Shown: in pieces, positions 1-64,000 of the stretch | Layout: the number at the start of each line of letters is the position of its first letter | How positions within the stretch are numbered: the first letter of the stretch is position 1 | From: Nannocystis pusilla | GTDB lineage: Bacteria > Myxococcota_A > Polyangia > Nannocystales > Nannocystaceae | Direction: 5' to 3' (one strand) | Assembly (NCBI RefSeq): GCF_049337375.1 | Contig: NZ_JBMPIV010000001.1 | Length of the DNA stretch: 64,000 nucleotides | The notes under the pieces: generated by a model | Database searches by the model: none | What the model was told of the DNA's origin: nothing | What the model saw: the letters and a program-made list of their open reading frames with translations, nothing else | Position numbers and translations under genes: made by a program

Positions 1-1
1 C

Positions 2-565
2 CACGCGGCGGGCCCGCGCAAGGCGCTCGGGCTGCGCACGCTCTTCAATCTGGTCGGGCCGATGTGCAACCCCGCAGGGGTGCGCCGGCAGGTGATCGGC
101 GTGTTCGACCCGGCCAAGGTCGAGGCGATGGCGGCGGCCCTGGGCGCCCTCGGCAGCGAGCGCGTGTTCGTGGTCCACGGCTTCTTCGCCGGCGCGGACC
201 GGCCCGGGATCGACGACCTCAGCCCCGAGGGGCCGAGCACGGTGGCCGAGTGGCACCGCGGCGCGCTGCGCACGTACACGCTGCGCCCGGCCGACGCCGA
301 GCTGCCAGAGGTGCCGATCGCGGCGATCGCCGGCGAAGACGCGGCCGGCAACGCGAGCGCGCTGCGGGCCCTTCTGGCCGGCGAGCCGGGGGCCTACCGT
401 ACAAGTGTGCAGTACAGCGGGGCGCTGGCCCTGCTGGCGGCCGGGGACGACGGCATCGAGACGCTGCCGGCCAAGGCGCGGGCGATCGGCGCCGCGCTCG
501 AAGACGGCCGGGCCGCGGCGGTGCTCGACCGGCTCGTCGCCGCCAGCCGCGCTGCGCTACCCTGA
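2..565 (+). CDS. trpD: anthranilate phosphoribosyltransferase, C-terminal part (5' end cut by window edge)
   Basis: ORF 62-565 extends in frame to the window start. C-terminal TrpD-like sequence (..NPAG..VIGVFDP..). Directly followed by trpC and trpF. Confidence 0.8.
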   Translation, partial: HAAGPRKALGLRTLFNLVGPMCNPAGVRRQVIGVFDPAKVEAMAAALGALGSERVFVVHGFFAGADRPGIDDLSPEGPSTVAEWHRGALRTYTLRPADAELPEVPIAAIAGEDAAGNASALRALLAGEPGAYRTSVQYSGALALLAAGDDGIETLPAKARAIGAALEDGRAAAVLDRLVAASRAALP

Positions 566-574
566 GGGCAGGAC

Positions 575-1381
575 ATGAGCGACAAAGGCAGCACGTACCT
601 CGACAAGATCCTGGCCGCCAAGCGGGCCGAGCTCGCCGCCCCCCGGGCGACCCGCTCGGGAGCGCTGACCGACCGCGAGCTGATCGAGCTCGGCGCCCGC
701 CTCCCGCGCCCGCGCGACTTCATCGGCGCGCTGCGCGAGGGCCCGCGCCCGGGGATCATCGCCGAGTTCAAGCGCGCGTCGCCCAGCGCCGGCGTGCTGC
801 GCGAAGGCGCCGACGCGCGCCAGATCGCGATGCTCTACGCGGCCGGCGGCGCGACCTGCATGAGCGTGCTGTGCGACCGGCACTTTCAGGGCTCGCTCGA
901 AGACCTCCGGACGGTGCGCCAGAGCGTGGCGCTGCCGCTCCTGGCCAAGGACTTCATCCTCGAGAAGACGCAGATCGTCGAGGCCAAGCGGGTCGGCGCC
1001 GACTGCGTGCTGCTGATCGTCGCGGCCCTGCCGGCACCGCAGCTGCGCAACCTGATCGAGTTCTCCCACACGCTCGAGATGCAGGTGCTGTGCGAGACCC
1101 GCGACGAGGCGGAGATCGATCGCGCCATGGCAGCCGGGGCGAAGCTGATCGGGGTCAACTCGCGCGACCTGCAGACGTTCGAGCTCGACCCCGACCGCGC
1201 GGCCAAGCTGCGCAAGTACGTGCCCAAGAGCTTTACGTACGTGGCCGAGAGCGGGGTCCGGACGATCGACGACGCGCTGCGCCTGCGCGACTCGGGCGCC
1301 GACGCGCTGCTGATCGGCAGCTACTTCATGACGGCCGACCAGCCGGGCGAGGCGCTGCGCGACCTGGTGATGGCGCTGTGA
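575..1381 (+). CDS. trpC: indole-3-glycerol phosphate synthase
   Basis: 268 aa with conserved IGPS motifs (EFKRASPS, VLCDRHFQGS, LAKDFI, GVNSRDL). High GC3 codon usage. Confidence 0.9.
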   Translation: MSDKGSTYLDKILAAKRAELAAPRATRSGALTDRELIELGARLPRPRDFIGALREGPRPGIIAEFKRASPSAGVLREGADARQIAMLYAAGGATCMSVLCDRHFQGSLEDLRTVRQSVALPLLAKDFILEKTQIVEAKRVGADCVLLIVAALPAPQLRNLIEFSHTLEMQVLCETRDEAEIDRAMAAGAKLIGVNSRDLQTFELDPDRAAKLRKYVPKSFTYVAESGVRTIDDALRLRDSGADALLIGSYFMTADQPGEALRDLVMAL

Positions 1382-1442
1382 GGCTGGCCTTCAGACCCGG
1401 CGCGCCGGCGACCGACGGCGGGGGCGTGTGGCGCCTGGCTTC

Positions 1443-1482
1443 GGGGGCATGTTCTTCGGGACAGGGCGAGAAGGACAGGTCC
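1443..1482. repeat. CATG-core 14-bp repeat array (ggcatgttcttcgg/gacagggcgagaag/gacaggtcc) immediately upstream of the trpF start
   Basis: Seen in sequence; member of the dispersed family described in findings. Confidence 0.5.
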
Positions 1483-1484
1483 GC

Positions 1485-2114
1485 ATGGCGGTGAAGCTCA
1501 AGGTGTGCGGGGTGACCCGCGCCGAGGACCTGGCGGCCTGCGTCGAGCTGGGGGTCGATGCGGTCGGGATCAACCTGTGGAGCGGGTCGCGCCGCGGGCT
1601 GTCGCTGACCGAGGCGGAGGCGCTGCTGCGCGCGGTCGACCCGCCGCGCTCGCTCGAGCGCGTGGGAGTGTTCGTCGAGCCGTCGGCCGACGAGGTCCGC
1701 CGCGCGGCCGAGACGCTGGCGCTCGACCTCGTGCAGATCGTCGGCGCCGAAGAGGTGACGGGCCACGGGCTGCCGTATCTGTGGGTGGTCCGCGGCACGC
1801 CTGCCCTGGCCGAGCTGCTGCCGCCGACGCCCCGGCCGGCCCGGGCGCTGCTCGACGCGGCGGTGCCCGGCTACGGCGGGGCGGGCCAGACGACCGACTG
1901 GGGCTGGGCGGCGGCGGCGGTGCAGCAGCTCGCAGGGCTCGAGGTGTGGCTGGCCGGCGGGATCACGCCGGCCAACGCGGCCGAGGCGATCGCGCAGGTC
2001 CGCCCGGCGGGGCTCGACGTCGCCAGCGGGACGGAGTTGCCCGGGGCGCGCCGCGGGGAGAAGGACCGCGCGGCGATCGTGGCGCTGCTGGCGGCCTGTC
2101 GCGCGGCCACGTGA
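1485..2114 (+). CDS. trpF: phosphoribosylanthranilate isomerase
   Basis: MAVKLKVCGVTR N-terminus typical of TrpF. Internal ATG at 1485 chosen over the upstream GTG at 1428. Follows trpC. Confidence 0.85.
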   Translation: MAVKLKVCGVTRAEDLAACVELGVDAVGINLWSGSRRGLSLTEAEALLRAVDPPRSLERVGVFVEPSADEVRRAAETLALDLVQIVGAEEVTGHGLPYLWVVRGTPALAELLPPTPRPARALLDAAVPGYGGAGQTTDWGWAAAAVQQLAGLEVWLAGGITPANAAEAIAQVRPAGLDVASGTELPGARRGEKDRAAIVALLAACRAAT

Positions 2115-2121
2115 ACGATCG

Positions 2122-2200
2122 AGCATGCTCGGAAGGGCATGTTTGAAAGAGCATGTTTAAAAGAGCATGCTTGGAAGGATATGCCCGATCGGGCAGGTGC
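2122..2200. repeat. CATG-core 14-bp tandem array (gagcatgctcggaa gggcatgtttgaaa gagcatgtttaaaa gagcatgcttggaa ggatatgcccgatc gggcaggtgc)
   Basis: Five to six consecutive 14-bp units with strict phase, in the trpF-Mur ligase intergenic region. Confidence 0.8.
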
Positions 2201-2296
2201 AACGCCATCGAAGCGCCCGTGAGCGGGGGGTAGCGAACGAGCGTTGCGCTCGGTCTCGCGCGAGACGAGCGTCGGCGGTCCGGGTATGCTCGCCCG

Positions 2297-3550
2297 GTGA
2301 CGAGCGTCTCGCGGCCGGTGCCGGCGGCGGCTCCGTGGGCGGAGTCGATGTTCTCGTTCGGGGTCACCGGCACCAACGGCAAGACGTCGACGACGTGGAT
2401 GCTGGCGGCGGCGGTGCGGGCGGCCGACCTGTCGGTGCTGCGAGTGTCGACGCTCGGGGTCGCGTTCGACGACGAGGCGTGGCCGCGCGGCAAGCGGTTC
2501 ACCGACTTCGTGACCACGCTGGCGCGGGCGCACGAGCGCGGGGCCAGGCACGCGGTGATCGAGACGACCAGCCACGCGCTGGCGCAGGGCTACGCGCGCA
2601 GTTGGCGGTTCGACCTCGGGGTGTTCACCAACCTGTCGGTCGATCACTTCGGCACGCACGGCAGCTGGGAGCACTACCTGGCGGCCAAGGCCCAGCTGTT
2701 CATGCACCTGGGACCCGGGCGCGTGGCGGTGCTCAACGCGGCCGACAAGCACGCGCTGTTCGTCGACCAGGCGATCCCCGCCGACGTGGAGCGGCGGTGG
2801 TTCGCGGCGCCGGGTCGCGGGCCGCGGCTGCGCGCGGCGGACCTCGAGGCCGAGGCGATCGAGGTCGAGGCGACGGGGACGCGGGTGGTGTTGCGCCCGT
2901 CACCGGCCGCGGAGGCGCTCGGCGGGGCGCTCTTCACCAGGATGGTGGGCGAGGTGTTCGCCGAGAACGCGCTGGCGGCCGCGCTCGCGGGGCTCGCGGC
3001 CGGGCTGCCGGGCGAGGCAGTGGCGCGCGGGATCGCCGGCTGCCCGATCGTGCCGGGGCGCTTCGAGGTGCTGGCCCACGGATCCGGCCGGGCGACGATC
3101 GCGGTCGACTACGCGCACTCGCCCGACGCGCTGACGCACACGTGCGCGACGGCGCGGCAGCTCGTGGGGCCGCAGGGGCGGGTGTTCGTGGTGTTCGGCG
3201 CGGGCGGCAACGCGACGCCGGAGAAGCGCGCGCCGATGGGCGCGGCCGTCGGCGCGCTGGCCGACGTGGCGCTGGTGACGAGCGACAACCCGCGCGACGA
3301 GGCGCCGGAGGCGATCGCGGCCGCAGTGGCGGAAGGGCTGCAGGGCGGCCGCGCGGGGTGGTCGATCGTGCTCGACCGCGGGCAGGCGATCGCGGAGGCG
3401 ATCGCGGCGGCCGGGGCCGGCGATGTGGTGGTGATCGCGGGCAAGGGGCACGAGGAGGGGCAGACGGCGCGCGGGCAGACGCGGCCGTTCTCGGACGTCG
3501 CGGAGGTGCGGCGGCTCGTCGAAGGTCGGGACATGCCCGAAGGGACATGA
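2297..3550 (+). CDS. Mur ligase family protein (MurE-like central and C-terminal domains; no N-terminal domain)
   Basis: GVTGTNGKTSTT P-loop, DNPRDE motif and the C-terminal ..AGKGHEEGQ.. motif typical of MurE/MurF. Not in a dcw cluster. Start could be a downstream Met (MFSFGVTG). Confidence 0.7.
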   Translation: MTSVSRPVPAAAPWAESMFSFGVTGTNGKTSTTWMLAAAVRAADLSVLRVSTLGVAFDDEAWPRGKRFTDFVTTLARAHERGARHAVIETTSHALAQGYARSWRFDLGVFTNLSVDHFGTHGSWEHYLAAKAQLFMHLGPGRVAVLNAADKHALFVDQAIPADVERRWFAAPGRGPRLRAADLEAEAIEVEATGTRVVLRPSPAAEALGGALFTRMVGEVFAENALAAALAGLAAGLPGEAVARGIAGCPIVPGRFEVLAHGSGRATIAVDYAHSPDALTHTCATARQLVGPQGRVFVVFGAGGNATPEKRAPMGAAVGALADVALVTSDNPRDEAPEAIAAAVAEGLQGGRAGWSIVLDRGQAIAEAIAAAGAGDVVVIAGKGHEEGQTARGQTRPFSDVAEVRRLVEGRDMPEGT

Positions 3551-3616
3551 CCGCGGGGGCCTGTCGGGGCGGAGGTCGGAGCATGCCCTTTCGTGCATGT
3601 CCCCAGGGACATCCGG
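3528..3616. repeat. CATG-core 14-bp repeat array overlapping the Mur ligase stop codon (gggacatgcccgaa gggacatgaccgcg ... gagcatgccctttcgtgcatgtcccc agggacatcc)
   Basis: Seen in sequence. The last residues of the Mur ligase (..RDMPEGT*) are encoded by repeat units. Confidence 0.7.
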
Positions 3617-3727
3617 AACGCGGCGGCGAGGTCGCCTGCGTCCGCTTTCGGGTGGCCGGGAACGACCGGGCCGTTCAGGATCGGCCCCGGCCAGGCGCTC
3701 GTCGGGTTGTGAGCATCGGATGACCGA

Positions 3728-3840
3728 AAGGACATGTCCATCAGGCCATCCGATCGCGCCGCGCGTCGTGGGGCACGTCCGGGTCCACGAGGGCGACGGC
3801 GCGAGCGAAGGGACATGCCCTCTCGCGCATGTCCCGAGGG
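3728..3840. repeat. two CATG-core repeat clusters (aaaggacatgtccat ... gaagggacatgccctctcgcgcatgtcccgaggg) adjacent to the stop of the LDLa lipoprotein gene
   Basis: Seen in sequence. Confidence 0.6.
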
Positions 3841-3845
3841 TCATC

Positions 3846-4454
3846 TCAGCAGTCGGCCTCGTCGGCGCCGTCGGGGCAGTCCTCGGCCATGTCGCACTTC
3901 CAGGTCGCCGGGATCTCGGTGCCGTTGGTGCAGACGAAGGCCTCGAGGCCGCAGCCGGTGACCTCGTCGGAGTTGTCGAGGCAGTCGGGGACCTCGTCGC
4001 AGGCCCAGGTCGCGGGGATCTCCTTCTTGTCGGTGCAAGTGAAGGCCTCGAGGCCGCAGCCGCTGACCTCGTCGGAGCCGTCGGGACAGTCAGGGTTCTC
4101 GTCGCAGACCCACGCGGGGTTCTCGAGCGCGGTGCCGTCGCTGCAGACGAAGCCGTCGCCGGTGGTGCCCGCGGTGGTGCCCGCGGTGGCCTCGGTCGTG
4201 CTGGTGGGGGCCTCGGTGGTCGTCGGCGCGCTGGTGCCGGTGTCGGTGCCGGTGCCGGTGGCGTCGGTGGTCTCGCCAGCCGTGCCGGTGCTGGTCGTGT
4301 CGTCCGTGGTGCCGGCGGTGCTTTCGGTCGTGGTCGTCTCGGGGCCGATGTTGGTGTCGGAGAGACCGCCGAGGTTGATCGTGCAGCCGGCTGTGGCGAC
4401 GCCCTGACTCATGAGCGCGGCGACGGACAAAAATTTGGCGAGGTCGATGTTCAT
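3846..4454 (-). CDS. lipoprotein with Thr/Gly-rich linker and three LDL-receptor class A-like Cys-rich modules
   Basis: Start MNIDLAKFLSVAALMSQGVATAGC has a signal peptide and lipobox. It is followed by a T/G/S/E-rich low-complexity linker and three modules of the form W(V/A/K)CDExPDCxDGSDE..GCGLEAF(T/V)C, which match the spacing of LDLa ligand-binding repeats. Confidence 0.6.
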   Translation of the reverse strand: MNIDLAKFLSVAALMSQGVATAGCTINLGGLSDTNIGPETTTTESTAGTTDDTTSTGTAGETTDATGTGTDTGTSAPTTTEAPTSTTEATAGTTAGTTGDGFVCSDGTALENPAWVCDENPDCPDGSDEVSGCGLEAFTCTDKKEIPATWACDEVPDCLDNSDEVTGCGLEAFVCTNGTEIPATWKCDMAEDCPDGADEADC

Positions 4455-4522
4455 CGTGCCGGCGAATGTGCCACGGGCCGGCGCGCAGGGGCGCGCACGG
4501 CCGCTTTCCCGGCGCGCGCGAT

Positions 4523-5023
4523 TCAGGTCGGCGCGAGGCGGACGGTGACCTCTGCGCTCGGATCGAAGGGCGAGCCCTTGACGTCGGCGATGCATTTGAC
4601 GACGAGCCGCACCCGCGGATCACGGGTGGCGGCGTTCGGGTCGGGGAAGCCGTTGCGCGCGAGGATGCCGGCGAGGTCGACCTCGCTCACCATCCACGGC
4701 TGGGTGATGACCTGCCCGGGCTTGAGATCGCAAGGCATCTTGAGGCAGCTGTCCGAGTAGCTGACGTTCGGATCGGGATCCTTCTCGGCGCGGGCGAGGT
4801 TCGGCGAGTCGATGTCGTCCTTCTTGATGTACAGCCACACCTCGTACTTGGTCGCCAGCAAGGTGCACTCCTGCTGCGCGGTGATCACCATGGTGCCCTT
4901 GAGGACGGAGTCGGTGACCGGGAAGGTGGCGGTCTCCGCCGGTTGACGCTCGATGACCGTGATGGCGACGCTCGCCATGTTCTTGCCGCCGAGGAACTGC
5001 TTGGCCTTGTCGAAGAATCCCAT
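4523..5023 (-). CDS. hypothetical protein
   Basis: ORF 4523-5197. Start placed at the internal Met (MGFFDKAKQFLGG...). Coding-like composition, no recognisable family. Confidence 0.4.
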   Translation of the reverse strand: MGFFDKAKQFLGGKNMASVAITVIERQPAETATFPVTDSVLKGTMVITAQQECTLLATKYEVWLYIKKDDIDSPNLARAEKDPDPNVSYSDSCLKMPCDLKPGQVITQPWMVSEVDLAGILARNGFPDPNAATRDPRVRLVVKCIADVKGSPFDPSAEVTVRLAPT

Positions 5024-5200
5024 GGCGACGAGAGGTACCACGTCGCCAGGGGCGCGACGAATCCGCGCAGCGATTGGAAGCGCCGCGAGGCGGTGCGATT
5101 CGTGGTGGTCGGGCGACTCGCTCGGGTCGCTGACGACGGTCGTGCGCCGCGGAAATCGACGTTCCGCGGCGATCCGCCCACTTCGTCCGACATGCATGAT

Positions 5201-6286
5201 TCAGCCGAGGCTGACGCGGACGGGTGGGGCGAAGGCGGGCGGGCGATCACTGACTGCGGCGCCGTGCACCGCGGCCTGGTAGCGGTCGCCGAACATCGCG
5301 TACGGGGTGGTGACGGGCGGCGCGCTGGCCTCGTCGAGGCGGCGCAGGAGCTCGGGCGGGATCTGGAGGTCGAGCGCGCCGAGGTTGTCCTCGAGCTGCT
5401 CGGGCCGCGTGGCGCCCAGGATCACCGAGGTGACGCCCGGACGCGTGAGCACCCACTGCAGCGCGACCTGGGCCATGCTGCGTCCGAGCTCGCCGGCGAC
5501 GGACTCGAGCGCGCCGACGATCTGCCAGTTGCGCTCGGTGAACAGGCTGAGCGACTTGCCGGTGCCGGTGTTGAGCCGGCCGCCGCCGCCGTCGCTGTTG
5601 GGGCGGTACTTGCCCGACAGGAGGCCGCTGGCGAGCGGACTCCAGGCGGTGATGCCCATGCCGAGGTTGGTGGCGAGCGAGGTGAACTCGGCCTCGATGC
5701 CGCGCTCGACCAGCGAGTACTGCAGCTGCAAGTTGACGATCGGCGCGAGGGCGTGGGCCTCGGCGTAGGTCTGGGCCCGCGCGGCGTACCAGGCGGGGAC
5801 GTCGGACAGGCCGGCGTAGCGGATCTTGCCGGCGCGCACGAGGTCGTCGAAGGCGCGCACGACCTCCTCGGCGGGGGTGATCCGGTCCCAGGTGTGAAGC
5901 AGGTAGAGATCGAGGTAGTCGGTCCGCAGGCGCTTGAGCGAGGCCTCGAGGGCGCGGATCATGTTCTTGCGCCCGTTGCCGCCGGCGTTGGGGTCGCGCT
6001 CGGCGAGGTTGTAGCTGTACTTGCTGGTGAGCACGAGGCGATCGCGGTGGCCGTCGGCGATGAACTCGCCGAGCAGCGACTCGCTGGTGCCGCGGGTGTA
6101 GAGGTCGGCGGTGTCGATGAAGTTGCCGCCGGCGGCGACGTAGCGATCGAACACGGCGCGCGCGGCCTGCTTGCTCGAGCCCCAGGCGCCGTACGGGCCG
6201 TCGGTGCCGAAGGTCAGGGTGCCGAGGGCGAACGGGCTGACGCGCAGGCCGGAGCGGCCGAGCAGGTAGTATTGATCGAGAGACAT
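5201..6286 (-). CDS. aldo/keto reductase (Tas/YajO-like NADP-dependent oxidoreductase)
   Basis: 361 aa with AKR signature regions (GTLTFG, IDTADLY, LYLLHTWD, ILGATRPEQLEDN). Confidence 0.85.
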   Translation of the reverse strand: MSLDQYYLLGRSGLRVSPFALGTLTFGTDGPYGAWGSSKQAARAVFDRYVAAGGNFIDTADLYTRGTSESLLGEFIADGHRDRLVLTSKYSYNLAERDPNAGGNGRKNMIRALEASLKRLRTDYLDLYLLHTWDRITPAEEVVRAFDDLVRAGKIRYAGLSDVPAWYAARAQTYAEAHALAPIVNLQLQYSLVERGIEAEFTSLATNLGMGITAWSPLASGLLSGKYRPNSDGGGGRLNTGTGKSLSLFTERNWQIVGALESVAGELGRSMAQVALQWVLTRPGVTSVILGATRPEQLEDNLGALDLQIPPELLRRLDEASAPPVTTPYAMFGDRYQAAVHGAAVSDRPPAFAPPVRVSLG

Positions 6287-6296
6287 GGCGAATCAC

Positions 6297-6540
6297 TCCT
6301 GTCGACGACGGCCGCCCCGGGCGGCGCGTCGCGACTGTCACGAACGGTTGTGGACGATGCAGTCGACGACGGCCGCTGATGCGGAGCGTCGCGGGCTGTC
6401 ACGAGCGGTGGGTTGTGGGCGATGCAGTCGACGGCGGCCGCTGATGCGGAGCGTCGCGGGCTGTCACGAGCGGTGGGTTGTGGGCGATGCGGTCGACGAC
6501 GGCCGCTGATGCGGAGCGTCGCGGGCTGTCACGAGCGACG
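6297..6540. repeat. tandem repeat, about 65-bp unit x about 3.7 copies (gcagtcgacgacggccgctgatgcggagcgtcgcgggctgtcacgagcggtgggttgtgggcgat)
   Basis: Direct tandem copies are readable in the sequence and in the repeating spurious ORF translations (..TAADAERRGLSRAVGCGRC..). Lies between the tetR stop and the AKR start. Confidence 0.85.
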
Positions 6541-6557
6541 TGTTATGGACTATGGAG

Positions 6558-7160
6558 TCAAGAACTGGTGGAGGGCGGTGCGGTCCGGAGGGCGGCGATG
6601 GCGAAGCCGGCGACGGCCCGCAGAGCCTCGGGGGCGGCGCCGGTGCGGGCGCTGACCCGCAGGCCCTGCAGGGTGGAGAGGAGGAAGCGGCCGGCGCCGC
6701 GCTCGTCGACGTGCGCGCCGACCTCGCCGCGGCGCTTGGCCTCGGCGACCATGCGCTCGAAGGCGGCCTCGCACAGGGCAGTGGCGCTGCGCGCCAGGGT
6801 CACGACCTCGGGGTCGCGCCGGGCCATCTCGATGATCGACTGGATGCCGAAGCAGCCCCGCGCCCGGCCCTCGGCGGTGTCTCCGGCCACGCCGAGCAGG
6901 ATGTCCTCGATCGCGCCCAGCGGCGAGGCGACGGCCCGCAGCCGCTCCAGCAGGTCGGCGCCCTGACGCGCCTGGTAGCGCTCCAGCGCGGCGAGGTAGA
7001 GGCCGTGCTTGTCGCCGAAGGCGGCGTACATGCTCTGGCGCCCGATCCCCATGGCCTGCAGGAGCTGCTCGGTCGAGGTGCCGTCGTAGCCGTGCTCCCA
7101 GAACACGGCCATGGCCCGCTCGATGGCCTCGTCTCGGTCGAACTCGCGTGGCCGGGGCAT
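6558..7160 (-). CDS. TetR/AcrR family transcriptional regulator
   Basis: N-terminal HTH (REFDRDEAIERAMAVFWEHGYDGTSTEQLLQAMGIGRQSMYAAFGDKHGLY) typical of TetR. Start set at the Met before this motif. Confidence 0.8.
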   Translation of the reverse strand: MPRPREFDRDEAIERAMAVFWEHGYDGTSTEQLLQAMGIGRQSMYAAFGDKHGLYLAALERYQARQGADLLERLRAVASPLGAIEDILLGVAGDTAEGRARGCFGIQSIIEMARRDPEVVTLARSATALCEAAFERMVAEAKRRGEVGAHVDERGAGRFLLSTLQGLRVSARTGAAPEALRAVAGFAIAALRTAPPSTSS

Positions 7161-7180
7161 GCATGGAAAGCTAAGCGTTC

Positions 7181-7196
7181 TTGACTGTGCTGTCAA
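7181..7196. promoter_or_regulatory. inverted repeat TTGAC-N6-GTCAA in an AT-richer leader upstream of tetR; candidate operator/promoter element
   Basis: ttgactgtgctgtcaa sits in the only AT-rich stretch of the region (7170-7230), about 20 bp upstream of the tetR start on the minus strand. TetR proteins usually bind palindromic operators. Inference only. Confidence 0.3.
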
Positions 7197-7344
7197 AATT
7201 AAATGTGAAATGGCGCGAAGGGCGCGGGTTTTTTGGAGGGCCGCCATACGCAGGCGTCCCACGCGAGGCCCGCGGTGAGGCTCGAACGAGGGACGGTGAC
7301 GCTTCATCGCCTGGTTCGACCGTGGCGGCGCGACGCGATGACGG

Positions 7345-7402
7345 AGAGCATGTTCTATTGAACATGCTCTCATAGACATGCTCGATCGGGCATGTCTCCG
7401 AG
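7345..7402. repeat. CATG-core repeat array including the perfect palindrome gagcatgttctattgaacatgctc followed by atagacatgctcgatcgggcatgtctcc
   Basis: Seen in sequence. Confidence 0.7.
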
Positions 7403-7521
7403 GACGATCCGCGAAGGAGCGGGCGGGCTCGCTCAGCGACCGCTGGCAGGGCCGGGGCGGAACGAGTCGACGAAGCGGCGCGGCTCTTCGGCGCGCTCGC
7501 GGGCCTGCGCGGGCCGGCCGG

Positions 7522-8871
7522 TCAGCGGCCGCTGGCGGGACCCGGGCGGAACGAGTCGACGAAGCGGCGCAGCTCGTCGGCGCGCTCGCGGGCCTGCGCG
7601 CGCGGGACCTCGCCGACGATCACGCAGGTGGCGTCGGCGACGGTGACCGCGCGGACGAGGCCGTGGGCCTTGTCGGTGGTGAGCGTGCCCTCGAGGCCGG
7701 CGGTGCCCTCGACCTCGATCGCACGCACGTCCTGGAGGCGCATGGTGTCGACGATGCCGCGCAGCTCGTCGGCGGGCGTGCGGCCGGCGACAGGCTTGGC
7801 CCTCGCGCTGCACGTGACGAGCCGCGAGACGTCGCCGGGCTGCTTGAGCGCGAGCATGCGGGTGGTCATGGCGACACCGTCGGCGGTGATGAAGCTCTGG
7901 CGCTGCGCGTTGGGCCGCCGGGGGAAGACGGCGGAGAAGCCCACGTCGGGGAAGGCCCAGCGGACCTGCGAGCCCTCGCGCCCGACCTCGACCGCCTGGA
8001 GGGCTCCGGCCGCGACCGCGGCGAGCACGGCCTCCTGCTGCTCGAGGTGCTCGCGGAGCTCCTCGGCGAGGGCGTCGACGCGGGGGTGCGGCTCGCGATC
8101 GGGGGCGAAGGCGGTGCGCAACGCGGCGAGCTCGGTGGCGGGGACGTCGGCGGCTGCGAGGCGATCGGCGAGGTCGAGGATCCGGTCGCGCTCCTCGGGG
8201 AGGAACCAGGGAGCGACGAGGTCGCCGAGCGGAGCGAAGGTGGCGACCGCGGCGGCAGGGGCGATGGTGTCCGAAAGGGAGAGGGCGCTGGCGAGGACGT
8301 CGTGGACGCCGCGCGCGAGGTGAAAGCGGGCCTCGACGAAGCTGCGGCGAGAGGCGTCGTCGCTCGCGAGTCGGTCGACACGAAGGGCGGACTCTTTAAA
8401 AAAGGCCGCGGCGACGGCGAGGTACTCGTGTCCGGATTCGCCGCGCGTGAGCGCCCGGGCGGCGTAGAGCTGCAAGATGTCGGCGAGGGCCAGGTGCAGC
8501 GCGGTGAGCTCGTCGGGGTTGGCGGTCTTGCGAACGGCGGCCGCGACGGCGTCGAGAGCGACGAGGTGCCGCAGCCATTCGGCGTCGGGTCCGTCGAGGC
8601 GCGGCAGCAGCTCGGGGCGCTCGCGCTCGAGGCGGACGAAGGCGTCGCGGACTCTTTGATAGTCCTGCGCGGTCCAGGGGGCGTCGGCGGCCGGGAGGTC
8701 GTAGGTCCGCCGTAGCTCGCTCGTCGGCTCGTCCTGCGGGGCGTCGACGCTGGCGGGAGCCGTGGTCTCGGCGCTGCGCCGGCAGGCCGCGAGCAGGACG
8801 AGGAGGAGCAACAGCCTTCGACCCGCGCCTTGCGAGCGACGGCGCGGCGCGAACGGGATCGAAGCGAGCAT
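7522..8871 (-). CDS. hypothetical lipoprotein
   Basis: ORF 7522-8934. Start at MLASIPFAPRRR..LLLLLVLLAAC (signal peptide plus lipobox). Alpha-helical Ala/Leu-rich sequence, no family recognised. Confidence 0.55.
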   Translation of the reverse strand: MLASIPFAPRRRSQGAGRRLLLLLVLLAACRRSAETTAPASVDAPQDEPTSELRRTYDLPAADAPWTAQDYQRVRDAFVRLERERPELLPRLDGPDAEWLRHLVALDAVAAAVRKTANPDELTALHLALADILQLYAARALTRGESGHEYLAVAAAFFKESALRVDRLASDDASRRSFVEARFHLARGVHDVLASALSLSDTIAPAAAVATFAPLGDLVAPWFLPEERDRILDLADRLAAADVPATELAALRTAFAPDREPHPRVDALAEELREHLEQQEAVLAAVAAGALQAVEVGREGSQVRWAFPDVGFSAVFPRRPNAQRQSFITADGVAMTTRMLALKQPGDVSRLVTCSARAKPVAGRTPADELRGIVDTMRLQDVRAIEVEGTAGLEGTLTTDKAHGLVRAVTVADATCVIVGEVPRAQARERADELRRFVDSFRPGPASGR

Positions 8872-8992
8872 CTGCGATGGACGATACAACGGCCGGGCCG
8901 GAGGCGCACGGACGAGGCACGCGAGGTGCCACAAAGCGGCGAGGCCAGGCGCTCACGGGCGGGACGCAGCGCGAGCGGGACGCGGGACGCCA

Positions 8993-9395
8993 GTGATGCG
9001 CCCCGCTGCGTTGCGTCGCTCGCAGCTCGAAAAAAAGCGGTCTTCGAGAGGGCCGAGTCATGCGCTGGGCTGCGTTGCGGGCGTCGCTCGCAGCTCCAAA
9101 AAGAACGGCCTTCGGAAGGCCGAGTCATGCGCTGGGCTGCGTTGCGGGCGTCGCTCGCAGCTCCAAAAAGAACGGCCTTCGGAAGGGCCGAGTCATGCGC
9201 TGGGCTGCGTTGCGGGCGTCGCTCGCAGCTCCAAAAAGAACGGCCTTCGGAAGGCCGAGTCATGCGCTGGGCCGCGTTGCGGGCGTCGCTCGCAGCCCGG
9301 AAAAAAAGCGGCCTTCCGGAGGAAGGACTCTGTCATGCGCTGCGCTGCGTTGCGGTGACTTCGTCGCTCGCTGCGCGAAGAAAAAGCGCGACCCT
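8993..9395. repeat. tandem repeat array, about 67-68-bp unit x about 6 (..gtcatgcgctgggctgcgttgcgggcgtcgctcgcagctccaaaaagaacggccttcggaaggccga..)
   Basis: Each unit contains two hairpins (gctgcg..cgcagc and ggccttcggaaggcc). On the minus strand each unit reads as hairpin then TTCTTTTT, i.e. terminator-like. Repeating translations (MRWAALRASLAAPKRTAFGR..) in the spurious ORFs confirm the periodicity. Confidence 0.85.
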
Positions 9396-9415
9396 CTTTT
9401 GGAAGAGGGTCGCGC
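9377..9415 (-). terminator. intrinsic terminator-like hairpin downstream of typA (GCGCGACCCTCTT-CCAA-AAGAGGGTCGCGC followed by TTTTTCTT on the minus strand)
   Basis: Perfect 13-bp stem plus T-run, 30 bp after the typA stop codon, on the transcribed strand. Confidence 0.6.
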
Positions 9416-9444
9416 TTCGTCGCGTGCGCGGGGTCGAGGTCGGC

Positions 9445-11310
<1,866 letters not shown>

Positions 11311-12313
11311 AGACGCCGTTTTGGGCGGCGGCGGGAAGTAAACCCGGCGGCGCTGCGCTGGCAAGTCGGCCCGATGTGAGCGGCACGGGCTTATTTTCCG
11401 GCGACAGGACGGTCACAGGAGTGAATCGGGGGCGAACAGAGGTCGGTTCGGTCGCCGCGCAGCCGCGAAAGCGGCCGTCCTCCGGCGATCGGCGTCGATC
11501 TGGGCCCGCATGACGGCCCATAGGTGCGGCTCGGCCAGGGTTGATCCCAGGCAATCGCGGGGATCGCGCGGAGGCACCGGGGCGGGCAGATCCGGCCCGC
11601 TCGGCTCGGGCGGCGCGCGCTCCGGCTCGGGCTCGGGCCGCGGCGCGACGTCCGGCAGACCTGGGTCGTCCGGAGACGGTAATTCACGGACCGGCGTGGG
11701 GGTGATCCGCAGTCGGCGACGGCGTTGCATGGGATCGGATCTGCACTGAACACCCAATCAGTGTCCAGCGATCACCGAGGCTGCCCTGAACTCTTGATCA
11801 GAGGCAGACAAACCAAATCGCGCGGCGCAAAACTGCGCGGACGAGCAGATAGGCCCCTGTAGCGGCCCGCGGGCCGTTTCGGGGCCGGGGCGGAGACGCG
11901 CCTGGAACGGCGCGAAGGGCGGGGAGCGGCAGCGCGCCGAGCTGGTCTTCGGGACAGGGAGATCGCCTCGGCAGGCGTCGCGGACGCCGGGATCGAGGCG
12001 CAGGGTTCCGCGCAATGGCGCGAGCCGCGTCGGCTCACCGGGCGCGACCATGGCGAGCCGGCGAAAGCGACGGGCGCCGCGAGCGCCGGGCCCCGCTCGA
12101 CGGCGCTGCACAGGGCTGAACAGGCGTGGGCGGTGCGGGGCTGCGGGGGGCGAGCCTCGGGTGCTGTACGTCGGCGACGCCGCCGGCGACGGCGACTACA
12201 GCAGCGCGGAGCTCGGGGCCAGGACGGTCGACGCCCGGGTCAGCGCGAGCGCCGGTCGGCCCGGTGCACGACCTCTGGCCTGCTCGGGGGCGAGTCACCC
12301 GCGAGGGCGATTT

Positions 12314-12392
12314 CGGGGCATGTCTCGGAGGACATGTCCCGGCGGCGCGGCGCTTGGGGACATGTCTCGGAGGACATGTCCTGCGCGCCCTG
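12314..12392. repeat. CATG-core 14-bp repeat array (ggggcatgtctcggaggacatgtccc ... ggggacatgtctcggaggacatgtcct) abutting the rlmE stop
   Basis: Seen in sequence. Confidence 0.8.
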
Positions 12393-13013
12393 TCAGGGCC
12401 GGCGGACGGTGGCGTTGGCCTTGAGGCCGCGGCCGACCAGGTACTGCTCGGTGCTGGTGGTGCGCGAGTTCTTGGCGTGGTAGGGGCGCGCCTCCTGGAA
12501 GGTGGCGCGGAAGCGCTTGAGCAGCTCGCCGAAGCCGCCGCCCTGGAACACCTTGGCGACGCAGTGGCCGCCGGGGCGCAGGACCATGCAGGCGATGTCG
12601 AGGGCGCGCTCGGCCAGGCCCTCGCTGCGGACGACGTCGGTGTGGCGGTCGCCGGTGGTGTGCGGGGCCATGTCGCTGAGGACGACGTCGAACGGCTGCA
12701 GCTCGGGGGCGGGGGTCCACTCGAACACGTCGGCGACGCGGTGCTCGACGTGGGCCGGGAAGCTGAGCACGACCGGCTTGAGGTCGATGCCGAGGACGTA
12801 GCCGGTCTCGGTCACGCGGTCGCCGGCGTACTGGATCCACGAGCCGGGCCAGCAGCCGAGGTCGAGCACCCGCGCGCCCTGGCGCAGGATGTGGAACCGC
12901 TTGTCGATCTCCTCGAGCTTGTAGACCGCGCGCGCGGCGTAGTTCTCTTGCTTGGCGCGCAGGTAGGCGGCGTCGTTGCGGTGGGCCTTGTCGCTGAGGC
13001 GGTGGCGGGTCAT
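12393..13013 (-). CDS. rlmE: 23S rRNA (uridine2552-2'-O)-methyltransferase RlmE/FtsJ
   Basis: SAM-binding motif (VLDLGCWPGSWIQ) and conserved K-D-K-E residues in context. 206 aa. Confidence 0.85.
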   Translation of the reverse strand: MTRHRLSDKAHRNDAAYLRAKQENYAARAVYKLEEIDKRFHILRQGARVLDLGCWPGSWIQYAGDRVTETGYVLGIDLKPVVLSFPAHVEHRVADVFEWTPAPELQPFDVVLSDMAPHTTGDRHTDVVRSEGLAERALDIACMVLRPGGHCVAKVFQGGGFGELLKRFRATFQEARPYHAKNSRTTSTEQYLVGRGLKANATVRRP

Positions 13014-13110
13014 GGCGTGCGGCTTAAGCAGCCGAGCCGGCGCGTGGCCGGCTCGAGGGAGGTGGCTCCAAGGACATGTCTCGAAGGACAGGGCCTTCGG
13101 AGCAGGGGTC

Positions 13111-13782
13111 TCAGCCCTTGTTGTTGCCGGCCTTGATGGCGGGCTTGACGGCGGCGCGGATGGTCACGAAGCCGTTGTTGGCGCCCGGGATCGGGCCGCG
13201 CACGAGGATCAGGCCGCGCTCGGCGTCGACCTTGATGACCTCGAGGTTCTGCAGGGTGACGCGCTCGTGGCCCATGTGGCCGGTCATGCGCTTGCCGCGG
13301 TGGACGCGGCCGGGGGTCTTGCGGCAGCCGATCGAGCCGCCGTGGCGGAAGAACTCGTGCTGGCCGTGGCTGTTCTTCTCGCCCTCCATGTTGTGGCGCT
13401 TGATGACGCCCTGGTAGCCCTTGCCCTTGGAGGTGCCGGTGATGTCGACGCGGGCGCCCTCCTTGAACAGGTCGGCGCCGAGCTGGCTGCCGACCGGGTG
13501 GGCGGCGAGCGCCGCGGCGGGGACGCGGAACTCCTTGTGGACGTAGAAGGTGCCGACCTTGGCGGCCTCGGCGGCGCCCTTCTCGGGCTTGCTGGCGCGG
13601 TTGGCCTTCTTCTCGGCGAAGCCGACCTGCAGGGCCGTGTACGTGTCGCGCTCGGCGGTGCGGTGGGCGGTGACGGTGTTGCCCGTGACGTGCAGGACGG
13701 TGACGGGGACGCGGTCGCCCTCGTCCTTGAACACCTGCGTCATTCCAAGCTTTTTGGCGATGAGACCGATCTGGAAGTTCAT
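13111..13782 (-). CDS. rplC: 50S ribosomal protein L3
   Basis: MNFQIGLIAKKLGMTQVF..GKGYQGVIKRHN..GGSIGCRKTPGRVHRGKRMTGHMG are strongly conserved L3 motifs. Located outside any S10 operon (see findings). Confidence 0.85.
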   Translation of the reverse strand: MNFQIGLIAKKLGMTQVFKDEGDRVPVTVLHVTGNTVTAHRTAERDTYTALQVGFAEKKANRASKPEKGAAEAAKVGTFYVHKEFRVPAAALAAHPVGSQLGADLFKEGARVDITGTSKGKGYQGVIKRHNMEGEKNSHGQHEFFRHGGSIGCRKTPGRVHRGKRMTGHMGHERVTLQNLEVIKVDAERGLILVRGPIPGANNGFVTIRAAVKPAIKAGNNKG

Positions 13783-13926
13783 TGTGCTCCGGAGGACTGC
13801 GCGCGCGGCTTCCTTCACGTTGGAATCAGCGAAGAGCGAGGCGCCGCAGGGACGGGGAAGGTGCCCGCGATCGCGCCGGGCGTCAACCTGCGGGCGCGCC
13901 GGGGGCGGGGCTGCGGCGGATTTGCC

Positions 13927-14745
13927 TCACGCGCTCGCGGGGGCCGGCAGGCGGAAGAAGGCGCGGGCGTTGGCCCCGGCCTGCACGGCCAGGGCGGCCG
14001 GATCGTCGCGCCGGACGCCGGCGAGGTGCGCGCAGGTGAAGGCGACGTTGGCCGGCTCGTTCTTGCGGCCGCGCACGGGCACGGGGGCCAGGTACGGGGC
14101 GTCGGTCTCGAGCAGCAGGCGATCGGCGGGGCACAGGCGGGCCGCGTCGCGCAGGCCCTCGGCCTGGGGGAAGGTGGCGATGCCGGAGAAGGACAGGAGG
14201 TAGCCGCGGGCCAGCCACTGCTCGGCCTCGGCGGGGGTGCCGGTGAAGCAGTGGACGACGCCGCCGCGCGGGAGGGCCGGGGCGTCGTCGAGGATGGCGA
14301 GGGCGTCGGCGTGGGCGTCGCGGATGTGCAGGACCAGCGGCTTGTCGAGGTCGCGGGCGATCTCGCGGTGGGCGGCCAGGGCGCGTTTTTGCGCGTCGGG
14401 CGTGCTGTTGTTGTAGTGGTAGTCGAGGCCGGTCTCGCCGACGGCGACGACCTTGGCGTCGCGCGCGAGGGCGGCGATCTCGGCCAGAGCGGCCTCGTCG
14501 GCCTCTTTGGCGTCGTGCGGGTGGATGCCGACGGCGGCGAACAGGTGGGCGTGCGGGGCGACCAGGGCGACGGCCCGCGGGGCGCTGGCGCGCGAGCAGC
14601 CGACGTGGATCATCTGCACGACGCCGGCGTCGGCGGCCCGCTGCAAGGTGGCGGCGAGGTCGTCGATCATCGGCGGGTAGTCGAGGTGGCAGTGGGTGTC
14701 GACGAGGCCGGGGAAACGGGGCGGACGCGGCGCGGGCATGATCAA
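13927..14745 (-). CDS. tatD: TatD family hydrolase
   Basis: Metal-binding motifs DTHCHLD, ..GETGLDYH.., ..LHIRDA.., ..HCFTG.., ..ETDAPYL. Confidence 0.85.
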   Translation of the reverse strand: MIMPAPRPPRFPGLVDTHCHLDYPPMIDDLAATLQRAADAGVVQMIHVGCSRASAPRAVALVAPHAHLFAAVGIHPHDAKEADEAALAEIAALARDAKVVAVGETGLDYHYNNSTPDAQKRALAAHREIARDLDKPLVLHIRDAHADALAILDDAPALPRGGVVHCFTGTPAEAEQWLARGYLLSFSGIATFPQAEGLRDAARLCPADRLLLETDAPYLAPVPVRGRKNEPANVAFTCAHLAGVRRDDPAALAVQAGANARAFFRLPAPASA

Positions 14746-15404
14746 GGGTTCATGGCGAAGATGAGGAAGTACTGGTGCGGGAGGAAGTCCTCCTCGCGCT
14801 CGAGGGCGAAGCCGGCCTGGGCGAGCTCGGCGACGATGGCGTCGCGCGAGAGCCTGTACTTCGGGTCAGGTGCGAACTTCTCCGGCGGCTGGGCGTCGGG
14901 CCGGAAGTCGACGATCGCCAGGTGACCGCCGGGCTTGAGCGCCTGGTGGACCTTCTTGAAGTAGCGCACGCGGTCGCGCAGATAGGCGTAGGTGTTGGCG
15001 ACGAAGACCAGATCGATGGCCTTCTCGGGCAGCGCCGGGTCGTCGTAGAAGGCGAGGTGCGGCTGGATGTTGGGGGTGCCCCAGCTCTCGCGCTGCGACT
15101 CGATGTGGGAGCGGAACTCGTCGTCGATGTCGACGGCGTAGACGGTGCCGGTCGGGACCTGCTGGGCCAGGCGGCGCGAGAAGTAGCCGGAGCCGGCGCC
15201 GATGTCGGCGATCACCGCGCCCTTGTCGGGGATCGGGAGGGCGCGGACGATCCGGTCGGGCATCTCCCACGACTCGCGCCCCTCGCTCTCCATGGTGGCG
15301 ATCGCCGCCTTGGGGTCGTCGTAGTCCATGTCGGCGACGACCTCGCGCTTGCGACACCCGACGGCAGCGACCACGAGCACGGCGGCGAGGAGGGGGCGGT
15401 ACAT
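14742..15404 (-). CDS. class I SAM-dependent methyltransferase with lipoprotein signal peptide
   Basis: Signal peptide plus VAAVGC lipobox, SAM motif I (IADIGAGSGYFS) and motif post-I (VYAVDID). The stop overlaps the tatD start by 4 bp. Confidence 0.75.
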   Translation of the reverse strand: MYRPLLAAVLVVAAVGCRKREVVADMDYDDPKAAIATMESEGRESWEMPDRIVRALPIPDKGAVIADIGAGSGYFSRRLAQQVPTGTVYAVDIDDEFRSHIESQRESWGTPNIQPHLAFYDDPALPEKAIDLVFVANTYAYLRDRVRYFKKVHQALKPGGHLAIVDFRPDAQPPEKFAPDPKYRLSRDAIVAELAQAGFALEREEDFLPHQYFLIFAMNP

Positions 15405-15492
15405 GTCCGTCAGCTTACGCGCGAGCCCGGCCCCGCGGGAAGTGCCCGAGGCCAGTTCGAGGACGGCCCGAGTCGGCTACACTCCGCGGCCG

Positions 15493-16296
15493 ATGGCTGA
15501 GCCCGGAACAGCGAGCGCGGCGCGCGTCCGCCAGGAAGCGAAGGGTCGCGAGCTGCTGGCCGACTCGGGCGTGCTCTGGAGCGCGCTGCCGGTGGAGTGG
15601 CCGCGCGAGGCCGAAGGCGGGTCGGCCGCGGCGCTGCCGGGCTGGGGCTGGCGGGTGCGTCGCTCGCTGGCGGCGCTGCTGCTGCGGCCGCGGCGGAGCT
15701 TTCAACACGTCCATGAACCGGTCGACCACGGAGCGGCGCTGCGGCTGCTGTTGACGGTGAGATTGCCGCTGTGGGCGGCGCTGCTGGTGACGCTGGGCAT
15801 TGCAGGCCCGACAGCCGCGGTCCAGGAGGGGATCCCGCTGTTCGACGCGCACCTGGTCGAGGCGCTGTCGCTGTGGTTGCTGCTGATGGCGCCGGTCGGG
15901 GTGCCGCTCCTGTACGCGAGCCTGGGGATCGCCACCCACGTGGCCCTGGCGCTGACCGGCGGGGCGCCGCGCTCGATCGCGGCGACCCTGCGGGCCACCG
16001 GCTACGCCCTGGCGCCCGCGCTGCTGGGGGTCGCGCTGCTCGACCTGCCGCTGTACCTGGGGCAGCTGACGCTGCCGGTCTACCTCGGCGGGCTGGGGGC
16101 GCTGACCCTGATGACGTTCGTGGTCGCCGGCAACGCGCTCACCGGGACGCACCAGATCCCGGCGATCCGCGGGTTCGTGGTCGCGCTGGTGCCGGCGGCG
16201 ATGTTCGCCGCGACGCAGGCGCTCCGCGCCGTGCTCACGCTCGGCGAGCTGCCAGGCTACGCGCCGCCGCCGGGGCTGCCGTACCTGGTGCCTTGA
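15493..16296 (+). CDS. Yip1-family integral membrane protein
   Basis: ORF 15328-16296. Start at MAEPGTA. Multi-TM Gly/Ala/Leu-rich protein with Yip1-like topology. Low-complexity membrane protein, family call tentative. Confidence 0.55.
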   Translation: MAEPGTASAARVRQEAKGRELLADSGVLWSALPVEWPREAEGGSAAALPGWGWRVRRSLAALLLRPRRSFQHVHEPVDHGAALRLLLTVRLPLWAALLVTLGIAGPTAAVQEGIPLFDAHLVEALSLWLLLMAPVGVPLLYASLGIATHVALALTGGAPRSIAATLRATGYALAPALLGVALLDLPLYLGQLTLPVYLGGLGALTLMTFVVAGNALTGTHQIPAIRGFVVALVPAAMFAATQALRAVLTLGELPGYAPPPGLPYLVP

Positions 16297-16305
16297 GGCT
16301 AGCCC

Positions 16306-16376
16306 GTGGGGCATGTCGGGACGGACATGTCGGGATGGGCATGGCCGGAGGGGCATGTTCCGAGGGACATGAGACG
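16306..16376. repeat. CATG-core 14-bp repeat array (ggggcatgtcggga cggacatgtcggga tgggcatggccgga ggggcatgttccga gggacatgagacg)
   Basis: Five phased 14-bp units, seen in sequence. Confidence 0.85.
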
Positions 16377-16558
16377 TGGGGCGGGCGAGCGAGCGCGACG
16401 AACCGACTGGGGGGCGGCGCGACCGAGCGAGGCGACGAACTGTCGCGGGGCGGCGTGACCGAGCGAGGCGACGGCTGCGGAGCGCGGGCGAAGCTCCGGT
16501 GTGGCGCAAGGGACGGCCCCGTCGGGGCCGCGCGTGAAGAAGGCGGGGGCCCTTTAAA

Positions 16559-16608
16559 AAGACATGTCGCCGGGGGCATGGCCCGGGCGACATGTCTCTC
16601 AGGGCAGC
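16559..16608. repeat. CATG-core repeat array (agacatgtcgccgggggcatggcccgggcgacatgtctctcagggc)
   Basis: Seen in sequence. Confidence 0.7.
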
Positions 16609-16619
16609 AGGTGCGGCGC

Positions 16620-17321
16620 TCAGCCGGCCTTGGGCGGCTCGGCGGCGTCGGCGGGGACGCCGAGGACCTCTTGGATGGCGGTGTTGAGGCCGGAGAGGTC
16701 GGCCGGGGCGACGCCGGAGTACTTCACGGCGTTGCGGCCGTCGGCGAACATGACGGTGCGGCTCTTGGTGATGTTGTACCAGCCGTCGAAGGCCTCGTTC
16801 TTGCCGCCCTCGTCGGCCGGGACGACCACCGGGATGGTGACGCCGAGCTCGGTGCGCAGGGCCTTGACCTTGGCCTCGAGCGCCGCGCGGTCGCCGGTGG
16901 GCGTGGTGGCCTTGCCGTCCTTGATGTCGGTGATGACGGCGAACGCCTTGATCTTGTCCTCGCCGTACTTCTGGACGAGGGCGTCGAGGTTCTTGATGTC
17001 GTTGCGGAAGGCCTCGTCTTCGAGGGTGCCGACGGCCATGATCTTCGGGCTGCCGCCGAACTTGCAGACCTGGCAGTACTTCTCGCCGCTGTCGCAGTTG
17101 ACGATCTCGAACGGCTTGAACTTGCCGCCGACCCCGAGGCCGCTGTCGGCGAGGACGGGCTGCTCGGCGGGCTTGGCCGGGGCGGCCTCGACGGGCTTGT
17201 CGGCGGGCGCGGGCGCGGCCGGCTTGGCGGCCTCGACGGGGGCAGGCTTGGTGGCCGCCTCGCCGCCGCAAGCAGCGGCGAGGATCACGGCGAGGGCGAG
17301 GCTCGAACGAGTGGTGAGCAT
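16620..17321 (-). CDS. hypothetical lipoprotein (Ala/Pro/Lys-rich linker, Cys pair ..NCDSGEKYCQVC..)
   Basis: Start MLTTRSSLALAVILAAACGG (lipobox). Coding composition, no family recognised. Confidence 0.55.
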   Translation of the reverse strand: MLTTRSSLALAVILAAACGGEAATKPAPVEAAKPAAPAPADKPVEAAPAKPAEQPVLADSGLGVGGKFKPFEIVNCDSGEKYCQVCKFGGSPKIMAVGTLEDEAFRNDIKNLDALVQKYGEDKIKAFAVITDIKDGKATTPTGDRAALEAKVKALRTELGVTIPVVVPADEGGKNEAFDGWYNITKSRTVMFADGRNAVKYSGVAPADLSGLNTAIQEVLGVPADAAEPPKAG

Positions 17322-17528
17322 GGGTTCTTCCTCCGAGTGGCGGCCATTTTGGCCGGGCGGGCCGCGCGGCGCCAGCCGATCGCCGGCAATTCGTCGCCCG
17401 GCGCCGCGCACGCGCGGGGGCTGGGGGCCTCGCTGATCAGGCGCCGGCGCACGGGGCTTCATGGATCGGCGCGGGCCTCGATGTTCGCACCCGGCGAGTC
17501 CCCCGGGCGATCGCGGCGCTGCCCGGGT

Positions 17529-18626
17529 TCACGGGCACAGCGGGCTCGACGGCTCGAGGCAGGCGAGGCCGGCGACGATCTCGACGCGATGGTTGGCGCG
17601 CCGACCCTCCTCGCTGTCGTTGTCGGCGATCGGCTGGTCGGCGCCGCTGCTGCGCACCTCGAGGGTGTGATGGACGAAGCCGCGATCGATCAAGGCGGCG
17701 CGCGCCTTGTCGGCCATGTCGAGGCCGAGCTGGCGCGCCTCGGCGGGCGGCATGCCGGCGGCGGTGTGGCCCTCGAGGACGAACACGCCGCGGGTGGAGA
17801 GGCGCTGGCCGAGCTGCTTGCGCCGGGCGTCGAGCTCGAGGAAGCCCTCGGGGTCGAGCTCGCGGGTGACCGGGTCGTAGGCGATCCGGACGACGAGACG
17901 CCCGCAGTCGGCGACGAAGGCCTCGGGGCAGCCGTCGTCGTCCTGCTCGCCGTTGATGGTCTCGGGCTGGTCGCGGCAGTCGCGGCGGTGGCTGCCGCGC
18001 TCCAACCTGCCGTCGCAGTTGATCCACTCGCTGCCGGTCCAGCGCGCGGCGTCGAGGACGCCGTCGCCGTCGTTGTCGCGGTCGGGACAACCATCGTCGT
18101 CGGCGAAGCGGTCGTGATCCTCGGGATCGTCGCGGCAGCGATCGACGGCATCGGCGACGCCATCGGCGTCGCGGTCGGGGGCGAAGGGCGGACAGACGCG
18201 CCGCAGCTGGACCCAGCTGCCGGCCCACAGATCGTCGGCAGGACCGCCCGGGACGCCGTGGACGACCAGGCCGACGCGCGCGGCGGGCCGGATCTCGGCG
18301 CGCGCGCGCGCGAGCAGGTCGGCGCCGAGGGCCCGCATCTGCGCGGAGACCTGCGCCGGATCGGCGCCGGCGCGCGCGGCCGCGGCCATGTGGACGCCGA
18401 GCTCGACGCGCACCTGCGGGTCGGCGCGCACGCGGGCGATCCACTCGTCGAGCTCGGCGGCGCCGTCGCGGTCGAGCTGCAGGGGCATCGCGGTGGCGGC
18501 GTAGGGGATGGTGGCCAGGATCGCGGCGCACTCCGAGATCGGGGGCGGCTGCGGCCGCTCGGGCACTTGCGGGCCGCTGCAGGCGAGCAGCGCGGCCAGC
18601 GAGGCGATGGCGGAGGATCGTCGCAC
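17529..18626 (-). CDS. OmpA-family lipoprotein with thrombospondin type 3-like calcium-binding repeats
   Basis: LLACSG lipobox. Repeated DxDxDGxxDxxDxCP motifs. C-terminal OmpA peptidoglycan-binding signature (..NDSEEGRRANHRVEIV..). Confidence 0.75.
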   Translation of the reverse strand: MRRSSAIASLAALLACSGPQVPERPQPPPISECAAILATIPYAATAMPLQLDRDGAAELDEWIARVRADPQVRVELGVHMAAAARAGADPAQVSAQMRALGADLLARARAEIRPAARVGLVVHGVPGGPADDLWAGSWVQLRRVCPPFAPDRDADGVADAVDRCRDDPEDHDRFADDDGCPDRDNDGDGVLDAARWTGSEWINCDGRLERGSHRRDCRDQPETINGEQDDDGCPEAFVADCGRLVVRIAYDPVTRELDPEGFLELDARRKQLGQRLSTRGVFVLEGHTAAGMPPAEARQLGLDMADKARAALIDRGFVHHTLEVRSSGADQPIADNDSEEGRRANHRVEIVAGLACLEPSSPLCP

Positions 18627-18731
18627 GCTCGGCGATCAGGATAGCGCGAGGACGACGGACGAACCCGAGTTCTCGTCGCGCTCGCGTCCGCGCGGGTGGT
18701 CGGGAGGCCGGGCGACGGATAGGGTGGACGC

Positions 18732-19409
18732 ATGCGCCGGTGGCAGGTCGTGGGGCTCGTGGTGGGGGTGGGATGTTCGGGCGGGCCGGGGGCGAGCGAG
18801 GCGACCTCCGAGGCGACGGGCGGCACCGGCGAGACGACGGGGACCGGGTCGAGTTCGACGACGAGCGGGGACTCCACGACGGAGGCGCCGACGTCGAGCG
18901 GGGTGACGTCGACGGAGGCGTCGTCGACGACGTCGGAGCCGGTGGCGTACTGCCAGGGGTTCGAGCGCGACGCGCCGGCGCCGTTCTTCGAGCTGGCGGT
19001 GATGGGCGGGGCGCCGCTGGTCGACGGGGCGGTGCTGCCGCTCGAGTGCGGCGGGCAGGGGCTGTGGATGTTCGGCCTGTACCCGTCGCTCGGCGGCTTC
19101 GACCCGGGCGGGTACTACCCGCACGTGTCGGTGGTGGTCGACGTCGAGGGCTACGACATCGGGCCGACCGGGCACTTCTACCAGCGCGACGGCGAGTCGT
19201 ATTACATCGGCTGCGAGCAGCTCGACGGCGGGGTGTCCGGGGTGGTGCCGGTGTTCCCGCCCGACGAGCTGGCCGAGCTGTCCGAGGTCGACGGGCTGGC
19301 GGCGCAGGTCCACGTCGAGGTCGAGACGCCGGACGGGCCGCTGGCGGTCGACGCCCTGGTGACGCTGTCGGCGCCGCCCGAGCTGGTGCAGCTCGGGTGC
19401 GTGCTGTGA
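18732..19409 (+). CDS. hypothetical lipoprotein with Thr/Ser-rich linker
   Basis: VGVGCSG lipobox then T/S/G/E-rich linker. The same architecture is seen in several other lipoproteins in this window. Confidence 0.55.
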   Translation: MRRWQVVGLVVGVGCSGGPGASEATSEATGGTGETTGTGSSSTTSGDSTTEAPTSSGVTSTEASSTTSEPVAYCQGFERDAPAPFFELAVMGGAPLVDGAVLPLECGGQGLWMFGLYPSLGGFDPGGYYPHVSVVVDVEGYDIGPTGHFYQRDGESYYIGCEQLDGGVSGVVPVFPPDELAELSEVDGLAAQVHVEVETPDGPLAVDALVTLSAPPELVQLGCVL

Positions 19410-19418
19410 GGTGGTTTT

Positions 19419-19490
19419 CGGGACATGTCCTCGGGGGCATGTCTGTAAGGGCATGCGCTGGCGCGCATGTCCATGAGGACATGTCGTCTC
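19419..19490. repeat. CATG-core 14-bp repeat array (gggacatgtcctcg ggggcatgtctgta agggcatgcgctgg cgcgcatgtccatg aggacatgtcgtct)
   Basis: Five phased units, seen in sequence. Confidence 0.85.
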
Positions 19491-20172
19491 AGCGGTAGAG
19501 CGCGCGCTGCTGGAGGCGGGCCTCGAGGGCGGGCCAGAAGTCGCGGCGCCAGCGGTCGGTCCAGGCTCGCTGGGCGAGCGCCCGCCGGTGCTCGGGGATC
19601 ACGACCAGGAGCAGCAGGACGCCGACGAAGAAGGCGCTGGTCATGAGGCCGATGAAGGCGAGCACCCACAGGTCGCCGGTGACGACGAACATGGCGAGCA
19701 GCATGGCGGCGCCGAACACGATCTCGCCCCAGAGGTAGGAGTCGTGGTGCCACCACGGGCTGTCGGCGAAGGAGCCGGCCGCCGGACGGATCCGCAGGCC
19801 CACGGTGGTGCCGCTGTCGGTCGCCGCGGCGGTGATGTCGACCCAGAGGCCGATGTCGCTGGCGTCGAGGTGCCAGTGCAGGCCGGCGGCCGACGAGCGG
19901 TCGTGCAGCTCGAGGCTCCGGGCCAGCGATTCGAGGGCGTCCATCACCACGGGGAGCTCGGCGTCGCAGGGCCGCCACTCGCAGTCGGAGTCGCCGGGCG
20001 CGGGCGCGGCGGGGCGGACGGGCTCGTCCGTCGCAAGCGCGGCCGCGCCAGGCTTGACGAGGGCGCTGCCCGGGCTCGGCAGCAGGGGGACGGTCTTCCT
20101 CATTGCGGACGGCGGCGAAGGGGAGGTCGTGGCGCTGGCCCTGAGGATAGGCGGTCCGGGCCGGCGGTTCAT
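19489..20172 (-). CDS. hypothetical membrane protein, translationally coupled to the upstream histidine kinase
   Basis: C-terminal portion of the long ORF 19489-22746. Start MNRRPG.. overlaps the kinase stop (ATGA). Two hydrophobic helices near the C-terminus. Confidence 0.5.
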   Translation of the reverse strand: MNRRPGPPILRASATTSPSPPSAMRKTVPLLPSPGSALVKPGAAALATDEPVRPAAPAPGDSDCEWRPCDAELPVVMDALESLARSLELHDRSSAAGLHWHLDASDIGLWVDITAAATDSGTTVGLRIRPAAGSFADSPWWHHDSYLWGEIVFGAAMLLAMFVVTGDLWVLAFIGLMTSAFFVGVLLLLVVIPEHRRALAQRAWTDRWRRDFWPALEARLQQRALYR

Positions 20173-23100
20173 CTGGCCTGCTCGGTCGCCTCGGCAGGGG
20201 TGGGGTCGTCGGCCGCGGCCGCGTCGGGCGGGAGCAGGGGCAGCCAGAGGCGCACGACGGTGCCGCGACCGAGCTCGCTGTCGATGCGGATGGTGCCGCC
20301 GTGGGCGCGGACGAACTTCTGCGCCATCGACAGGCCGAGGCCGGTGCCCTTGCCGGGTGGCTTGGTGGTGTAAAACGGCTCGAACACGTGGGGGAGGTCG
20401 TGGGCGGCGATGCCGACGCCGCTGTCGCGGATGACGATCTCGGCGCCGTCGCGGCCGTCGCCGCCGGGCGCGCCGCGGGCCTCGATCTCGATCGCGCCGC
20501 CGGGGCCGGTGGCGTCGGCGGCGTTGCCGAAGATGTTGAGGAGGGCGGACTCGAGCGAGGGGCGGTGGACCACCAGCGCGGGCAGCGAGGCGCCGGTGAA
20601 CCCGGCGATCAGACGGACGCCGCGCTCGTCGGCCTCGGGGCGGACGAGCTCCACCAACCAATGGAGCACCTGGGCGAGCTCGCAGCGCTCGGCGCCGAGC
20701 GGGCGCCGGCGGGTGTAGGCGAGGAGGGCGTCGACGAGGGCGGCGCAGCGCTGCGAGTGACGCTCGATCCGCTCGAGGGCGCGGCGCACGAACGGATCGC
20801 GGGGGCTGCGACGCAGCAGCATCTGCGCGCTCATGCGGATGACCGCGACCGGGTTGTTGAGCTCGTGCGAGAGGCCGGCCACGAGGGCGCCGACGGCCGC
20901 CATCTTGCTCGACTGGACGAGCTGCTCCTGGGCGTCCCGGAGGGCGCCCAGGGCCTGCTCGAGCGCTTGCTTCTGGCGCACGACCTCGAGGTGGGTGCGG
21001 TGCAGGCGGAGCGCGGCGCGGACGCGCGAGCGCAGCTCGACGGCGGCGAACGGCTTGGGCAAGTAGTCGTCGGCGCCGACGTCGAGGCCGCGCGCGGTCT
21101 CCTCGCGGCTGGCCTTGGCGCTGAGCAGGACGACGGGGACGTGGCGCAGGTCGTCGTCGCGCTTGAGCCGGGTGACGAGCTCGTAGCCGTCCATCTCCGG
21201 CATCATGACGTCGGCGAGGATGACGTCGGGCGGGCGAGCGCGGGCGGCCTGCAGGGCGTCGAGGCCGTTGGCGGTCAGCTCGACGGCGTAGTCGGGGCCG
21301 AGGACCGCGGCGATGTAGGCGCGCATGTCGGGGTTGTCGTCGGCGACGAGGAGGCGCGGGAGGTCGGGCGCGGGCTCGGGCCGGACGTCGTCGACGACGA
21401 CGTCGAAGCGGCCGCGCGGGGCGACGGCGGGCGCGGGCGCGGCGGCGAGGTCGACGAGGCGATCGGCGTCGATCGGCAGGTCGACGACGAAGCAGGCCCC
21501 TTCGCCGAGGGCGCTGTGGAGCTCGACGGCGCCGCCGAGCTCCGCGGCGAACTCGCGCACGATCGCCAGGCCGAGGCCGGTGCCCTCGTGCTTGCGGCTG
21601 ATCGAGCTGTCGAGCTGCTCGAAGCGCTGGAACACCCGCTCGTGCTCGTCGGGGGCGATGCCGGGGCCGGTGTCGCGGACGGTGAGGCGCAGCCGCCCGC
21701 GATCGCCGGCGAGCGCGACGGTGACGGTGCCGCCCGCGGGGGTGAACTTGAGGGCGTTGCCGAGGAGGTTGAGCAGGATCTTCTCGAACATGCGCCGGTC
21801 GAGCGGGACGACCCCGAGGTCGTCCGCCAGCGCGTGCCGCAGGTCGATGCCCGCGGCCTGGGCGGCCGGCTCGGCGTCGAGGACGATGTCGAGCACGAGG
21901 CCGCGGACGTCGACCGGCTCCCAGGTCGGCCGCAGCTTGCCGGCCTCGAGCTTTTGATAGTCGAGGATGTCGTCGACGAGCCGGCCGAGCCGCGAGGCGT
22001 TGCGCCACATGCGAGTCAAGGCGGACCGCGCCTGCTCGCCGCGCAGATCGTCGGCGCCGGCGAGCAGGGACTCGAGCGGGCCGAGGATCAGCGCGAGCGG
22101 GGTCCGCAGCTCGTGGCTGATGGTGGTGAGGAACTCGCTCTTGGCCCGCAGCGCGGCGTCGGCGGCCTCCTTGGCCCGCTGCAGCTCGAGCTCCATGCGC
22201 TTGCGCTCGGTGATGTCGACGTGGATGCCGAGGAGGCCGGTGACCTCGCCGCTGTCGTCGCGGATCGGGACCTTGCTGGTCAAGAGGTACGAGTCGGTGC
22301 CGTCGGACAGGCGCAGCGGCTCCTCGATGTTGAGGATCGGGACGCCGCTCCGCATGACCCTGTCGTCCATCATGCGGAAGAAATCGGCCTCCTCGCGCGA
22401 GGCGACGACTTCGTAGTCGGTCTTGCCGATCACCTCCTCGAGGCTGGTGAAGCGGGTGCTCTGGAGGAAGTGCTGGTTGCAGCCGAGGTAGCGCGAGTCG
22501 CGGTCCTTCCAGAAGATCGCCTGCGGGACGTTGGCCAGCACGTACTTGAACACCGCCTGCTGGCTGGCGTAGCGCGCGATCGTCTGCTCGCGCTCGGTGA
22601 CGTCGAGGGCGACGCCGATGAAGCCCTGCACCACGCCGTCGACGCGCATCGGGCTGTAGTGGGCCTCGTAGAGCACGCCGCGCAGGGCGCCGACCGCCGT
22701 CAACGATTCGCCGGCGAGCGCCCGGCGGGCGGCGTCGACCACCCATGGGATGTCGCCGTAGAGCTCGAAGAGCGAGCGGCCGACGTCATGTCCAGGGTCG
22801 GGGCGCAGCGGGCTGAGGCCGTGGGGCTCGTTCAAGGTGACGACGCCGCGGGCGTCGCAGGCGAACAGCACGACCGGGGCGTGGCTGAGGAGCGCGCGGA
22901 GGTGCTGGTCGGACTTCAGGTCGGGAGCGACGAGCGGCGCGGGCTCGGGGCGGAGGACGATCCAGGCGCCCTCCGGACGCGGGACGACGCGCACGGAGAG
23001 CCGGGTGCCGCGGCCGTCTTCGGTGCAGAAGCGGACCTCGTCGATGCCTCGACAGGCCTGGTCGAGCGCGGAGTCCGGCAGCAGGCTGGCGAGGTCGCGG

Positions 23101-23201
23101 CCGATCAGGGCGGCGCGCTCGGCCCCGAGCAAGCGCTCGGCCGCGGCGTTGACGGCCTCGACGGCGCCGGCCGGCGAGACGACGAGGAGCGCGTCGTCCA
23201 T
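20169..23201 (-). CDS. hybrid sensor histidine kinase/response regulator with PAS domains and two HisKA+HATPase kinase cores flanking a receiver domain
   Basis: ORF 20169-24293. Start placed at MDDALLVV. Two H-boxes (ISHELRTPL and LSHELNNPV), two ATPase G-boxes ([18 protein letters not shown]) and a receiver ([22 protein letters not shown]). The ORF's extra N-terminal 364 aa are Arg/Pro-rich, not coding-like. Confidence 0.85.
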
Positions 23202-23482
23202 CAACTCGGTGAACTCGGCCCCAGGCAGCACGCCCGCCAAGAATACGTGAGGCGGGCAGGTTGTTCGAAGCGGACGACGAGGGAGGAGGCCGGCCGCGCC
23301 CGGGTCCTCGCGGCCGCGACGCCGACCGGCGGGCGGGCCCGCCGCCCCGCCCGGCGCGCACGGAACCACGCTCGGCGAGGTCGAACGAGGCCGTCGCGGC
23401 CGCTCTTGGCTGCGGTCGGCGAGCTCGATCGCGTGAGGGGCGGCGAGGTCGGTGGCCGCGGGACGGAAGCGGGATGATGGTT

Positions 23483-23540
23483 TTTGGAACATGATTGAAT
23501 AGACATGTCGATTGAGACATGTCCTGGAGGTCATGCCGTG
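23483..23540. repeat. CATG-core 14-bp repeat array, AT-richer variant (ggaacatgattgaat agacatgtcgattg agacatgtcctgga ggtcatgccgtgag)
   Basis: Seen in sequence. Confidence 0.8.
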
Positions 23541-23822
23541 AGGGCGGCGAAGCGGCGGGCGCGGGGCCGCTCGAAGACGGAGCGGCGCGGGCTGCTCAGG
23601 GCGGCGTGGGCGTGAGCGCCGGGGCGAGGCGGGCTCGCGCGGGCGCGCGAGGCGGGGAGAAGTGGGTCGATGTCGGGGCCGAGGCGCCGGCGGGCCGTCC
23701 GCCGACCGTGAGGCGGCGGGGGCGGACTGGCAGGTGCGGGGAGCCTCGATAGCCTTCGCCGAGGCGCAGGCGACGTCGCGGGGCGAGGCGCGAGCGCGGG
23801 GCCGCCGGGGAGAGGACACGCC

Positions 23823-24197
23823 ATGGAGATTCGTCGCTGTCGTCGGGGGTTCGTGTTCGTGGGACTGCTGCCATGGATGGTCTCGTCGGGCTGCGAGGAG
23901 GTGCAGACATTCGGCGACGACGCGGACGAATGGGACGGGACTGCGACGAGCGAGGCGGAGCCGCCGGCCGCGCGCGGCGGGAGCTCGATGCAATCGCAGC
24001 ACGGCCTGACGTGCAGCAACCGCTGGGCCGAGGATTGGGGGGCCACGAATTGCGCCGGCACGCCCGGGGTGAAGTGGCGCCTGAAGGTGCGCTGCTGGTG
24101 GCACGGCGAGCGTCTGGGGCCGTGGCGGTCCGGCCCGGGCTCGGACCGCATCACGTGCAGCCTCGGCGCGCAGCGCTCGAGGGTGGTGTGGGGCTGA
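23823..24197 (+). CDS. possible small Cys/Trp-rich lipoprotein
   Basis: MEIRRCRRGFVFVGLLPWMVSSGCEE.. carries a signal peptide plus lipobox. GC3 is lower than neighbouring genes and no homolog was recognised. Confidence 0.3.
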   Translation: MEIRRCRRGFVFVGLLPWMVSSGCEEVQTFGDDADEWDGTATSEAEPPAARGGSSMQSQHGLTCSNRWAEDWGATNCAGTPGVKWRLKVRCWWHGERLGPWRSGPGSDRITCSLGAQRSRVVWG

Positions 24198-24276
24198 TCC
24201 GCGCCCGCGGCGGAGGCGGTCGCGCAGGCACGCGGGTGGCCTGGTTGCGCGCGACGCCGGCGGGTACCATGCGCCG

Positions 24277-25963
<1,687 letters not shown>

Positions 25964-25997
25964 CGCGCGGGCGAGGATAGCAAGGCGGGCCGGGCAT

Positions 25998-26741
25998 CTA
26001 CGCCAGTTGTGTGATCATATCGCGGACGGCAAAGGCTTTTATGCATTGACCAAGATTGAGCGCCGTCGCACCTGCTTGGTACACCTCTGAGAAGATCCCC
26101 AAGAGGTGCAGACGCGTTCTACCGGCCATGAATGTTCCGTGTTTATCCGTGTAATTCCCGCGATCGAACAGCAGGACGGGGCCGCCCGAGTTGCCACGGA
26201 ATCCTGCGATGTCGATCAAGAATTCGGCTCTCCCTCGCCAATCGACCCATAGCGGTACCGCGGTCGTTCCACGGCGCGCGACCGGCAAGTAGTTTACCTC
26301 ATCGTAGAAACCATAGGGATAGCCGATCAGCGTAACGGATTCGATGCCCGCACACTGCTGTTCCAACTGAACATTATCTAAGACGTCGTTGAAACTGAAT
26401 GAAGCGAAATCGAGCATATCCGCATTCAACCCGTAACGAACGATAATCGAGGCGAAGGATAATATGCAGAGATCAAGACCGCCGGGGTGATCAATCCAGT
26501 CACTCCGGAGCGTGATGAGGCGCTGGAGATCCGTGCTTCCTCGAAGGTGCATGAAGAATTCGATGCTCGATGCACCGTCGACGACATGGCGATTTGTGAC
26601 GAGGAATGTGTTTGCGGGCGAGCATTTCGGGTCGGACGCGACAAAAAAACTTGTTCCTGTAGTCGCGTCCGTCCGAGGGAGGACGGTGGTATAGAACAAT
26701 CGGGCAGCGAAGTCGGCGCACATGATTGCACCTTGGCACAA
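25998..26741 (-). CDS. trypsin-like (S1/chymotrypsin-fold) serine peptidase, no signal peptide, in a low-GC island
   Basis: Catalytic triad context: ..VTNRHVV.. (His), ..LDLCIL.. (Asp), ..GNSGGPVL.. (Ser, GDSGG-like). Local GC is about 52% against about 70% in the flanks. Confidence 0.7.
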   Translation of the reverse strand: MCQGAIMCADFAARLFYTTVLPRTDATTGTSFFVASDPKCSPANTFLVTNRHVVDGASSIEFFMHLRGSTDLQRLITLRSDWIDHPGGLDLCILSFASIIVRYGLNADMLDFASFSFNDVLDNVQLEQQCAGIESVTLIGYPYGFYDEVNYLPVARRGTTAVPLWVDWRGRAEFLIDIAGFRGNSGGPVLLFDRGNYTDKHGTFMAGRTRLHLLGIFSEVYQAGATALNLGQCIKAFAVRDMITQLA

Positions 26742-26829
26742 GGGGCATACGCCACGGCGTACCGCTCGCGGAACGCGCTCGGTAGGCGTTCTGGGGAGTC
26801 GCCAATCGGATGGCGCCGTGCCGGCGCGA

Positions 26830-28275
26830 TCAGCCCGGCGGGGGGGTGACGCTCTTGAGCTGGCCGCCGGTCATGTCGGAGTAGACGTAGTGGTCGCCGG
26901 CGACGGGGATGTTCTGCATCGCCGGGACGTTGAGCGGGTCGATCTTCCAGGCCCAGCCCTGCTGGTCGACCAGCCACACGAAGCCGTCGACGTCGACGCT
27001 GACGCCGATCGGGGTCGAGCACTGGGCGAGGGTGTGCTGGGCGACGAGAGTGCGGGTGGGGACGTCGATCTCGACGAGGCCGCAGGGGCTGTTCGAGGCG
27101 ACCCAGGCGTGGTCGTCGTGGTCGATGGCCATGCCGCGGTGACAGGCGTTGGTGCCGGCGACCGAGATCCACTGGCTGGTGGCGACGTCGTAGGTCGAGA
27201 CGGGACCGGAGCAGCCGGCGAGCCACGGGTTGCCGTTGCGATCGACGGTCATGCCGTAGGTCTGGATGTTGGAAGGCTGGGGGATCCGCGTGAGCGTGAT
27301 CGGGTTCTCGTTGGCGTTGACGCGCGCGAGCTCGCCGCGCAAACCGGTGAACCAGGCGTTGCCCAGCGGATCGAGGGCGCCGCCGTAAGGGGCGTAGCCG
27401 CTGCCGTTCCACGCCACGGCCTCGAGCGACTGCTCCATCACGCCGGTGGCGCCGTCGAGCCGGACCATGTTGGCAGAGCCGGCCTGGAGGGCGCCGAAGC
27501 CGAGCCAGACCTTCTGGTTCTTGTACGTGCAGGTGGCCTTGTCGTAGTCGCCGATGGTCCAGGTGATGCCGCGCGGACCCTCGATGTACTGGCCCGACCA
27601 GTTGGCGTGGACGAGGGTCCACACGACGCACTCGTCGGTGCCCCACGGCTTGATGTCGGCGACGCTGGTGGAGGTGGTGATCTGGCCGTCGCCGTTGAAG
27701 TCGATGCAATCGGCGATGTTGGCGGCGACGGCGGTGGAACGCCCGGTGCCGCGCGCGTTGACGACGACGAACCGTCCGTCGCCCGAGACGGCGGTGCGCG
27801 AGACGCTCTCGGCGGCGCCGCTCGGACCGGTGAGGTAGCGCGCCTCCTCGACGAGGGTGCGCGTGTTGATCTTGGAGACGAGGCCGTCGCTGGTGGCGGG
27901 GATCCAGATGAAGCTCTCGTCGATGTCCATGTCGCCGGCGCAGCCCATGCCGCCGTCAGGCGTGACGCCGAGGTCGAACTTGGGGCCGCCGTTGGTGGTC
28001 GGGCTCGACATCGAACCGTTGGTGGTGGTCGGCGGGTCGCCGCTGGCGCTCTCGGTCTGACCGACAGTGCCGTCGGTGCCCTCGCTGGCGCTCATCGAAC
28101 CCCCCTGCGTGGGGTCCGTCATGGTGGTCTCGGGCGGCAGGGTGAGGCTGCCGATGCTGGTCGCCACGGTGGTCGGAGCCGTGGCGCTGGCCGAGTCGGC
28201 GCGCCCGCTGTCACCGCAGGCGACGAGGAGACCGGCGACGGCCATGGATGCGACCGGAAAACGAGGGGAGACCAT
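26830..28275 (-). CDS. hypothetical lipoprotein with predicted beta-propeller-like repeat region and Thr/Ser-rich linker
   Basis: LLVACG lipobox, T/S/G-rich linker, long C-terminal region rich in G/W/N/D with repeated ..G..W.. segments. Confidence 0.55.
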   Translation of the reverse strand: MVSPRFPVASMAVAGLLVACGDSGRADSASATAPTTVATSIGSLTLPPETTMTDPTQGGSMSASEGTDGTVGQTESASGDPPTTTNGSMSSPTTNGGPKFDLGVTPDGGMGCAGDMDIDESFIWIPATSDGLVSKINTRTLVEEARYLTGPSGAAESVSRTAVSGDGRFVVVNARGTGRSTAVAANIADCIDFNGDGQITTSTSVADIKPWGTDECVVWTLVHANWSGQYIEGPRGITWTIGDYDKATCTYKNQKVWLGFGALQAGSANMVRLDGATGVMEQSLEAVAWNGSGYAPYGGALDPLGNAWFTGLRGELARVNANENPITLTRIPQPSNIQTYGMTVDRNGNPWLAGCSGPVSTYDVATSQWISVAGTNACHRGMAIDHDDHAWVASNSPCGLVEIDVPTRTLVAQHTLAQCSTPIGVSVDVDGFVWLVDQQGWAWKIDPLNVPAMQNIPVAGDHYVYSDMTGGQLKSVTPPPG

Positions 28276-28855
28276 GGGGCGATGAACGCACGATCACCCT
28301 CATGAGGGCAAGTACCCGACCGAACCGATCGAGACGGTGATGTTCGGATCCATCGTCGGGGGAGCGCCGAGGGGCCTCGCATGCGGGGGTCCCGTGGTCG
28401 CGTCGGCGACGCGCTCGCGACGAACAAGTGTCCGGCGAGAGACACGAGACGAGAGGCGGGGTCGCGCGGCGACGGGCGCCATGCGAATGCGCGGAGCTCG
28501 GGGCGCAGGCGAATGCGATGAGGGGCCGTGAGAGGGCGCCAGGAGTGCTTGCGGCGAGGTTCGCGGGGCGGAGGGCGCGGTCCGTGCGGCAGGGGTGATT
28601 GCAGCGAGGGCGCACGGTCGACGCATTTCGGGCCGGGACGGTGGACCGGCGTCGGGGGCGCGGTCGGGCGCGGGGATCTCCGCAGGGGCTGCCCGCCGGC
28701 GTGGGTCGCGCCCAGGGCGAAAATCCCGGGGTCGATCGCGGGGCAGTCGGGGCCGGACGACCCGGGAGCTGCCGCGGAGCAGGGGATCGTCCGCGCGGCC
28801 CGGGTCCGCGGGCGGCTGCAGGGGCGTGCATTTCGGGCGCGGCGCCGCGGGCGGG

Positions 28856-30505
28856 ATGGGTATCATCGCGCCGATGTCGAGCTCTCGCCGCTCCTTCCTC
28901 GCGCTCACGGGGCTCTGTGGGGCCGAGGCGCTGCTCCACGGCCCGCGCGCGGCATCGGCCGGACAGCAGCCGAGCCGGATCCCGGCGCCGAAGTCGGCGC
29001 CCGCGAGCGCAGACGCGGGCATGGCCCTGCTGGCGGCGAGCCGCTTGCTGGCCGACGAGTCGCTGCTGCGCACGGCGCTCGAGGCGGCGACGAAGGCCGG
29101 GGCGAGCTACGCCGACGCGCGCCTGGTGCTGATGCGCCGCGAACGGGTCGGCGTGCGCGACGACCACGTGAGCGGGATCGGTCGCAGCGAGGACTACGGG
29201 GTCGGTCTGCGGGTGATCGCGGACGGCGGCTGGGGCTTCGCGGCGACGGCGGAGCGCAGCGCGAAGGCGGTCGAGGGGATCGCCAGGGCCGCGGTGGCGA
29301 TGGCCCGCCAGAGCGCGCTGCTGATGCCGCAGCCGGTGACCCTGGCGCCGGCGCCGGTGCTGCAGGGCGGCTGGGTGTCGCCGTTCCAGGTCGACCCGTT
29401 CTCGATCGCGCCGGCCGAGAAGGCGGAGCTGCTGCTGGCGGCGGCCCGCGCGGCGCTGGCGGTGCCCGGGGTGGCCCACGTGGACGCGAGCGTGGCGTGC
29501 GTGCGCGAGGAGAAGCTGGTGATGACGAGCGAGGGCTCGCGGGTCCACCAGATCTTCTTCCGCGTGATTCCGGGGCTGACCGCGACGGCGATCGATCGCC
29601 GGCGCGGTCGCTTCGCCGGGCGCGACCACGAGGTGGCGCCGATGCTGGCGGGCTGGGAGCACGTGACCGCGGCCGACCTGGTCGGCAGCGCGCCGAAGAT
29701 CGCCGAGGAGGCGCTGCAGAAGCTGCACGCGGCGCCGGCGGTGCCGGGCAAGAAGCACGCGATCCTGGCGCCGTCGAACCTGTGGCTGACGATCCACGAG
29801 AGCATCGGCCACTCGACGGAGCTCGACCGGGCGCTCGGCTACGAGGCGAACTACGCCGGCACGAGCTTCCTTCAGCCCGACAAGGCGGGCAAGGTCAAGA
29901 TCGGCAGCGAGATCGTGAACCTCGCGGCCGACCGCACGCAGCCCGGCGGCCTGGCGACGACCGCGTGGGACGACGAGGCGGTGGCGTCGCAGCGCTGGGA
30001 CCTGGTGAAGAAGGGGACGTTCGTCGGCTGGCAGACGACGCGCGACCTGGCGGCGGCGGCCGGCGAGCCGGCGAGCCGCGGCTGCAGCTACGCCGACAGC
30101 TACGCGAGCGTGCCGTTCCAGCGCATGCCCAACGTGAGCCTGCAGCCGGGCACCGAGGGCTACACGACGGAGGACCTGATCTCGGCGACCGACGACGGGG
30201 TGCTGATCACGGGCCGCGGCAGCTGGTCGATCGACCAGCAGCGCTACAACTTCCAGTTCTCGGGCCAGTTCTTCTGGGAGATCAAGAACGGGCGGTTGAC
30301 GCGGCCGCTGCGAGACGTGGCGTATCAGGCCAACACGGTCGAATTCTGGAGCTCGTGTGACATGCTCGGAGGGACAGACACGTACCGCCTCGGCGGCAGC
30401 ATGAGCGACGGCAAGGGCGAACCGTCGCAGAGCAACGCGGTCAGCCACGGGTGCCCGCCGGCGCGCTTCGTCGTCAACATCCTCAACACCGGGGGTGACA
30501 AGTGA
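28856..30505 (+). CDS. tldD: TldD-family metallopeptidase with twin-arginine (Tat) signal peptide
   Basis: MGIIAPMSSSRRSFLALTGLCGA Tat motif. Conserved TldD regions (..HESIGHSTELD.., ..GSWSIDQQRYNFQF..). Confidence 0.85.
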   Translation: MGIIAPMSSSRRSFLALTGLCGAEALLHGPRAASAGQQPSRIPAPKSAPASADAGMALLAASRLLADESLLRTALEAATKAGASYADARLVLMRRERVGVRDDHVSGIGRSEDYGVGLRVIADGGWGFAATAERSAKAVEGIARAAVAMARQSALLMPQPVTLAPAPVLQGGWVSPFQVDPFSIAPAEKAELLLAAARAALAVPGVAHVDASVACVREEKLVMTSEGSRVHQIFFRVIPGLTATAIDRRRGRFAGRDHEVAPMLAGWEHVTAADLVGSAPKIAEEALQKLHAAPAVPGKKHAILAPSNLWLTIHESIGHSTELDRALGYEANYAGTSFLQPDKAGKVKIGSEIVNLAADRTQPGGLATTAWDDEAVASQRWDLVKKGTFVGWQTTRDLAAAAGEPASRGCSYADSYASVPFQRMPNVSLQPGTEGYTTEDLISATDDGVLITGRGSWSIDQQRYNFQFSGQFFWEIKNGRLTRPLRDVAYQANTVEFWSSCDMLGGTDTYRLGGSMSDGKGEPSQSNAVSHGCPPARFVVNILNTGGDK

Positions 30506-31851
30506 GCGCGCAGTCGCCTTTGAGCCCGACCGAGGCGCGGGCGCTGGTCAAGTCGGCGCTGTCCGCCGCGAGCTTCGAGGACGTGAGCCTGCGAGTGACG
30601 GCGCGGCGCACGGCGTACCTGCGGTTCGCCGCCGGCGCGCCGACGACGTCCGGCGAGGCGGCGCGCTTCGAGGTGTCGGTGACGGCGGCGAAGGACGGGC
30701 GGGTGGCGACGGTGTCCGGCACCGGGCGCGACGCGGCGTCGCTGCAGGCGCTGGTGCGCGAGGCGGAGGCGCTGGCCAAGCTGGCGCCGAAGGACCCGGA
30801 GCACGAGCCGCCGCTGGGGCCGCAGCAGTACGCGAAGGTGGCGGCCCGCGACGCGAAGACGGCGGAGGTCGGACCCGAGGGGCGCACCGAGGTGGTGGCG
30901 CGGGTGCTGAAGGTGGCGCGCGAGGCCAAGCTGGTGGCGTCGGGGATCGTCGAGCACGAGGACGGGGTGACGGTCCTGGCCAATCGGACAGGTCTGTTCG
31001 CGCTCCACGCGGCGACCGAGGCGTCGCTGACGACGACGATGCGCACGCCCGACGGCAAGGGCAGCGGCTGGGCCGGCGGGGCGTCGCACCGCCTGGCCGA
31101 GCTCGACGCGCCGGCGCTGGCGCGGCGGGCGGCCGACAAGGCGACGATGTCGAGCCAGGGCGCGGACGCGCTGGCGCCGGGGGCGTACACCGTGGTGCTC
31201 GAGGCGCAGGCGGTGGCCGACCTGCTCGGCTTCCTGGTGTCGGCGCTGCAGGCCCGCGCGGCCGACGAGGGCCGCAGCTTCTTCAGCCGCCCGGGCGGCA
31301 ACGCGATCGGCGAGGCGCTGTTCGACCCGCGGGTGACGCTGCGCTCCGACCCGGCCGACCCGCGCTGGCCGTCGATCCCGTTCGCGGGCGACGGGCTGCC
31401 GCTGCCGGCGACGACGTGGATCGAGCGCGGGACGCTGAAGGCGCTGGCGTACAGCCGCTTCTGGGCCCACAAGCAGAGCAAGCCCGCGCTGCCGGGGCCG
31501 CGCTCGATCTTCCTCGCGCCCGCGGACCCGGCCGAGGGCAAGGACCTGCTCGAGCTGGTCCGCGGGGTCGAGCGCGGGGTGCTGGTGACGCGCTTCTTCT
31601 ACAACCGCATGCTCGACCCGCGGCAGATCCTGGCGACCGGGCTGACCCGCGACGGCACGTTCCTCATCGAGCAGGGGAAGATCGCGCGGCCGGTCAAGAA
31701 CATGCGCTACAACGAGAGCCCGGCGGCGCTGCTGAAGAACCTGGTGGCGATCGGCAAGCCGGAGCGCACGGCCGGCGAGGGGATGGTCGCGGTGGTGCCG
31801 CCGCTGGTGGCGAAGGACTTCCACTTCGCCAGCGTCAGCGACGCGGTGTGA
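30502..31851 (+). CDS. pmbA: PmbA/TldE-family metallopeptidase partner
   Basis: TldE-like sequence. Start overlaps the tldD stop by 4 bp (operon). Confidence 0.8.
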   Translation: MSAQSPLSPTEARALVKSALSAASFEDVSLRVTARRTAYLRFAAGAPTTSGEAARFEVSVTAAKDGRVATVSGTGRDAASLQALVREAEALAKLAPKDPEHEPPLGPQQYAKVAARDAKTAEVGPEGRTEVVARVLKVAREAKLVASGIVEHEDGVTVLANRTGLFALHAATEASLTTTMRTPDGKGSGWAGGASHRLAELDAPALARRAADKATMSSQGADALAPGAYTVVLEAQAVADLLGFLVSALQARAADEGRSFFSRPGGNAIGEALFDPRVTLRSDPADPRWPSIPFAGDGLPLPATTWIERGTLKALAYSRFWAHKQSKPALPGPRSIFLAPADPAEGKDLLELVRGVERGVLVTRFFYNRMLDPRQILATGLTRDGTFLIEQGKIARPVKNMRYNESPAALLKNLVAIGKPERTAGEGMVAVVPPLVAKDFHFASVSDAV

Positions 31852-31854
31852 TTT

Positions 31855-31936
31855 CGGATGTCCCCGGCGACATGTCGTCGCGGACATGTCTGATGGAGCA
31901 TGGCCGAGCGGGCATGTTCCCAGGGACCTGTGACGG
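31855..31936. repeat. CATG-core 14-bp repeat array (ggatgtccccggcg acatgtcgtcgcgg acatgtctgatgga gcatggccgagcgg gcatgttcccaggg acctgtgacgg)
   Basis: Six phased units starting 4 bp after the pmbA stop. Confidence 0.85.
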
Positions 31937-31965
31937 GCGGGCGCCGGTGAGGTACTCTGGGCGGG

Positions 31966-32478
31966 ATGGTCGTCGCCGCGCTGGTCTCGGTCGCCCTGCT
32001 GCAGCAGCCGCCGGCGGGCCTGGAGGTGCCGGAGTCCTGTCCGGAGGGGGCGACGATGTGCGCGGGCGGCTGCGTGCCGGCGGGGGAGCCGTGCCCGCCG
32101 CCCAGGCTGCCGCGGCCCGATGTCACCGTGCCGCCGCCGACGCCGAGCGACGAGGAGATGGCGGCGACGATCCAGGCGGCGTGGGGCTGCGACGAGAGCG
32201 ACGCGCAGCTGGCCCGGCGCAAGCTGAAGTGGCTCGCGGCGTTCGGGGTGCCGGCGCTCGGGTTCGCGGTCGGAGGGGTGGTCGCGGGGGTGACGATGCG
32301 CGAGCCGGTGAGCCCGCGCGAGGACGCCGAGCTGCGCCTGACCCGTCAGGGCCTCGGGGTGACCGTGTCGCTGCTGCTGATCTCGAGCGCGCTGTTCTTC
32401 GCGGCGTCGATGGGGGCGATGCGGCTCAAGCGGAGGCGGGTGCAGTGCGATCCGGGCGGCTGCGCGCTGCGGTTCTGA
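31966..32478 (+). CDS. hypothetical Cys/Pro-rich protein with C-terminal TM helices
   Basis: 170 aa ORF with high GC3. No family recognised. Confidence 0.45.
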   Translation: MVVAALVSVALLQQPPAGLEVPESCPEGATMCAGGCVPAGEPCPPPRLPRPDVTVPPPTPSDEEMAATIQAAWGCDESDAQLARRKLKWLAAFGVPALGFAVGGVVAGVTMREPVSPREDAELRLTRQGLGVTVSLLLISSALFFAASMGAMRLKRRRVQCDPGGCALRF

Positions 32479-32614
32479 GAGGCGGTCGCTCCTCGCGTCG
32501 TGCTACGGTCGCCGGACCGTGCGCGCGTTCCTCGATCGGCAGCTTCGTGGTCGACGGTGAGCTCGCGAGCCTGACGATCGAGCGCGGACGCGCGAGGATG
32601 TCCTGGGGGACAGG

Positions 32615-33019
32615 TCAGACGCGGTGGGGCATGACGACGCGGATCCGCAAAGCGCCCGAGTCGTCGCGGCGGAGGGCGTAGGTCGAGCGCTCGAGGCCGA
32701 CCTCGCGGCCGTCGCGGTCGATGTAGGGCCAGGCCACGCGGACGAGGACCACGCGGTCGCCGACCCACTCGCGCGACTCGACCTCGGGGCGCGTCATCGT
32801 CACGCCGCGCTCGAGGTACTGCGCCCGCGCGCCGGCGAAGAAGCGCTCGATCTCCTCGCGCCGGGCGACGGCCTGCGCCCCGGAGTCCGCCAGCACGAAG
32901 GCCGGGGTCTCGTACAGCGTCGCCACCGTGAGGGCGTCGCCTTCCACCAGCGCGCGCCCGAGGAGGTGCAAGAACGCGTCGACCTCGCGGTCACGCTCGG
33001 GGTTCGTCGGTGCCGTCAT
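32615..33019 (-). CDS. hypothetical protein (about 134 aa)
   Basis: C-terminal part of ORF 32615-33352, starting at MTAPTNPERD. The upstream ORF portion is Arg/Ala-rich, not coding-like. Confidence 0.5.
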   Translation of the reverse strand: MTAPTNPERDREVDAFLHLLGRALVEGDALTVATLYETPAFVLADSGAQAVARREEIERFFAGARAQYLERGVTMTRPEVESREWVGDRVVLVRVAWPYIDRDGREVGLERSTYALRRDDSGALRIRVVMPHRV

Positions 33020-33246
33020 GCTCGAGGCATTGAGTGGGCCGCCGGACAGGGCAAGCGGCCGCTGGCTCGCACGCCGGCGAGAGCGGCGGTCGGGGCCCGA
33101 GGAGCGGGTTTCGCGGCGCTGAGCGCAAGAGGCGCGACCGGCCCGGCGAGCGTGGCGCAGGGGCTTGGGGGCGGCATCGGGCGCTGCGGACAGGTGACCG
33201 CCAGCGGCCGCGGCTGGCGGGGCGGCGAGCGAAGCGGGGCGGTTCA

Positions 33247-33372
33247 CAAGGACATGTCTCTTGGAATATGTGCTCGAGGACAGACCATGTCGGGAGCCCG
33301 GCCGCGCGCGTGGAACGGGGCAAGCGCGCGGCGATCGTCGAGATATGCGCAAGGACAGGCCATGACGGGAGC
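33247..33372. repeat. degenerate CATG-core repeat clusters (aaggacatgtctcttggaatatgtgctcgaggacagaccatgtcggg ... gatatgcgcaaggacaggccatgacggg)
   Basis: Seen in sequence. Confidence 0.5.
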
Positions 33373-33530
33373 CCGGCTGCGCGCGGGGAGCGGGGCCGCG
33401 ACGGTCGAATCGGGCGGGGTTACTCTCGCGGTGTCGGCTCGCGGGTTCATGCCGGGCCAGACGGCGACGACGCGATCAGCCGCGTCAGCGACGAACCGCG
33501 CGGCCGAGGCCGGGATGGTGACGGCGGAGC

Positions 33531-35114
33531 TCAGCGCGGCTCGTCGTCGGGGCAGACGAAGCGCTCGAAGCGGCGGGCGAGCACCGAGTCGGGCAGGCGC
33601 GCGGCCAGGCGCTGGGCGGCGGCCGCGGCGTCGGCGAGGCGGCCTTGCAGGCACAGGAGCTCGACCCCGGCGGCCTCGCGGGCGTCGAGGAGGGCGCCGC
33701 TCGGGAACTGGCGCGCGTGGGCGTCGAGGAGCTGGGCGGCGCCCGCCGGGTCGCGGGCGTCGAGGCGGGCGCGGGCGCGGTCGAGGAGGCCGACCTCGCG
33801 GGCGAGGTCGTCGCGGGCGGGCGAGCGCGCGGATGTCTCTCGGGACAGCAGCTGATCGTAGGCCGGGCGGGTGAGGGAAGCGGGGGAGGCTGTCCTCGGG
33901 GATAGGTCGGGCGCGGGGCTCGGCGACAGGGGGGCGGTCGCGCGGGTCCACAGGTCGGCGATCTGCGCGCGCAGGTGGGCGAACGAGAACGGGGAGGTGG
34001 GGAGCTGGAGCGCGGCCGCGGGCGAGGCTGGCTCTCGGGACATGTCGGCGGTCACCGGGGAGGCTGGCTCTCGGGACATGTCGGAGGTCACCCGGGATGC
34101 TGGCTCTCGGGACATGTCGGAGATCGGTCGATGGACTGTCTTTCGAGACATGTCCTCGCGCGAGGGATAGGCTGTCTCTCGGGTCGCGTCGGAGGGCCGG
34201 AGAGAGGCTGTCTCTCGAGACGCGCCGGAAGACCGGGGAGAAGCTGTCTCGCGGGACACGTCCGAGGGCCGGGGAGAGGCTGTCTCTCGGGCCGCGTCGA
34301 CGGGCCGGGGAGAGGCTGTCTCGCGGGACATGCCGCCGGTCGCGCGGGCGCTGGCTGTCCTCGCGGACAGGTCCTCGACCTGGGCGGCGGCCCGGCCCGG
34401 GGCCTGGCGGGGGGCGACCGCGACGACGGTGGTCGCGCCGGCGACGACGAGGGTGGTCATGACGCCGGCGCGCGCGGTCGTCCATGCGGCGGCGATCGTG
34501 GCGAGCTTGCCGGGGCCGAACAGCGGGACCATCACGGCCCAGGTGCGCGAGGCGGCGCCTTCCGGGGGGGCCTCGCGGCGGCGGGTTTCGGCGACCTCGG
34601 CGGCCAGCAGCTCGGGGCTGGCGGCCAGCTCGAGCAGGCGGGCGCGCGCGAGCCGGAGCCGCGAGTAGACGGTGTTGAGCGGCAGCTCGAGCTCGGCGGC
34701 GATCTCGGGGCCGCTCATGCCGAGCAGCTCGGTCAGCTCCCACACCTCGCGGGTGCCGCGAGGCAGGCCGGCGAGCAGGCGCTCGAGCAGGCGGGCGGCG
34801 TCGTGGCGCTCCTGCGGGGCCTCGCCGACGTGGCCGGTGAGGTCGCCGAGGGCGGCGATCCGGCGGGTCCGGCGGGCGACGCCGCGGTGCCAGTGCGAGG
34901 CGACGCGGCGGGTGACGCCGTACAGCCAGGCGCGCGCCGAGACCTGGTAGTGGACCTGGTCGAAGCGGCGGTAGGCGGTGAGGAAGACGTCCTGGACCAC
35001 GTCGTCGCGGGCGGCCGCGGGGACGCCGAAGTGCTTCGCGGCCGACCACACGAAGTGGAACTCGCGGTCGTAGATGGCGCGAAAACGCGCTTCCCGGTCG
35101 GTGGCGAGCAGCAT
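33531..35114 (-). CDS. ECF sigma-70 factor fused in-frame to a transmembrane anti-sigma-like C-terminal region carrying a 12-aa tandem repeat
   Basis: Start MLLATDREARFRAIYDREF. Sigma region 2 (DDVVQDVFLTAYRRFD) and region 4 (GLPRGTREVWELTELLGMSGPEIAAELELPLNTVYSRL). Then a TM segment (LATIAAAWTTARAGVMTTLVVAGATTVVAVA), about 8.5 copies of a 12-aa repeat (S/TRETASPRPSDA -> DMSREPASPVTA) and an Ala/Leu-rich C-terminal domain. Confidence 0.7.
   Translation of the reverse strand: MLLATDREARFRAIYDREFHFVWSAAKHFGVPAAARDDVVQDVFLTAYRRFDQVHYQVSARAWLYGVTRRVASHWHRGVARRTRRIAALGDLTGHVGEAPQERHDAARLLERLLAGLPRGTREVWELTELLGMSGPEIAAELELPLNTVYSRLRLARARLLELAASPELLAAEVAETRRREAPPEGAASRTWAVMVPLFGPGKLATIAAAWTTARAGVMTTLVVAGATTVVAVAPRQAPGRAAAQVEDLSARTASARATGGMSRETASPRPVDAARETASPRPSDVSRETASPRSSGASRETASLRPSDATRETAYPSREDMSRKTVHRPISDMSREPASRVTSDMSREPASPVTADMSREPASPAAALQLPTSPFSFAHLRAQIADLWTRATAPLSPSPAPDLSPRTASPASLTRPAYDQLLSRETSARSPARDDLAREVGLLDRARARLDARDPAGAAQLLDAHARQFPSGALLDAREAAGVELLCLQGRLADAAAAAQRLAARLPDSVLARRFERFVCPDDEPR
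34022..34335. repeat. 36-bp tandem repeat x about 8.5 inside the sigma/anti-sigma CDS (..ggctggctctcgggacatgtcggcggtcaccgggga..), each unit containing the gggacatgtc core
   Basis: Seen in sequence. Encodes the 12-aa peptide repeat. Confidence 0.85.
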
Positions 35115-35152
35115 GGGGCCGTGGGGGCTGTCCCCGGCCGAGACGGTTTCCG

Positions 35153-36229
35153 TCACCGCGGGTCTCCGAGGCGCAATTCGAGGCCGAGGAGCAGGCGCAG
35201 GCTCGCAGGCGCGCTGGTGAACAGGTTGACCGGCTCCGGGGTGTCCGCCAGGTCGAAGCTCGGGGCGGCCAGGCGGACGAGGCCCTGGGCGGCCAGGCTG
35301 AGGCCGAGGAGCCGGTGAAACCGCCAGGTGGCGCCGGCCGAGACGAGCACCGCCGCCCACAGGCCGGTGGCCGCCCGCGCGCCCGGACCGCGACCCTGGC
35401 CGCGCAGGCCGCCGAGCTCGGCGCCGCCGCACAGCGGGAACTCGAAGCGGCCGCGGGCCAGGCGAGCGCAGCCGCGGGCGCCGCCGCCGAGCAGGTAGAC
35501 GCGGACCTCGTTGGGCAGGCGCGCCTCGGTCTGCGGGACGAGGTGGACGCCGTGGAACTCGAGGCGAGCGCGGCGCCAGAGGACGCCGGCGACGAGCTCG
35601 AGCGCGGCGGTCGGCGCAGGGACGGTGCCGACCTCGAAGCCGGCCGAGAGACGGAGCAGCGCGCCAGGGCCTCGCTTGCGCGGGGGCGGGGCCGGGGCGA
35701 GCGGCTCGTCGGCGGTGAGGACGGCGGGCTCGGGCGCGGGCGCGGGCGACTGGACCGGGGCGACGGGGTCGTCGACGACGGCCTCGGGGGCGAGCGCGAC
35801 GGGCGGGGCGGGTTCGGGACCGGGGCTCGGCTCGGGAGGCGGGTCCGGCTCGGTCGGCGCGGGCTCGAGCTCCGGCTCGATCCGATCGGTCGACCGCTCG
35901 GCGGCGGTGGGATCGAGCGCGAGGGCGGTCAGGAGCGCGGCAGCGTCGACCAGGGCGGCGCAGCGGCGAGCGCTGAGGCGCCGGGTCTGGGCGTGGCCGC
36001 CGACGGTGAGGCGCAGGTCGAGGTGGTAGTGCGCGGCGGCGTCACGCTCGACCCGCCCGACCAGAGCGACCTCGTCGGGGGCGGGCTCGCGGCCGAGGCG
36101 GTCCGCGATCGCCCTGGCCAGCGCGCGGCGATCGGGGCAGCCCGCCGGCGCCTGCCACACGATCGCGCCCGCGGACGGGGGCTGGGGCACCTGGAACGCG
36201 AGCACTGCGGCGAGGAGCGCGGACGGCAT
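35153..36229 (-). CDS. hypothetical protein (about 358 aa) downstream of the di-haem peroxidase gene
   Basis: C-terminal part of ORF 35153-38125, starting at MPSALLAAVLAFQVPQPP. The remaining N-terminal part of that ORF is an alternative frame of the peroxidase gene. Confidence 0.5.
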   Translation of the reverse strand: MPSALLAAVLAFQVPQPPSAGAIVWQAPAGCPDRRALARAIADRLGREPAPDEVALVGRVERDAAAHYHLDLRLTVGGHAQTRRLSARRCAALVDAAALLTALALDPTAAERSTDRIEPELEPAPTEPDPPPEPSPGPEPAPPVALAPEAVVDDPVAPVQSPAPAPEPAVLTADEPLAPAPPPRKRGPGALLRLSAGFEVGTVPAPTAALELVAGVLWRRARLEFHGVHLVPQTEARLPNEVRVYLLGGGARGCARLARGRFEFPLCGGAELGGLRGQGRGPGARAATGLWAAVLVSAGATWRFHRLLGLSLAAQGLVRLAAPSFDLADTPEPVNLFTSAPASLRLLLGLELRLGDPR

Positions 36230-36342
36230 CGTCGGACCGATCCATCCTAGCGCAGACCGGCGCGGGTCGGAGCCGTCCGCGCGCAGTGCGCTCCGGCCCG
36301 CCGCCGCGCGCGGTCGCCCGGCGGCAGGACGTCGTATGGCTG

Positions 36343-36386
36343 CGAAGACATGTCGTGAGAGACATGTCCTCGCAGCCATGCATGAT
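36343..36386. repeat. CATG-core repeat array (gaagacatgtcgtgagagacatgtcctcgcagccatgcatgatcc) adjacent to the peroxidase stop
   Basis: Seen in sequence. Confidence 0.7.
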
Positions 36387-36405
36387 CCGGGTCGCGGGTC
36401 GCGGA

Positions 36406-39006
36406 TCAGGGCGGGGGCAGGTCGTTGCCCTCGAGGTTGAGGAAGGTGCGGATCGGCTTCGGGCTGCCGGCGGCGCCGACGGCGGGGATCTCGAGGCCGT
36501 CTCCCTCGAGCAGATCCTCGTCGCTGCGGCCGTCGTCGGGCTTGTCGTCGTCGACGTCGTCGAGGCCGTTGGGGACGAACAGCTGCGGGTGGTCGAACGG
36601 GGCCCGCTGATAGACGACGTTCGGGTCGGTGAGCGACTGCAGGAACAGCACGAGGTCCTTGCGCTGCTGGTCGTCGAGGTCGAGGAAGGTGATGTCGGGG
36701 TCGAGCTCGCGGTTGCGGTGGAAGTCGCCGCCGCGGTTGTAGAACTCGACGACCTGCTCGAGGGTCGACATGCCGCCGTTGTGCATGTACGGGGCCGTGA
36801 GCTGGACGTTGCGCAGGGTCGGGGTCTTGAAGGCGCCGCCCACGGCGGTGCGCAGGCGCTCGATGAAGCGCTTGTTGGCGGCGTTGTTCTTCGGCTCGCC
36901 GGTCGGGGTCTCGAGCTTGTCCTTGCAGTCGGTCTTGTCCCTGAAGCCGCCGGGGAACAGCGGGCCGTCGACGACGATGTTCCACGGGACGGCGAAGCTG
37001 CACGGGTCGACCTCGAACGGGTCGGGCGCGTCCTTGCCGAGCAGCATCTGCACGTACTGCTCGGTGAACGACAGCGGAAAGCCGAACGGGTCCTCGCCGC
37101 CGACGCCGATGTCCTCGGCGGTCGGCCGCACGCCGATGTTGTAGAAGCCGTTGTCGTAGAGGGCCGGCTGGCGCAGCTCGACGAGGGTGCTGGGACCCTG
37201 GCCGACGAAGGCGAGGGTGCCCTCGTCGTCGTAGACGAGGACGAAGTCGAGCCAGGCGTTGGCGACCTTGACGTCGTCGAGCACGGAGATCCGCAGCGCC
37301 GAGGGGCAACCGCTGCCGCCGACCCGCTCGGCGTCGATGCGGGCGTCGCGGGTGGCGGAGTCGTCGACGCCGAAGGTCATGGTCCCGGGCTTGTAGGTGC
37401 AGCTGGCGTCGTCGTCGACCTTGCTGAGGACGATCTGGCCGACGGCCTTGCCGGGGACGATGTCGTCCTTCTTGGCGGTGGGGGTGGCCTCGACGTCGAT
37501 CGAGAGGCTGCGCTGGCCCTTGCCGGGCTTCCACTGCGAGAACGGCAGGACCTTGAAGGGCGGGTTGGTGCGCACGCCGTAGTGATAGTGCTCCTCGGTC
37601 ATCAGCATGCGCTCGACCAGGCCGTCCTCCTCCTCCTCGTCGATGAGGTGCAGGGTCGAGGCGCCGGTGAACATGGCGGTCTTGTGGCAATTGACGCACT
37701 TGCCCTGGTTGAGGAAGACGTCGAAGCCGGCGAGCTCGCGCTTGCCGAGCGCCTTGGGGTCGCGGCCGTCGCGGTACTTGTCGAACGGGCTGTCGTCGGA
37801 GACGAGGGTGCGCTCGTAGGCCTGGATGGCGAGGCCCCAGAACAGGCTGAAGTTGATCTCCATGAGGCTGAAGCGCTGGTCGGCCGGGACGGAGTTCGGG
37901 TTCTTGAGCAGGTTCTTGTCGGCGTCGAACCATTGATCCGACTGCCACAGCTTGGCGGCGAAGGCGGTCTCGATCAGCTTCTTGTAAGTGGTCTCCAGGC
38001 CCTTGTTCGGGGCCGCCAGCGGGCCGAGCACGGAATCGTCGGGGTGGACCTTCTGGAACGCGAGCGGGACCGTGGGCGCGCGCACCAGCTTGCGGCCGAC
38101 GTCGGGCAGCGTCCGCCCCTGGCACGATGCCTCGAACGGGCTGAGCACCGGACCGACGGCCTGCGAGGCGAGCGAGCCGTTGACGATCTCGAGCTTGCGC
38201 TCGACCGGCTTGCCGCCCTTGACCTCGAGGATGAAGGCGTCCTTGTTGCGCCGGCCGAACGGGTCGACGCCGTTGAACCAGCGGTTGGCCCGGCCGTCCC
38301 AGAAGTTGCGGAAGTTGAAGGCGGCGTTGATCACGGTCGGGGCGTTGCGCGGCTCGACCCGCCGCACGTTGATGCCGTCGACCTGAAACGGCGGGTCCGG
38401 GACGGTCTCACACTTGTCGTCGAGCGCGCCCGGCTTGACCGCCTCGAAGTCGGCGCGCCGGACGCCCTGCGAGGAGGTGACGTCGTCGGTGTCGAAGAGG
38501 ACCTTCGAATCGCGGTCCTTGGGGTCCTTCAAGACGTGAAATGGATAGTCGCCGGCGACGAGCTGCAAATTGGGCCCCTGGCCGCCGGTCCGGGTCGGAT
38601 CGAACTCGCCGTTGCCGCCGAGCAGGCCCGGCGACAGCTGATTGCGCGAGCGGTTGTCGGCGCCGGCGGCGAAGTGACAGCTGGCACAAGCCTGGCCGTC
38701 GCTGCCGCTCTGCATGTCCCAAAACAGGGCCTTGCCGAGCGCGATCGCGGCGTCGTTGTCGACGATAAGGTCGGGCTCGACGGGCTTGCCGGTGATCCTG
38801 TCGAACAGCGGCGGGAGCTTCTCCTTGGCCAGAGAGCCGGGTATGCCGTCGTCCGGGGTGTCCGGCTCGGCCGGCGGCGAGCCGGGACCGGGGGCCCCGT
38901 CGCCGTTCCAGGTGAAGACGAAATCGCATGCCGTCGTCGCCAAGGCGCCGAACCCTATGCCCATGCATGCGAGCGTGGAGAACCATCCACACAGACGATT
39001 ACGCAT
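36406..39006 (-). CDS. di-haem cytochrome c peroxidase (CCP/MauG) family lipoprotein, unusually large (866 aa)
   Basis: LATTAC lipobox. Two CxxCH haem motifs (CASCH, CVNCH) and the conserved C-terminal ..PTLRNVQLTAPYMHNGGMSTLEQVVEFY.. region of the CCP family. Confidence 0.8.
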   Translation of the reverse strand: MRNRLCGWFSTLACMGIGFGALATTACDFVFTWNGDGAPGPGSPPAEPDTPDDGIPGSLAKEKLPPLFDRITGKPVEPDLIVDNDAAIALGKALFWDMQSGSDGQACASCHFAAGADNRSRNQLSPGLLGGNGEFDPTRTGGQGPNLQLVAGDYPFHVLKDPKDRDSKVLFDTDDVTSSQGVRRADFEAVKPGALDDKCETVPDPPFQVDGINVRRVEPRNAPTVINAAFNFRNFWDGRANRWFNGVDPFGRRNKDAFILEVKGGKPVERKLEIVNGSLASQAVGPVLSPFEASCQGRTLPDVGRKLVRAPTVPLAFQKVHPDDSVLGPLAAPNKGLETTYKKLIETAFAAKLWQSDQWFDADKNLLKNPNSVPADQRFSLMEINFSLFWGLAIQAYERTLVSDDSPFDKYRDGRDPKALGKRELAGFDVFLNQGKCVNCHKTAMFTGASTLHLIDEEEEDGLVERMLMTEEHYHYGVRTNPPFKVLPFSQWKPGKGQRSLSIDVEATPTAKKDDIVPGKAVGQIVLSKVDDDASCTYKPGTMTFGVDDSATRDARIDAERVGGSGCPSALRISVLDDVKVANAWLDFVLVYDDEGTLAFVGQGPSTLVELRQPALYDNGFYNIGVRPTAEDIGVGGEDPFGFPLSFTEQYVQMLLGKDAPDPFEVDPCSFAVPWNIVVDGPLFPGGFRDKTDCKDKLETPTGEPKNNAANKRFIERLRTAVGGAFKTPTLRNVQLTAPYMHNGGMSTLEQVVEFYNRGGDFHRNRELDPDITFLDLDDQQRKDLVLFLQSLTDPNVVYQRAPFDHPQLFVPNGLDDVDDDKPDDGRSDEDLLEGDGLEIPAVGAAGSPKPIRTFLNLEGNDLPPP

Positions 39007-39471
39007 GCTCCGTTCATTCGCGGCGACCGCGGCGAAAGCTGTGATCGCGGCGATGTCGGCTCGGGTCGCCGCGGGTGCCGCCGCAAGAACGGCGTATCGA
39101 GTGCCCTCGCGCCCGCCCGACAGAGGGTCAATTGGGACTGCGGCTCCGGCGCCGGAAGGGAACGGTGAATTCGCGGGAAATCAGGCGTTCCGGGCCGATT
39201 CGGGCGCAAGGGAGAGGGCAGTGTCACGACGCCCGGGCGCGTCGTTGGGCGTGGGTTCGGGGGAAACCCTATCGTAGGAGAACGTGGCTCGCTGCACACG
39301 CCGCACCGTCGATGGTGCGAGCAATCGATCCGAGCGCCGTTCGGGGGCCACCGGCAATGGTGGTACGCCCGTCGGCGCAGACAATTCGCGGCGTGCTCGC
39401 GCGAATGTTACGTCTCAAGGGACGGGTTTTTCGGGACAGGTCCAGGCCGGCCAGCCGATGGCGTTGCGAGG

Positions 39472-39792
39472 TCAGCGGCGCCGGGCGGCGCGCGGACGCC
39501 ATTGATAGGCGCCGAGGTCGATGCGGCCGCCGTCGCCGAACTCGACGCCCTCGGCGACGAGCAGCGCGCGCTGGCGGTCGCCGGAGGGGCCGGACAGGCT
39601 GATCTCGCCGCGGGCGTTGAGGACCCGCTGCCACGGCACGGGGCTGCCGCCGGGCAAGGCGTGGAGCGCGTAGCCGATCTGGCGGGCGCGCCCGGGCAGG
39701 CCGGCGAGCTCGGCGATCTGCCCGTAGGTGGCGACGCGGCCGCGAGGGATCCGCTGGATGGTGGCGTAGATCCGGGCGTAGTCGGGGTGCAT
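39472..39792 (-). CDS. MGMT-family protein (methylated-DNA-protein-cysteine methyltransferase DNA-binding domain-like)
   Basis: ..IPRGRVATYGQIAELAG..PWQRVLNARG.. matches the MGMT winged-helix domain. The catalytic PCHRV motif is degenerate (PWQRV), so the protein may be non-catalytic. Confidence 0.7.
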   Translation of the reverse strand: MHPDYARIYATIQRIPRGRVATYGQIAELAGLPGRARQIGYALHALPGGSPVPWQRVLNARGEISLSGPSGDRQRALLVAEGVEFGDGGRIDLGAYQWRPRAARRR

Positions 39793-39793
39793 G

Positions 39794-40963
39794 TCAGCTG
39801 CGGCCGGCGAGGGCGACCACGCGGTCCATCAGGCGCTCGACCTCGGCCTCGGTGTTGTAGAAGTGCGGGCCGAGCCGGAGGCCGCAGTTGGGCCGCCAGT
39901 CGAGCTTGTAGCGCTCCTCGATGAGCTGCTTGCTGGCGTCCTCGCTGCCCTCGAAGTCGACGGCGACGAAGCCGGTGCGGCGCTCGTGGTCGAGCGGCGA
40001 GTGGACGACGAGGCCGGCGTCGTGCGCCCGGTCGATGATGCGCTGGCAGAGGGCGAGGTTGTGGGCCCGGATCCGCTCGACGCCGATCTCGTGCAGGTTC
40101 TTGTAGGCGGCGAGGGCGACGTAATAGGCGGGGATCGAGGGGGTGCCGGCGAGGAAGTGGCGGTGGTCGCTGGCGAAGCGGATCGGCGGCGGCTCGAAGG
40201 CGAACGGGTCCTGGTGGCCCATCCAGCCGGTGAGGCGCGGCCGCAGGCGCTCGCGCAGCTCGGGCTTCATCCACATGAAGGCGGTGCCAGGCCCGCCGCA
40301 CAGCCACTTGTGGCTGCCGCCGACGACGATGTCGGCGTCCCACTCGGCGACGTCGATCGGGACGGCGCCGGCGGTCTGATAGACGTCGACCATGACGAGC
40401 GCGCCGACCTCGTGGGCCCGGCGCGTGATCGCGGTGATGTCCTGCAGCGCGCCCGAGACGTAGATGCCGTGCGACAGCGGGACGATCGCGGTCCGCTCGT
40501 CGATCGCCTCGAGCATGCGCTCGGTCGGGATCGTCATGCCGTCGTCCGAAGGCACCTGCACGAGCTCGGCCCCGAGGTCGCCGAAGCGCTCCCACACGTA
40601 GAGGACGTTGGGGAACTGCAGCGACTCGACGACGACGCGGCTTTTGCCGCGCGAATAGTCCAGGCAGGAGGCGATGGCGGCCTGGAAGTAGGCGACGTTC
40701 TGGTTGAGGATCGTCTGCCCCGGCGGCGCCTTTAAAAAACGCGCGGCGCTGTCGGCGGTGTCGCGCATGACGTCGAGCCAGTGCGGCCACACCTCGACGC
40801 CCTCGCTGGCCCAGTCGTCGGCGTACTTCTGCAGCATCTCGGCGGCCTGCCGCGGCATGGCGCCCATGCTGTTGCTGTTCATGTAGGTCGAGTGGGCGAG
40901 GATCGGGTAGTCGTCGCGGTAGCGGGCCAGCTGCGGCTGGAGTTCGGGAAGGATCGGGGTCAC
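39794..40963 (-). CDS. aminotransferase class V-fold PLP-dependent enzyme (kynureninase / cysteine-desulfurase-like)
   Basis: Fold-type I class V features (..GGSHKWLCGGPG.. region, ..MVDVYQTAGAVPID..). Proposed GTG start overlaps the stop of the upstream gene (GTGA). Confidence 0.7.
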   Translation of the reverse strand: MTPILPELQPQLARYRDDYPILAHSTYMNSNSMGAMPRQAAEMLQKYADDWASEGVEVWPHWLDVMRDTADSAARFLKAPPGQTILNQNVAYFQAAIASCLDYSRGKSRVVVESLQFPNVLYVWERFGDLGAELVQVPSDDGMTIPTERMLEAIDERTAIVPLSHGIYVSGALQDITAITRRAHEVGALVMVDVYQTAGAVPIDVAEWDADIVVGGSHKWLCGGPGTAFMWMKPELRERLRPRLTGWMGHQDPFAFEPPPIRFASDHRHFLAGTPSIPAYYVALAAYKNLHEIGVERIRAHNLALCQRIIDRAHDAGLVVHSPLDHERRTGFVAVDFEGSEDASKQLIEERYKLDWRPNCGLRLGPHFYNTEAEVERLMDRVVALAGRS

Positions 40964-41952
40964 GGGGCGGTCCTCTGGGTCGCGTGGATGTCGTAGGGGC
41001 GGAACTCTTGCCGGCTGGTGCGGCGGCCGTTCATGTCGGCGAGCTCGCGCTTGCTGAAGGCGTTGGGGCCGGACCGCGGCAGCTGGCGGCGCACGAACGT
41101 CTCGATGATCCGGCGCGCCTGCTCGGCGACGTCGGCGCGGGTGCGATCGATCTCCGACATCGCCTCTTCGGGGATCTCGCCGGCGAACTCGACGCGGTAG
41201 GTCTCGTCGCACTCGTCCCAGCGCTGAAACAGCAGCTCGCGCTTCTTCGCCGGGTCGCCGGCGGCGTTCCACAGCTCGAACAGCTCGCGCTCGAGCGTGC
41301 CGAGGCGGTAGGTCAGGGTCCGCAGGGTGAACTCGATCGCCATCTGCGTCCGGAGCTCGCGGGTGCGGTTCAGGAACTCGCGCTTGGCGGCCGCGTCGGT
41401 CTCGGGGCCGCCGAGCAGGTCCTGCAGCTTGACCAGCCACTCCGACGGGCCGGTGACGCCGAGGCCGGCCATGTTGATCTGGCGCAGGGCGGCCCGCGAG
41501 CCCTTGACCTTGTCGCCGTGCTGGTCGCGGTTCCAGCGGTCGCCGAAGCGCACGCTGCCGTCGGCGTTGAACACGGCGGTGAACCGCTTGCCGGCGTCGA
41601 CGTACATCATGGTGCCGTCGCGCTGGCGCTTGAGGCCGAGCGATCCGAGGCTGTCCTCCGAGACAGGTTTGAAAGCACCTGTCCCGTAGGTCCGCAGGGA
41701 CCGCGGCGAGGGGATCTTCGGCACCCCGCCGGGCGGCTCGGCGCGCGCGTTGCCCTCGGCCTCGACGGTCTCGGGCGCGGGCGCGGCGGGGATGGCCGGG
41801 CTCGCGGGCGCCGGCCTCGGGCCCTCCGGTTGGCCGCTCGCCGCGGCCGGGGCAGCCGACGGGCTCGCGGGCGCCGGGCCCTGCGGGGCCGGCGTCGAGG
41901 TCGCGGGCGGCGCGAGGCCGAGCGCCGCGACGAGCGCGAGCCAGGCGGCCAT
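40960..41952 (-). CDS. hypothetical secreted protein with Pro/Ala-rich N-terminal region
   Basis: C-terminal 330 aa of ORF 40960-42309, starting at MAAWLALVAALGLA (signal peptide). Confidence 0.55.
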   Translation of the reverse strand: MAAWLALVAALGLAPPATSTPAPQGPAPASPSAAPAAASGQPEGPRPAPASPAIPAAPAPETVEAEGNARAEPPGGVPKIPSPRSLRTYGTGAFKPVSEDSLGSLGLKRQRDGTMMYVDAGKRFTAVFNADGSVRFGDRWNRDQHGDKVKGSRAALRQINMAGLGVTGPSEWLVKLQDLLGGPETDAAAKREFLNRTRELRTQMAIEFTLRTLTYRLGTLERELFELWNAAGDPAKKRELLFQRWDECDETYRVEFAGEIPEEAMSEIDRTRADVAEQARRIIETFVRRQLPRSGPNAFSKRELADMNGRRTSRQEFRPYDIHATQRTAP

Positions 41953-41957
41953 CTCGA

Positions 41958-42353
41958 TTACTCGTAGTCCTTGATGAGGGCCTCGTACTGCGCGGCGGTC
42001 AGCAGCCGCTCGAACGCGGCCGCGTCGGTCGGGCGGATCTGGAGCATCCAGCCGTCGCCGTAGCAGTCGGTGTTGACCTCCTCGGGCGAAGCCTCGAGCT
42101 CGCCGTTGACCGCGACCACCTCGCCGTCGATCGGGGCGAACAGGTCGCTCACGGCCTTGACCGAGTCGACCGTGCCGAACAGGGCCCCGGCGGTCACCTG
42201 GGCGCCGGGGCCGACGCGCACGTCGACGAAGGTGATGTCGCCGAGGGTGTTGGCCGCGTGGTCGGTGATGCCGACGACGACGGTGCCGTCGCTCTCGAGG
42301 CGGGCCCACTCGTGGTCTTTGGTGTAGCGGAGGTTGCTCGGGATGTTGGACAT
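41958..42353 (-). CDS. gcvH: glycine cleavage system H protein
   Basis: 131 aa. Lipoyl-lysine region ..GTVDSVKAVSDLFAPIDGEVV.. Confidence 0.9.
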   Translation of the reverse strand: MSNIPSNLRYTKDHEWARLESDGTVVVGITDHAANTLGDITFVDVRVGPGAQVTAGALFGTVDSVKAVSDLFAPIDGEVVAVNGELEASPEEVNTDCYGDGWMLQIRPTDAAAFERLLTAAQYEALIKDYE

Positions 42354-42420
42354 GGTGAAACTTCGGGGCAGGTTGTCGGGGACAGGTGCTCGGGGACAGG
42401 TACGCGAGGACAGGTGCGAA
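42348..42420. repeat. degenerate repeat array in the gcvT-gcvH spacer (ggggacaggtgctc ggggacaggtacgc gaggacaggtgcga)
   Basis: Three phased 14-bp units with CAGG replacing CATG. Confidence 0.6.
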
Positions 42421-42432
42421 GCGACGGCGGGC

Positions 42433-43554
<1,122 letters not shown>

Positions 43555-43685
43555 GGTGCTGCCCCGTTCCCATAGCCAACTTCGGCCGCCGCGGGAAGGG
43601 CCGCGGCGTGCTACACCCCGGGGCGATGCGCTCCGAGAGGGAACCCGGAAGCAAACCGCGAGGGCGTGCGGCGCATTTCGCGCCG

Positions 43686-44768
43686 ATGGCCGCGCTGGCG
43701 TCGTGCCTCGCCCTTTTGGCCCCCGCGTGCGCGGCCCGCAAAAGCGCGCCGCCGACCGGCCTCAACTCGTTCGGCCAGGGCACGCGCTACATCCAAAAGG
43801 CGGTGCGCAGCAGCAGCGAGGGCGTGATCATCCTGCCGTCGAAGCGCGCCGAGAACCTGTTCGACTTGCAGCGCCTGAACGAGATCGCCCAGGCCCTGCG
43901 GCCGCCCGCCGCGGCGTGCTTCGTCAACCGGGCGATCGAGACGATGAAGCGAGGCAAGCGCGACGGCGAAGAGGCGTACGTCGACGTGCCCGAGGGTCAG
44001 GTCAAGATCCGCACCCGCCTGTCGCCCGACGGCGAGGTGCTGCGCACGGAGGTGCTCGACACGGGCTTCAAGGACCCCGAGATCGAGCCGTGCATCATGG
44101 AGGCGATCCAGGGCCGCAAGTGGATCAAGAACCGCAGCGGGGTGGTGCAGTACCTCGACGTGATCTACTGGGTCAGCCTCGGCGACGGCTCGGAGGACAA
44201 GTCGCCGCAAGCCAAGGCGGAGCTGCGCAGGCAACAGGCGATCGCGGCGATCCGCGGCAAGGGCTGCCTCGAGCGCCGCGTCGGCGCCGGGACGTACCCG
44301 GTCGAGGGCCTCAACCTGGTCGACCGCGACGGCAACACCCTGGTCAGCCGCGTCGAGCCCAACTCGCTGCCGCAGAAGGTCCAGGAGTGCCTGTCGGTGG
44401 TGCTCCGCGACATCCAGATGCCGCGCGCGCCCAACTCGTTCGTCCGCCCGATCTCGCCGCAGGTCGAGTACACGGTGGCGACCGACGGCACGGTGTCGTT
44501 CGCCGACGAGCGCTGGATCAACCTGATCCTGATGGAAGAGAAGGCGGCCCGCGAAGACCGCCTGGCAGAGGTCGACCGCGGGCTCGGGATCGCCGAGCCG
44601 CGCGCGAGCGAAGAACCCGCGGCGACGCCGAGCGAGAGCACGGAGCCGTCGGCGAGCGCGGGCGAGGAGGCGACGCCGCCCCCCGCGAGCGAGCCGGCGC
44701 AGGACCCGGGGCAGGCGGGGATGAAGCTCAAGCTCGGCGGGCACCGGCGCTCCGAAGCGCCGAGGTGA
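43686..44768 (+). CDS. hypothetical lipoprotein
   Basis: ORF 43524-44768. Start placed at [15 protein letters not shown] (lipobox). MRSERE.. at 43626 is an alternative start. Confidence 0.5.
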
Positions 44769-45008
44769 GCGCCGGGGCGCCGGCTGCGAGCCGGCGCTCG
44801 CGGGCGAGGGGTGGCGTGCCTCGGTGACGGCACGCCCGCGGCTTCACCGTCGAGGCCGTCCTTGAAAGGATGCGGGCATTCGGGGTTGCGATCCGCCGAA
44901 TCGTCGCGGGCGTCGCGCGATGCGGGCGGGTCGCGCGATGCGCGGGGCGACTGCCTGGTCTTTACATGCAACCAAAAAGTTGCATGATAGGACCGTCCCA
45001 TCCGCACC

Positions 45009-45344
45009 ATGGACGAGGTGTTCAAGGCGCTGGCCGACGCGACGCGGCGGCAATTGCTCGATCGGCTGTTCTGCGCGAACCGGCAGACGTTGCACGCGCT
45101 GTGCGAGCAGCTGGACATGACGCGCCAGGCGGTGGCCAAGCACCTCGCGGTGCTCGAGGCGGCCAACCTGGTGGTCGTGGTCCGCAGCGGGCGGGAGAAG
45201 CTGCATTACCTCAACCCGGTGCCGATCCACGAGATTTACCAGCGGTGGATCGGCAAGTACCAACAACACCACCTGGCGGCCCTGTCCGCCCTCAAGACGA
45301 GCCTCGAGGAGCGACGCGATCATGACGACGACGACGACCGATAG
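45009..45344 (+). CDS. ArsR/SmtB family transcriptional regulator
   Basis: HTH ..LADATRRQLLDRL..QTLHALCEQLDMTRQAVAKHLAVLEAANLV.. Confidence 0.8.
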   Translation: MDEVFKALADATRRQLLDRLFCANRQTLHALCEQLDMTRQAVAKHLAVLEAANLVVVVRSGREKLHYLNPVPIHEIYQRWIGKYQQHHLAALSALKTSLEERRDHDDDDDR

Positions 45345-45798
45345 ACCGAGCTTCGTGTATGTCACGTACATCACCACCACGGCGGAGAAGCTGTGGGAGG
45401 CGCTGACGCAGGGCGAATTCACCGAGAAGTACTGGGGCGGGCGCCGGGTCGAATCGACGTGGGAGCCGGGGGCGCCGATCGTGTACCGCTACGACGAGGG
45501 CCGCAAGACCGACATCACCGGCGAGGTGCTGCGCTGCGAGCCGCCGACGGTGCTTTCTTATACGTTCGGGGTCGATCACGGCGCGGCGACCGAGCCGGCC
45601 TCGCGCGTGACGTTCGAGCTCAAGCCGCTCGGGCCGATGGTGCGCCTGACGCTGACGCACGACCAGTTCATCCCCGACAGCAAGGTGCTGGCGGGCGTGT
45701 CGCGCGGGTGGCCGGGCATCCTCTCGAACCTCAAGACGTTCCTCGAGACCGGCAAGCCGATGCCGTTCGGGAATTGGGACAAGGCGACCGCGACCTGA
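45322..45798 (+). CDS. SRPBCC-superfamily protein (Aha1/BPI-like, commonly paired with ArsR)
   Basis: 158 aa. Overlaps arsR by 23 bp. Typical ArsR-SRPBCC pairing. Confidence 0.7.
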   Translation: MTTTTTDRPSFVYVTYITTTAEKLWEALTQGEFTEKYWGGRRVESTWEPGAPIVYRYDEGRKTDITGEVLRCEPPTVLSYTFGVDHGAATEPASRVTFELKPLGPMVRLTLTHDQFIPDSKVLAGVSRGWPGILSNLKTFLETGKPMPFGNWDKATAT

Positions 45799-45858
45799 GC
45801 CCGCCAGGCGAATCGCGCACGCTCTGGGCGGCGGCGTGCGCTGTGCGGATACGGGCCG

Positions 45859-46215
45859 TCAGAGGCCGTTGGGGATCACGGTGAGGGTGGCGGAGCCCTT
45901 GTTGGTCAAGATGAGGTCGTCGTAACCGTCGACGTTGAGGTCGGCGACGGCGATGGCGTTGAGGCCGGGTGAGACGCCGGTCGCGACGAGGTCTGCAACA
46001 CCGACGATCCTTGCCATGCGCAGACGGTCGCCTGCAACGGTGACCCCGAGTGCAGCGCCATCTTCGCCTGCATCAAGGCCACCTGCCCGTCGGAGTGCCC
46101 GCCGGACAACCCGCAGTGCGCGCTGCCGTGCTGGGCCGGCTGCATGGAGCAGCACCCGGCGGCCAAGGAGCAGTTCCTCGCGCTGTCGCAGTGCGAGAAT
46201 TGCGGCTGCGGCTGA
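45859..46215. pseudogene. overlapping gene remnants: an FG-GAP-like fragment (minus) and a Cys-rich C-terminal fragment (plus) without usable start codons
   Basis: Minus-strand 45859-46017 encodes ..ADLNVDGYDDLILTNKGSATLTVIPNGL*. The plus-strand frame ending at the TGA at 46213-46215 encodes ..CNGDPECSAIFACIKATCPSECPPDNPQCALPCWAGC..CENCGCG* preceded by an in-frame stop. Confidence 0.3.
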
Positions 46216-46243
46216 GCGCGGCGGGGGTGTTCGCCGACTGCCG

Positions 46244-46945
46244 TCAGTGCCGCGGCTGCGATTCGACCTCGCCGACCATCGGCACGAAGCGGACCGGCAG
46301 GACGGTCTCGACGTGCAGGTCGCCGCGCGGGCGCTTCTCGAGGACCTGCAGGTCCTGGACGAATTCGCCGACGGGGATCACCAGGCGACCGCCGACGGCC
46401 AGCTGTTCGGTGAGCGGGCGCGGGAGGGTCGGCGCGGCGGCGGCGACGATGATGGCGGAGAACGGCGCGGCCTCGCGCCAGCCGCGGTAGCCGTCGCCGG
46501 CGCGCACGTGGACGTTGTCGTAGCCGAGCTCTTCGAGCAGGCTCGCGGCGCGCTCCGCCAGGTCGGTGACCACCTCGATGCTGTAGACCTCGGCGCCCAT
46601 CTCGGCGAGGACGGCGGCCTGATAGCCGGAGCCGGTGCCGACGTCGAGGACGCGGTCGCCCCGCTTGACGTGCGCCAGCTGGGTCATGAGCGCGACGACG
46701 TACGGCTGACTGATCGTGGCGCCGTGGCCGATCGGCAGCGGGTGATCGCCGAAGGCGTAGCGCTGCTCGTCCGGCGGGACGAACCGCTCGCGCGGGACCC
46801 GGCGCATGGCGGCCAGGACGGCCTCGTCGGTGATGTCGCGCGCCACGAGCTGCTGCTCGACCATCCGGCTGCGGGCTTGTGACGGTTCGTCCATGGCGGC
46901 GGCGCACGCGACGAGCAGGCACAGCGAGAGGCTCGAGCGGCGCAT
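46244..46945 (-). CDS. pcm: protein-L-isoaspartate O-methyltransferase with signal peptide/lipobox (periplasmic)
   Basis: ..VLDVGTGSGYQAAVLAEMG.. SAM motif and PCMT regions. N-terminal SLCLLVAC lipobox. Confidence 0.85.
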   Translation of the reverse strand: MRRSSLSLCLLVACAAAMDEPSQARSRMVEQQLVARDITDEAVLAAMRRVPRERFVPPDEQRYAFGDHPLPIGHGATISQPYVVALMTQLAHVKRGDRVLDVGTGSGYQAAVLAEMGAEVYSIEVVTDLAERAASLLEELGYDNVHVRAGDGYRGWREAAPFSAIIVAAAAPTLPRPLTEQLAVGGRLVIPVGEFVQDLQVLEKRPRGDLHVETVLPVRFVPMVGEVESQPRH

Positions 46946-47053
46946 ACGGGCAGGCTAGCGCGCGTACGGCCGCGCGCCCGCGCCGGCGCTGCGCCGCGGC
47001 GGTCTCAGGCGCGGCAGGCCGGGGATCTTCTCGGCAGTCGGGCGACTGTCTCT

Positions 47054-47140
47054 TTGGACATGTCGCAAATGCCAGGCAAGCTCAGCCGTGGCCGCGCGGG
47101 GCGCGCGGAGCGGGGATGTCCCCGAGAACATGCCCCGAGA
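47054..47140. repeat. CATG-core repeat clusters (tttggacatgtcgcaaatgcc ... ggggatgtccccgagaacatgccccgagag) between pcm and nadE
   Basis: Seen in sequence. Confidence 0.6.
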
Positions 47141-47147
47141 GCCAGGC

Positions 47148-49127
47148 TCAGCCGCCCTGCGCCACGACGTGGTCGAGCTCGGCGAGCTCGTGGGAAAAGC
47201 CGCCCGAGAGGATCGGGAAGCGGCACCACGTCTTGGGGTCGAGGTTCTCGTCGTCGAGGTGGAAGCTCGGGGCGTAGCGCTCGCGCTTCCACTGGTTCTG
47301 GCTCCACAGGCGGAAGAACCGCTTGATCCACAGCAGCAGCTGGTCGCGGCCGTGCTCGGGGAAGCGGCTGGCGAGGACCCGGTAGACCTCTTTGGGCGCG
47401 AGCTTGTCGCGGATGGCGGCGCGCTCGATGACGTCGAGGATCGGGTACGGCATCAGGTCGTCCTCGTCGGTCTGTTTGGCGCCGGCGGGCCGCAGCTCGG
47501 CGGTCGGGGCCTGGACGTTGACGGCGCGCAGGGCCGGCGTGGGGCCGACGCCGGCGGGGCCCTCGAGCTCGACCCACCGCAGCCACTGGCGCAGGAAGGC
47601 CTTGTCGATGCCGGCGATCGGCGACAGACCGCCGCAGGTGTCGCCGTCCATGGTGGCGTAGCCGACGGCGGCCTCGCTGCGGTTGCTGGTGGCCAGCAGG
47701 AGGGCGCCGCGCAGGTTGGCCAGCAGCCACACGCCGGGGGCGCGGGCGCGGGCCTGGATGTTCTGCAGGGCGATGTCGTCGCTCTTCCAGCCGAGCTCGC
47801 GGCCGATCGCGCCCTCGACCGTGCGCACGTAGGCGCGCACGAGCGGGTCGACGTCGAACTCGAGGAACTCGGCGCCGACGGCCTCGGCGACCGCGCGGGC
47901 GGCGTTGCGGGTGGTGTCGGAGCTGTTGGCGGTCGCCTGGTAGACGCAGGTGAGCAGCGCCCGCACGATCGCCCGCGGGGTGGTGCACGAGCCCTCGGGC
48001 AGGCCGAGGCGGGCGCAGGTGGCCGCGACGCCGAGCTCCTGCGTGGCCAGAGTGACCATGAGGTGGACGAGGTAGGCGACCGCGGCCGAGTCGGCGCCGC
48101 CGCTGAGCGAGACGACGAAGCCGCGCGACCGGCTCTTGCGCATGTAGTCGAACAGGCCGAGGGCGACGGCGCGCGAGAACTCCTCGCGCTTGTCGTTGCG
48201 CAGCGCGTCGTCGGGGGCGATGGCGTGCGGCGGCAGGTCGGCGGTCGGCAGCTGCATGTCGAACCGGGTGATCCGGCGGACGTTGTCGTCGACCGTGGGC
48301 GCGTAGGTGGTGCGCGCGTGGACCATGCGCGCGAGGTCGACGTCGACCACGGCGCTGGTGACGTAGACGTCCTTGTAGCCGAGCCGCGGACCCTCGGCGA
48401 TCAGGTTGCCGGACGAGGCGATCATGCACTCGCCGTCGTAGATGACGCGGCCGGCCTCGTTGCCGATGAAGTTGGAGTAGACGTACGTGGCGCGGAAGCT
48501 GCGCGAGGCGTTGAGGACGATCTGCTTGCGCACCTCGTGCTTGCCGAACGCGAAGTGGCTGGCGCTGGGGTTGCAGATCACGTCGACGCCCTGGCTGGCG
48601 AGCTCGACGCCGGGGCGGTTCGGGACCCACGCGTCCTCGCAGATCTCGAAGCCGATCCGCAGGCCGCCGACCTCGAAGATCTGGTCGCCCAGCGGGTAGC
48701 TGTGGCCGTCGTGCTCCCACTGCACGAACTTGCCGGCCGGCCAGCCCTTGAACCACCGCGGCTCGTAGTGGATGCCGTCGCCGGCGAGGAAGCGCTTGCC
48801 GACCAGGCCGACGATGTGGCCGTCGGCGACCAGGCACACCGCGTTGTAGTTGGCGGCGCGGTGCATGATCGGCAGGCCGAGCGCGACCACCATGCCCTTC
48901 GTCTCGGGCAGGAGCTCCTGCAAGATCCGCCACGACTCGAGGATCGTGCCGCGGCTGAAGAACGCGTCCTCGCAGCCGTAGCCGGGGATGCACAGCTCGG
49001 GCAGGCACAGGACGGCGACGCCCTGCCCGCGGGCCAGGCGGATCGCCTCGACGATCCGGGCCTGGTTGCCGTCCCAGTCGAGCGGCGTCTGGTTGAGGGC
49101 GGCGGCGGCGACGCGGACGAGGTGCAT
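47148..49127 (-). CDS. nadE: glutamine-dependent NAD+ synthetase (N-terminal nitrilase-type glutaminase domain + NAD synthetase domain)
   Basis: 659 aa. CN-hydrolase catalytic region (..FEICEDAW..) and N-type ATP pyrophosphatase SGGxDS motif (VSLSGGADSA). Confidence 0.9.
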   Translation of the reverse strand: MHLVRVAAAALNQTPLDWDGNQARIVEAIRLARGQGVAVLCLPELCIPGYGCEDAFFSRGTILESWRILQELLPETKGMVVALGLPIMHRAANYNAVCLVADGHIVGLVGKRFLAGDGIHYEPRWFKGWPAGKFVQWEHDGHSYPLGDQIFEVGGLRIGFEICEDAWVPNRPGVELASQGVDVICNPSASHFAFGKHEVRKQIVLNASRSFRATYVYSNFIGNEAGRVIYDGECMIASSGNLIAEGPRLGYKDVYVTSAVVDVDLARMVHARTTYAPTVDDNVRRITRFDMQLPTADLPPHAIAPDDALRNDKREEFSRAVALGLFDYMRKSRSRGFVVSLSGGADSAAVAYLVHLMVTLATQELGVAATCARLGLPEGSCTTPRAIVRALLTCVYQATANSSDTTRNAARAVAEAVGAEFLEFDVDPLVRAYVRTVEGAIGRELGWKSDDIALQNIQARARAPGVWLLANLRGALLLATSNRSEAAVGYATMDGDTCGGLSPIAGIDKAFLRQWLRWVELEGPAGVGPTPALRAVNVQAPTAELRPAGAKQTDEDDLMPYPILDVIERAAIRDKLAPKEVYRVLASRFPEHGRDQLLLWIKRFFRLWSQNQWKRERYAPSFHLDDENLDPKTWCRFPILSGGFSHELAELDHVVAQGG

Positions 49128-49149
49128 TCAATGTCTCCTGGGACAGGGT

Positions 49150-50093
<944 letters not shown>

Positions 50094-50097
<4 letters not shown>

Positions 50098-52001
50098 GCG
50101 GGGGGGAAAGAGTACCCCTCGGCGAGCGCGTTGGCGACCTCGGTATAGGCGTAATCGCTGACGCGTTCGTCGATGCGCATGCGCAGCAGCGCCTTGCTGC
50201 GGCAGGTGGCCGCGAAGAAGAACGCGCGATCGTCGGCGCACGCGCGCGCGAGCGCCGGATCGGCGGCCCAGCGGTCCCACTCGCGCTGGCAGATCCGCCG
50301 CACCGCGGGCCACAGGACGTCGGGAGCGGGGCCGCCGGCGTCGTCGACCCAACCGATCACAGCCGCGAGGTGGGCGTGTACGAGGGTGTGCAGCAGCTTG
50401 CCCTGCGCCTCGGCGAGGTCGGAGGTCAGGGTGAAGGAGTCGGGCGCGAGCGCGGGAGCGTGGCCGGCCGCGGCCAGCCGCCCGCGGTGGAGCCGCACGC
50501 CGCCGAGGTCGCGGACGACGAAGCCGCAGGGGCGCCCGGCGTGGACGAGGAGGGTGTTTTGCAGGTGCGCCTCGAGGGCGACGCCGTGGGCGGTGAGCAG
50601 GCGCAGGGCCGCGGGGACGAGGAGGTCGAGGTAGTCGCGGAAGAAGGCCGCGAGGCGCGCGCGCAGATCGCCGGGGTAGTCGGCGGCGAGCTCGCGCAGC
50701 ACGAGATCGCCGCCGGGCCGGCGCTCGCCGAGAGCGGCGCAGACGACGAGCTGCGGAGTGCGCGATTGGACATGCTTCAAAAAATCTGTCGCTCGGGACA
50801 GGTCCTCGGGGGCATGTCGTAAGGGGAATGTCGCGGAGGACAGGTCGGAAGGGGCAGGTGCGCCGGCGGGCGAGTCCGGAGCGGTCGGCGTCGCGTGGGA
50901 CGGGTCGGCGGGGGCGGCGAGGTCGGCGTGGAGCCGTCGGGCGAGGGCGGCGGGGTCGGGGCGGAGGACGACGCCGAGCTGGCCGGCGTCGGCGCCGTGG
51001 CGCGAGTGCAGGCCGGCGGCGGCGAGGTCGGGCTGGATCTGCAGGCCGCGGCGGGTCTGCGGGTCGGCGGCCTGGATCGCGGCCAGGAGGGCGGCGATCG
51101 CCGGGCCGTTGTGCACCGAGGCGGGCGAGACCTGGCGCCGCGCGCTGGTGGTGTGGATGTCGACGGCGAGCTTGAGGTGCAGCGCCGGCGCGGCGAGGGC
51201 GACGGTGCGCAGGCTGAGCAGGGCCCGCGCATGGAGCGGGGGCAGGCCGGCGGGGCGGACCTCGCGGCCCCACAGCGGGCCGAGCAGGCGCGGGAGGCGG
51301 CGCAGCTGGAGGGCGTGGACGGGGATGCGGACCAGGCCGGGCGGCGGGGCGGGGAAGAGGGCGCGGGCGAGGTCGGCATAGACGGCCGGCTCGGCCAGCT
51401 GGGCGTGCTCGGCGGCGACGTCGACGGCGTGGACTGCCGCCTGGGCCAGGAGGTCGGGGCCGTGGCGCAGGTTCTCCCAGGCGCGCAGGCCGAGCCGGGT
51501 CTTGCTCATCGGGTGCCACGGGTGGCCGTCGACGACCAGGTTCTCGGGGTCGAGCGGGGCGGGCCACGGCTGTCCTTCGGAGCATGTCCGATGGCGCAGG
51601 TCGGCGGCGAGGCGGGCGAGGGCGAGGTTCCAGCGGCTGTCGGCGAGCTCGCGCGCGATCCGGGCGCGGGCGGCGGGGGCGAGCGCGGGCAGGAGGCGCG
51701 GGAGCAGGTCGGGGAGGTCGGGGAGGTCGGCGCCGTCGAGGTCGGCGGCGTGCAGCTCGAAGGCCCGGCGCCGGCGCAGCGGGAGGCTCAAGGAACATGT
51801 GCGAAGGGACATGTCCTGGAGGTCGAACTCGACGAGGCGCTCGCGCGCGCAGGCGAGGACGAGGCGAGCGCCGATCGCCTGGGTGGCGGCCCGCCAGTGG
51901 GCGGCGAGCTCGCCGGGCGCGGGGCGGGCGCCGAACGCGGCAGGCACGGCCCGGGCGGCGAAGGCGAGGAAGCGGTCGCGCTCGGTGGATGGGGTGCTCA
52001 C
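50094..52001 (-). CDS. IucA/IucC-family (NRPS-independent siderophore synthetase-like) adenylating ligase with two in-frame repeat-derived insertions
   Basis: Conserved ..[14 protein letters not shown].., ..VHALQ.., ..[16 protein letters not shown].. and ..[11 protein letters not shown].. regions. Proposed GTG start at 52001 overlaps the stop of the upstream gene (GTGA). Inserts at 50767-50860 and 51790-51822 are CATG-repeat arrays. Confidence 0.65.
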
Positions 52002-52627
52002 GACGGACGAAGCATGGCCTCGACGCCGGACCAGGGCGCGGGCTCGAATTCCGCGGTCGGAACGACCTGTGACACCGCCCACTCGACGATCTGGGCTGGT
52101 CGGAGCGCGGGGAACGGCACCCGGACTTTCGGTGCGACCTCGAGGGTCGGGCCGACGTGGCAGTGCAAAGCGGCGTGACCGCAAGCGCCGAGGCCGTCGC
52201 GGTCGCCCTGCGGACGCTCGGCCGTTTGACGGTCGTGCGGAAGATGGATGGCCACGGCCCAGGGCGAGTTGTCGTGGCGCTGACCGCTGAGCATGATGTT
52301 GAGCTCCTGAAGGCGCTCGGCCCGGCGATCGAAGCGCAAGAGGACGGCGAGCCGGGCGCTGCGGAGAGCGACGGCGTCGTGCAGCGGTGGCGGTAACGTC
52401 GCCAGCTCGAGCTCTTCGCCGGCGCGCTCGCGGCCGAGGGTGTATTGGACGGAGGGACTCTGCGGGACCCGCCCCTCCACGAGGCGGGCCTGTGCGTCGC
52501 GGCGGAGCACAGCGTAGGGCTTTTCGGACAGCTTGCGCAGGACCTGGCGGACCTCGTTGGCGGCCTCGCGATCGTTCATGACGCGCAGCACCTGGTGTTG
52601 GCGGTAGAGCTCGACCCAGGGCCTCAT
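51998..52627 (-). CDS. hypothetical protein (209 aa), His-rich C-terminal half (..[20 protein letters not shown]..)
   Basis: C-terminal part of ORF 51998-53074 from [10 protein letters not shown]. Start overlaps the stop of the upstream gene (ATGA). Confidence 0.5.
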
Positions 52628-53166
52628 GTCTGCTCCAACGTCATGGCCCAGAAAGCACGGGTGTAGTTCTCTTGCGTGCGCGGGAGAAGACCTGCGCGCC
52701 ACGGGGCGAGCCAGTCCTCCGGAGATTGGCCGGTGTCGGTCGAGAACGCCGTGCGCTCGGCGTCGACGTCGAGTTCCGCGAGTTGTTCGGGATCGACGTC
52801 GCTGCCGCTGGCCCAACTCCAGGCGCTCGGAGCCTCGGTGGCGAGGGCGCGGTAACCATCGCCGTGGCGCAGCAAGAAGAGCACGATCGGCTGGGTGCGT
52901 GGAGGATTGAGCGCCTGATCGCGAGAGCCGTCGAGGTCGCGGACGACCTCGGCCTCGTCGACCGGGACGAGCAATGCCATGCGGTTCGGCTCGCGTAATG
53001 CGTCCGCGACGGAGGAGGTGCGAAAAGGCCTCGCGGCGGTGGACGCAAGGCTCTCGACCTCTCGCACTAGCCATTCGCGCAGGTCGAGATCGGGGCAGAT
53101 GACGATGGCCAGGCCGCCCGCGTCACGCGCAATCGCCCCGGCGAGAGCGATGCCGGGCTCACGCAT
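52624..53166 (-). CDS. hypothetical protein (180 aa)
   Basis: ORF 52624-53196. Start at MREPGIALAG, 2 bp after the ATPase stop. Confidence 0.5.
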   Translation of the reverse strand: MREPGIALAGAIARDAGGLAIVICPDLDLREWLVREVESLASTAARPFRTSSVADALREPNRMALLVPVDEAEVVRDLDGSRDQALNPPRTQPIVLFLLRHGDGYRALATEAPSAWSWASGSDVDPEQLAELDVDAERTAFSTDTGQSPEDWLAPWRAGLLPRTQENYTRAFWAMTLEQT

Positions 53167-54298
53167 GGCTCGCTCCGGCGAGCAACTTGCGCGCAAGGGG
53201 ATGGATGTCCATGACGTATCCAGCGGCGCGCTGGCGCTCGAGGATCACGCCGCGGGCGAGGAGACGGATCTTACGGCCGAGCTCCATCTCGCGGCCGTCA
53301 GTGCCCGCCACGCGTGCGATCGCGTCCGTGTCCCCGGGTAGCAGGGCGCGGCGGAAGCTGTCCTTCTGGTCATTGATCGCATCGATTAGATCCTGGCCGA
53401 GCGGCCAGTCGTCGCCGCGGCGGAGGAGTGCGTATTGCGCGGCGTCGGCCATGAGTTGAAGAAAGGTGCGAGGCAGGCCGCCGCTCCAGCGGGCGGCATC
53501 GAACACGCTGGCGCGGGAGGTGAGCTGCGACTCGTGGGCGAGCAACTGCTCCAGAGAAACTCCCAACCGCTGCGCGAGGATCTCCGCCAAAAACAATCGG
53601 CCCGGGGCATGCGTCGGGTCTTCGACTTCGGGTACGGGGACCGGCGCGAAGAGTGCGCCAGGGCGCACGGCGTCCTCGGAGGCCCCGAACGCGACGAACC
53701 ACGGGACGACCGCGATGATGTCGATGTCATCGCTCAGTTGGCCGAGGGTGGCGAGCGCCTCGGATGACTGCGGGCCCTCGGGCAGCTTCTCCAAACCGTC
53801 CAGTAGGAGCGTCAGTCGACGCGGGCCGGCGCGGCGCGCGAGTTCCTCGCGCGCCGCGTGTACCAGCGAGAGGGGGCTGCCCGTGAACGACGACGCTGGC
53901 ACTTGAAGGCCGGAGAGCAGGCTTGGCGTCGCCACTCCGGCCGCGTTCAAGGCGGTGACGAGCGCACTCGAGGGACGTATGCCGAGAGCGTCTCTGGCGA
54001 CTTCGACCATCCTCGCGGCGAGCCGCAGCAGCATCTGGTCGGCCGTGAGGCGCCGAATGTTCTCGAGTCGGTCGAACTGGACGAGACAAGCGAAGCGCGA
54101 GGTCTGTAACGCGTCGGCGATGCGCGCCAGCTCGGTGCTCTTTCCGACGCCGACAGGACCGCCGACGAGCACGGTGGATGTGCCGCTGGTGACGAGGCGG
54201 GCGATTCGCTCCGCATAACCGGAAGGGGGGACGACGTAGCCAGCCTCGCCCGGATCGAGCGGACGGTGAGGGGCCAGCGCCTTCCAGTTTAGGGTCAT
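53159..54298 (-). CDS. AAA+/P-loop NTPase (ORC/Cdc6- or STAND-like ATPase with C-terminal helical domain)
   Basis: Walker A LVGGPVGVGKSTEL. Walker B-like RRLTLLLDGLEKL. Start at MTLNWKALAP. Confidence 0.65.
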   Translation of the reverse strand: MTLNWKALAPHRPLDPGEAGYVVPPSGYAERIARLVTSGTSTVLVGGPVGVGKSTELARIADALQTSRFACLVQFDRLENIRRLTADQMLLRLAARMVEVARDALGIRPSSALVTALNAAGVATPSLLSGLQVPASSFTGSPLSLVHAAREELARRAGPRRLTLLLDGLEKLPEGPQSSEALATLGQLSDDIDIIAVVPWFVAFGASEDAVRPGALFAPVPVPEVEDPTHAPGRLFLAEILAQRLGVSLEQLLAHESQLTSRASVFDAARWSGGLPRTFLQLMADAAQYALLRRGDDWPLGQDLIDAINDQKDSFRRALLPGDTDAIARVAGTDGREMELGRKIRLLARGVILERQRAAGYVMDIHPLARKLLAGASHA

Positions 54299-54347
54299 GA
54301 GGTCTTTTTTCTTACCGCCTCGAGTGCAGGCGGTCAACGCGCGCCGC

Positions 54348-55055
54348 TCAGGCCGCGCGGCGGAGCTCGAGGCCGAGTTCGCCGAGCATGAGGGCGGCGG
54401 ACAGGAGCAGGATCCAGGCGATCCAGCGGCGCAGGCTGTCGGGGTCGAGGTCGCCGGTGCGGCGGGCGCCGAGGTTGGCGCCGAGCAGGGTGAGCGGGGT
54501 GACGACCGCGAAGGCGGTGAGGTCGATCTGTCCTTCGAGGAAGGTGGCGACGCCGGCCGACAGCCCGGTGACGGCGCCGATCGCCATGTTGGTGCCGACG
54601 GCCACGGGCGGCGGGACGCGGGCGTAGCGGATCATGGCCGGCAGGCGCAGGCTGCCGAGGAGGAGGCCGACGAGGCCCGAGATCGCGCCGAGGACGGCGC
54701 CGACGACGACCTCGGCGAGGACGGCGAAGGTGCGCGAAGGGACATGTTCGGAAGGACCGGCGGGCTCGGGCCGGCGGCGCAGCATGGCGGCGCCGGTGAG
54801 CAGGAGGACGCCGGCGATGGCGGCCTTGAGGAGGCGAGCGTCGACGCTGCCGGCCCAGCGCGCGGTGGCGAAGGCGGCGACGGCCGAGGGCGCGCCGACG
54901 CTGGCCAGCAGCCACAGGCTGACGCGGCCGTCGCGGGCGTGGCGCCAGGTGCCGACGAGGGTGCCGGCGGTGGAGATGGCGAGGCTGGTGGCGGCCCCGG
55001 CGACGGGGCTGCCGAGGACGTAGACGAGGAGGGCCACCCGCAGCTGACCGAGCAC
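54348..55055 (-). CDS. sulfite exporter TauE/SafE family membrane protein
   Basis: Two TSUP half-repeats with Gly-rich TM helices (..GAISGLVGLLLGS..). A repeat-derived in-frame insert (PSEHVPSRTF) lies at 54733-54760. Confidence 0.7.
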   Translation of the reverse strand: MLGQLRVALLVYVLGSPVAGAATSLAISTAGTLVGTWRHARDGRVSLWLLASVGAPSAVAAFATARWAGSVDARLLKAAIAGVLLLTGAAMLRRRPEPAGPSEHVPSRTFAVLAEVVVGAVLGAISGLVGLLLGSLRLPAMIRYARVPPPVAVGTNMAIGAVTGLSAGVATFLEGQIDLTAFAVVTPLTLLGANLGARRTGDLDPDSLRRWIAWILLLSAALMLGELGLELRRAA

Positions 55056-55277
55056 GAGCCCGACGGTGGCGCCGATGTAGCTGAGGCCGAAGGAGACCAG
55101 CGCGATGAGCGCCAGCGCGAGGATCTCGGTGGAGCGCAGGCGCCGACGCTAACACGCGCGCGGCGAGTCCGGGCAGCCGCGCCGACGCGAGCGCCGGCAT
55201 GAGGTGGCGTTCATGATCGCAGCGTTCACGCCTCGCGCGCTGCGAGGCCGCGTGCATCGGCGTCGGCGCGAGCGATC

Positions 55278-56132
55278 GTGTCGGCGGTGAAAGCCGGGAG
55301 GCGGCTTGACAGGCGGGCGCGCGCGGGCGGACGCTGCGGCGGCGTGACGGAGCGCGGGGACACTGCGGCGGCGGAGGAGCTCGCAACGGGGCTTCCGGGG
55401 CCGACGAGGCCGCGCTGGGTGGTGATCCACTGGACGCCGGAGGCGCTCGGGCTGGTGCGGGCGATCGCGGCGGCCGAGCCGGCGCCGGAGCTGACGCTGA
55501 TCGGGCCGGCGCCGGCCGAGGCGGTCGCGGCGGCGCTGGCCGAGTTGCCCGCGGGACATGTCCAAAAGTACTGGCAGGGCTCGGCGAGCGGCGGGGTCGA
55601 GGCGCTGGCGCGCTTCTTCGCCGATACCGCCGGGCTGCCGGCGGCCGACGCGATCATCGTGCTGCCGCTGCGCGGCCACGGCGAGACCGACGCGTTCTCG
55701 CGCCTGGTGTGCACGGCGATCCTGCGCGCGTGCAAGGGCAAGCCGCCGCACGTGGTGGTGGCGGTCGAGGACCCGGAGGCGACCCACGAATTCGAGGGCC
55801 TGGGCGTGGCGACGATCTTCTACCCGGGCTTTTTGCGCGCGGCCCTGCTGGCCCACGCGTGCGTCGATCTCGGGGCGTTCCGCTTCATGCTGGCGCTGCT
55901 CGGCGGGCGCCTGCGCGTCGAGACCTGGTCGGTGCCGCCGGAGCTGCGCGCGGGGACGTTCCGCGAGGCCTGCCTGAACGTGGAGGTCGACCGCCGCGGC
56001 CGCCCGGTGACGCTGATCGGGCTGTTCGCGCCCGGCGAGGGCGGGCCGGACGCGATGCTGCTGAGCCCGCCGCCCGCCCGCCCGCTGCGCGACGCGAGCG
56101 CGCTGCTGGTGCTGACCGGAGAGGCCGAGTGA
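55278..56132 (+). CDS. RCK/TrkA-like regulatory protein (TrkA-N Rossmann + TrkA-C)
   Basis: ..HVVVAVEDPEATHEFEGLGVATIFYPGFLRAALLAHA.. (RCK-N) and a C-terminal ..VTLIGLF..LVLTGEAE segment (TrkA-C-like). Start uncertain. Confidence 0.5.
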   Translation: MSAVKAGRRLDRRARAGGRCGGVTERGDTAAAEELATGLPGPTRPRWVVIHWTPEALGLVRAIAAAEPAPELTLIGPAPAEAVAAALAELPAGHVQKYWQGSASGGVEALARFFADTAGLPAADAIIVLPLRGHGETDAFSRLVCTAILRACKGKPPHVVVAVEDPEATHEFEGLGVATIFYPGFLRAALLAHACVDLGAFRFMLALLGGRLRVETWSVPPELRAGTFREACLNVEVDRRGRPVTLIGLFAPGEGGPDAMLLSPPPARPLRDASALLVLTGEAE

Positions 56133-56233
56133 GGCGCGGGCAGCGGCGGCCGGACGGCGCGGCGGCGCGAGGCGAGCGCGCGGGCGGAGCGAGCTCGTCG
56201 CGGGCGCGGCGGGGCGTCTCGCAGCCTGGCCGT

Positions 56234-56300
56234 CGGGGCATGTTCTCGCGGACATGGCCGATCATGCCTGTCCTTTTAGGCATGTTCCTGCAGACAGGTG
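56234..56300. repeat. CATG-core 14-bp repeat array overlapping the start of the channel gene (ggggcatgttctcg cggacatggccgat catgcctgtccttt taggcatgttcctg cagacaggtg)
   Basis: The ATG codons of MFSRTWPIMPVLLGMFLQ are the CATG cores of successive repeat units. Confidence 0.85.
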
Positions 56301-58564
56301 CGGCGCGGGCGGGCGAGGCGATCGTGGTCCGCTTCGGCTCGGGGGCGAAGAAGGGCGGGTTCGACGTGACGGCGCACGCGCTGGCCGAGGCGGTCCAGGG
56401 CGAGGGGCGGGTGACGATCGCGCCGGAGGCGACCCGGGGCTCGTGCGAGAACGTCCACAAGCTGCTGTCGGGCGAGCTCGACGCGGCGCTGGTGCAGTAC
56501 GACGTGGCGGCGGAGGCGTTCAAGGCCGGGCTGGCCGACGCAGACGCGGGCGACAGCGCGATCCCGAAGGGCGGGTGGATGTGCAAGCTGTCGCCCGAGG
56601 AGGCCGACAAGGCCGAGCTGCGGGTGATCGCGGCGGTGTCCGACGCGGCGGTCCACGTGCTGGTGCGCCGACCGGTGCGCCTCGACGACTTCGCCGAGAT
56701 CGGCCGCGAGCCGCTGTTCATGGGCAAGGACGGCTCGGGCAGCTACGAGACGGCGAAGGTGATCCTCGGCGCGGCCGGCCACACCGCGGAGCAGCTGCCG
56801 CTGTTCACGGGCACGGCCGACGAGGCGCTGGCGGCGATGAGCCGGCGCGAGCTGCTGACGATGCTGCGGACCACCGAGCCCGGGCACTCGGAGATCCGCG
56901 ACGTGCTGGCGTCGGGCCTGGCGACCCTGAACCCGCTGCCAGAGGCGGTGCTGAACCGCCTGATCGACGGCTACCCGTATTACCGGATCTGCCCGATCGA
57001 GACCGGGACCTATCCGGGCCTCGAGTACAGCATGCCGACGGTGTGCGTGAGCTCGGTGGTGCTGGTGGCGACGCCGCGCGAGCGGGTCGAAGACGAGGCC
57101 TTCCTCGCCGACCGCCGGCTGGCGGTCGAGGCGATGATCCACGGGCTCAAGAAGCTGGCGCGCGACCCGAAGTACGCGAGCCTCAAGGTCCGCGTGGAGT
57201 GGCGCGGGTTCGCCGAGCGCGAGCCGATCCCGCTCCACCCGGTGGCGGAGCTGCACGAGACCAGCGAGCGCCGGCAGGCGTGGCTGCAGGGCGGAGCGTT
57301 CGCGGCGGCGCTCGGGGTGGTGCTGTACCTGGTGCGCCGGGCGCTGCGGCGGCGGCGGGTCCCCGGCGCGGGGATCGAGAGCCAGCTGTCGAACCCGCTG
57401 GTGCCGTTCGCGGCGTTCGCCTGCGTGGTGACGCTGTCGACGTTCATCGTCTGGTCTTTGGAACATGACTCGAACGCCAGGCTGCGGACGCTGAACGACT
57501 CGTTCTGGGAGATGAACACGTTCGCCACCGGCAACTTCACGACCGAGACGCTGAAGACGCCGACGGCGCGGCTGGTCGGGGCGGCGGCGACGATCCTCGG
57601 GCTGGGCCTTTTGGCGTGGTTCACCGCGACGCTGACGAACATCTTCGCGCAGGAGCAGACCCGGCTGTGGCGGCGGCTCAACCGGCACCTGGTGGTGCTG
57701 AACTTCCGCGAGGACATGCTGCCGCTGATCCGGCTGCTGCGCAGCCCGGGGCCGACGCGGCACAGGCCGCTGCACGTGGTGGTGTCCGACGCGCTGCCGC
57801 GGCGGGTGCGGCTGCAGCTGGCGCGGGTCAAGGCGCTGACGATCCACCACTCGAACCCGGAGGTGCCGGAGGACCTGGCGGGGCTGCGGCTGCCGCGGGC
57901 GTCGCGGGTGATCGTGCTCGGCGACGGCGACGGGTCGGGGGCCAGCTACGATCCGCTGCGGATCGCCCGCGCGGTCCATCAGGCGTGCGCGCGCGACCCA
58001 CTCGGCGGCGGGCAGCGGGCGCGGACGCTCGGGGTGGCGGCGACGTCGGTCGAGATCGCCCGCACCGCGCCGGCGCTGCCGGTGACCCTAGTCGAGACGT
58101 CGGAGGCGGAGCGCGAGGAGGTGTTCTCGCCGTTCGCGGCCTGGCTGGTGCCGGTCGATTGCCAGGCGCTGGCGCACCGCTGGCTGGTGATGGCGTGCCG
58201 CGACCGCGCCTTCGCGGAGCTGTTCAACCGCGTGGTGGCGTTCGCCGACGACAACGCCGAGGTCTACACGGCGCCGGCACCGACCTGGCTCATCGGACAG
58301 CCGTGGCGCAAGGCCCGACGCGCGTTGCTCGAGGTGCAGGGCCGCGGCGGCGCGGTGCCCCTGGGGCTGTATCGCGCGGCCGATCCGGGCGGCAAGGCGC
58401 CGGCCGGCGGGACATCGCACGCGGAGTTGCGGCGGCGGCTGATCGTCAACCCGCGGCCGGACGAGACGCTGGTGCCGGGCGACCTGATCGTGGCGCTGTG
58501 CGAGGACGAGGCCGACTTGGTGCGGATCGTGGCCGAGAGCCGCAAGGCCGCGGCGCCGAGCTGA
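56240..58564 (+). CDS. fusion protein: TAXI-family (TRAP-associated) periplasmic solute-binding domain + two-TM ion-channel pore + C-terminal RCK-like domains
   Basis: ORF 55709-58564, start placed at MFSRTW (signal peptide). TAXI signature (..VRFGSGAKKGGFDVTAHALA..TRGSCENVHKLLSGELDAALVQYDVA..). Pore module TM1-pore helix-TM2 (..FIVWSL..NDSFWEMNTFATGNFTT..GAAATILGLGLLAWFTATLTNIF). RCK-like (..HVVVSDALP..VIVLGDGDGS..). The ORF's upstream 177 aa are Arg/Gly-rich, not coding-like. Confidence 0.65.
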   Translation: MFSRTWPIMPVLLGMFLQTGAARAGEAIVVRFGSGAKKGGFDVTAHALAEAVQGEGRVTIAPEATRGSCENVHKLLSGELDAALVQYDVAAEAFKAGLADADAGDSAIPKGGWMCKLSPEEADKAELRVIAAVSDAAVHVLVRRPVRLDDFAEIGREPLFMGKDGSGSYETAKVILGAAGHTAEQLPLFTGTADEALAAMSRRELLTMLRTTEPGHSEIRDVLASGLATLNPLPEAVLNRLIDGYPYYRICPIETGTYPGLEYSMPTVCVSSVVLVATPRERVEDEAFLADRRLAVEAMIHGLKKLARDPKYASLKVRVEWRGFAEREPIPLHPVAELHETSERRQAWLQGGAFAAALGVVLYLVRRALRRRRVPGAGIESQLSNPLVPFAAFACVVTLSTFIVWSLEHDSNARLRTLNDSFWEMNTFATGNFTTETLKTPTARLVGAAATILGLGLLAWFTATLTNIFAQEQTRLWRRLNRHLVVLNFREDMLPLIRLLRSPGPTRHRPLHVVVSDALPRRVRLQLARVKALTIHHSNPEVPEDLAGLRLPRASRVIVLGDGDGSGASYDPLRIARAVHQACARDPLGGGQRARTLGVAATSVEIARTAPALPVTLVETSEAEREEVFSPFAAWLVPVDCQALAHRWLVMACRDRAFAELFNRVVAFADDNAEVYTAPAPTWLIGQPWRKARRALLEVQGRGGAVPLGLYRAADPGGKAPAGGTSHAELRRRLIVNPRPDETLVPGDLIVALCEDEADLVRIVAESRKAAAPS

Positions 58565-58809
58565 CGGCGCCGCGCGCGACGCGGGGCTCGAGCGATGCAG
58601 AGCGGTGCGCGTCGTCGGGCCACGCCTTCGTTCTCGGCGTCGGCGGGTCTGCAGGCCGCGGAGGCGACGTGTACGTGCTTCAAAGCGCGAGCGCGGGCGC
58701 GATCGACTGAGGCGAGGAAGTCGCGCGATCGCTACGCGGCCCGTCGACCCCACGAGCGGGCGCGAGTCGCCCGGCGCGCGCCGGTTGACTGCGGCGGCGG
58801 TCAGGTCGT

Positions 58810-59979
58810 ATGCGGGACGGGATGCTGCCCTCTCGTGTCGTTCTCGCGTGGTCTTCCGTGCTCGTCTTCGGCTGCTACTCGGGCGTCGCGGAGGTGACCG
58901 AGAGCATCGGCGCGCCCGAGACCGCGAGCGAGGCGACGAGCACCGGCGCGAGCGCGGCGAGCAGCGGACCGGGGACGAGCGACGCGAGCGCGCCGGGCAC
59001 CGGCGAGGCGTCGACCGCGGAGGCGCCGACGAGCACGAGCGTCGCGGAGACGACGACCACGGGGCCGGACGAGGTGTCCTCGGGGCCAGGTCCGACCGAC
59101 GGCGGGACGTCCGGCGCGGCCTCGACGACCACCGGCGACGTCAGCACCACCACCGGCGAGCCGGTCGATCCGGCGGCGGAGGTGTGCGCGCGCTGGACGG
59201 CGGACCGGACGGACATGTCCGAAGGGACATGGAGCGGGGCGGTCGCCGGCTGTCAGGCGGGCGACACCGGCGCGCCGGGCCGCGACAACGCGCTCAAGCT
59301 GATCAACCTGTACCGCTGGCTGGCCGGGCTGCCGGCGGTCGGGCACGACGCCGGGCTCGACGCCAAGGCCCAGCAGTGCGCGCTGATGATGCACGCCAAC
59401 GGGCAGTTGTCGCACGACCCGCCCATGCAGTGGGACTGTTACAGCGCCGACGGGGCGCAGGCGGCGAAGAACAGCAACATCTCGTCGACGCCGGGCGTGG
59501 TCGCGGTCGACCTCTACATGGTCGACCCCGGCAACGCGACGACCTTCGGCCATCGGCGGTGGATCCTCTCGAACGGGCTCGGGCCGGTCGGGCTCGGGTC
59601 GACGGCCGTCAACTCGTGCATGTGGGTGATCGGCGGGCAGGGCGGCGGCGACGCGGCGTGGACGGCCTGGCCGCCGCCCGGGGTGGTGCCGATCGACGCG
59701 ATCCACGTGCCCGAGGTGCCGTGGGCCAACGTCGACGAGACGGGCTGGACGATCCAGAGCGACGCGATCGACCTCGGCGCGGCGCAGGTGACGATCCGCG
59801 AGGGCGGGGTCGACCTGCCGGTGAAGACGACGGCGCTCATGGGCGGGTTCGGCTCGGCCAGCGCGGTCGCCATGACGCCGCAGGGCTGGACCTCGGAGGC
59901 CGGCAAGACCTACACGGTCGAGGTGAACGGGGTGCCGCAGCCGTTCGGCTACGAGGTGCAGGTGGTCGCCTGTCCCTGA
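58810..59979 (+). CDS. CAP/SCP (PR-1-like) domain lipoprotein with Thr/Ser-rich linker
   Basis: VFGCYSG lipobox. CAP motifs (..NLYRWLAGLP.., ..GHRRWILS.., ..MQWDCYSA..). In-frame repeat-derived insert DRTDMSEGTW at 59218-59245. Confidence 0.7.
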   Translation: MRDGMLPSRVVLAWSSVLVFGCYSGVAEVTESIGAPETASEATSTGASAASSGPGTSDASAPGTGEASTAEAPTSTSVAETTTTGPDEVSSGPGPTDGGTSGAASTTTGDVSTTTGEPVDPAAEVCARWTADRTDMSEGTWSGAVAGCQAGDTGAPGRDNALKLINLYRWLAGLPAVGHDAGLDAKAQQCALMMHANGQLSHDPPMQWDCYSADGAQAAKNSNISSTPGVVAVDLYMVDPGNATTFGHRRWILSNGLGPVGLGSTAVNSCMWVIGGQGGGDAAWTAWPPPGVVPIDAIHVPEVPWANVDETGWTIQSDAIDLGAAQVTIREGGVDLPVKTTALMGGFGSASAVAMTPQGWTSEAGKTYTVEVNGVPQPFGYEVQVVACP

Positions 59980-60040
59980 GGGACATGTCCGAACGGGCAT
60001 GGCCGAACGGGCATGTCCCGACGAGCATGCTCGATCAGGC
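59978..60040. repeat. CATG-core 14-bp repeat array (agggacatgtccga acgggcatggccga acgggcatgtcccg acgagcatgctcga) starting at the CAP gene stop
   Basis: Four phased units, seen in sequence. Confidence 0.85.
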
Positions 60041-60496
60041 GGCCGCGACGCGGGTCAGGCGGACCTCGATGGCGCGCGTCTCCTCGCCGCTCGGCTCGAT
60101 GTTGGTGGCCTCGATCACGAGCTCGTCGCCGTCGCGGCGGAAGGCGGTGCGCCAGCCCCAGCGCTGGTCGCCGGCGCGGTAGCTGCCGAGGACCGCGATG
60201 GCGGGGCCCGCGGGCCCGGTCGACCACAGGGGGGAGGCGCCGGTGTGGAAGGTGTCGATCCAGTACAGGGTGTGCTCGTGGTCGTCGACGCCGAGGGTCA
60301 TCTCGCCGTGGTGCAGCTTGCCGGTGCACACGCCGTCGTAGCGGAGGCGCGCGTAGCGGCCGTCGAGCAGCGACTCGATCTGGACGCGCCAGTCGCCGAC
60401 GTCCGGCTCGCCTCCCGCGGGGTCGAGCCAGGTGCGCGCGGGGCCGGTCCATGAGCCTGTGAGTTCGGTGAGGGGGTGGGCCATGACGCCGGTCAT
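60035..60496 (-). CDS. hypothetical protein (about 150 aa)
   Basis: High GC3 ORF, no family recognised. Confidence 0.5.
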   Translation of the reverse strand: MTGVMAHPLTELTGSWTGPARTWLDPAGGEPDVGDWRVQIESLLDGRYARLRYDGVCTGKLHHGEMTLGVDDHEHTLYWIDTFHTGASPLWSTGPAGPAIAVLGSYRAGDQRWGWRTAFRRDGDELVIEATNIEPSGEETRAIEVRLTRVAAA

Positions 60497-60525
60497 AAGC
60501 GATCGGCGGCGGGCGATCCACCGGT

Positions 60526-61668
60526 GTGGGGAGTGCTACAGTGAGGGCGATGCGAGCGGTCCGCGGTGCGGTCGGGATGATGTGGCTCGGGCTCGGCGCG
60601 TGCCCGTCGCCGGTCACGAGCGGCGAGAGCGACGCGACGACGTCGAGCAGTTCGACGGAGACGGGCGCGCCCGCCGGGACGAGCGGGTCGAGCAGCTCGG
60701 GCGGGACGACGGCGGCGCCGACGACCACGGAGCCGGCGCCCGACGCCGGGATCGCGTCCCGCTGCGGTAGCGACAGCCCGGAGGCGCTGATGGACTGCGT
60801 CGATCCGGCTCGGTGGGCCGAGGACGTCGCGTTCATGGCCCAGTCGCGGCCGCCGGGATCGATCCACTGGCAGAAGGTGCAGGACCGCTGCGCGGCGGCG
60901 CTCGAGCAGGCGGGCTTCGCGGTGCAGCGCCAGGACTACGGGACCGGGATCAACGTGATCGGGACGCGCGAGGGCGCCGCGGCGGCGTCCGAGGTGGTGC
61001 TGCTGGCGGCCCACTACGATCACGTCAGCGGCTGCCCCGGCGCCGACGACAACGCGAGCGGGGTGGCGGGGGCGCTCGAGGTGGCGCGCGTGCTCGGGCA
61101 GGCGAGGCTGCCGCGCACGCTGATGGTGGCCTGCTGGGACGAGGAGGAGCTGGGGCTGCGCGGCTCGCGGGCGTTCGCGCAGACGTTCACGGGCGCGAAG
61201 CTGGCGGTGGCGTTCAACTTCGACATGATCGGCTACGCGAGCGCGGCGGAGCACTCGCAGATCTTCCCGGGGCCGCTGGCGGAGCGGTTCCCCGGGCTGG
61301 CCGACGAGCTGACCGCCAACAAGGGGCGCGCCGACTTCATCGCGGTGGTCGCCGACGCGTCCGCGGAACCGTTCGCGCTCGAGCTGGAGCGGCGGGCGGA
61401 GCGCCTCGGCCGGCTGACGGGGGTGATGACCCTGACGGACGCGGAGAAGCTCGACGACGACGCGTTCGGGGTGCTGAGCATGTCGGACCACCGCAGCTTC
61501 TGGGAGCGAGGGCTGCCGGCGCTGCACGTGTTCGACACCGGGGTGTTCCGCAACCCGGCGTATCACTGCACGGGCGGGCTCGACACTCCGGACAAGCTCG
61601 ACCACGCGTTCGCGGCCGACGTGCTCAAGGCGACGACGGCGGCGGTCGCGGCGGCTGCCGGCCTGTGA
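60526..61668 (+). CDS. M28-family zinc aminopeptidase lipoprotein with Thr/Ser-rich linker
   Basis: LGLGAC lipobox. Metal-ligand motifs (..AAHYDHV..ADDNASGVAG.., ..ACWDEEELGLRGS..). Start may be an internal Met (MRAVRG or MMWLGLG). Confidence 0.8.
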   Translation: MGSATVRAMRAVRGAVGMMWLGLGACPSPVTSGESDATTSSSSTETGAPAGTSGSSSSGGTTAAPTTTEPAPDAGIASRCGSDSPEALMDCVDPARWAEDVAFMAQSRPPGSIHWQKVQDRCAAALEQAGFAVQRQDYGTGINVIGTREGAAAASEVVLLAAHYDHVSGCPGADDNASGVAGALEVARVLGQARLPRTLMVACWDEEELGLRGSRAFAQTFTGAKLAVAFNFDMIGYASAAEHSQIFPGPLAERFPGLADELTANKGRADFIAVVADASAEPFALELERRAERLGRLTGVMTLTDAEKLDDDAFGVLSMSDHRSFWERGLPALHVFDTGVFRNPAYHCTGGLDTPDKLDHAFAADVLKATTAAVAAAAGL

Positions 61669-61677
61669 CCGCGCGGC

Positions 61678-62640
61678 TCAGCTCCACTGCAGGTCGAGGA
61701 CGAAGCGCCGCCACTCGCGCTCGAAGCGGGGCATGTCGCGGTGGCCGAGGACCTTCTGCAGGGTGACGTAGCCGCCTGGGTCGAGGTCGACGCCGGCGAC
61801 GAAGGCATGATAGTAGTCGCGCAGGCGATCGCGCTCCTGTAAATAATAGCAGAGGTAGCGGGCCTGGGCGTAATTGAGGCCGGAGCGCGCGCCGTAGAAC
61901 TCGTCGGAGCCGGTGGCGCACAGCTCGGCGAACGAGCGCAGGCGCCGGGCCCGGATGGCGGCCTGCAGCTGCGGCAGGCGCCAGTTGGGGTAGCCGACGA
62001 GCCGGCCGCCGTGCTCGCCGCATTGCTCGTAGAGCGAGGCGAGGCCCTCGTTGAACCAGGCGGGGCAGGCGGGGAAGTTGGCGGCCATGAACGGATGGAC
62101 GATCTCGTGGACGAGGGTGCCGCCGCCGGTGCCGATGTTCATGATCAGGGCGGCGTGCCGCGGCGAGTAATAGCCATAGGGGGTGTCGGGCTCCTCGCCG
62201 AACAACTCGCGGGTGTTGCGGCCGTAGCTGGCGCGGTCGGCGAACAGATAGACGTCGATGATCCGCGCCGGGTCGCGGGCGAAGTAGTCCTGCTTGAGCC
62301 GCAGCACCGACCCGTGAATCGTGCGATCGGCCCGCCGCTGGACCTCGGCGGGCGACTCGTCGCCGATGACGACGAAGGGCGGCTCGACGAGGACGGTGAA
62401 GCCGCGGTCGGCGTGGCGCTCGCGCAATTCGTCGGCACGGGCGTCGAGGGCGGCGCGACTGATAAGCGGCGGGCCGAGGGTCGAAGTTGCGACCGGGGGC
62501 GGGGGCGGACCGGGGGCGGGGAGCTCGGGCGCGGGGTCGGGCGCGAGCAGGCGAGGAGGAGGCGGCGCGGAGGTCGGGCGCTCGCCGCAAGCCCAGGCGC
62601 CGGCGGCGACGAGCCCGAGGGCGAAATCTCGGCGGTGCAT
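61678..62640 (-). CDS. putative zinc metallopeptidase lipoprotein (HExxH motif)
   Basis: ORF 61678-62835, start at MHRRDFALGLVAAGAWAC (lipobox). Motif ..GGTLVHEIVHPFM.. and a downstream Glu (..WFNEGLASLYE..) as in MA-clan peptidases. Confidence 0.55.
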   Translation of the reverse strand: MHRRDFALGLVAAGAWACGERPTSAPPPPRLLAPDPAPELPAPGPPPPPVATSTLGPPLISRAALDARADELRERHADRGFTVLVEPPFVVIGDESPAEVQRRADRTIHGSVLRLKQDYFARDPARIIDVYLFADRASYGRNTRELFGEEPDTPYGYYSPRHAALIMNIGTGGGTLVHEIVHPFMAANFPACPAWFNEGLASLYEQCGEHGGRLVGYPNWRLPQLQAAIRARRLRSFAELCATGSDEFYGARSGLNYAQARYLCYYLQERDRLRDYYHAFVAGVDLDPGGYVTLQKVLGHRDMPRFEREWRRFVLDLQWS

Positions 62641-62775
62641 GCAGCGGTAGAGCACGCACGTGCCGGGCCGATGGGTCTGGTGCGGCCGACGGCGTCGCGG
62701 GGGAGGATGGAGCAAGGGTCGACCTGCGCCTGGAGACGGGTCGATGCGGACGATGTCGCGCGAGGATCGACCTGT

Positions 62776-62845
62776 TCTCGGGGACATGTCCGCGATCGAC
62801 GCGGACGATGTCACGCGGGCTGTCCCGAGAGACATGTGGTTCGCC
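62776..62845. repeat. CATG-core repeat array (ggggacatgtccgcgatcgacgcggacgatgtcacgcgggctgtcccgagagacatgtggttc)
   Basis: Seen in sequence, between the metallopeptidase and MFS genes. Confidence 0.6.
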
Positions 62846-62866
62846 GCGGTCGGCGGCGCGCGACGG

Positions 62867-64000
62867 TCACGGGTCGTGCTGCAGATAGCTCGGCTGCCGC
62901 GGCAGGCGCAGGCTGACGAGGGCGGTGAGGACCATCATCGCGCTGACGTACCAGAAGAACGACGTCTCGTGGCCGAGCGACTTGAGGGCCAGGGCCACGT
63001 ACTCGGCCGAGCCGCCGAAGATCGCGTTGGCCACCGCGTAGGCGAGGCCGACCCCGAGCGCGCGCACCTCCGGCGGGAACATCTCGGCTTTGACGATGCC
63101 GCTGATCGAGGTGTAGAGGCTCACGATCGCCAGCGCAGCGAGGATCAGCAAGAAGGCCGTCACCGGGCTGGTGGTGCGCTGCAGGGCGGTCAGGATCGGC
63201 ACCGTGGCCACCGCGCCGAGGCTGCCGAACAGCAGCATGCAGGTGCGCCGGCCGATCCGGTCCGACAGCGCGCCGAAGGCCGGCTGCAGGCACATGTAGA
63301 CGAACAGCGCGCCGGTCATCACGTAGCTGGCGGTCCGGATCGGCAAGTGGACCGTGTTGACCAGGTACTTCTGCATGTACGTGGTGAACGTGTAGAAGAA
63401 CAGCGAGCCGCCGGCGGTGTAGCCGAGCACGGTCAGGAACGCGGCGCGGTGGTGACGGAGCAGGCCCATCACGCTGCCGGCCTCGGCGTCGGCCTTGGCC
63501 GCGGCGCTCTGCGTCTCGTGCAGGGTGCGGCGGAGCAGCAGGGCGACCACCGCCGCCACTGCGCCGAGGACGAACGGGATCCGCCAGCCCCAGGCCTTGA
63601 GCTCGGCCTCACTGAGCAGGTGCTCGAGCACGACCAGCGTGAGCACCGCGAGCAGCTGGCCGCCGATCAGCGTGACGTACTGGAACGAGGAGAAGAAGCC
63701 GCGCCGACCCTTGAGCGCGACCTCGCTCATGTACGTGGCGGTGGTGCCGTACTCGCCGCCGACCGAGAGGCCCTGGAACAGCCGGCACACCAGCAGCAAG
63801 AACGGGGCCCACATGCCGATCTGCGCGTAGGTGGGCAGGCAGGCGATCACCAGCGAGCCGGCGCACATCATCATGACCGACAGCAGCATCGAGGTCTTGC
63901 GACCCAGACGATCGGCGATCCGCCCGAACAACCAGCCGCCGATCGGCCGCATCAAGAAGCCGGCCGCGAACACGCCGGCGGTGTTGAGCAGCTGCGCGGT
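62867..64000 (-). CDS. MFS transporter (metabolite:H+ symporter, KgtP/ProP-like), N-terminus beyond window end
   Basis: MHS-family motifs (..[14 protein letters not shown].., ..[21 protein letters not shown]..). ORF runs to the window edge. Confidence 0.8.

Follow-up and report, generated by a model that had tools for sequence, protein, structure and literature searches.

A 202-residue protein of the soil myxobacterium Nannocystis pusilla ends in a 102-residue region that consists of three tandem homologues of the LDL-receptor class A (LDLa) module, in a reduced form with four cysteines each. The modules are homologous to LDLa yet are without one of its defining features, the six-cysteine, three-disulfide framework. 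Its gene lies in a 64-kb window, by which we mean the whole stretch of DNA analysed (64,000 nucleotides). The explanation that we consider probable overall is that of a native Nannocystis gene for a small, lipidated envelope protein whose three four-cysteine LDLa modules are loaded with calcium.

Three four-cysteine LDLa homologues

The minus-strand interval 3846-4454 is exactly one coding sequence, with its ATG at 4452-4454 and its stop codon at 3846-3848, and the product consists of a signal peptide, then C24, a 76-residue spacer and three contiguous 35-residue modules (see the table). The G+C content of the window is 72%, and codon choice in the gene is host-like, GAC, GAG, TGC, ACC and GGC being nearly the sole codons, with a GC3 of 0.95. 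Every orthologue starts M(N/K)IDL, which fixes the start codon; a longer reading frame reaching back to 4595 was rejected, its extension overlapping the upstream gene and being broken or diverged in orthologues.

Features of the LDLa-module gene and its surroundings, with the evidence for each
Feature	Position	Strand	Evidence
LDLa-module lipoprotein CDS	3846..4454	-	202 codons + stop; ORF and translation, GC3 0.95, orthologue-fixed start, PF00057 87 bits
Predicted signal peptide, residues 1-23 (MNIDLAKFLSVAALMSQGVATAG)	4386..4454	-	With Cys24 conforms to the PS51257-type lipoprotein rule; N-terminus 58-100% identical across orthologues
Cys24, predicted lipidated +1 Cys; 13th, otherwise unpaired Cys	4383..4385	-	Cys count in relatives
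Thr/Gly/Ala/Asp/Glu-rich low-complexity spacer, residues 25-100	4155..4382	-	Composition, low identity, variable length, low pLDDT
LDLa-like module 1, residues 101-133: C104, C117, C123, C133; cage D118, D122, D125, D128, E129; W115	4056..4154	-	32.7 bits alone, LR5 alignment, invariance, pLDDT ~90 or higher
LDLa-like module 2, residues 134-168: C140, C152, C158, C168; cage D153, D157, D160, D163, E164; W150; Glu145 at Cys3 position	3951..4055	-	38.8 bits alone, LR5 alignment, invariance, model
LDLa-like module 3, residues 169-202: C175, C187, C193, C202; cage D188, D192, D195, D198, E199; W185; Glu180 at Cys3 position	3849..3950	-	40.6 bits alone
Palindrome GGGACATGC-N8-GCATGTCCC	3810..3837	.	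9 nt past stop codon; inverted repeats, RNA fold

The whole protein matches the Pfam profile PF00057 (Ldl_recept_a) at 87 bits (E 9.3e-25) in three stretches, and each module scored alone lies above the gathering cut-off of 24.1 bits. The alignments of single modules cover positions 6/7-37 of the 37-position profile and so leave out the Cys1 region, while in the whole-protein match residues 168-202 fall on profile positions 3-37, with C168 of module 2 on the profile's Cys1. A phmmer search of PDB sequences returned megalin/LRP2, VLDLR, LDLR, LRP4, ApoER2, CD320, LDLRAD3 and factor I (best single stretch, i-E 3e-12), and identity to the modules of megalin and LDLR is ~40-45%. No NCBIfam model matches the protein, and the core LDLa motif is absent elsewhere in the six-frame translation of the window.

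By definition, LDLa modules contain six cysteines paired C1-C3, C2-C5 and C4-C6 within ~40 residues (PMC8239462, PMC10074552). Each 35-residue Nannocystis module, encoded by a repeat with a DNA period of 105 nt, has four, which gives twelve of the protein's 13 cysteines. The missing two, Cys1 and Cys3, are the partners of a single disulfide, and the count of four against the canonical six given by a first-pass annotation of this DNA was correct. The Cys3 position is occupied by Ala in module 1 and by Glu in modules 2 and 3, and the Cys1 position by T or by a shared C: in modules 2 and 3 this position (C-x4-F-x-C) is taken by the last cysteine of the preceding module, so that the modules are joined without a linker. 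Spacing from C6 to C2 is 6 residues at 12/12 junctions in the Nannocystis family, and the last cysteine, C202, is the C-terminus of the protein.

The remaining positions were aligned with module 5 of the LDL receptor (LR5), whose sequence agrees with 1AJJ at 37/37 positions and with 1N7D residues 175-211. Common to LR5 and all three modules are F181, C183 (Cys2), W193, C195 (Cys4), D196, D200, C201 (Cys5), D203, D206, E207 and the terminal Cys6. In the LR5 crystal structure of Fass et al. (1997), Ca2+ is reportedly held by two backbone oxygens (W193, G198) and four side chains (D196, D200, D206, E207); these last four residues are all aligned, and all four side-chain ligands are thus present in the Nannocystis modules. 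The acidic Ca2+ cage (D-x3-D-C-x-D-x-S-D-E) with its preceding aromatic residue accordingly recurs in every module, and the DCxDxSDE cage described at first pass corresponds residue for residue to that of LR5. The 26-residue repeat string offered in the same annotation runs in full from module 1 into module 2; from module 2 into module 3 it reads D-N-S for D-G-S, and module 3 is shorter at its C-terminal side and carries DGADE. The third acidic residue of the receptors' lysine pocket, five positions after the aromatic (+5), is N, V or A in the Nannocystis modules. At +4, modules 1 and 2 have an invariant Glu, which might stand in for it.

An AlphaFold2 model of residues 100-202, built on a 92-sequence alignment, has a pLDDT of 94.5 and a pTM of 0.77, and each of its modules shows a beta-hairpin and short helical turns; it thereby reproduces the LDLa fold, an N-terminal beta-hairpin followed by a C-terminal Ca-binding loop with short helical turns. 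When the module-region model was compared with the PDB by Foldseek, 49/49 matches at E <= 0.001 contained LDLa modules, among them megalin, LDLR, VLDLR, CD320, ApoER2, TMPRSS6 and factor I. Whole-model TM scores were low (~0.3-0.4), as expected if the placement of the modules relative to each other differs from that in the receptors. Homology, the linker-less joins, pLDDT and the pTM of this model together suggest that the three modules probably abut as a stiff rod, not as beads on a string. The first-pass proposal of three LDLa-like modules, for which a PF00057 search had been named as the check and the lack of both a profile match and an acidic cage as the outcome that would count against it, is thus borne out by a strong profile match, the LR5-aligned cage and an LDLa-like model.

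A predicted lipoprotein N-terminus

Bacterial lipoprotein signal peptides can be recognised by the PROSITE PS51257-type rule, [LIVMFWSTAG](2)-[LIVMFYSTAGCQ]-[AGS]-C at residues 15-35, which also asks that the preceding 6 residues be uncharged and that K or R occur among the first 7. The Nannocystis protein conforms to this rule, with the lipobox-like LMSQGVATAG|C ending at residue 24 and K7 within residues 1-7. Seven of the 15 family relatives checked also pass; in those that fail, position -3 is N or Q, or K7 and the cysteine lie too close together. The N-terminal cysteine itself is kept in 15/15, at positions 20-25, truncated entries included, and every complete relative has a total of one N-terminal cysteine plus four per module, that is, 13 or 17. 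A narrower lipobox consensus, L-[AST]-[GA]-C (PMC3222651), has Leu at -3, from which the Thr of the Nannocystis protein deviates.

The protein is, judging from this N-terminus, probably lipid-anchored in the envelope. It would leave the cytoplasm through Sec, receive its lipid at Cys24 and be processed by signal peptidase II (LspA). Lipoprotein sorting in M. xanthus relies on a Lys at +2 for the inner membrane and an Ala at +7 for the extracellular matrix (PMC3222651); the mature N-terminus, CTINLGG, has neither, and the absence of the +2 retention signal in particular would send the protein to the outer membrane. The surface anchoring proposed at first pass accordingly stands as a prediction, while lipidation and the membrane face are what we infer.

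Between Cys24 and the modules lies the Thr/Gly-rich linker that the first-pass annotation had described together with the lipobox, rightly in both cases. Its 76 residues include 31 Thr (41%), 12 Gly, 8 Ala, 6 Asp, 5 Ser and 5 Glu, its length varies, and its identity is 26-74% in orthologues once the near-identical strain L001 (92%) is set aside. In a full-length AlphaFold2 model (6-sequence alignment, overall pLDDT 34), pLDDT over the spacer is below 50. This Thr-rich, putatively disordered segment of ~76 residues would keep the module rod off the membrane.

Conservation, genomic setting and origin

When GTDB was scanned with each species represented by one genome, orthologues with 73-97% identity turned up in Nannocystis sp. 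RBIL2, N. pusilla, N. bainbridge, N. exedens, N. punicea and N. radixulma, together with two Nannocystis MAGs and one Polyangia MAG with a four-module copy; a search of the protein database yielded, in addition, Nannocystis sp. ILAH1 (95%) and several sequences from metagenomes. The distribution in related genomes, which had been suggested for checking, thus covers all sampled Nannocystis species and related MAGs. In a 12-sequence orthologue alignment, all 12 module cysteines and all 15 acidic cage residues are invariant, and so are the Glu residues that replace Cys3 (Glu145 and Glu180). At the aromatic position, module 1 has W/F, module 2 W/Y and module 3 W/F/A/G/S. Identity to the window protein, leaving aside L001 (92-100% throughout), is 58-96% in the signal peptide, 26-74% in the spacer and 62-91% in the modules. 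Against four Nannocystis species, module dS is 0.08-0.11, equal to that of neighbouring genes, and dN is several-fold higher; the resulting dN/dS is 0.5-0.9 versus 0.04-0.23 in typA, trpC and the upstream gene, a ratio that is meaningful only relative to these neighbours, since extreme GC3 bias makes absolute values unreliable. The sequences thus suggest a frozen scaffold on which the other module positions change quickly, a pattern that fits diversifying selection and merely relaxed selection alike.

On the plus strand, trpD-trpC-trpF is followed by a murE-like ligase without its N-terminal domain, convergent with the LDLa gene, while upstream on the minus strand come a 166-aa gene of no known function, an aldo-keto reductase, a 470-aa gene likewise of no known function, and typA. 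This local order is kept in six Nannocystis species. In the more distant relatives L008, L009, L014 and L015, only the convergent murE-like gene still adjoins, and the upstream neighbours differ. The LDLa gene belongs to the core genome and is apparently monocistronic, and comparison of the neighbourhoods of Nannocystis species and distant relatives revealed no conserved partner gene pointing to a ligand. Two neighbours were considered as functional partners and rejected. The 166-aa gene (4523-5023, minus strand), 69 nt upstream, adjoins only within Nannocystis and is absent beside the orthologues in L007, L008, L009 and L014; its product has no signal peptide, no Pfam match and no PDB match, and is part of a small protein family, some members of which are fusions with SUKH-1 or BRCT domains. 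Across the family, the murE-like ligase alone is conserved as a neighbour, but it is convergent and, by homology, housekeeping.

The palindrome beyond the stop codon belongs to a motif dispersed in the genome (53 copies versus 2.6 expected) and could be a transcript-end hairpin, an uncertain assignment. A terminator scan gave no T-tract site there, the promoter and terminator scans gave nothing near the LDLa gene, and a scan of viral contigs found no relatives of the lipoprotein.

The four-cysteine module is not confined to this family. Profile and single-sequence searches recovered hundreds of bacterial proteins, mostly metagenomic, that carry it, while the metazoan matches in the same searches are of the six-cysteine type. 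The first-pass statement that LDLa-like modules are rare in bacteria therefore holds for named genomes and fails for metagenomic sequences. In a set of 117 proteins related to the metagenomic protein P0009, 309/309 classified module junctions are of the four-cysteine type and none of the six-cysteine type, where one cysteine between adjacent cores defines the former and at least three the latter, other junctions being left unclassified. The PS51257-type rule is passed by 75/117 of these relatives, and two of them, from Myxococcota and Deltaproteobacteria MAGs, are named "LDL receptor domain-containing protein" by NCBI. In the small families P0023, P0031 and P0056, a textbook lipobox leads directly into four-cysteine modules, and the genes lie on contigs of 70-73% G+C amid ordinary bacterial genes, one contig having three in a row. 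The P0009-type proteins share with the Nannocystis protein the module, a lipobox in most cases and, where checked, high-GC bacterial contigs. They differ in that a helical, Cys-rich domain is added at the N-terminus, the modules number 4-6, C6-C2 spacing is mostly 4-5 residues and a Thr-rich stalk is lacking. The Nannocystis sequences form an orthologous group apart, marked by a conserved signal peptide of their own (KIDLxKFL...MSQG) and a fixed place in the genome. The Nannocystis protein is thus one orthologous group within a sizeable bacterial class that databases tag with PF00057 but that is unstudied; our literature search turned up no study of LDLa modules in bacteria, myxobacteria or Nannocystis.

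Alternative accounts of the gene itself fare poorly against these observations. A plus-strand reading frame at 3829-4407 (192 aa, GC3 0.94) was rejected as the antisense shadow of the LDLa gene, with which it has third positions in common; that it should be the real gene and the LDLa reading an antisense artefact is hardly conceivable, for although its GC3 is equally high, its product is a low-complexity Ser/Val/Pro string, whereas the minus-strand product has a Pfam match of 9e-25 and invariant Cys/Asp columns. Recent horizontal acquisition from a eukaryote, which would make the protein a eukaryote-like effector or mimic instead of a native bacterial module, might be suspected of a domain that is overwhelmingly metazoan and here ~40-45% identical to megalin and LDLR modules. 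Such a transfer is very improbable given the host-like codon usage and GC3, the fixed core-genome position that the gene has in every Nannocystis species, between trp/murE-like genes on one side and typA on the other, and the uniformly four-cysteine junctions of the 117 further bacterial proteins, which point to a distinct, established bacterial lineage. The gene is native to Nannocystis and vertically inherited. A bolder proposal, which we regard as a long shot, is that the two-disulfide, linker-less LDLa forms a distinct prokaryotic lineage centred on Myxococcota, not a degenerate animal copy; that this lineage is ancestral to the six-cysteine metazoan module or goes back to an ancient transfer followed by radiation among predatory bacteria; and that it builds rigid, fast-evolving, Ca-dependent, lysine-grabbing surface rods for prey or kin recognition.

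Possible function and significance

The Nannocystis modules are homologous, by profile and predicted fold, to the LA repeats of LDLR, VLDLR, LRP1/2 (megalin), ApoER2, CD320 and LDLRAD3, with which they have in common the core F-x-C...W-x-C-D-x3-D-C-x-D-x-S-D-E-x(2,3)-C, the four Ca side chains, the aromatic and the tandem layout. By this homology, each module would hold one Ca2+ through the backbone oxygens of the aromatic and of the residue five positions later and through four acidic side chains, D(+3), D(+7), D(+13) and E(+14), and would be closed by two disulfides, Cys2-Cys5 and Cys4-Cys6 (in module 1 the predicted pairs are C104-C123 and C117-C133, with the matching pairs in modules 2 and 3); the N-terminal hairpin would lack its Cys1-Cys3 bond. 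In contrast to LDLR-family repeats, the Nannocystis modules have four cysteines instead of six, are missing one of three disulfides and carry an invariant Glu for Cys3 in modules 2 and 3. They are joined without linkers, whereas the linkers of LRP1 are flexible and 3-10 residues long (PMC8239462). The protein further departs from the LDLR family in its bacterial host and lipoprotein-type N-terminus and in having no EGF/beta-propeller parts, no transmembrane part and no +5 acidic pocket residue.

In the LDLR family, basic side chains dock in a Ca-dependent manner on an acidic/aromatic surface (PMC8239462, PMC10074552), and loss of the aromatic abolishes RAP binding by LRP1 (PMC8239462). By homology, the Nannocystis modules probably present a docking surface of the same use. 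The Ca-dependent ligand binding suggested at first pass is a reasonable reading of the homology; more specifically, we put forward, tentatively and at somewhat less than even chances, that the acidic/aromatic module face captures basic (Lys/Arg-rich) ligands in a Ca2+-dependent way, with three sites per molecule supplying avidity for ligand Lys/Arg side chains. Against basic ligands speak the missing +5 acidic pocket residue and the variable aromatic of module 3. A looser parallel, of analogy only, is offered by CglB (von Willebrand A domain) and CglD (integrin-like), which, as described in PMC9946355 and bioRxiv 10.1101/2023.10.19.562135, place metazoan-type, metal-dependent adhesion modules on myxobacterial outer-membrane lipoproteins. 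Their folds are unrelated to LDLa, and their part in gliding has been demonstrated, whereas nothing ties the Nannocystis LDLa gene to motility genes.

Two other readings keep the domains and change what the protein does. It may not be a lipoprotein at all, signal peptidase I cutting instead (e.g. after A-T-A) and releasing a soluble product to the periplasm or medium, with Cys24 free or in an intermolecular disulfide. The Thr at -3, the failure of orthologues with NTAC or QSGC to pass the PS51257-type rule and the A-x-A motif immediately before G23-C24 would suit such a release, but it would leave Cys24 as an odd, unpaired 13th cysteine and sits badly with a cysteine kept at exactly this place in all 15 relatives though the flanking residues vary, and with the canonical lipoboxes of most of the wider four-cysteine class; we hold it to be quite unlikely. 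Slightly less so, though still unlikely, is a protein with no specific macromolecular ligand, its modules storing, buffering or sensing Ca2+ or acting as an inert envelope spacer stabilised by disulfides. The variation of the +5 pocket residue and of the module-3 aromatic around a scaffold (Cys, Ca ligands) that is alone invariant, the high dN/dS and the lack of a conserved partner gene all lean this way. Yet three Ca sites per molecule would make a poor buffer, modules 1 and 2 keep the aromatic as W/F/Y in all orthologues, copy number and stalk architecture are typical of binding proteins, and rapid surface evolution is equally expected of a ligand-facing surface. We therefore prefer the lipid-anchored protein with Ca-loaded modules, with ligand capture as its tentative function; beyond domain homology, all that we say of it is inferred.

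LDLa modules are a textbook ligand-binding unit of metazoans, with parts in lipoprotein uptake, virus entry and complement. A natural bacterial LDLa that keeps the Ca cage, minus one disulfide and without linkers, would show the minimal determinants of the fold, and the four-cysteine form would offer a compact, bacterially expressible scaffold for Ca-switchable binders. It would also bear on the origin of the domain, myxobacteria being often-discussed exchange partners of early eukaryotes. The form is real and unstudied and is not unique to Nannocystis, and databases already tag such proteins with PF00057. For the biology of Nannocystis, it brings to notice a conserved, quickly evolving envelope protein.

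Genes upstream of the LDLa gene

Directly upstream of the gene for the probable lipoprotein with three 4-Cys LDLa modules lies a gene encoding a 166-aa protein (MGFFDKAKQFLGG...) that is strongly conserved among Nannocystis species (92-100% identity), and for which searches of Pfam, NCBIfam and PDB returned no match. Its family is small: in a set of 1.84 billion proteins it accounts for no more than 67 representative clusters, and a few of its members carry C-terminal SUKH-1 (SMI1/KNR4) or HEAT+BRCT extensions. The 166-aa protein is an uncharacterised cytoplasmic domain. Farther along the same strand, a 470-aa ORF gave no match in Pfam and NCBIfam searches and shows 58-93% identity across Nannocystis, being the fastest-diverging among the genes of the syntenic neighbourhood.

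Features of the LDLa neighbourhood and of related loci, with coordinates in the window unless a locus is named
Feature	Location	Strand	Description
MurE-subfamily ligase	2297-3550	+	Lacks the N-terminal domain; convergent neighbour of the LDLa gene
166-aa protein gene	4523-5023	-	
65-nt tandem repeat	6301-6537		3.7 copies, 88-96% matches
470-aa ORF	7522-8934	-	Good coding statistics
36-nt tandem array	34014-34329		8.8 copies, 75% matches
GGGACATG(Y)CC motif sites	3528-3603, 3729-3740, 3810-3835, 12316-12382, 19420-19431, 51806, 55553, 59980-60019, 62781 and others		
LDLa gene triplet	L012 5508-7197; L013 959-2648		Three successive genes with 4-Cys LDLa modules; metagenomic contig, 71% G+C
Ligase cluster	L014 5128-10500		Ligase, amidohydrolase, YcaO protein and 83-aa peptide

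Dispersed and tandem repeats

Scattered across the window is a short palindrome, GGGACATG(Y)CC, with 53 matches against 2.6 expected when at most one mismatch is allowed. Its copies are often paired as hairpins in intergenic spacers, and several fall within the 295-nt spacer that separates the LDLa gene from the convergent murE-like gene. The motif appears to be a Nannocystis element of the REP/BIME type.

Two tandem repeats were also found. The 65-nt repeat is located in the spacer upstream of an aldo-keto reductase gene and gives rise to a series of repeated spurious ORFs. Copies of the 36-nt unit contain the motif GGGAC(A/G)(T/C)GTC. A CRISPR-like reading of the 36-nt array was ruled out because its repeats are contiguous.

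Relatives of the LDLa gene

In N. pusilla Na p29, the N-terminus of the orthologue (L002 7992-8600) is disrupted, leaving a reading frame that lacks MNIDLAKF, a loss that is due to a frameshift or a sequencing error. Among the database relatives, P0006 joins a Mur-ligase N-terminus to three LDLa modules; like P0014, it appears to be a chimeric gene call from a short metagenome contig. The products of the L012/L013 triplet measure 104, 163 and 207 aa; lipoboxes are present in the first two. The triplet represents a local expansion of the 4-Cys LDLa module class; a gene a few kb away encodes a product with a Dickkopf_N match.

Settings of the convergent ligase

The ligase convergent with the LDLa gene matches TIGR01085 at 288 bits, covering profile positions 88-471 only. 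Its setting differs between loci: in the window it is preceded by trpD-trpC-trpF, whereas in the metagenomic relative L014 it shares a cluster with amidohydrolase and YcaO genes and with a gene for an 83-aa peptide whose C-terminus reads ...VYPFTCC, an association that suggests a RiPP-type pathway in L014.

Follow-up and report, generated by a model that had tools for sequence, protein, structure and literature searches.

The spacer downstream of typA in Nannocystis pusilla contains a tandem array of six head-to-tail units, U0–U5, each 64–85 nt long, at positions 8993–9417 of the window, as we call the whole 64-kb stretch of DNA analyzed here. The array is most probably a locus-specific minisatellite, a variable-number tandem repeat (VNTR), that has grown from the intrinsic terminator of typA. 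Sequence comparisons indicate that the unit adjoining typA, U0, is the real terminator of this gene, because its structure is retained among Nannocystis species, with compensatory changes, and that U1–U5 are paralogues of the same terminator module.

Organization of the array and its flanking genes

The array is located between typA and a gene encoding a lipoprotein-like protein. The two genes are co-directional, and the spacer separating them is about 573 bp long. The features of the locus, listed in the direction of typA transcription, are:

typA (translational GTPase TypA/BipA), 9445–11310, minus strand: match to TIGR01394 with E 3e-238, above the curated cut-off
U0, 9332–9417, minus strand: 85 nt, predicted resident typA intrinsic terminator; hairpin arms 9403–9417 and 9384–9398 with loop CCAA, hairpin A −28.3 kcal/mol; T-tract TTTTTCTT to about 9376; hairpin-B module GCGCAGCGAGCGACG...GCGCATGAC 3′ of the T-tract
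U1, 9259–9331, minus strand: 73 nt; hairpin CCTTCC-TCC-GGAAGG, T7, hairpin B GGGCTGCG..CGCGGCCC; terminator site 9326–9312; hairpin A −7.5 and hairpin B −19.9 kcal/mol; identity 71% to U0, 82% to U2, and 90–95% to the second unit of loci L017 and L020
U2, 9192–9258, minus strand: 67 nt; hairpin CGGCCTTC-CGA-AGGCCG, tract TTCTTTTT, hairpin B GCTGCG..CGCAGC; terminator site 9257–9241 with seven pairs; hairpin A −9.6 and hairpin B −17.0 kcal/mol
U3, 9124–9191, minus strand: 68 nt; same as U2 and U4 with one additional C in hairpin A (99% identity); hairpin A −8.0 kcal/mol; site 9190–9173 in the terminator scan
U4, 9057–9123, minus strand: 67 nt; 100% identical to U2; hairpin A −9.6 kcal/mol; terminator site 9122–9106
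U5, 8993–9056, minus strand: 64 nt; distal and most diverged derived copy; T7 retained, hairpin A largely gone (−1.2 kcal/mol), hairpin B shortened (−10.3 kcal/mol); identity 81% to U2 and 92% to the last unit of L017
Non-repeated spacer, 8872–8992, minus strand: contains the box GTTGTATCGTCC, with TATCGT at 8886–8881
Downstream lipoprotein-like gene, 7522–8871, minus strand: hypothetical protein of 449 aa with the lipoprotein-type signal ..LLVLLAAC..

The stop codon of typA occupies positions 9445–9447, and translation probably begins at the ATG at 11310, which gives a protein of 621 aa; the mechanically defined open reading frame (ORF) reaches further upstream, to a TTG at 11364. The gene has a GC3 of 0.945, and TypA and its counterpart in N. 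pusilla Na p29 share 100% protein identity. The lipoprotein-like gene lies within an enclosing ORF at 7522–8934 (470 aa, GC3 0.91), and its product is 100% identical to the N. pusilla hypothetical protein P0001. Only 11 relatives of this protein were found, four of which come from read archives or metagenomes, and all the named ones belong to Nannocystis; it has no match in Pfam or NCBIfam, in scans that covered six to eight ORFs close to the array.

The box GTTGTATCGTCC (window 8881–8890) is positioned 8–10 nt before the ATG of the lipoprotein-like gene in all the Nannocystis species examined (loci L001–L006 and L017–L022), with no Shine-Dalgarno sequence beside it. The box looks like the −10 element of an mRNA with little or no leader, and the lipoprotein-like gene appears to use it as its own promoter just before the ATG. 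A scan with the sigma-70 consensus identified no promoter-like site in or beside the array, including positions 8872–8992.

On the minus strand, each unit can be divided into hairpin A, a T-tract, hairpin B of the GCTGCG..CGCAGC type, and the motif GCGCAT(G/C)AC. Tandem Repeats Finder detects a period of 67 with 5.0 copies, 91% matches, and a score of 516 at positions 9013–9355, and the diverged sixth unit adjoining typA was recovered at 9332–9402 with a profile of the unit (E 1.7e-14). A 38-nt core of the unit is present four times and a 25-nt core three times in the window, all inside the array, and none of these occurrences is expected by chance, as judged from 100 dinucleotide-preserving shuffles. 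Hairpin A (GGCCTTCCGAAGGCC type) is followed on its 3′ side by the T-run TTCTTTTT or TTTTTTT, which is present on the minus strand only, and the energies of hairpin B range from −10 to −20 kcal/mol across the units. The hairpins A of U1–U4 have stems of 5–7 bp and T-tracts with 6–7 T in 8 positions, and these four units are flagged by a simple terminator scan, which finds 6 sites in 6 kb where 2.0 are expected. U0 is 66–71% identical to the other units; the central units U2–U4 are 99–100% identical to one another, and those at the edges have diverged.

The units abut with nothing unique between them, in contrast to CRISPR repeats, which are separated by unique spacers. Their head-to-tail arrangement and their length agree with those of minisatellites and VNTRs, the units of which measure roughly 10–100 bp. 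Spurious ORFs across the array encode repeating peptides with a period of 45 aa, because two successive units of 67 and 68 nt add up to 135 nt; gene callers should ignore them. Assemblies are also likely to collapse or expand at the array.

The hairpin of U0 (9384–9417) is formed by two 15-nt arms that are 100% complementary and connected by a 4-nt loop, and it is followed by T5CTT. U0 begins 27 nt 3′ of the typA stop codon, and is therefore the first element in the direction of transcription, with the five weaker copies behind it. At least five Nannocystis species, represented by 11 alleles, keep this hairpin and the T5 run 3′ of typA. In the alignment of these alleles, two of the 14 predicted pairs carry compensatory changes on both sides, and only one assembly, which contains homopolymer errors, departs from the T5 run. 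U0 thus has the G+C-rich hairpin and the U-tract 3′ of the stop codon that characterize an intrinsic terminator, and this structure is conserved in the orthologues. No tandem duplication was found at the other terminator-like sites in the 64-kb window.

An initial annotation of this DNA had described about six 67-bp tandem repeats at 8993–9425, each with two stem-loops, and a run of T on the minus strand after the hairpin. Tandem Repeats Finder and the unit profile together confirm the six units, the fold energies support two stem-loops per unit with hairpin A largely lost in U5, and the T-run is indeed restricted to the minus strand. The annotation had also warned of spurious ORFs with repeating peptides, which are those with the 45-aa repeats. 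Its description of a near-perfect terminator at the end of the array is correct as to the strength of the hairpin, which has 15-nt arms, and needs revision as to its place, since this terminator comes first, not last, in the direction of typA. The suggestion of an iterated terminator captures both the anatomy and the origin of the array, as every unit is paralogous to the typA terminator.

Copy number and origin of the array

We compared the spacers of orthologous loci from representative genomes and of the loci encoding relatives of the lipoprotein-like protein, in which the flanking genes are shared. The alleles are:

Window allele: spacer of 573 nt, 6 units
N. pusilla GCA_049060185 (L017): spacer of 426 nt, 4 units
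Logan contigs L019 and L020: spacer of 224 nt in L019, L020 ending at the contig edge; 2 units each
N. pusilla Na p29 (L001): spacer of 194 nt, U0 and a truncated U1, about 1.7 units
N. pusilla CP185339 (L018), complete genome: spacer of 279 nt, 1 unit
L021 and L022: spacers of 148 and 129 nt, 1 unit each
Nannocystis sp. RBIL2 (L002): spacer of 386 nt, 2 units, the second degenerate
N. exedens (L006): spacer of 311 nt, 1 unit
N. punicea (L003) and N. radixulma (L005): spacers of 322 nt each, terminator only

The number of units at the orthologous spacer varies among strains of the N. pusilla group (1, about 1.7, 2, 4, and 6), as counted in assemblies of mixed quality, which include L017 with its homopolymer errors and the short-read Logan contigs. 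Such differences among close strains (1, 2, 4, and 6 units) make the array a VNTR. Its central units are nearly identical, its edge units have diverged, and its copy number depends on the strain, a combination that points to a minisatellite altered by slippage or unequal exchange. When units are paired by position with those of L017, U0 is 95% and U1 90% identical to its counterpart, U2–U4 are 96–97% identical to the second derived unit (u2), and U5 is 92% identical to the third (u3); single-base differences in L017 are unreliable because of its likely long-read errors. From this positional orthology, the window carries two additional central units, which amount to 135 bp.

Homopolymers are systematically short throughout the L017 locus (GCA_049060185.1), for example TTT in place of TTTTT in the typA terminator, which looks like uncorrected long-read error. 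The lipoprotein-like gene of L017 is called 20 aa short.

The following sequence of events would account for the array. Units may be gained and lost through slipped-strand mispairing or unequal recombination between the repeats, and stalling of replication by the hairpins may favor such changes. Transcripts of typA are expected to end mainly at U0, and U1–U4 would act as weak intrinsic terminators, which at most provide a fail-safe for read-through and insulate the downstream gene. The extra copies are probably near-neutral and not kept by selection. Their decay can be observed in the stem of U5, in the second unit of RBIL2, which preserves the 67-nt spacing but has lost the T-tract and the palindrome, and in copies 2 and 3 of the N. 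bainbridge array described below. The T-tracts and stems retained in the N. pusilla units may accordingly be read as a sign of youth.

The same typA terminator has been amplified independently in N. bainbridge (L004 7948–8068), where the array has a period of 48 bp and 2.5 copies. Its first copy is intact (−28.3 kcal/mol, T5), and copies 2 and 3 are without the T-run and have lost most of the stem. The typA terminator has therefore been amplified twice independently, as 67-nt units in the N. pusilla group and as 48-nt units in N. bainbridge, which may be compatible with a hairpin-driven mutational hot spot, recurrent selection, or both. A further array, of 42 bp × 3.1 with 96% matches, is located about 90 nt past the typA stop codon in a metagenome-assembled genome of a distant deltaproteobacterium (L015 1324–1452). 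Its sequence is unrelated to the Nannocystis unit and contains no T-tract, and its position is probably a coincidence.

Alternative explanations

The array could instead be a stack of terminators maintained by selection, which insulates the downstream gene from typA, on this view a highly transcribed gene whose read-through would be harmful, or in which the number of units tunes read-through. We regard this explanation as rather unlikely, although several properties of the array agree with it. Four of the five derived units qualify as terminators by simple criteria, and do so on the typA strand only; a T-tract is present in every N. pusilla unit despite the window G+C content of 72%, and U1–U4 keep their stems. 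The lipoprotein-like gene has the same direction as typA, and the terminator was amplified a second time in N. bainbridge. Furthermore, hairpin B of U0 pairs slightly less well than its derived copies, an unexpected result under pure decay. However, U0 alone is very strong (−28 kcal/mol) and conserved, and a single unit suffices in several strains of the N. pusilla group and in other species. The older extra copies have lost both stem and T-tract, and the near-identity of the central units indicates a very recent gain rather than long maintenance. It is also unlikely, and slightly more so, that intrinsic terminators serve as seeds of minisatellites in Nannocystis and that copy number forms a heritable, fast-changing dial on typA read-through into the lipoprotein-like gene. 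If the number of units did affect read-through, the locus would offer a simple natural system for the study of terminator stacking.

It is quite improbable that the array binds a protein through GCTGCG..CGCAGC or GCGAGCGACG, acts as a cis-regulatory RNA or DNA element for the downstream gene, or is the source of a small RNA. The array lies 120–450 nt upstream of the start codon of the lipoprotein-like gene, and GCGAGCGACG is found at a fixed distance past the terminator in the N. exedens, RBIL2, and N. pusilla alleles. The stem of hairpin B varies while its pairing is kept, as seen by eye in GCTGCG/CGCAGC, GCGATG/CATCGC, and GGTGA/TCACC, but the units are paralogues, so that these counts are not independent. 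Copy number and the flanking spacer vary freely among close strains, and the array has no promoter-like site within it or adjoining it.

The evidence from RNA structure likewise argues against a regulatory element. A search of the whole window against Rfam at the gathering threshold gave no match. In a permissive search of positions 8850–9500, models of hairpin small RNAs scored 11–21 bits against thresholds of 45–162, and these candidates were rejected as noise. The fold z-scores of the array region are −6.1 and −5.3 for the two strands. Folding of the minus-strand transcript, which the initial annotation had proposed as a check, thus gives a strongly negative score, but the two strands fold about equally well. 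We do not count the z-scores as evidence for an RNA, because the repeats pair with one another and both strands behave alike. The annotation had also considered a structured RNA tail on the typA transcript, which is unlikely: with U0 placed ahead of the other five units, transcription of typA should mostly stop short of the array, both strands fold alike, and Rfam contains no matching family.

The unit appears to be confined to this one spacer. There is no copy of it at three or fewer mismatches elsewhere in the 64-kb window, and a profile search of 287 kb, which comprised the window and the fetched Nannocystis loci, produced matches in the typA spacer only. A degenerate pattern fitting each of the six units had no hits in 185,579 representative genomes, including several Nannocystis genomes of 11–13 Mb, in scans that required 24 exact bases and ran on genomes other than the source genome, which was covered over the 64 kb of the window, so that diverged copies could escape. 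The sole match in the metagenome collection was dismissed as chance, since it is located within a coding region of a contig with lower G+C content, beside a glutamine-amidotransferase-like gene. All the units are direct repeats with spacings of 64–78 nt, in a single orientation, whereas BIMEs alternate.

The REP/BIME-like mosaic put forward in the initial annotation, or a miniature transposable element inserted after typA, is therefore a highly improbable source of the array: the units are palindromic, extragenic, and placed at the 3′ end of a gene, like many REP clusters, but they share ancestry with the resident typA terminator, which is conserved in the genus, they are all direct repeats, no copy was found outside the spacer in the window, the 287 kb, or the genome and metagenome scans with 24 exact bases, and the second array nearby is built from an unrelated unit.

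Neighboring repeats and comparison with known systems

Tandem arrays that vary among strains are also present in the two spacers next to that of typA, and their units are unrelated to the typA unit. A 65-bp × 3.7 array at 6301–6537 of the window lies between a gene of the TetR family (stop 6558, minus strand) and a gene for an aldo-keto reductase (start 6286), and ends at the ribosome-binding site of the latter. Elsewhere in N. pusilla it has 1.9, 2.9, and 3.5 copies (L001, L017, and L018, respectively). Kinship of the 65-bp unit with the 67-bp unit was rejected, as their alignment score falls within the range of shuffled sequences. An 89-bp × 2 duplication at 7419–7600 straddles the stop codon of the lipoprotein-like gene (7522). 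Na p29 has a 79-bp × 1.9 version of it (L001 9392–9541), and its annotated product of 516 aa has a C-terminus that is frameshifted and extended relative to the protein of 449 aa. We rejected the reading of the 516 aa as an N-terminal extension through the typA-spacer array; the protein shows a C-terminal frameshift and extension that go with another duplication. The end of a protein may thus have been altered in Na p29 by a small tandem duplication.

Short arrays with a period of 14 bp (or 28 bp) occur around motifs that contain CATG, among them GAGCATGCTTGAAA and GGGCATGTCGGGAC. Their positions are:

14/28-bp arrays in the window: 2121–2177, 7340–7400, 12319–12380, 16309–16371, 42363–42417, and 50809–50859
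14/28-bp arrays in other loci: L002 648–711, L006 12838–12913, and L021 2767–2909

The 14-bp arrays that we inspected, such as the one upstream of the TetR-family gene, lie in apparent promoter or operator regions and could be arrays of binding sites for one family of regulators. The window additionally contains a 36-bp × 8.8 array with 75% matches at 34014–34329 and a 105-bp × 2.4 repeat at 3857–4112. The latter is present in all the Nannocystis loci without indels, and therefore probably encodes a repeated protein domain.

Nannocystis spacers seem generally prone to tandem duplication of 50–90 bp, which suggests that the very large, G+C-rich genomes of this genus readily accumulate intergenic minisatellites. 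The typA spacer would represent a clear case of a terminator that was duplicated in tandem and then decayed. In the literature on Nannocystis, we found no description of tandem repeats and no use of them for typing, and a search on tandem terminators returned nothing useful. The array and the two neighboring variable arrays are a possible marker for typing strains of N. pusilla.

REP and BIME elements are extragenic and palindromic, are frequently found at the 3′ end of a gene, and can stabilize or terminate transcripts. A further hallmark is their association with a REP-associated tyrosine transposase (RAYT) encoded in the same genome. The REPs of enterobacteria and pseudomonads have hundreds of dispersed copies, and BIMEs combine copies of alternating orientation with specific linkers. 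The Nannocystis unit differs from them in being restricted to a single locus, with all its copies in the same direction.

The array resembles tandem fail-safe terminators in its series of hairpins and U-tracts on the transcribed strand, with a strong terminator first and weaker ones after it. Tandem terminators known so far are usually pairs or triplets of unrelated sequences. In contrast, the members of the Nannocystis stack are recent mutual paralogues that vary in number among strains, and the older ones are decaying.

The mycobacterial interspersed repetitive units (MIRUs) may contain short ORFs that reach into the genes on either side. The Nannocystis period of 67 nt is not a multiple of three. 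A close likeness exists to the VNTR loci of Mycobacterium tuberculosis (ETR, QUB, and MIRU-VNTR), which likewise are head-to-tail repeats of tens of bases, located in co-directional spacers and variable among strains. MIRUs are minisatellites with copy-number variation (PMC3635867), composed of 46–101-bp tandem repeats that form a related family at 41 loci in strain H37Rv (PMC3914561). The MIRU family is thus scattered over 41 loci (PMC3914561), whereas the Nannocystis unit is confined to one spacer and is derived from the local terminator.

Follow-up and report, generated by a model that had tools for sequence, protein, structure and literature searches.

A recently acquired single-gene island encoding a predicted cytoplasmic HtrA-like serine protease in a strain-variable slot of Nannocystis pusilla

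Within a 64,000-nucleotide stretch of the Nannocystis pusilla genome (contig NZ_JBMPIV010000001.1; hereafter the window), one short interval between two conserved genes differs sharply in composition from its surroundings and carries one gene, for a trypsin-like serine protease. The locus raises the question of where this DNA came from, whether its gene is intact, and what a protease standing alone at such a site might do. An initial annotation, made from the sequence alone, had placed at 25964-26829 a low-GC island with a leaderless peptidase, recently acquired by horizontal transfer and possibly linked to immunity. That interval is exactly the gap between the two flanking genes, which, together with the island itself, are as follows.

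25268-25963, minus strand: downstream flank, gene for a 231-aa multi-pass membrane protein, of native GC and in the same direction as the protease
25986-26825, no strand: foreign low-GC island with the protease gene, occupying the whole interval between two conserved genes (defined by homology breakpoints and the GC minimum)
26830-28275, minus strand: upstream flank, gene for a 481-aa lipoprotein-like protein (LVAC lipobox), of native GC and 82-98% identical in six Nannocystis genomes

The compositional anomaly is the strongest in the window. Over the 840 bp of the island, GC content is 0.567, compared with a mean of 0.726 (sd 0.027) outside it (z = -5.9). Among 840-bp windows the minimum of the 64 kb is 0.561, at 25972, and the next-lowest window elsewhere lies at 0.656; in 800-bp windows, GC never falls below 0.66 anywhere in the 64 kb, the island aside; and in 300-bp windows it stays at 0.51-0.57 across 26000-26700, against approximately 0.69-0.73 on either side, recovering by 26900. 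The dip described in the initial annotation (from about 70% to about 52% over roughly 0.8 kb) is therefore real, and its depth is better given as 56.7% for the island and 54.5% for the gene, with local minima of 51%, in surroundings of 72.6%. The rare codons also noted there are borne out: the codon adaptation index (CAI) of the protease gene is 0.278, compared with a host mean of 0.763 (sd 0.084; z = -5.8; the reference set being 40 window genes), rare codons make up 33% of the gene (host mean 5%, host maximum 13%), and its GC3 is 0.63, compared with 0.85-0.99 in the other window ORFs that have a coding-type GC3 pattern.

The edges of the island were placed by DNA alignment to relatives. Homology ends at 26826, about 5 nt past the stop codon of the 481-aa gene, and resumes at 25985 in N. 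pusilla Na p29 (22 nt ahead of the ATG of the membrane-protein gene) or at 25970 in Nannocystis sp. RBIL2 and N. punicea; the breakpoints at 26826 and 25985 therefore delimit an island of 25986-26825. We found no flanking direct repeats or target-site duplication at these edges, no mobility genes (an integrase ORF included) inside the 840 bp, and no tRNA within the 64-kb window. A tRNA-mediated or integrase-mediated site-specific island was accordingly rejected, its att target, integrase and direct repeats all being missing. An inverted repeat (25955-25972 and 26820-26837; 18 nt, 14/18 or 78% complementary) was considered as the terminus of an element and rejected because its sequence is conserved in relatives that lack the island; it is probably due to chance. 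Searches of 24000-29000 gave no Rfam match (ncRNA or retron-type RNA) at E ≤ 1, no sigma-70-type promoter was recognized in the island, and the only two matches resembling an intrinsic terminator both lie inside the ORF and occur at chance frequency.

We used the conserved 481-aa neighbor to retrieve the syntenic regions of relatives, taking one genome per species. The contents of the slot between the conserved genes differ from one genome to the next, as follows.

Window strain: the low-GC protease island (840 bp)
N. pusilla Na p29: unrelated 3.1-kb insert, GC 0.555, with a gene for a 260-aa Hanks-type kinase and two orphan ORFs
Nannocystis sp. RBIL2 and N. punicea: approximately 2.6-2.8 kb of native GC (0.72), with genes for a TPR membrane protein and a TPR-AAA+ ATPase
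N. exedens and N. radixulma: no slot contents and no two membrane-protein genes
N. bainbridge: rearranged at the same point

The protease is found by tblastn in none of the six Nannocystis relatives, a second N. pusilla strain (Na p29) among them, and the window island has no blastn similarity to the Na p29 island. The flanks of the island are 96.8-97.6% identical in DNA to those of Na p29; because the protease is missing at the site in that strain despite flanks that are about 97% identical, its arrival must postdate the divergence of the two strains. These alignments show that 840 bp of foreign DNA replaced the slot contents in this N. pusilla strain after its split from Na p29, and the absence from relatives, taken with the differing slot contents, indicates that the acquisition is recent and the site strain-variable. 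The replacement may have come about by homologous exchange through the conserved flanks or by illegitimate recombination. The recent horizontal acquisition proposed in the initial annotation is supported because the test of GC and codon usage, in which the anomaly is extreme, and the syntenic comparison, in which the gene is missing from the site in all six relatives, both agree with it; neither of the two patterns that speak against acquisition (uniform GC, or a placement shared with relatives) was found.

All genomes compared diverge about 5 nt past the stop codon of the lipoprotein gene, and because slot contents differ among relatives from there on, this stop codon is a recurrent breakpoint in Nannocystis. 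In N. exedens and N. radixulma the lipoprotein gene runs nearly straight into a histidine-kinase gene. On the other side, the 231-aa membrane-protein gene starts 34 nt past the protease stop codon; its product, which has no Pfam match, is 87-94% identical in Na p29, RBIL2 and N. punicea, and the gene is absent from the locus in N. exedens, N. radixulma and N. bainbridge. The kinase of the Na p29 insert matches Pfam Pkinase (2e-27) and the PADLOC PD-T4-6 models (3e-48), models that any Hanks-type kinase would match, and such kinases are numerous in myxobacteria. For a 319-aa ORF of the same insert, neither a search of 5.8 billion clusters nor Pfam or PADLOC gave any match, and it may not be a real gene. 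Around the slot, the neighbors in the window (lipoprotein, membrane proteins, a TldD/PmbA pair, histidine kinase, ECF sigma factor and cytochrome c peroxidase) form a housekeeping neighborhood rather than a defense island, which counts against a defense role; no known defense system (BREX, DISARM or type I restriction-modification [RM]) surrounds the protease in the window, where it stands alone among housekeeping genes.

The protease gene is the only gene of the island and is co-directional with both neighbors. Its features are as follows.

25998-26723, minus strand: protease gene (241 aa plus TAG stop), predicted stand-alone HtrA-like S1 serine protease of the PDC-S45/phrog_7688 family
26187-26189, minus strand: codon of the predicted catalytic Ser179 (GNSGGP motif), invariant alignment column
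26472-26474, minus strand: codon of the predicted catalytic Asp84 (DLCIL motif), invariant alignment column
26586-26588, minus strand: codon of the predicted catalytic His46 (TNRHV motif), invariant alignment column
26724-26825, minus strand: foreign leader of 102 nt, 5' of the protease, with no independent ORF, Rfam match or sigma-70-like promoter
26729-26734, minus strand: Shine-Dalgarno-like AAGGTG, 5 nt 5' of the ATG, read directly from the sequence

The initial annotation had given the gene as 25998-26741. The ORF on the minus strand stands, and the start codon is more likely the ATG at 26721-26723, which yields the 241-aa product of the NCBI annotation; the alternative TTG start at 26741 yields 247 aa. 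It had also suggested that a cryptic small partner might lie in 26742-26829, but there is none, since every ORF there that reaches 20 aa overlaps either the protease or the neighboring gene.

The product is predicted to be a complete S1 protease with an intact triad and peptidase activity. H46, D84 and S179, in the canonical His-Asp-Ser order, are invariant across a family alignment of 16 sequences, in agreement with the S1 triad recognized earlier, and Pfam Trypsin_2 (PF13365) matches residues 29-195 with 37.1 bits (gathering cut-off 27.6; E 6.6e-9); Pfam finds no other domain in the protein. In the same alignment the family signature GYPxGxYDxxNxLPVxRRGTTA is invariant, and the window protease keeps all 19 invariant family positions. 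The AlphaFold2 model is a confident and complete two-barrel chymotrypsin fold (pLDDT 89.6, pTM 0.88), in which the protease core opens with a beta-strand at about residue 25, extra helices stand at the N-terminus and C-terminus, a helical insert occupies residues 90-123, and the chain ends 62 residues past the catalytic Ser. The best Foldseek neighbors of this model are protease domains of the HtrA clade (DegQ, DegS and DegP; E about 1e-8), superposing over approximately 170-179 of the 241 residues at a sequence identity of about 18-21%. A PDB profile search finds no solved structure of a family member, only weak matches to HtrA, V8 and Spl proteases (E ≥ 8e-6), and a search of viral structures in BFVD returns only generic chymotrypsin-like proteases of RNA viruses. 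The N-terminus has no hydrophobic stretch (the highest Kyte-Doolittle mean over 15 residues is 1.10), and because it has no signal peptide, PDZ domain or fused sensor the protease is predicted to reside in the cytoplasm. An 'S1 family peptidase' of N. pusilla matches the protein at 100% identity; the protein forms a singleton cluster, and among 5.8 billion clusters the next-best match, which is metagenomic, has 52% identity.

The family to which this protein belongs is large. The PADLOC model PDC-S45 (HMM PDLC05022) matches it with E 7.3e-53 in the 241-aa form and 3.4e-53 in the 247-aa ORF, with residues 6-219 covering profile positions 17-242 of 293. The same model matches each of the 16 homologues in the alignment, and the protein also matches the PHROG family phrog_7688, annotated 'unknown function'. 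We found 12,148 representative matches (clusters at 50% identity), of which 2,115 have E ≤ 1e-30. The top 149 representatives have a median length of 284 aa, with the catalytic His at about residue 51; the GxSGxP motif is present in 146, and a hydrophobic N-terminal stretch in just four. Judged from these sequences, the leaderless, single-domain architecture is a family-wide trait, and the leaderless cytoplasmic trypsin-fold protease of the initial annotation holds up in silico on the N-terminus, the model and the family alike. Together with its three nearest relatives, the window protein makes up a subclade of shorter proteins, without an insertion of about 20 residues and without the C-terminal tail common in most members. 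Because the closest relatives, P0003 and P0004, are likewise 247-253 aa long, the short length is a trait of the subclade; a protease truncated at the island edge was rejected on the same ground, and on the complete fold of the model. Its profile matches place the protein in S1/Trypsin_2 and in PDC-S45/phrog_7688, and nothing about it falls outside known categories.

PDC-S45 is one of 145 phage-defense candidates that were nominated for their embedding in BREX, DISARM or type I RM systems (bioRxiv 10.1101/2024.01.29.577857). These candidates are described by their own authors as untested (Payne et al., bioRxiv 10.1101/2024.01.29.577857), and another group left them out as unvalidated. In the literature we found no paper that tests the PDC-S45 family for phage protection and none on phrog_7688; the sole further mention of PDC-S45 that we found is a PADLOC match in a Sinorhizobium prophage.

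Homologues consistently have the genomic surroundings of mobile accessory genes, namely prophages, plasmids and integrative elements. Escherichia coli has a 300-aa homologue in just 3 of 5,426 complete genomes, invariably within an SfII-like prophage and with Rz on one side and the HNH/small-terminase genes on the other; in phage SfII an IS911 stands immediately 5' of a shortened copy. In IMG/VR, 116 contigs encode a relative, and on those of at least 15 kb the gene lies no more than 2.5 kb from a contig end in 23 of 71 cases. Homologues are carried by 40 plasmids of Actinomycetota, Bacillota and Pseudomonadota, where the typical neighbors are a small recombinase, genes for an MvaI/BcnI restriction endonuclease and a Vsr (very short patch repair) endonuclease, or type I RM genes. 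One metagenomic homologue adjoins an AIPR abortive-infection gene, another directly follows an integrase near an XhoI RM system, and a third lies within an integrase-TrwC-PIN element. Counting against a defense role, some homologues lie among ordinary genes; one, for example, is isolated amid carboxysome and transport genes, at the edge of a carboxysome cluster. No recurring partner gene accompanies homologues in the E. coli, plasmid or metagenomic contexts. In several hosts the homologue gene is again lower in GC than its surroundings, and this recurrence fits a gene that keeps moving between hosts.

It is nearly certain, in our judgment, that the locus holds a foreign, recent, intact and co-directional gene with a plausible ribosome binding site, encoding a complete, predicted cytoplasmic S1 protease of a mobile, stand-alone family. 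Its role is a more tentative matter. The link to immunity raised in the initial annotation gains support by association (the PDC-S45 match, at E 7e-53, and homologues on mobile elements, some beside RM or abortive-infection genes), which makes defense a candidate role only. That the gene serves as a mobile single-gene module in conflict or defense, by abortive infection or exclusion, we consider close to evenly balanced, and the explanation as a whole (a recent foreign insert that carries a mobile conflict protease) stands about level between true and false. Such a conflict module would most probably take the form of an abortive-infection or exclusion protease.

HtrA proteases are activated allosterically and by oligomerization. 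By analogy with them and with the trypsin domains of Hachiman and Avs, the protease could be held latent in the cytoplasm until a phage-derived or other foreign protein acts as the switch that turns it on; activation might proceed through substrate-induced or ligand-induced ordering of the active-site loops, through oligomerization, or both, after which the active protease would cleave phage proteins or essential host proteins and so stop the infection. Transcripts of the gene probably arise by read-through of the co-directional gene upstream, or else start at an unrecognized promoter in the 102-nt leader.

Among the alternatives, the one that deserves most attention holds that the protease served the prophage or plasmid that carried it, for example by degrading host defense proteins, proteins of competing elements or a repressor, and is now stranded in the chromosome without a defense role for Nannocystis. 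The distribution of the family speaks for this (phrog_7688 is present in at least the 116 viral contigs and the 40 plasmids), as do the E. coli homologue, which is part of a prophage late region, and the recombinases that homologues often adjoin. The SfII homologue, too, looks dispensable for the phage, since IS911 disrupts it and yet the SfII genome remains on record as complete. A position at the end of a prophage or in a moron slot, together with dispensability, is nevertheless equally typical of defense genes borne by prophages; some homologues are single-gene insertions without a surrounding element, as here; and the window gene is intact, keeping every invariant residue although no element accompanies it. 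We regard a purely element-serving protease as rather unlikely. A functionless remnant, in which the ORF of a decayed insertion has stayed open by chance, is improbable: the island is merely 840 bp long, with no mobility genes, tRNA or flanking direct repeats and no promoter-like site, and its protein has 241 aa against the family median of 284 aa, but the ORF is uninterrupted and has a good Shine-Dalgarno sequence, all 19 invariant positions are retained, the two-barrel model is complete, and the shortness is common to P0003 and P0004 and hence belongs to the subclade.

Two further readings carry far less weight. The protease might be the toxin half of a toxin-antitoxin (TA) or addiction module of the ietAS kind (protease toxin plus ATPase antitoxin), with its partner elsewhere or lost. 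The ietAS pair of a serine protease and an AAA-ATPase does act in both TA and defense, and the AAA ATPase that relatives carry in the same slot matches the PADLOC IetA models (E 1.5e-30), a match that is generic for the AAA+ fold. IetS is a subtilisin-type protease, however, and the window protease has no PADLOC IetS match; the AAA gene and the protease occur together in none of the genomes examined, and homologues have no conserved neighbor, all of which leaves such a module highly improbable. The HtrA-like fold is typical of protein quality control and would suit an ordinary housekeeping protease of Nannocystis with an unusual composition, but the distribution of the gene, which none of the six relatives carries, effectively excludes this reading; the gene also has foreign codon usage, and its product has no PDZ domain, no signal peptide and a Do/DegP model score of 14.8 bits against a cut-off of 416.

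The preferred reading, a mobile conflict protease, can be extended to a bolder one that we consider unlikely: that a bare, single-domain, HtrA-like cytoplasmic protease constitutes a complete anti-phage system that senses a phage protein directly, and that the site 3' of the lipoprotein gene is a Nannocystis defense hotspot exchanging single-gene systems (the protease in one N. pusilla strain and the PD-T4-6-like kinase in another). If true, protease-based immunity would gain a minimal model, and the slot would be the first defense hotspot to be mapped in a myxobacterium; if the family is not defensive, the finding is one of ordinary mobile cargo. Either way the locus is a clean, textbook case in which a large myxobacterial genome has very recently gained a single gene at a strain-variable site; the two N. 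pusilla strains, one with the gene and one without, could serve as near-isogenic material for a defense test; and the protein is an entry point to a large, uncharacterized family of stand-alone, leaderless trypsin-fold proteases on prophages and plasmids.

How the protein compares with known systems can be stated in some detail. It resembles PDC-S45 most closely, with a strong full-length profile match, a single gene and Trypsin_2 as the only domain, and it shares the stand-alone architecture, there being no other free-standing ORF of at least 20 aa in the island. It differs from most members in lacking the insertion and tail described above, and its gene is not embedded in or beside a defense system, whereas some homologues adjoin RM or AIPR genes. 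HtrA, DegP, DegQ and DegS (MEROPS S1C) have one or two C-terminal PDZ domains and an export signal or membrane anchor that places them in the periplasm, whereas the window protein has none of these and is predicted to be cytoplasmic. Because it has no PDZ domain and no hydrophobic N-terminus, and fails the Do-family model (TIGR02037) widely at 14.8 bits against 416.2, the modeled protein is HtrA-like in its core and yet is not an HtrA. To the RT-protease fusions of type XI retrons the window protein bears a weak resemblance that does not extend beyond the protease domain (E 3e-4; homologues reach 7.5e-8); it lacks a reverse transcriptase domain, and the island has no ncRNA or Rfam match.

Cytoplasmic trypsin-fold proteases do occur in anti-phage immunity, in Hachiman (HamMAB), Avs1/2/4 and Lamassu (PMC12799240; bioRxiv 10.1101/2025.11.14.688446, 10.1101/2025.09.03.673762). 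In every experimentally characterized case the defense trypsin domain shares its protein with a sensor or regulator, and a pro-effector (an MBL nuclease, Pepco or an alpha/beta-hydrolase) is encoded next to it; these domains fire on induced oligomerization in a defense that depends on the protease (PMC12799240; bioRxiv 10.1101/2025.11.14.688446). The PADLOC Ham, Avs and Lmu (LmuA) models do not match the window protein, and five family homologues weakly match the LmuA protease model (E 6.6e-8). In contrast to these systems, the window protein is a single domain of 241 aa with no sensor and no partner ORF, which counts against a defense role, and a module of protease and pro-effector was rejected for this locus: the island holds no second ORF, and the flanking genes are conserved core genes, present with or without the protease. 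With neither a fused sensor nor a pro-effector, the protease, if it is defensive, would itself have to both sense and execute, and if a bare protease domain does protect against phage then its latency and recognition would be a new and simple case to dissect.

The variable slot that carries the protease island in the window lies between the gene for a 481-aa lipoprotein-like product (26830-28275, minus) and that for a 231-aa membrane protein. The features in and around this slot, together with the closest relative of the protease, are as follows.

Window 24277-25299, plus strand: membrane-protein gene, no Pfam match
Window 25268-25963, minus strand: membrane-protein gene, no Pfam match
Window 28595-31851: TldD/PmbA metallopeptidase gene pair, adjacent genes of native GC, kept in all relatives
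N. pusilla Na p29 (L002), 11455-14549: low-GC insert (GC 0.555, 3.1 kb), syntenic to window 25986-26825 and differing from the island there
N. pusilla Na p29 (L002), 13018..13800, minus strand: Hanks-type Ser/Thr kinase, 260 aa, PADLOC PD-T4-6 match (3e-48)
Nannocystis sp. RBIL2 (L001), 11758-13913, and N. punicea (L006), about 12018-14128: native-GC genes in the same slot, one encoding a TPR membrane protein, the other a TPR-AAA+ ATPase
Metagenome contig (L026), 941-1704: closest homologue of the window protease (52% identity)

The TPR membrane-protein and TPR-AAA+ ATPase genes are probably the older occupants of the slot, lost from both N. pusilla strains. Within the Na p29 insert, a 135-aa ORF overlaps the kinase gene on its upstream side, and the 319-aa ORF downstream of the kinase has no homologues among 5.8 billion protein clusters. 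At the 3' end of the 481-aa gene (window 26833-26843) the coding strand contains a run of seven C; strain Na p29 has five, and the resulting frameshift lengthens the ORF to 507 aa. This run is possibly a slippage-prone tract, placed exactly at the edge of the variable slot. On the other side, a comparison of window 23583-25985 against L003 and L005 shows that N. exedens and N. radixulma both lack the two membrane-protein genes, which are convergent with overlapping ends and constitute an older, larger indel adjoining the slot. The TldD/PmbA pair is ordinary housekeeping and has no relation to the island.

The protease gene is also poorer in GC than the DNA around it in several unrelated hosts: 0.52 versus 0.61 (L024), 0.53 versus 0.66 (L026), 0.53 versus 0.62 (L027) and 0.57 versus 0.69 (L019). 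The subfamily appears foreign everywhere it occurs. In the closest homologue's contig, the protease gene is followed directly by two ORFs of unassigned function (90 and 165 aa, the first beginning 3 nt past the protease stop codon), for which we found no Pfam matches and no counterparts in the Nannocystis island.

Two homologues from autotroph contexts (Nitrobacter hamburgensis plasmid 1, L032, and a MAG contig, L020) border a cluster of carboxysome-shell, CbbQ and NorD(VWA) genes, and this setting at the cluster edge is at odds with a defence neighbourhood. On plasmids and elements, a small serine recombinase or tyrosine integrase repeatedly adjoins the homologues (L016, L018, L029, L031, L030 and L022; in L022 the protease gene starts 4 nt after the end of the integrase gene), which hints that the protease travels as a recombinase-linked cassette.

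What the first reader, a model, noticed from the sequence alone, without database searches (positions are those of the whole stretch)
34022..34335. CATG-repeat arrays inserted in-frame inside coding sequences, creating peptide inserts and a 12-aa tandem repeat
The same repeat family appears inside several ORFs while keeping the reading frame. Examples are the anti-sigma-like part of the ECF sigma fusion (36-bp units x about 8.5, repeating SRETASPRPSDA -> DMSREPASPVTA), the IucA-like gene (50767-50860 encoding [18 protein letters not shown], and 51790-51822 encoding [10 protein letters not shown]), TauE (54733-54760, PSEHVPSRTF), the RCK protein (55551-55570), the channel (57460-57475) and the CAP lipoprotein (59218-59245, DRTDMSEGTW). 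On one strand the core GACATGTC translates as D-M-S. On the other strand it supplies ATG codons, and the channel N-terminus MFSRTWPIMPVLLGMFLQ is built from successive units. This points to an invasive element that is tolerated in loops and linkers and can donate start codons and C-terminal tails.
Basis: seen in the sequence. Interest (0 to 1): 0.65.

Follow-up and report, generated by a model that had tools for sequence, protein, structure and literature searches.

The report
Palindromic DNA repeat translated inside genes
A short palindromic DNA repeat that fills the gaps between genes in the soil bacterium Nannocystis is also carried, in frame and translated, inside several real genes, where it builds a variable 12-amino-acid tandem repeat and a 14-amino-acid periodic loop.

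Summary
Window 34014-34329 is a 36-bp x 8.8 tandem repeat. It lies in frame inside an ECF sigma factor gene (33531-35114, minus strand), in the disordered linker between its membrane helix and its C-terminal domain.

Each unit starts with one copy of a lineage-specific repeat: the 10-bp palindrome GGACATGTCC plus 4 variable bases, with a 14-bp period. GACATGTC occurs 28 times against 0.5 expected.

Orthologues in all sampled Nannocystis species carry 2 to about 10 D[LM]SxETA modules. Homologues at 52-57% identity carry none.

The IucA/IucC-like gene holds the longest array in the window, 7 units. Read in all three frames it gives D[LM]SxxT[FC]PxxH[AV]Px. It grew from 0 to 3 to 6 units along the lineage and is the only low-confidence loop in the structure model.

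- Every array compared is fixed at the same site in six species.
- The small sites (TauE, "RCK", CAP, IucA N-terminus) show no length gain.
- Two units lie in folded regions.
- The "channel 57460" site is not a member.
- Rare codons inside cores are conserved, which points to nucleotide-level constraint.

This is a new variant of in-frame intragenic repeats such as the Rickettsia palindromic elements. Its function is unknown.

The parts
34014..34329 (-). In-frame 36-bp x 8.8 tandem repeat (12-aa units, about 10 in register, aa 262-367 of the ECF protein). Older units read xxSRETASPRPS. The four youngest read DMSR(K/E)...; three of these, DMSREPAS(R/P)VT(S/A), are nearly identical.
   Evidence: TRF; units in register with PWM scores 8.3-14.3 bits for the first 14-mer of 7 units; A/T-ending codons 26% in the array against 3.6% in the rest of the gene.
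33531..35114 (-). ECF sigma factor gene with a C-terminal extension. It has a sigma domain, a membrane helix (aa 218-234, window 34413-34463), a disordered linker (aa 227-431) and a conserved helical C-terminal domain (aa 432-518).
   Evidence: Pfam Sigma70_r2 and Sigma70_r4_2; single ORF in orthologues of all Nannocystis species; AlphaFold2 model.
34353..34373 (-). Isolated module DLSARTA (GAC CTG TCC GCG AGG ACA GCC) upstream of the tandem array.
   Evidence: (11.7 bits); conserved as DLSxxT in orthologues.
33888..33908 (-). Isolated module DLSPRTA downstream of the tandem array.
   Evidence: present in most Nannocystis orthologues.
33831..33851 (-). Isolated module LLSRETS just before the C-terminal domain.
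   Evidence: conserved (QLLSRETS) in orthologues.
50766..50863 (-). 7-unit 14-bp array inside the IucA/IucC-like gene (aa 381-413), made of two 42-bp (14-aa) modules, [15 protein letters not shown] and [14 protein letters not shown], preceded by a partial unit. It lies between the IucA_IucC and FhuF domains.
   Evidence: PWM chain; TRF period 14; Pfam domains; absent from non-Nannocystis orthologues; pLDDT below 50 at aa 373-412; A/T-ending codons 39% against 5%.
51791..51818 (-). 2-unit doublet in the IucA N-terminal domain, encoding DMSLRTCSL.
   Evidence: 13.1 and 16.0 bits; DNA identical in 6 of 7 genomes, including the rare codons CTT, ACA, TGT and TTG; no length gain against outgroups; lies in a confident beta-hairpin.
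51578..51591 (-). Single unit in IucA (RTCSE) at the end of a long helix.
   Evidence: 13.3 bits; ACA TGC conserved in all species; helix H110-142.
54738..54751 (-). Single unit in the central loop of the TauE gene (EHVPSRTF).
   Evidence: 14.0 bits; conserved in six species; loop of the same length in the sister lineage, where L030 has CACCTGTCCC and L031 has no unit.
55552..55565 (+).
   Evidence: 14.7 bits; the rare codons GGA and CAT are conserved in six Nannocystis species and in both sister-lineage contigs.
56234..56303 (+). 5-unit array overlapping the start codon and signal peptide (MFSRTWPIMPVLLGMFLQTG) of the NMT1_3-domain membrane protein.
   Evidence: present in all six species; degenerate copy in L030, decayed in L031.
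59209..59236 (+). Doublet in the CAP-domain lipoprotein (DMSEGTW).
   Evidence: 17.5 + 5.0 bits; conserved in six species and, as AAC ATG TCT GAA GGG ACA TGG, in L031.
49139..49166 (-). Doublet lying over the stop codon of the ribose-phosphate pyrophosphokinase-like gene. It supplies the C-terminal tail ...AGHVL*.
   Evidence: Pfam; conserved in six species.
3527..3550 (+). First units of an array that supply the C-terminal tail (...EGRDMPEGT*) and the TGA stop of a Mur-ligase-family gene.
59979..60034 (.). Reference intergenic array. Four units exactly fill the spacer between two convergent stop codons.
   Evidence: RNA fold z = -4.7 and -3.3; 3-6 units at the same site in six species, with cores conserved and spacers variable.
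19419..19488 (.). Reference intergenic array, five units between convergent genes.
   Evidence: RNA fold z = -4.2 and -5.3.

Best explanation
Nannocystis and its closest relatives carry a lineage-specific short DNA repeat. The unit is the 10-bp palindrome GGACATGTCC followed by 4 variable bases, repeated head to tail every 14 bp.

It mostly fills short spacers downstream of genes, but copies also lie inside coding sequences and are translated.

This is possible because the core contains no stop codon in any of the six frames. It reads D-M-S, T-C-P or H-V-P, depending on frame.

Inside genes an array can persist or grow only in steps that keep the reading frame:
- three units (42 bp, 14 aa), as in the IucA-like gene;
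- a 36-bp composite, as in the ECF sigma factor linker;
- a 21-bp period, seen in an Lhr helicase gene on a metagenome contig.

In the ECF gene, one canonical unit plus its 22-bp flank was amplified locally into about 10 tandem 12-aa units. I infer slipped-strand or unequal recombination as the cause. The amplification lies in a disordered linker between the membrane helix and the C-terminal domain, which I infer to be periplasmic, and copy number differs between strains.

Shown: family membership, in-frame translation, lineage specificity, stepwise growth, disorder of the host segments, and nucleotide-level conservation of the cores.

Inferred: the amplification mechanism, and that the cores are kept because they act at the DNA or RNA level (a site for a dimeric binding protein, or hairpins) and not as peptide.

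The units are old, fixed features, not recent insertions.
For: Family is real and lineage-limited.

ECF gene.
- Single ORF with the same coding phase on both sides of the array.
- Orthologues in all Nannocystis species keep the frame through linkers of 81-217 aa holding D[LM]SxETA modules (GAC MTG TCC nnn GAG ACA GCC).
- Homologues at 52-57% identity have none.
- The linker is disordered.
- The three youngest units are nearly identical.

IucA gene.
- Loop of 28-43 aa with no motif in homologues of 45-57% identity.
- One 14-aa module at 63-67% identity, 1-1.5 modules at 74-81%, two modules at 84-97%.
- At the DNA level the cores are conserved and the 4-nt spacers vary.
- The insert is the only low-confidence loop.

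Composition. A/T-ending codons are 26% and 39% in the two arrays against 3.6% and 5% in the rest of those genes.

Nucleotide-level constraint. Rare A/T-ending codons inside cores are identical in all six species in 10 of 11 cases, against 14 of 59 outside cores (Fisher p = 4e-5). GGA CAT GTC and ACA TGG persist in the sister lineage.

Independent cases on metagenome contigs.
- An Lhr helicase gene carries in-frame 42-bp, 21-bp and 36-bp repeat blocks between domains. Its 36-bp unit is GGGGACAGGTCAGGCTGGCGCGGGGGACATGGCCGC, which is 14+14+8.
- An oxoprolinase, a ketoacyl-synthase-like protein and an NlpC/P60 protein each carry a 3-unit array.

Density. Units of 14 bits or more occur at 0.15 per kb in coding sequence and 2.1 per kb in spacers, against about 0.03 per kb by chance.
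Against: - In the ECF repeat, the second 14-mer of each 36-bp unit (GAGACAGCC...) scores only 3.6-7.2 bits. The '14+14+8' origin therefore rests mainly on analogy with the Lhr case.
- The rare-codon test has only 11 codons inside cores.
- The comparison covers one about 20-kb syntenic stretch in six genomes plus the ECF locus. It is not a genome census.
- Recurrent gene conversion between copies could conserve the cores without any function.
- Two proteome-scale searches for more cases gave nothing usable.
- No binding protein, transcript end or methylation data exist for this organism in what I could search.
Confidence: 0.7

Rival explanations
1. An active, invasive mobile element. The arrays would be non-autonomous transposable units (MITE-like or REP/RAYT-like) that still insert into new sites, including genes. 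The intragenic copies would be survivors of such insertions.
For: - Very high copy number and dispersed distribution.
- The IucA insert is absent from outgroups and so arose by gain of DNA.
- Palindromic units fold as hairpins, as REP sequences do.
- Arrays lie next to gene 3' ends, as REP elements do.
Against: - All arrays in the syntenic stretch are at the same positions in six species, and none is present in only some of them.
- No terminal inverted repeats or target-site duplications appeared at the junctions I read.
- No transposase was found among the 24 window proteins scanned. The other genes of the window were not scanned.
- The small intragenic sites show no length gain.
- Growth in IucA is by duplication of an existing 42-bp module, not by a new insertion.
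- No arrays were found in viral contigs.
Confidence: 0.15
2. Motif gain in place. The intragenic single units and doublets were never inserted. They arose by point substitutions, or by short-patch conversion, in existing codons. The driver would be selection for a DNA or RNA site, or a biased repair or uptake process, as with uptake sequences in Neisseria and Haemophilus or HIP1 in cyanobacteria. This rival concerns the small sites only. It is compatible with the main explanation for the large arrays.
For: - The loops have the same length in outgroups. TauE has P-PVPKRSL (CCT GTC CCG) where Nannocystis has EHVPSRTF (CAT GTC CCT).
- At the IucA N-terminus, GDALxL in distant homologues corresponds to GMSL or DMSL in closer ones.
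- Units also lie in folded elements.
- Rare codons in cores are conserved.
Against: - Polarity is not resolved for TauE or the channel start. Decay in the sister lineage fits equally well, since L030 keeps a degenerate array where L031 has none.
- It does not explain the 42-bp and 36-bp length gains.
Confidence: 0.35
3. An ordinary low-complexity linker. The 12-aa repeat would be a protein-level feature, such as a spacer or a protease-sensitive region of an anti-sigma-like extension, that evolved by duplication. Its resemblance to the intergenic CATG repeat would be coincidence.
For: - The repeat is Pro/Ser/Thr/Ala-rich, lies in a disordered linker and varies in copy number, as many linkers do.
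- The second half of the 36-bp unit is not a clear family member.
Against: - Four perfect GACATGTC copies lie in the array, in a sequence where 0.5 are expected per 64 kb.
- The same DNA core is read as DMS, TCP/TFP and HVP in unrelated proteins in different cell compartments.
- The array's rare-codon load is 26% against 3.6%.
- The same 36-bp solution is seen in an unrelated Lhr helicase gene.
Confidence: 0.07
4. An annotation artefact. The arrays would really be intergenic, and the long ORFs would be chance read-through of two adjacent genes (sigma and anti-sigma, or two halves of IucA).
For: Arrays are stop-free in most frames, so they can join ORFs by accident. Two of six 'in-frame' metagenome calls were such false positives.
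Against: - The frame is conserved across arrays of different length in the ECF genes of all the Nannocystis species aligned. P0007 is the one exception and looks frameshifted.
- The coding phase is identical on both sides of the array.
- IucA_IucC and FhuF are always parts of one protein, and the model is confident on both sides of the insert.
- The ECF membrane helix lies upstream of the array and the folded domain downstream.
Confidence: 0.03

Closest known systems
Rickettsia palindromic elements (RPEs; Ogata et al. 2000, as summarised in PMC10969869)
   Same: Both are dispersed palindromic repeats found in frame inside unrelated protein-coding genes. Both add peptide segments at positions compatible with the fold, and both also occur in non-coding DNA.
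   Different: RPEs are single elements of about 100-150 bp, each encoding one conserved peptide. Here the unit is 14 bp, occurs in tandem arrays and is read in three frames in turn. It can expand only in 42-, 36- or 21-bp steps. There is no sequence relationship, and the host is a free-living bacterium with a genome of 11-13 Mb.
REP / BIME / REPIN elements with RAYT transposases (PMC3116915, PMC3337134, listed)
   Same: Both are short extragenic palindromes at very high copy number. Both lie in spacers next to gene 3' ends, form hairpins and are vertically inherited and lineage-specific.
   Different: REP units are 20-40 bp, often with a GTAG head, and are arranged as inverted doublets. No such head or doublet is seen here. 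The units are 10-bp perfect palindromes in direct 14-bp register. No RAYT gene was found, although the genome could not be searched. REPs are defined as extragenic.
DNA uptake sequences (USS/DUS) and the cyanobacterial HIP1 palindrome (from my own knowledge, not checked in a paper here)
   Same: Both are 8-12-bp motifs over-represented by orders of magnitude. Both are present inside coding sequences at lower density than in spacers, are read in several frames and constrain codon choice.
   Different: USS and DUS are non-palindromic and occur singly or as inverted pairs. HIP1 is not arranged in tandem arrays. No uptake or methylation link has been shown here.
Coding minisatellites (variable-number tandem repeats in bacterial surface or linker regions; from my own knowledge, not checked in a paper here)
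   Same: The ECF array has a unit length that is a multiple of 3, head-to-tail copies, copy-number differences between strains and a location in a disordered linker.
   Different: The unit is seeded by a member of a genome-wide non-coding repeat family. It carries a rare-codon load untypical of the host gene.

Membership tests
In-frame intragenic palindromic repeat (RPE-like phenomenon) | A dispersed repeat family with palindromic structure, present in many copies in the genome. | tested here: met
   GACATGTC 28 times against 0.5 expected; 34 arrays against 4.2 in shuffles; consensus nnGGACATGTCCnn.
In-frame intragenic palindromic repeat (RPE-like phenomenon) | Copies lie inside ORFs of unrelated genes without breaking the frame. 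| tested here: met
   ECF sigma, IucA-like, TauE, CAP, PRPP synthetase-like and NMT1_3 protein genes; Lhr helicase, oxoprolinase, ketoacyl-synthase-like and NlpC/P60 genes on other contigs.
In-frame intragenic palindromic repeat (RPE-like phenomenon) | The insert is absent from orthologues of related lineages. | tested here: met
   Met for the IucA interdomain insert and the ECF modules. Not met for the small sites, which show no length difference.
In-frame intragenic palindromic repeat (RPE-like phenomenon) | The element is about 100-150 bp and encodes one conserved peptide (sequence membership of an RPE family). | tested here: not met
   The unit is 14 bp, and arrays of 2-7 units are read in three frames. 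This is therefore an analogue, not a member.
REP/REPIN-RAYT system | An imperfect palindrome of 20-40 bp with a conserved 5' tetranucleotide (GTAG-type). | tested here: not met
   The consensus has a 10-bp perfect palindrome and four variable flanking positions.
REP/REPIN-RAYT system | Two REPs in inverted orientation forming a REPIN. | tested here: not met
   The units are in direct 14-bp register, with 2-7 per array.
REP/REPIN-RAYT system | A cognate RAYT (Y1 transposase) gene flanked by the repeats. | not testable with these tools
   Pfam scans of 24 proteins, 20 of them encoded in the window, showed no transposase.
MITE | Terminal inverted repeats and target-site duplications, with presence/absence polymorphism between strains. 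| tested here: not met
   Arrays are at identical sites in six species. Junction alignments show no duplications.
Uptake-sequence-like or HIP1-like over-represented motif | A short motif over-represented in both coding and non-coding DNA that constrains codon choice. | tested here: met
   0.15 per kb in coding sequence against about 0.03 per kb by chance. Rare codons are conserved in cores.
Uptake-sequence-like or HIP1-like over-represented motif | Biased DNA uptake, or a cognate methyltransferase. | not testable with these tools
   No experimental data available.
Coding tandem repeat (VNTR) | A head-to-tail unit whose length is a multiple of 3, with copy number varying between strains. | tested here: met
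   36 bp x 8.8. Orthologues have 2 to about 10 modules, and linkers of 81-217 aa are all in frame.

The most novel reading that the evidence does not exclude
The GGACATGTCC units could be functional cis-elements of a system specific to the Nannocystis lineage and not yet described. They could be sites for a dimeric DNA-binding protein laid out every 14 bp (three sites per four helical turns), or RNA hairpins that mark transcript 3' ends. On this reading they are selected strongly enough to be maintained inside coding sequences. They would then dictate amino acids (DMS, TCP, HVP), hold rare codons in place across species, and build 12-aa and 14-aa periodic peptides as a by-product. In short, a second, nucleotide-level code would be overlaid on dozens to hundreds of genes.
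Probability: 0.3. Interest if true: 0.8.

Novelty: new variant of a known kind. Interest (0 to 1): 0.6.

Why it matters
In-frame carriage of repeat DNA inside genes is best known from Rickettsia, an obligate intracellular bacterium with a reduced genome. Here the same outcome appears in a free-living myxobacterium with a genome of 11-13 Mb, and the element is very different.

Because the unit is 14 bp, translation cycles through all three frames. This leaves a peptide signature (DMSxxTCPxxHVPx) that is easy to recognise. Growth is allowed only in 42-, 36- or 21-bp steps, so selection for reading frame can be read directly from the sequence.

The stepwise series in the IucA-like gene (0, 3, then 6 units) and the strain-variable ECF linker give a dated, natural record of how non-coding repeats become protein sequence.

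Conservation of rare codons inside the cores suggests the units do something at the DNA or RNA level. That makes the family a tractable entry point to an unknown binding protein or transcript-end signal in Nannocystis.

In practice, gene callers and homology tools will misjudge starts, stops and linkers around these arrays.

Tried and rejected
1. Profile search of 1.84 billion representative proteins with a 23-position profile of array-encoded peptides. It gave 44 hits, mostly unrelated eukaryote-like 14-aa minisatellite ORFs and arginine-rich shadow ORFs. Clustering at 50% identity hides inserts inside conserved families, so the search says nothing about breadth.
2. Word-indexed search with a 28-row alignment of modules. 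The second found 53 candidates and none was significant. Such short profiles cannot reach significance in 5.8 billion sequences.
3. Viral contig scan for GACATGTC-N6-GACATGTC. It gave five isolated matches and no arrays, so there is no link to phages.
4. Rfam scan of the whole window. Nothing was found.
5. Simple test of synonymous conservation over all codons. There was no difference, 62% against 61%, because strong codon bias leaves little synonymous variation. I replaced it with the rare-codon test.
6. The frame-shifted reading of the IucA array in N. pusilla Na p29 (L002) looked like proof that the peptide is unconstrained. However, that assembly has split hits in four of eight genes, so I do not rely on it.
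7. Solved structures. Only distant, fragmentary matches to AsbB and AcsD appeared. They show about 60 extra residues in the query between matched blocks but do not place the insert precisely.
8. Literature searches for a prior description. Nothing on Nannocystis CATG arrays was found in the library.
9. The metagenome scan returned mostly chance single matches. Only a handful of contigs were rich in arrays, and two of six automatic 'in-frame' calls were shadow-frame artefacts.
Full report
**Source and setting.** The window has 72% G+C. Its genes have closest relatives in Nannocystis (N. pusilla, N. exedens, N. punicea, N. sp. RBIL2). No fetched genome is identical to it; the best IucA match is 94% identity.

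**The observation.**
- Tandem Repeats Finder reports 34014-34329 as a repeat of period 36, 8.8 copies and 75% matches.
- It lies inside one open frame, 33531-35114 on the minus strand, of 527 aa. The N-terminus matches Sigma70_r2 and Sigma70_r4_2.
- A three-periodic GC model calls the same coding phase on both sides (33534-34023 and 34368-35157) and loses the signal inside the array.
- Read in register, about 10 units encode GMSRETASPRPV, DAARETASPRPS, DVSRETASPRSS, and so on to DMSREPASRVTS, DMSREPASPVTA and DMSREPASPAAA.

**The DNA family.**
- GACATGTC occurs 28 times against 0.5 expected.
- CATG pairs are spaced 14, 28 and 42 bp apart 37, 21 and 14 times. Spacings of 13 and 15 bp occur 0 and 2 times.
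- The unit consensus is nnGGACATGTCCnn, a 10-bp palindrome plus four variable bases.
- With a weight matrix built from units flanked by CATG at ±14 bp, arrays of 2 or more units number 34 against 4.2 in codon shuffles. Arrays of 3 or more number 14 against 0.07. Single units of 14 bits or more number 32 against 1.85.
- All six Nannocystis genomes sampled around the IucA locus show the 14-bp periodicity, with 6-14 pairs per 21 kb. Twelve loci from other Nannocystaceae, Enhygromyxa and Plesiocystis show 0-1.
- Intergenic arrays abut stop codons. They fill tandem and convergent spacers and are absent from about seven divergent spacers.
- They fold as strong hairpins, z = -3.3 to -6.7.
- Rfam has no match, and I found no description in the literature library.

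**The ECF gene.**
- Each 36-bp unit starts with a canonical family unit. The first 14-mer scores 8.3-14.3 bits in seven units, and four units have a perfect GACATGTC.
- The second 14-mer, GAGACAGCC..., is only weakly family-like at 3.6-7.2 bits.
- Orthologues from every Nannocystis species are single ORFs. Their linkers between the membrane helix and the C-terminal domain range from 81 to 217 aa, and all contain modules GAC MTG TCC nnn GAG ACA GCC (D[LM]SxETA). There are 2-4 copies in distant species and 7 to about 10 in the window and strain RBIL2.
- Homologues at 52-57% identity have none.
- The AlphaFold2 model shows a folded sigma domain, a helix at aa 203-226, a linker (aa 227-431) with pLDDT 30-43, and a helical C-terminal domain with pLDDT 78-97. 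The array covers aa 262-367.
- A/T-ending codons make up 26% of the array against 3.6% of the rest of the gene (CGA, TCT, ACA, CCA).
- The array is therefore translated, sits in a permissive segment and varies between strains. It carries the compositional mark of the non-coding family.

**The IucA/IucC-like gene is the clearest case.**
- The longest array in the window, 7 units at 50766-50863, lies between the IucA_IucC and FhuF domains.
- Because 14 is not a multiple of 3, successive units are read in frames 1, 2 and 3. This gives the 14-aa period D[LM]S-xx-T[FC]P-xx-H[AV]P-x. The window has two such 42-bp modules.
- Across 59 homologues, the loop is 28-43 aa with no motif at 45-57% identity. 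It has one module (EDMSxETFPxGHAPE) at 63-67%, 1-1.5 modules at 74-81%, and two modules plus a Pro/Ala-rich extension at 84-97%.
- At the DNA level the cores are conserved among species while the 4-nt spacers, and the residues they encode, vary.
- The AlphaFold2 model has mean pLDDT 91. Its only internal low-confidence segment is aa 373-412, with no secondary structure from 364 to 417.

**The other sites.**
- All are conserved at the same positions in all six species.
- None shows a length gain against the nearest outgroups.
- In TauE, the sister-lineage contig L030 has CCT GTC CCG where Nannocystis has CAT GTC CCT, and L031 has no unit.
- The IucA doublet lies in a confident beta-hairpin, and another unit (51578) lies at the end of a helix.
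- The site 'channel 57460-57475' scores below 12 bits. It encodes a stretch, SLEHDSNARL, that is invariant among the six species, so it is not a member.
- Units do supply ATG starts (56240, 1448) and C-terminal tails (3550, 49150).

**Evidence of nucleotide-level constraint.**
- The IucA doublet DNA is identical in six of seven genomes, including the rare codons CTT, ACA, TGT and TTG, while flanking codons vary synonymously.
- Over six genes, A/T-ending codons at invariant residues are identical in all six species in 10 of 11 cases inside cores and in 14 of 59 outside (Fisher p = 4e-5).
- GGA CAT GTC in the 'RCK' gene and GAA GGG ACA TGG in CAP persist in the sister lineage.
- A plain all-codon test showed no difference, because codon bias leaves little variation.

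**Independent cases.** These come from high-GC metagenome contigs that carry the family.
- An Lhr helicase gene has a 14/42-bp array between its DEAD and Helicase_C domains. It also has a 21-bp x 10 block and a 36-bp x 3.3 block whose unit is two 14-bp units plus 8 bp, the same period as the ECF repeat.
- An oxoprolinase, a ketoacyl-synthase-like protein and an NlpC/P60 protein each carry a 3-unit (42-bp) array outside or between Pfam domains.
- Two of the six automatic calls were shadow-frame artefacts.

**Interpretation.**
- The intragenic segments are translated copies of the 14-bp family. The core has no stop codon in any frame, which I verified by reading it and which the virtual translations also show.
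- Large arrays occur in disordered linkers and grow in frame-preserving steps.
- All arrays compared are ancient and fixed, not recent insertions.
- The small sites may have arisen in place.
- The conserved rare codons suggest that the cores matter as DNA or RNA.
- Single conserved 10-bp palindromes cannot form a useful hairpin on their own. That leans towards a dimeric DNA-binding protein, although the spacer arrays are also good hairpins. This last step is inference.

**Comparison with known systems.**
- The closest analogue is the Rickettsia palindromic element, which also lies in frame within unrelated genes (PMC10969869). Unit size, tandem layout and three-frame reading differ, and there is no sequence relationship.
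- The REP/REPIN and MITE definitions are not met: there is no GTAG head, no inverted doublet, no terminal repeats or target duplications, and no polymorphism.
- Uptake sequences and HIP1 share the over-representation in coding DNA but not the tandem, palindromic layout.

I therefore class the finding as a new variant of a known kind.

Noticed in passing
window 9013-9355 and 6301-6537: Two other tandem repeats unrelated to the CATG family: 67 bp x 5.0 (contains the hairpin GGCCTTCGGAAGGCC) and 65 bp x 3.7 (96% matches). Both lie in stretches without a coding signal.
   Followed up: no
window 3857-4112: A 105-bp x 2.4 tandem repeat inside a plus-strand coding region (3829-4407), that is, a 35-aa protein repeat.
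   Followed up: no
window 52001-54337: A two-gene block (an unknown 209-aa protein plus a STAND/AAA_16-type NTPase) lies between IucA and TauE in the window, L002 and L004 only. It is absent from four other Nannocystis genomes, so it is an insertion/deletion island.
   Followed up: partly
L004 (N. punicea), downstream of the CAP gene, orthologous to window 59950-60040: The last ~57 bp of the CAP gene together with the first array unit is repeated three times before the normal array.
   Followed up: no
L002 (N. pusilla Na p29, NZ_JAPNKE010000002.1): Four of eight conserved genes give split tblastn hits, so the assembly probably contains indel errors. Its apparently frame-shifted reading of the IucA array should not be trusted.
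   Followed up: partly
L040 4430-4644 and 5884-6001 (metagenome contig Ga0075163_10005689): An Lhr helicase gene carries a 21-bp x 10 repeat (ELSAGTG) and a 36-bp x 3.3 repeat (DMAAGTGQxGAx) in frame between winged-helix domains, in addition to a 14/42-bp array at 2191-2271.
   Followed up: partly
L030 and L031 (sister-lineage metagenome contigs, syntenic with window 47-60 kb): Units there are mostly single and often have a CCTG/CAGG core in place of CATG, and tandem 14-bp arrays are rare. The tandem expansion in spacers may therefore be younger than the intragenic units.
   Followed up: partly
window 26001-28000: G+C drops to 0.64 against 0.70-0.77 elsewhere.
   Followed up: no
window 33531-35114: The sigma factor is itself a fusion: an ECF sigma domain, one membrane helix and a folded helical C-terminal domain that is conserved across Nannocystaceae and resembles the outer part of an anti-sigma factor.
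   Followed up: partly
proteins P0241, P0248, P0250: Eukaryote-like proteins from the representative library carry long 14-aa repeats of the form DMSxxTCPxRHVx. These are unrelated 42-bp minisatellites that happen to share a CATG-type core.
   Followed up: no
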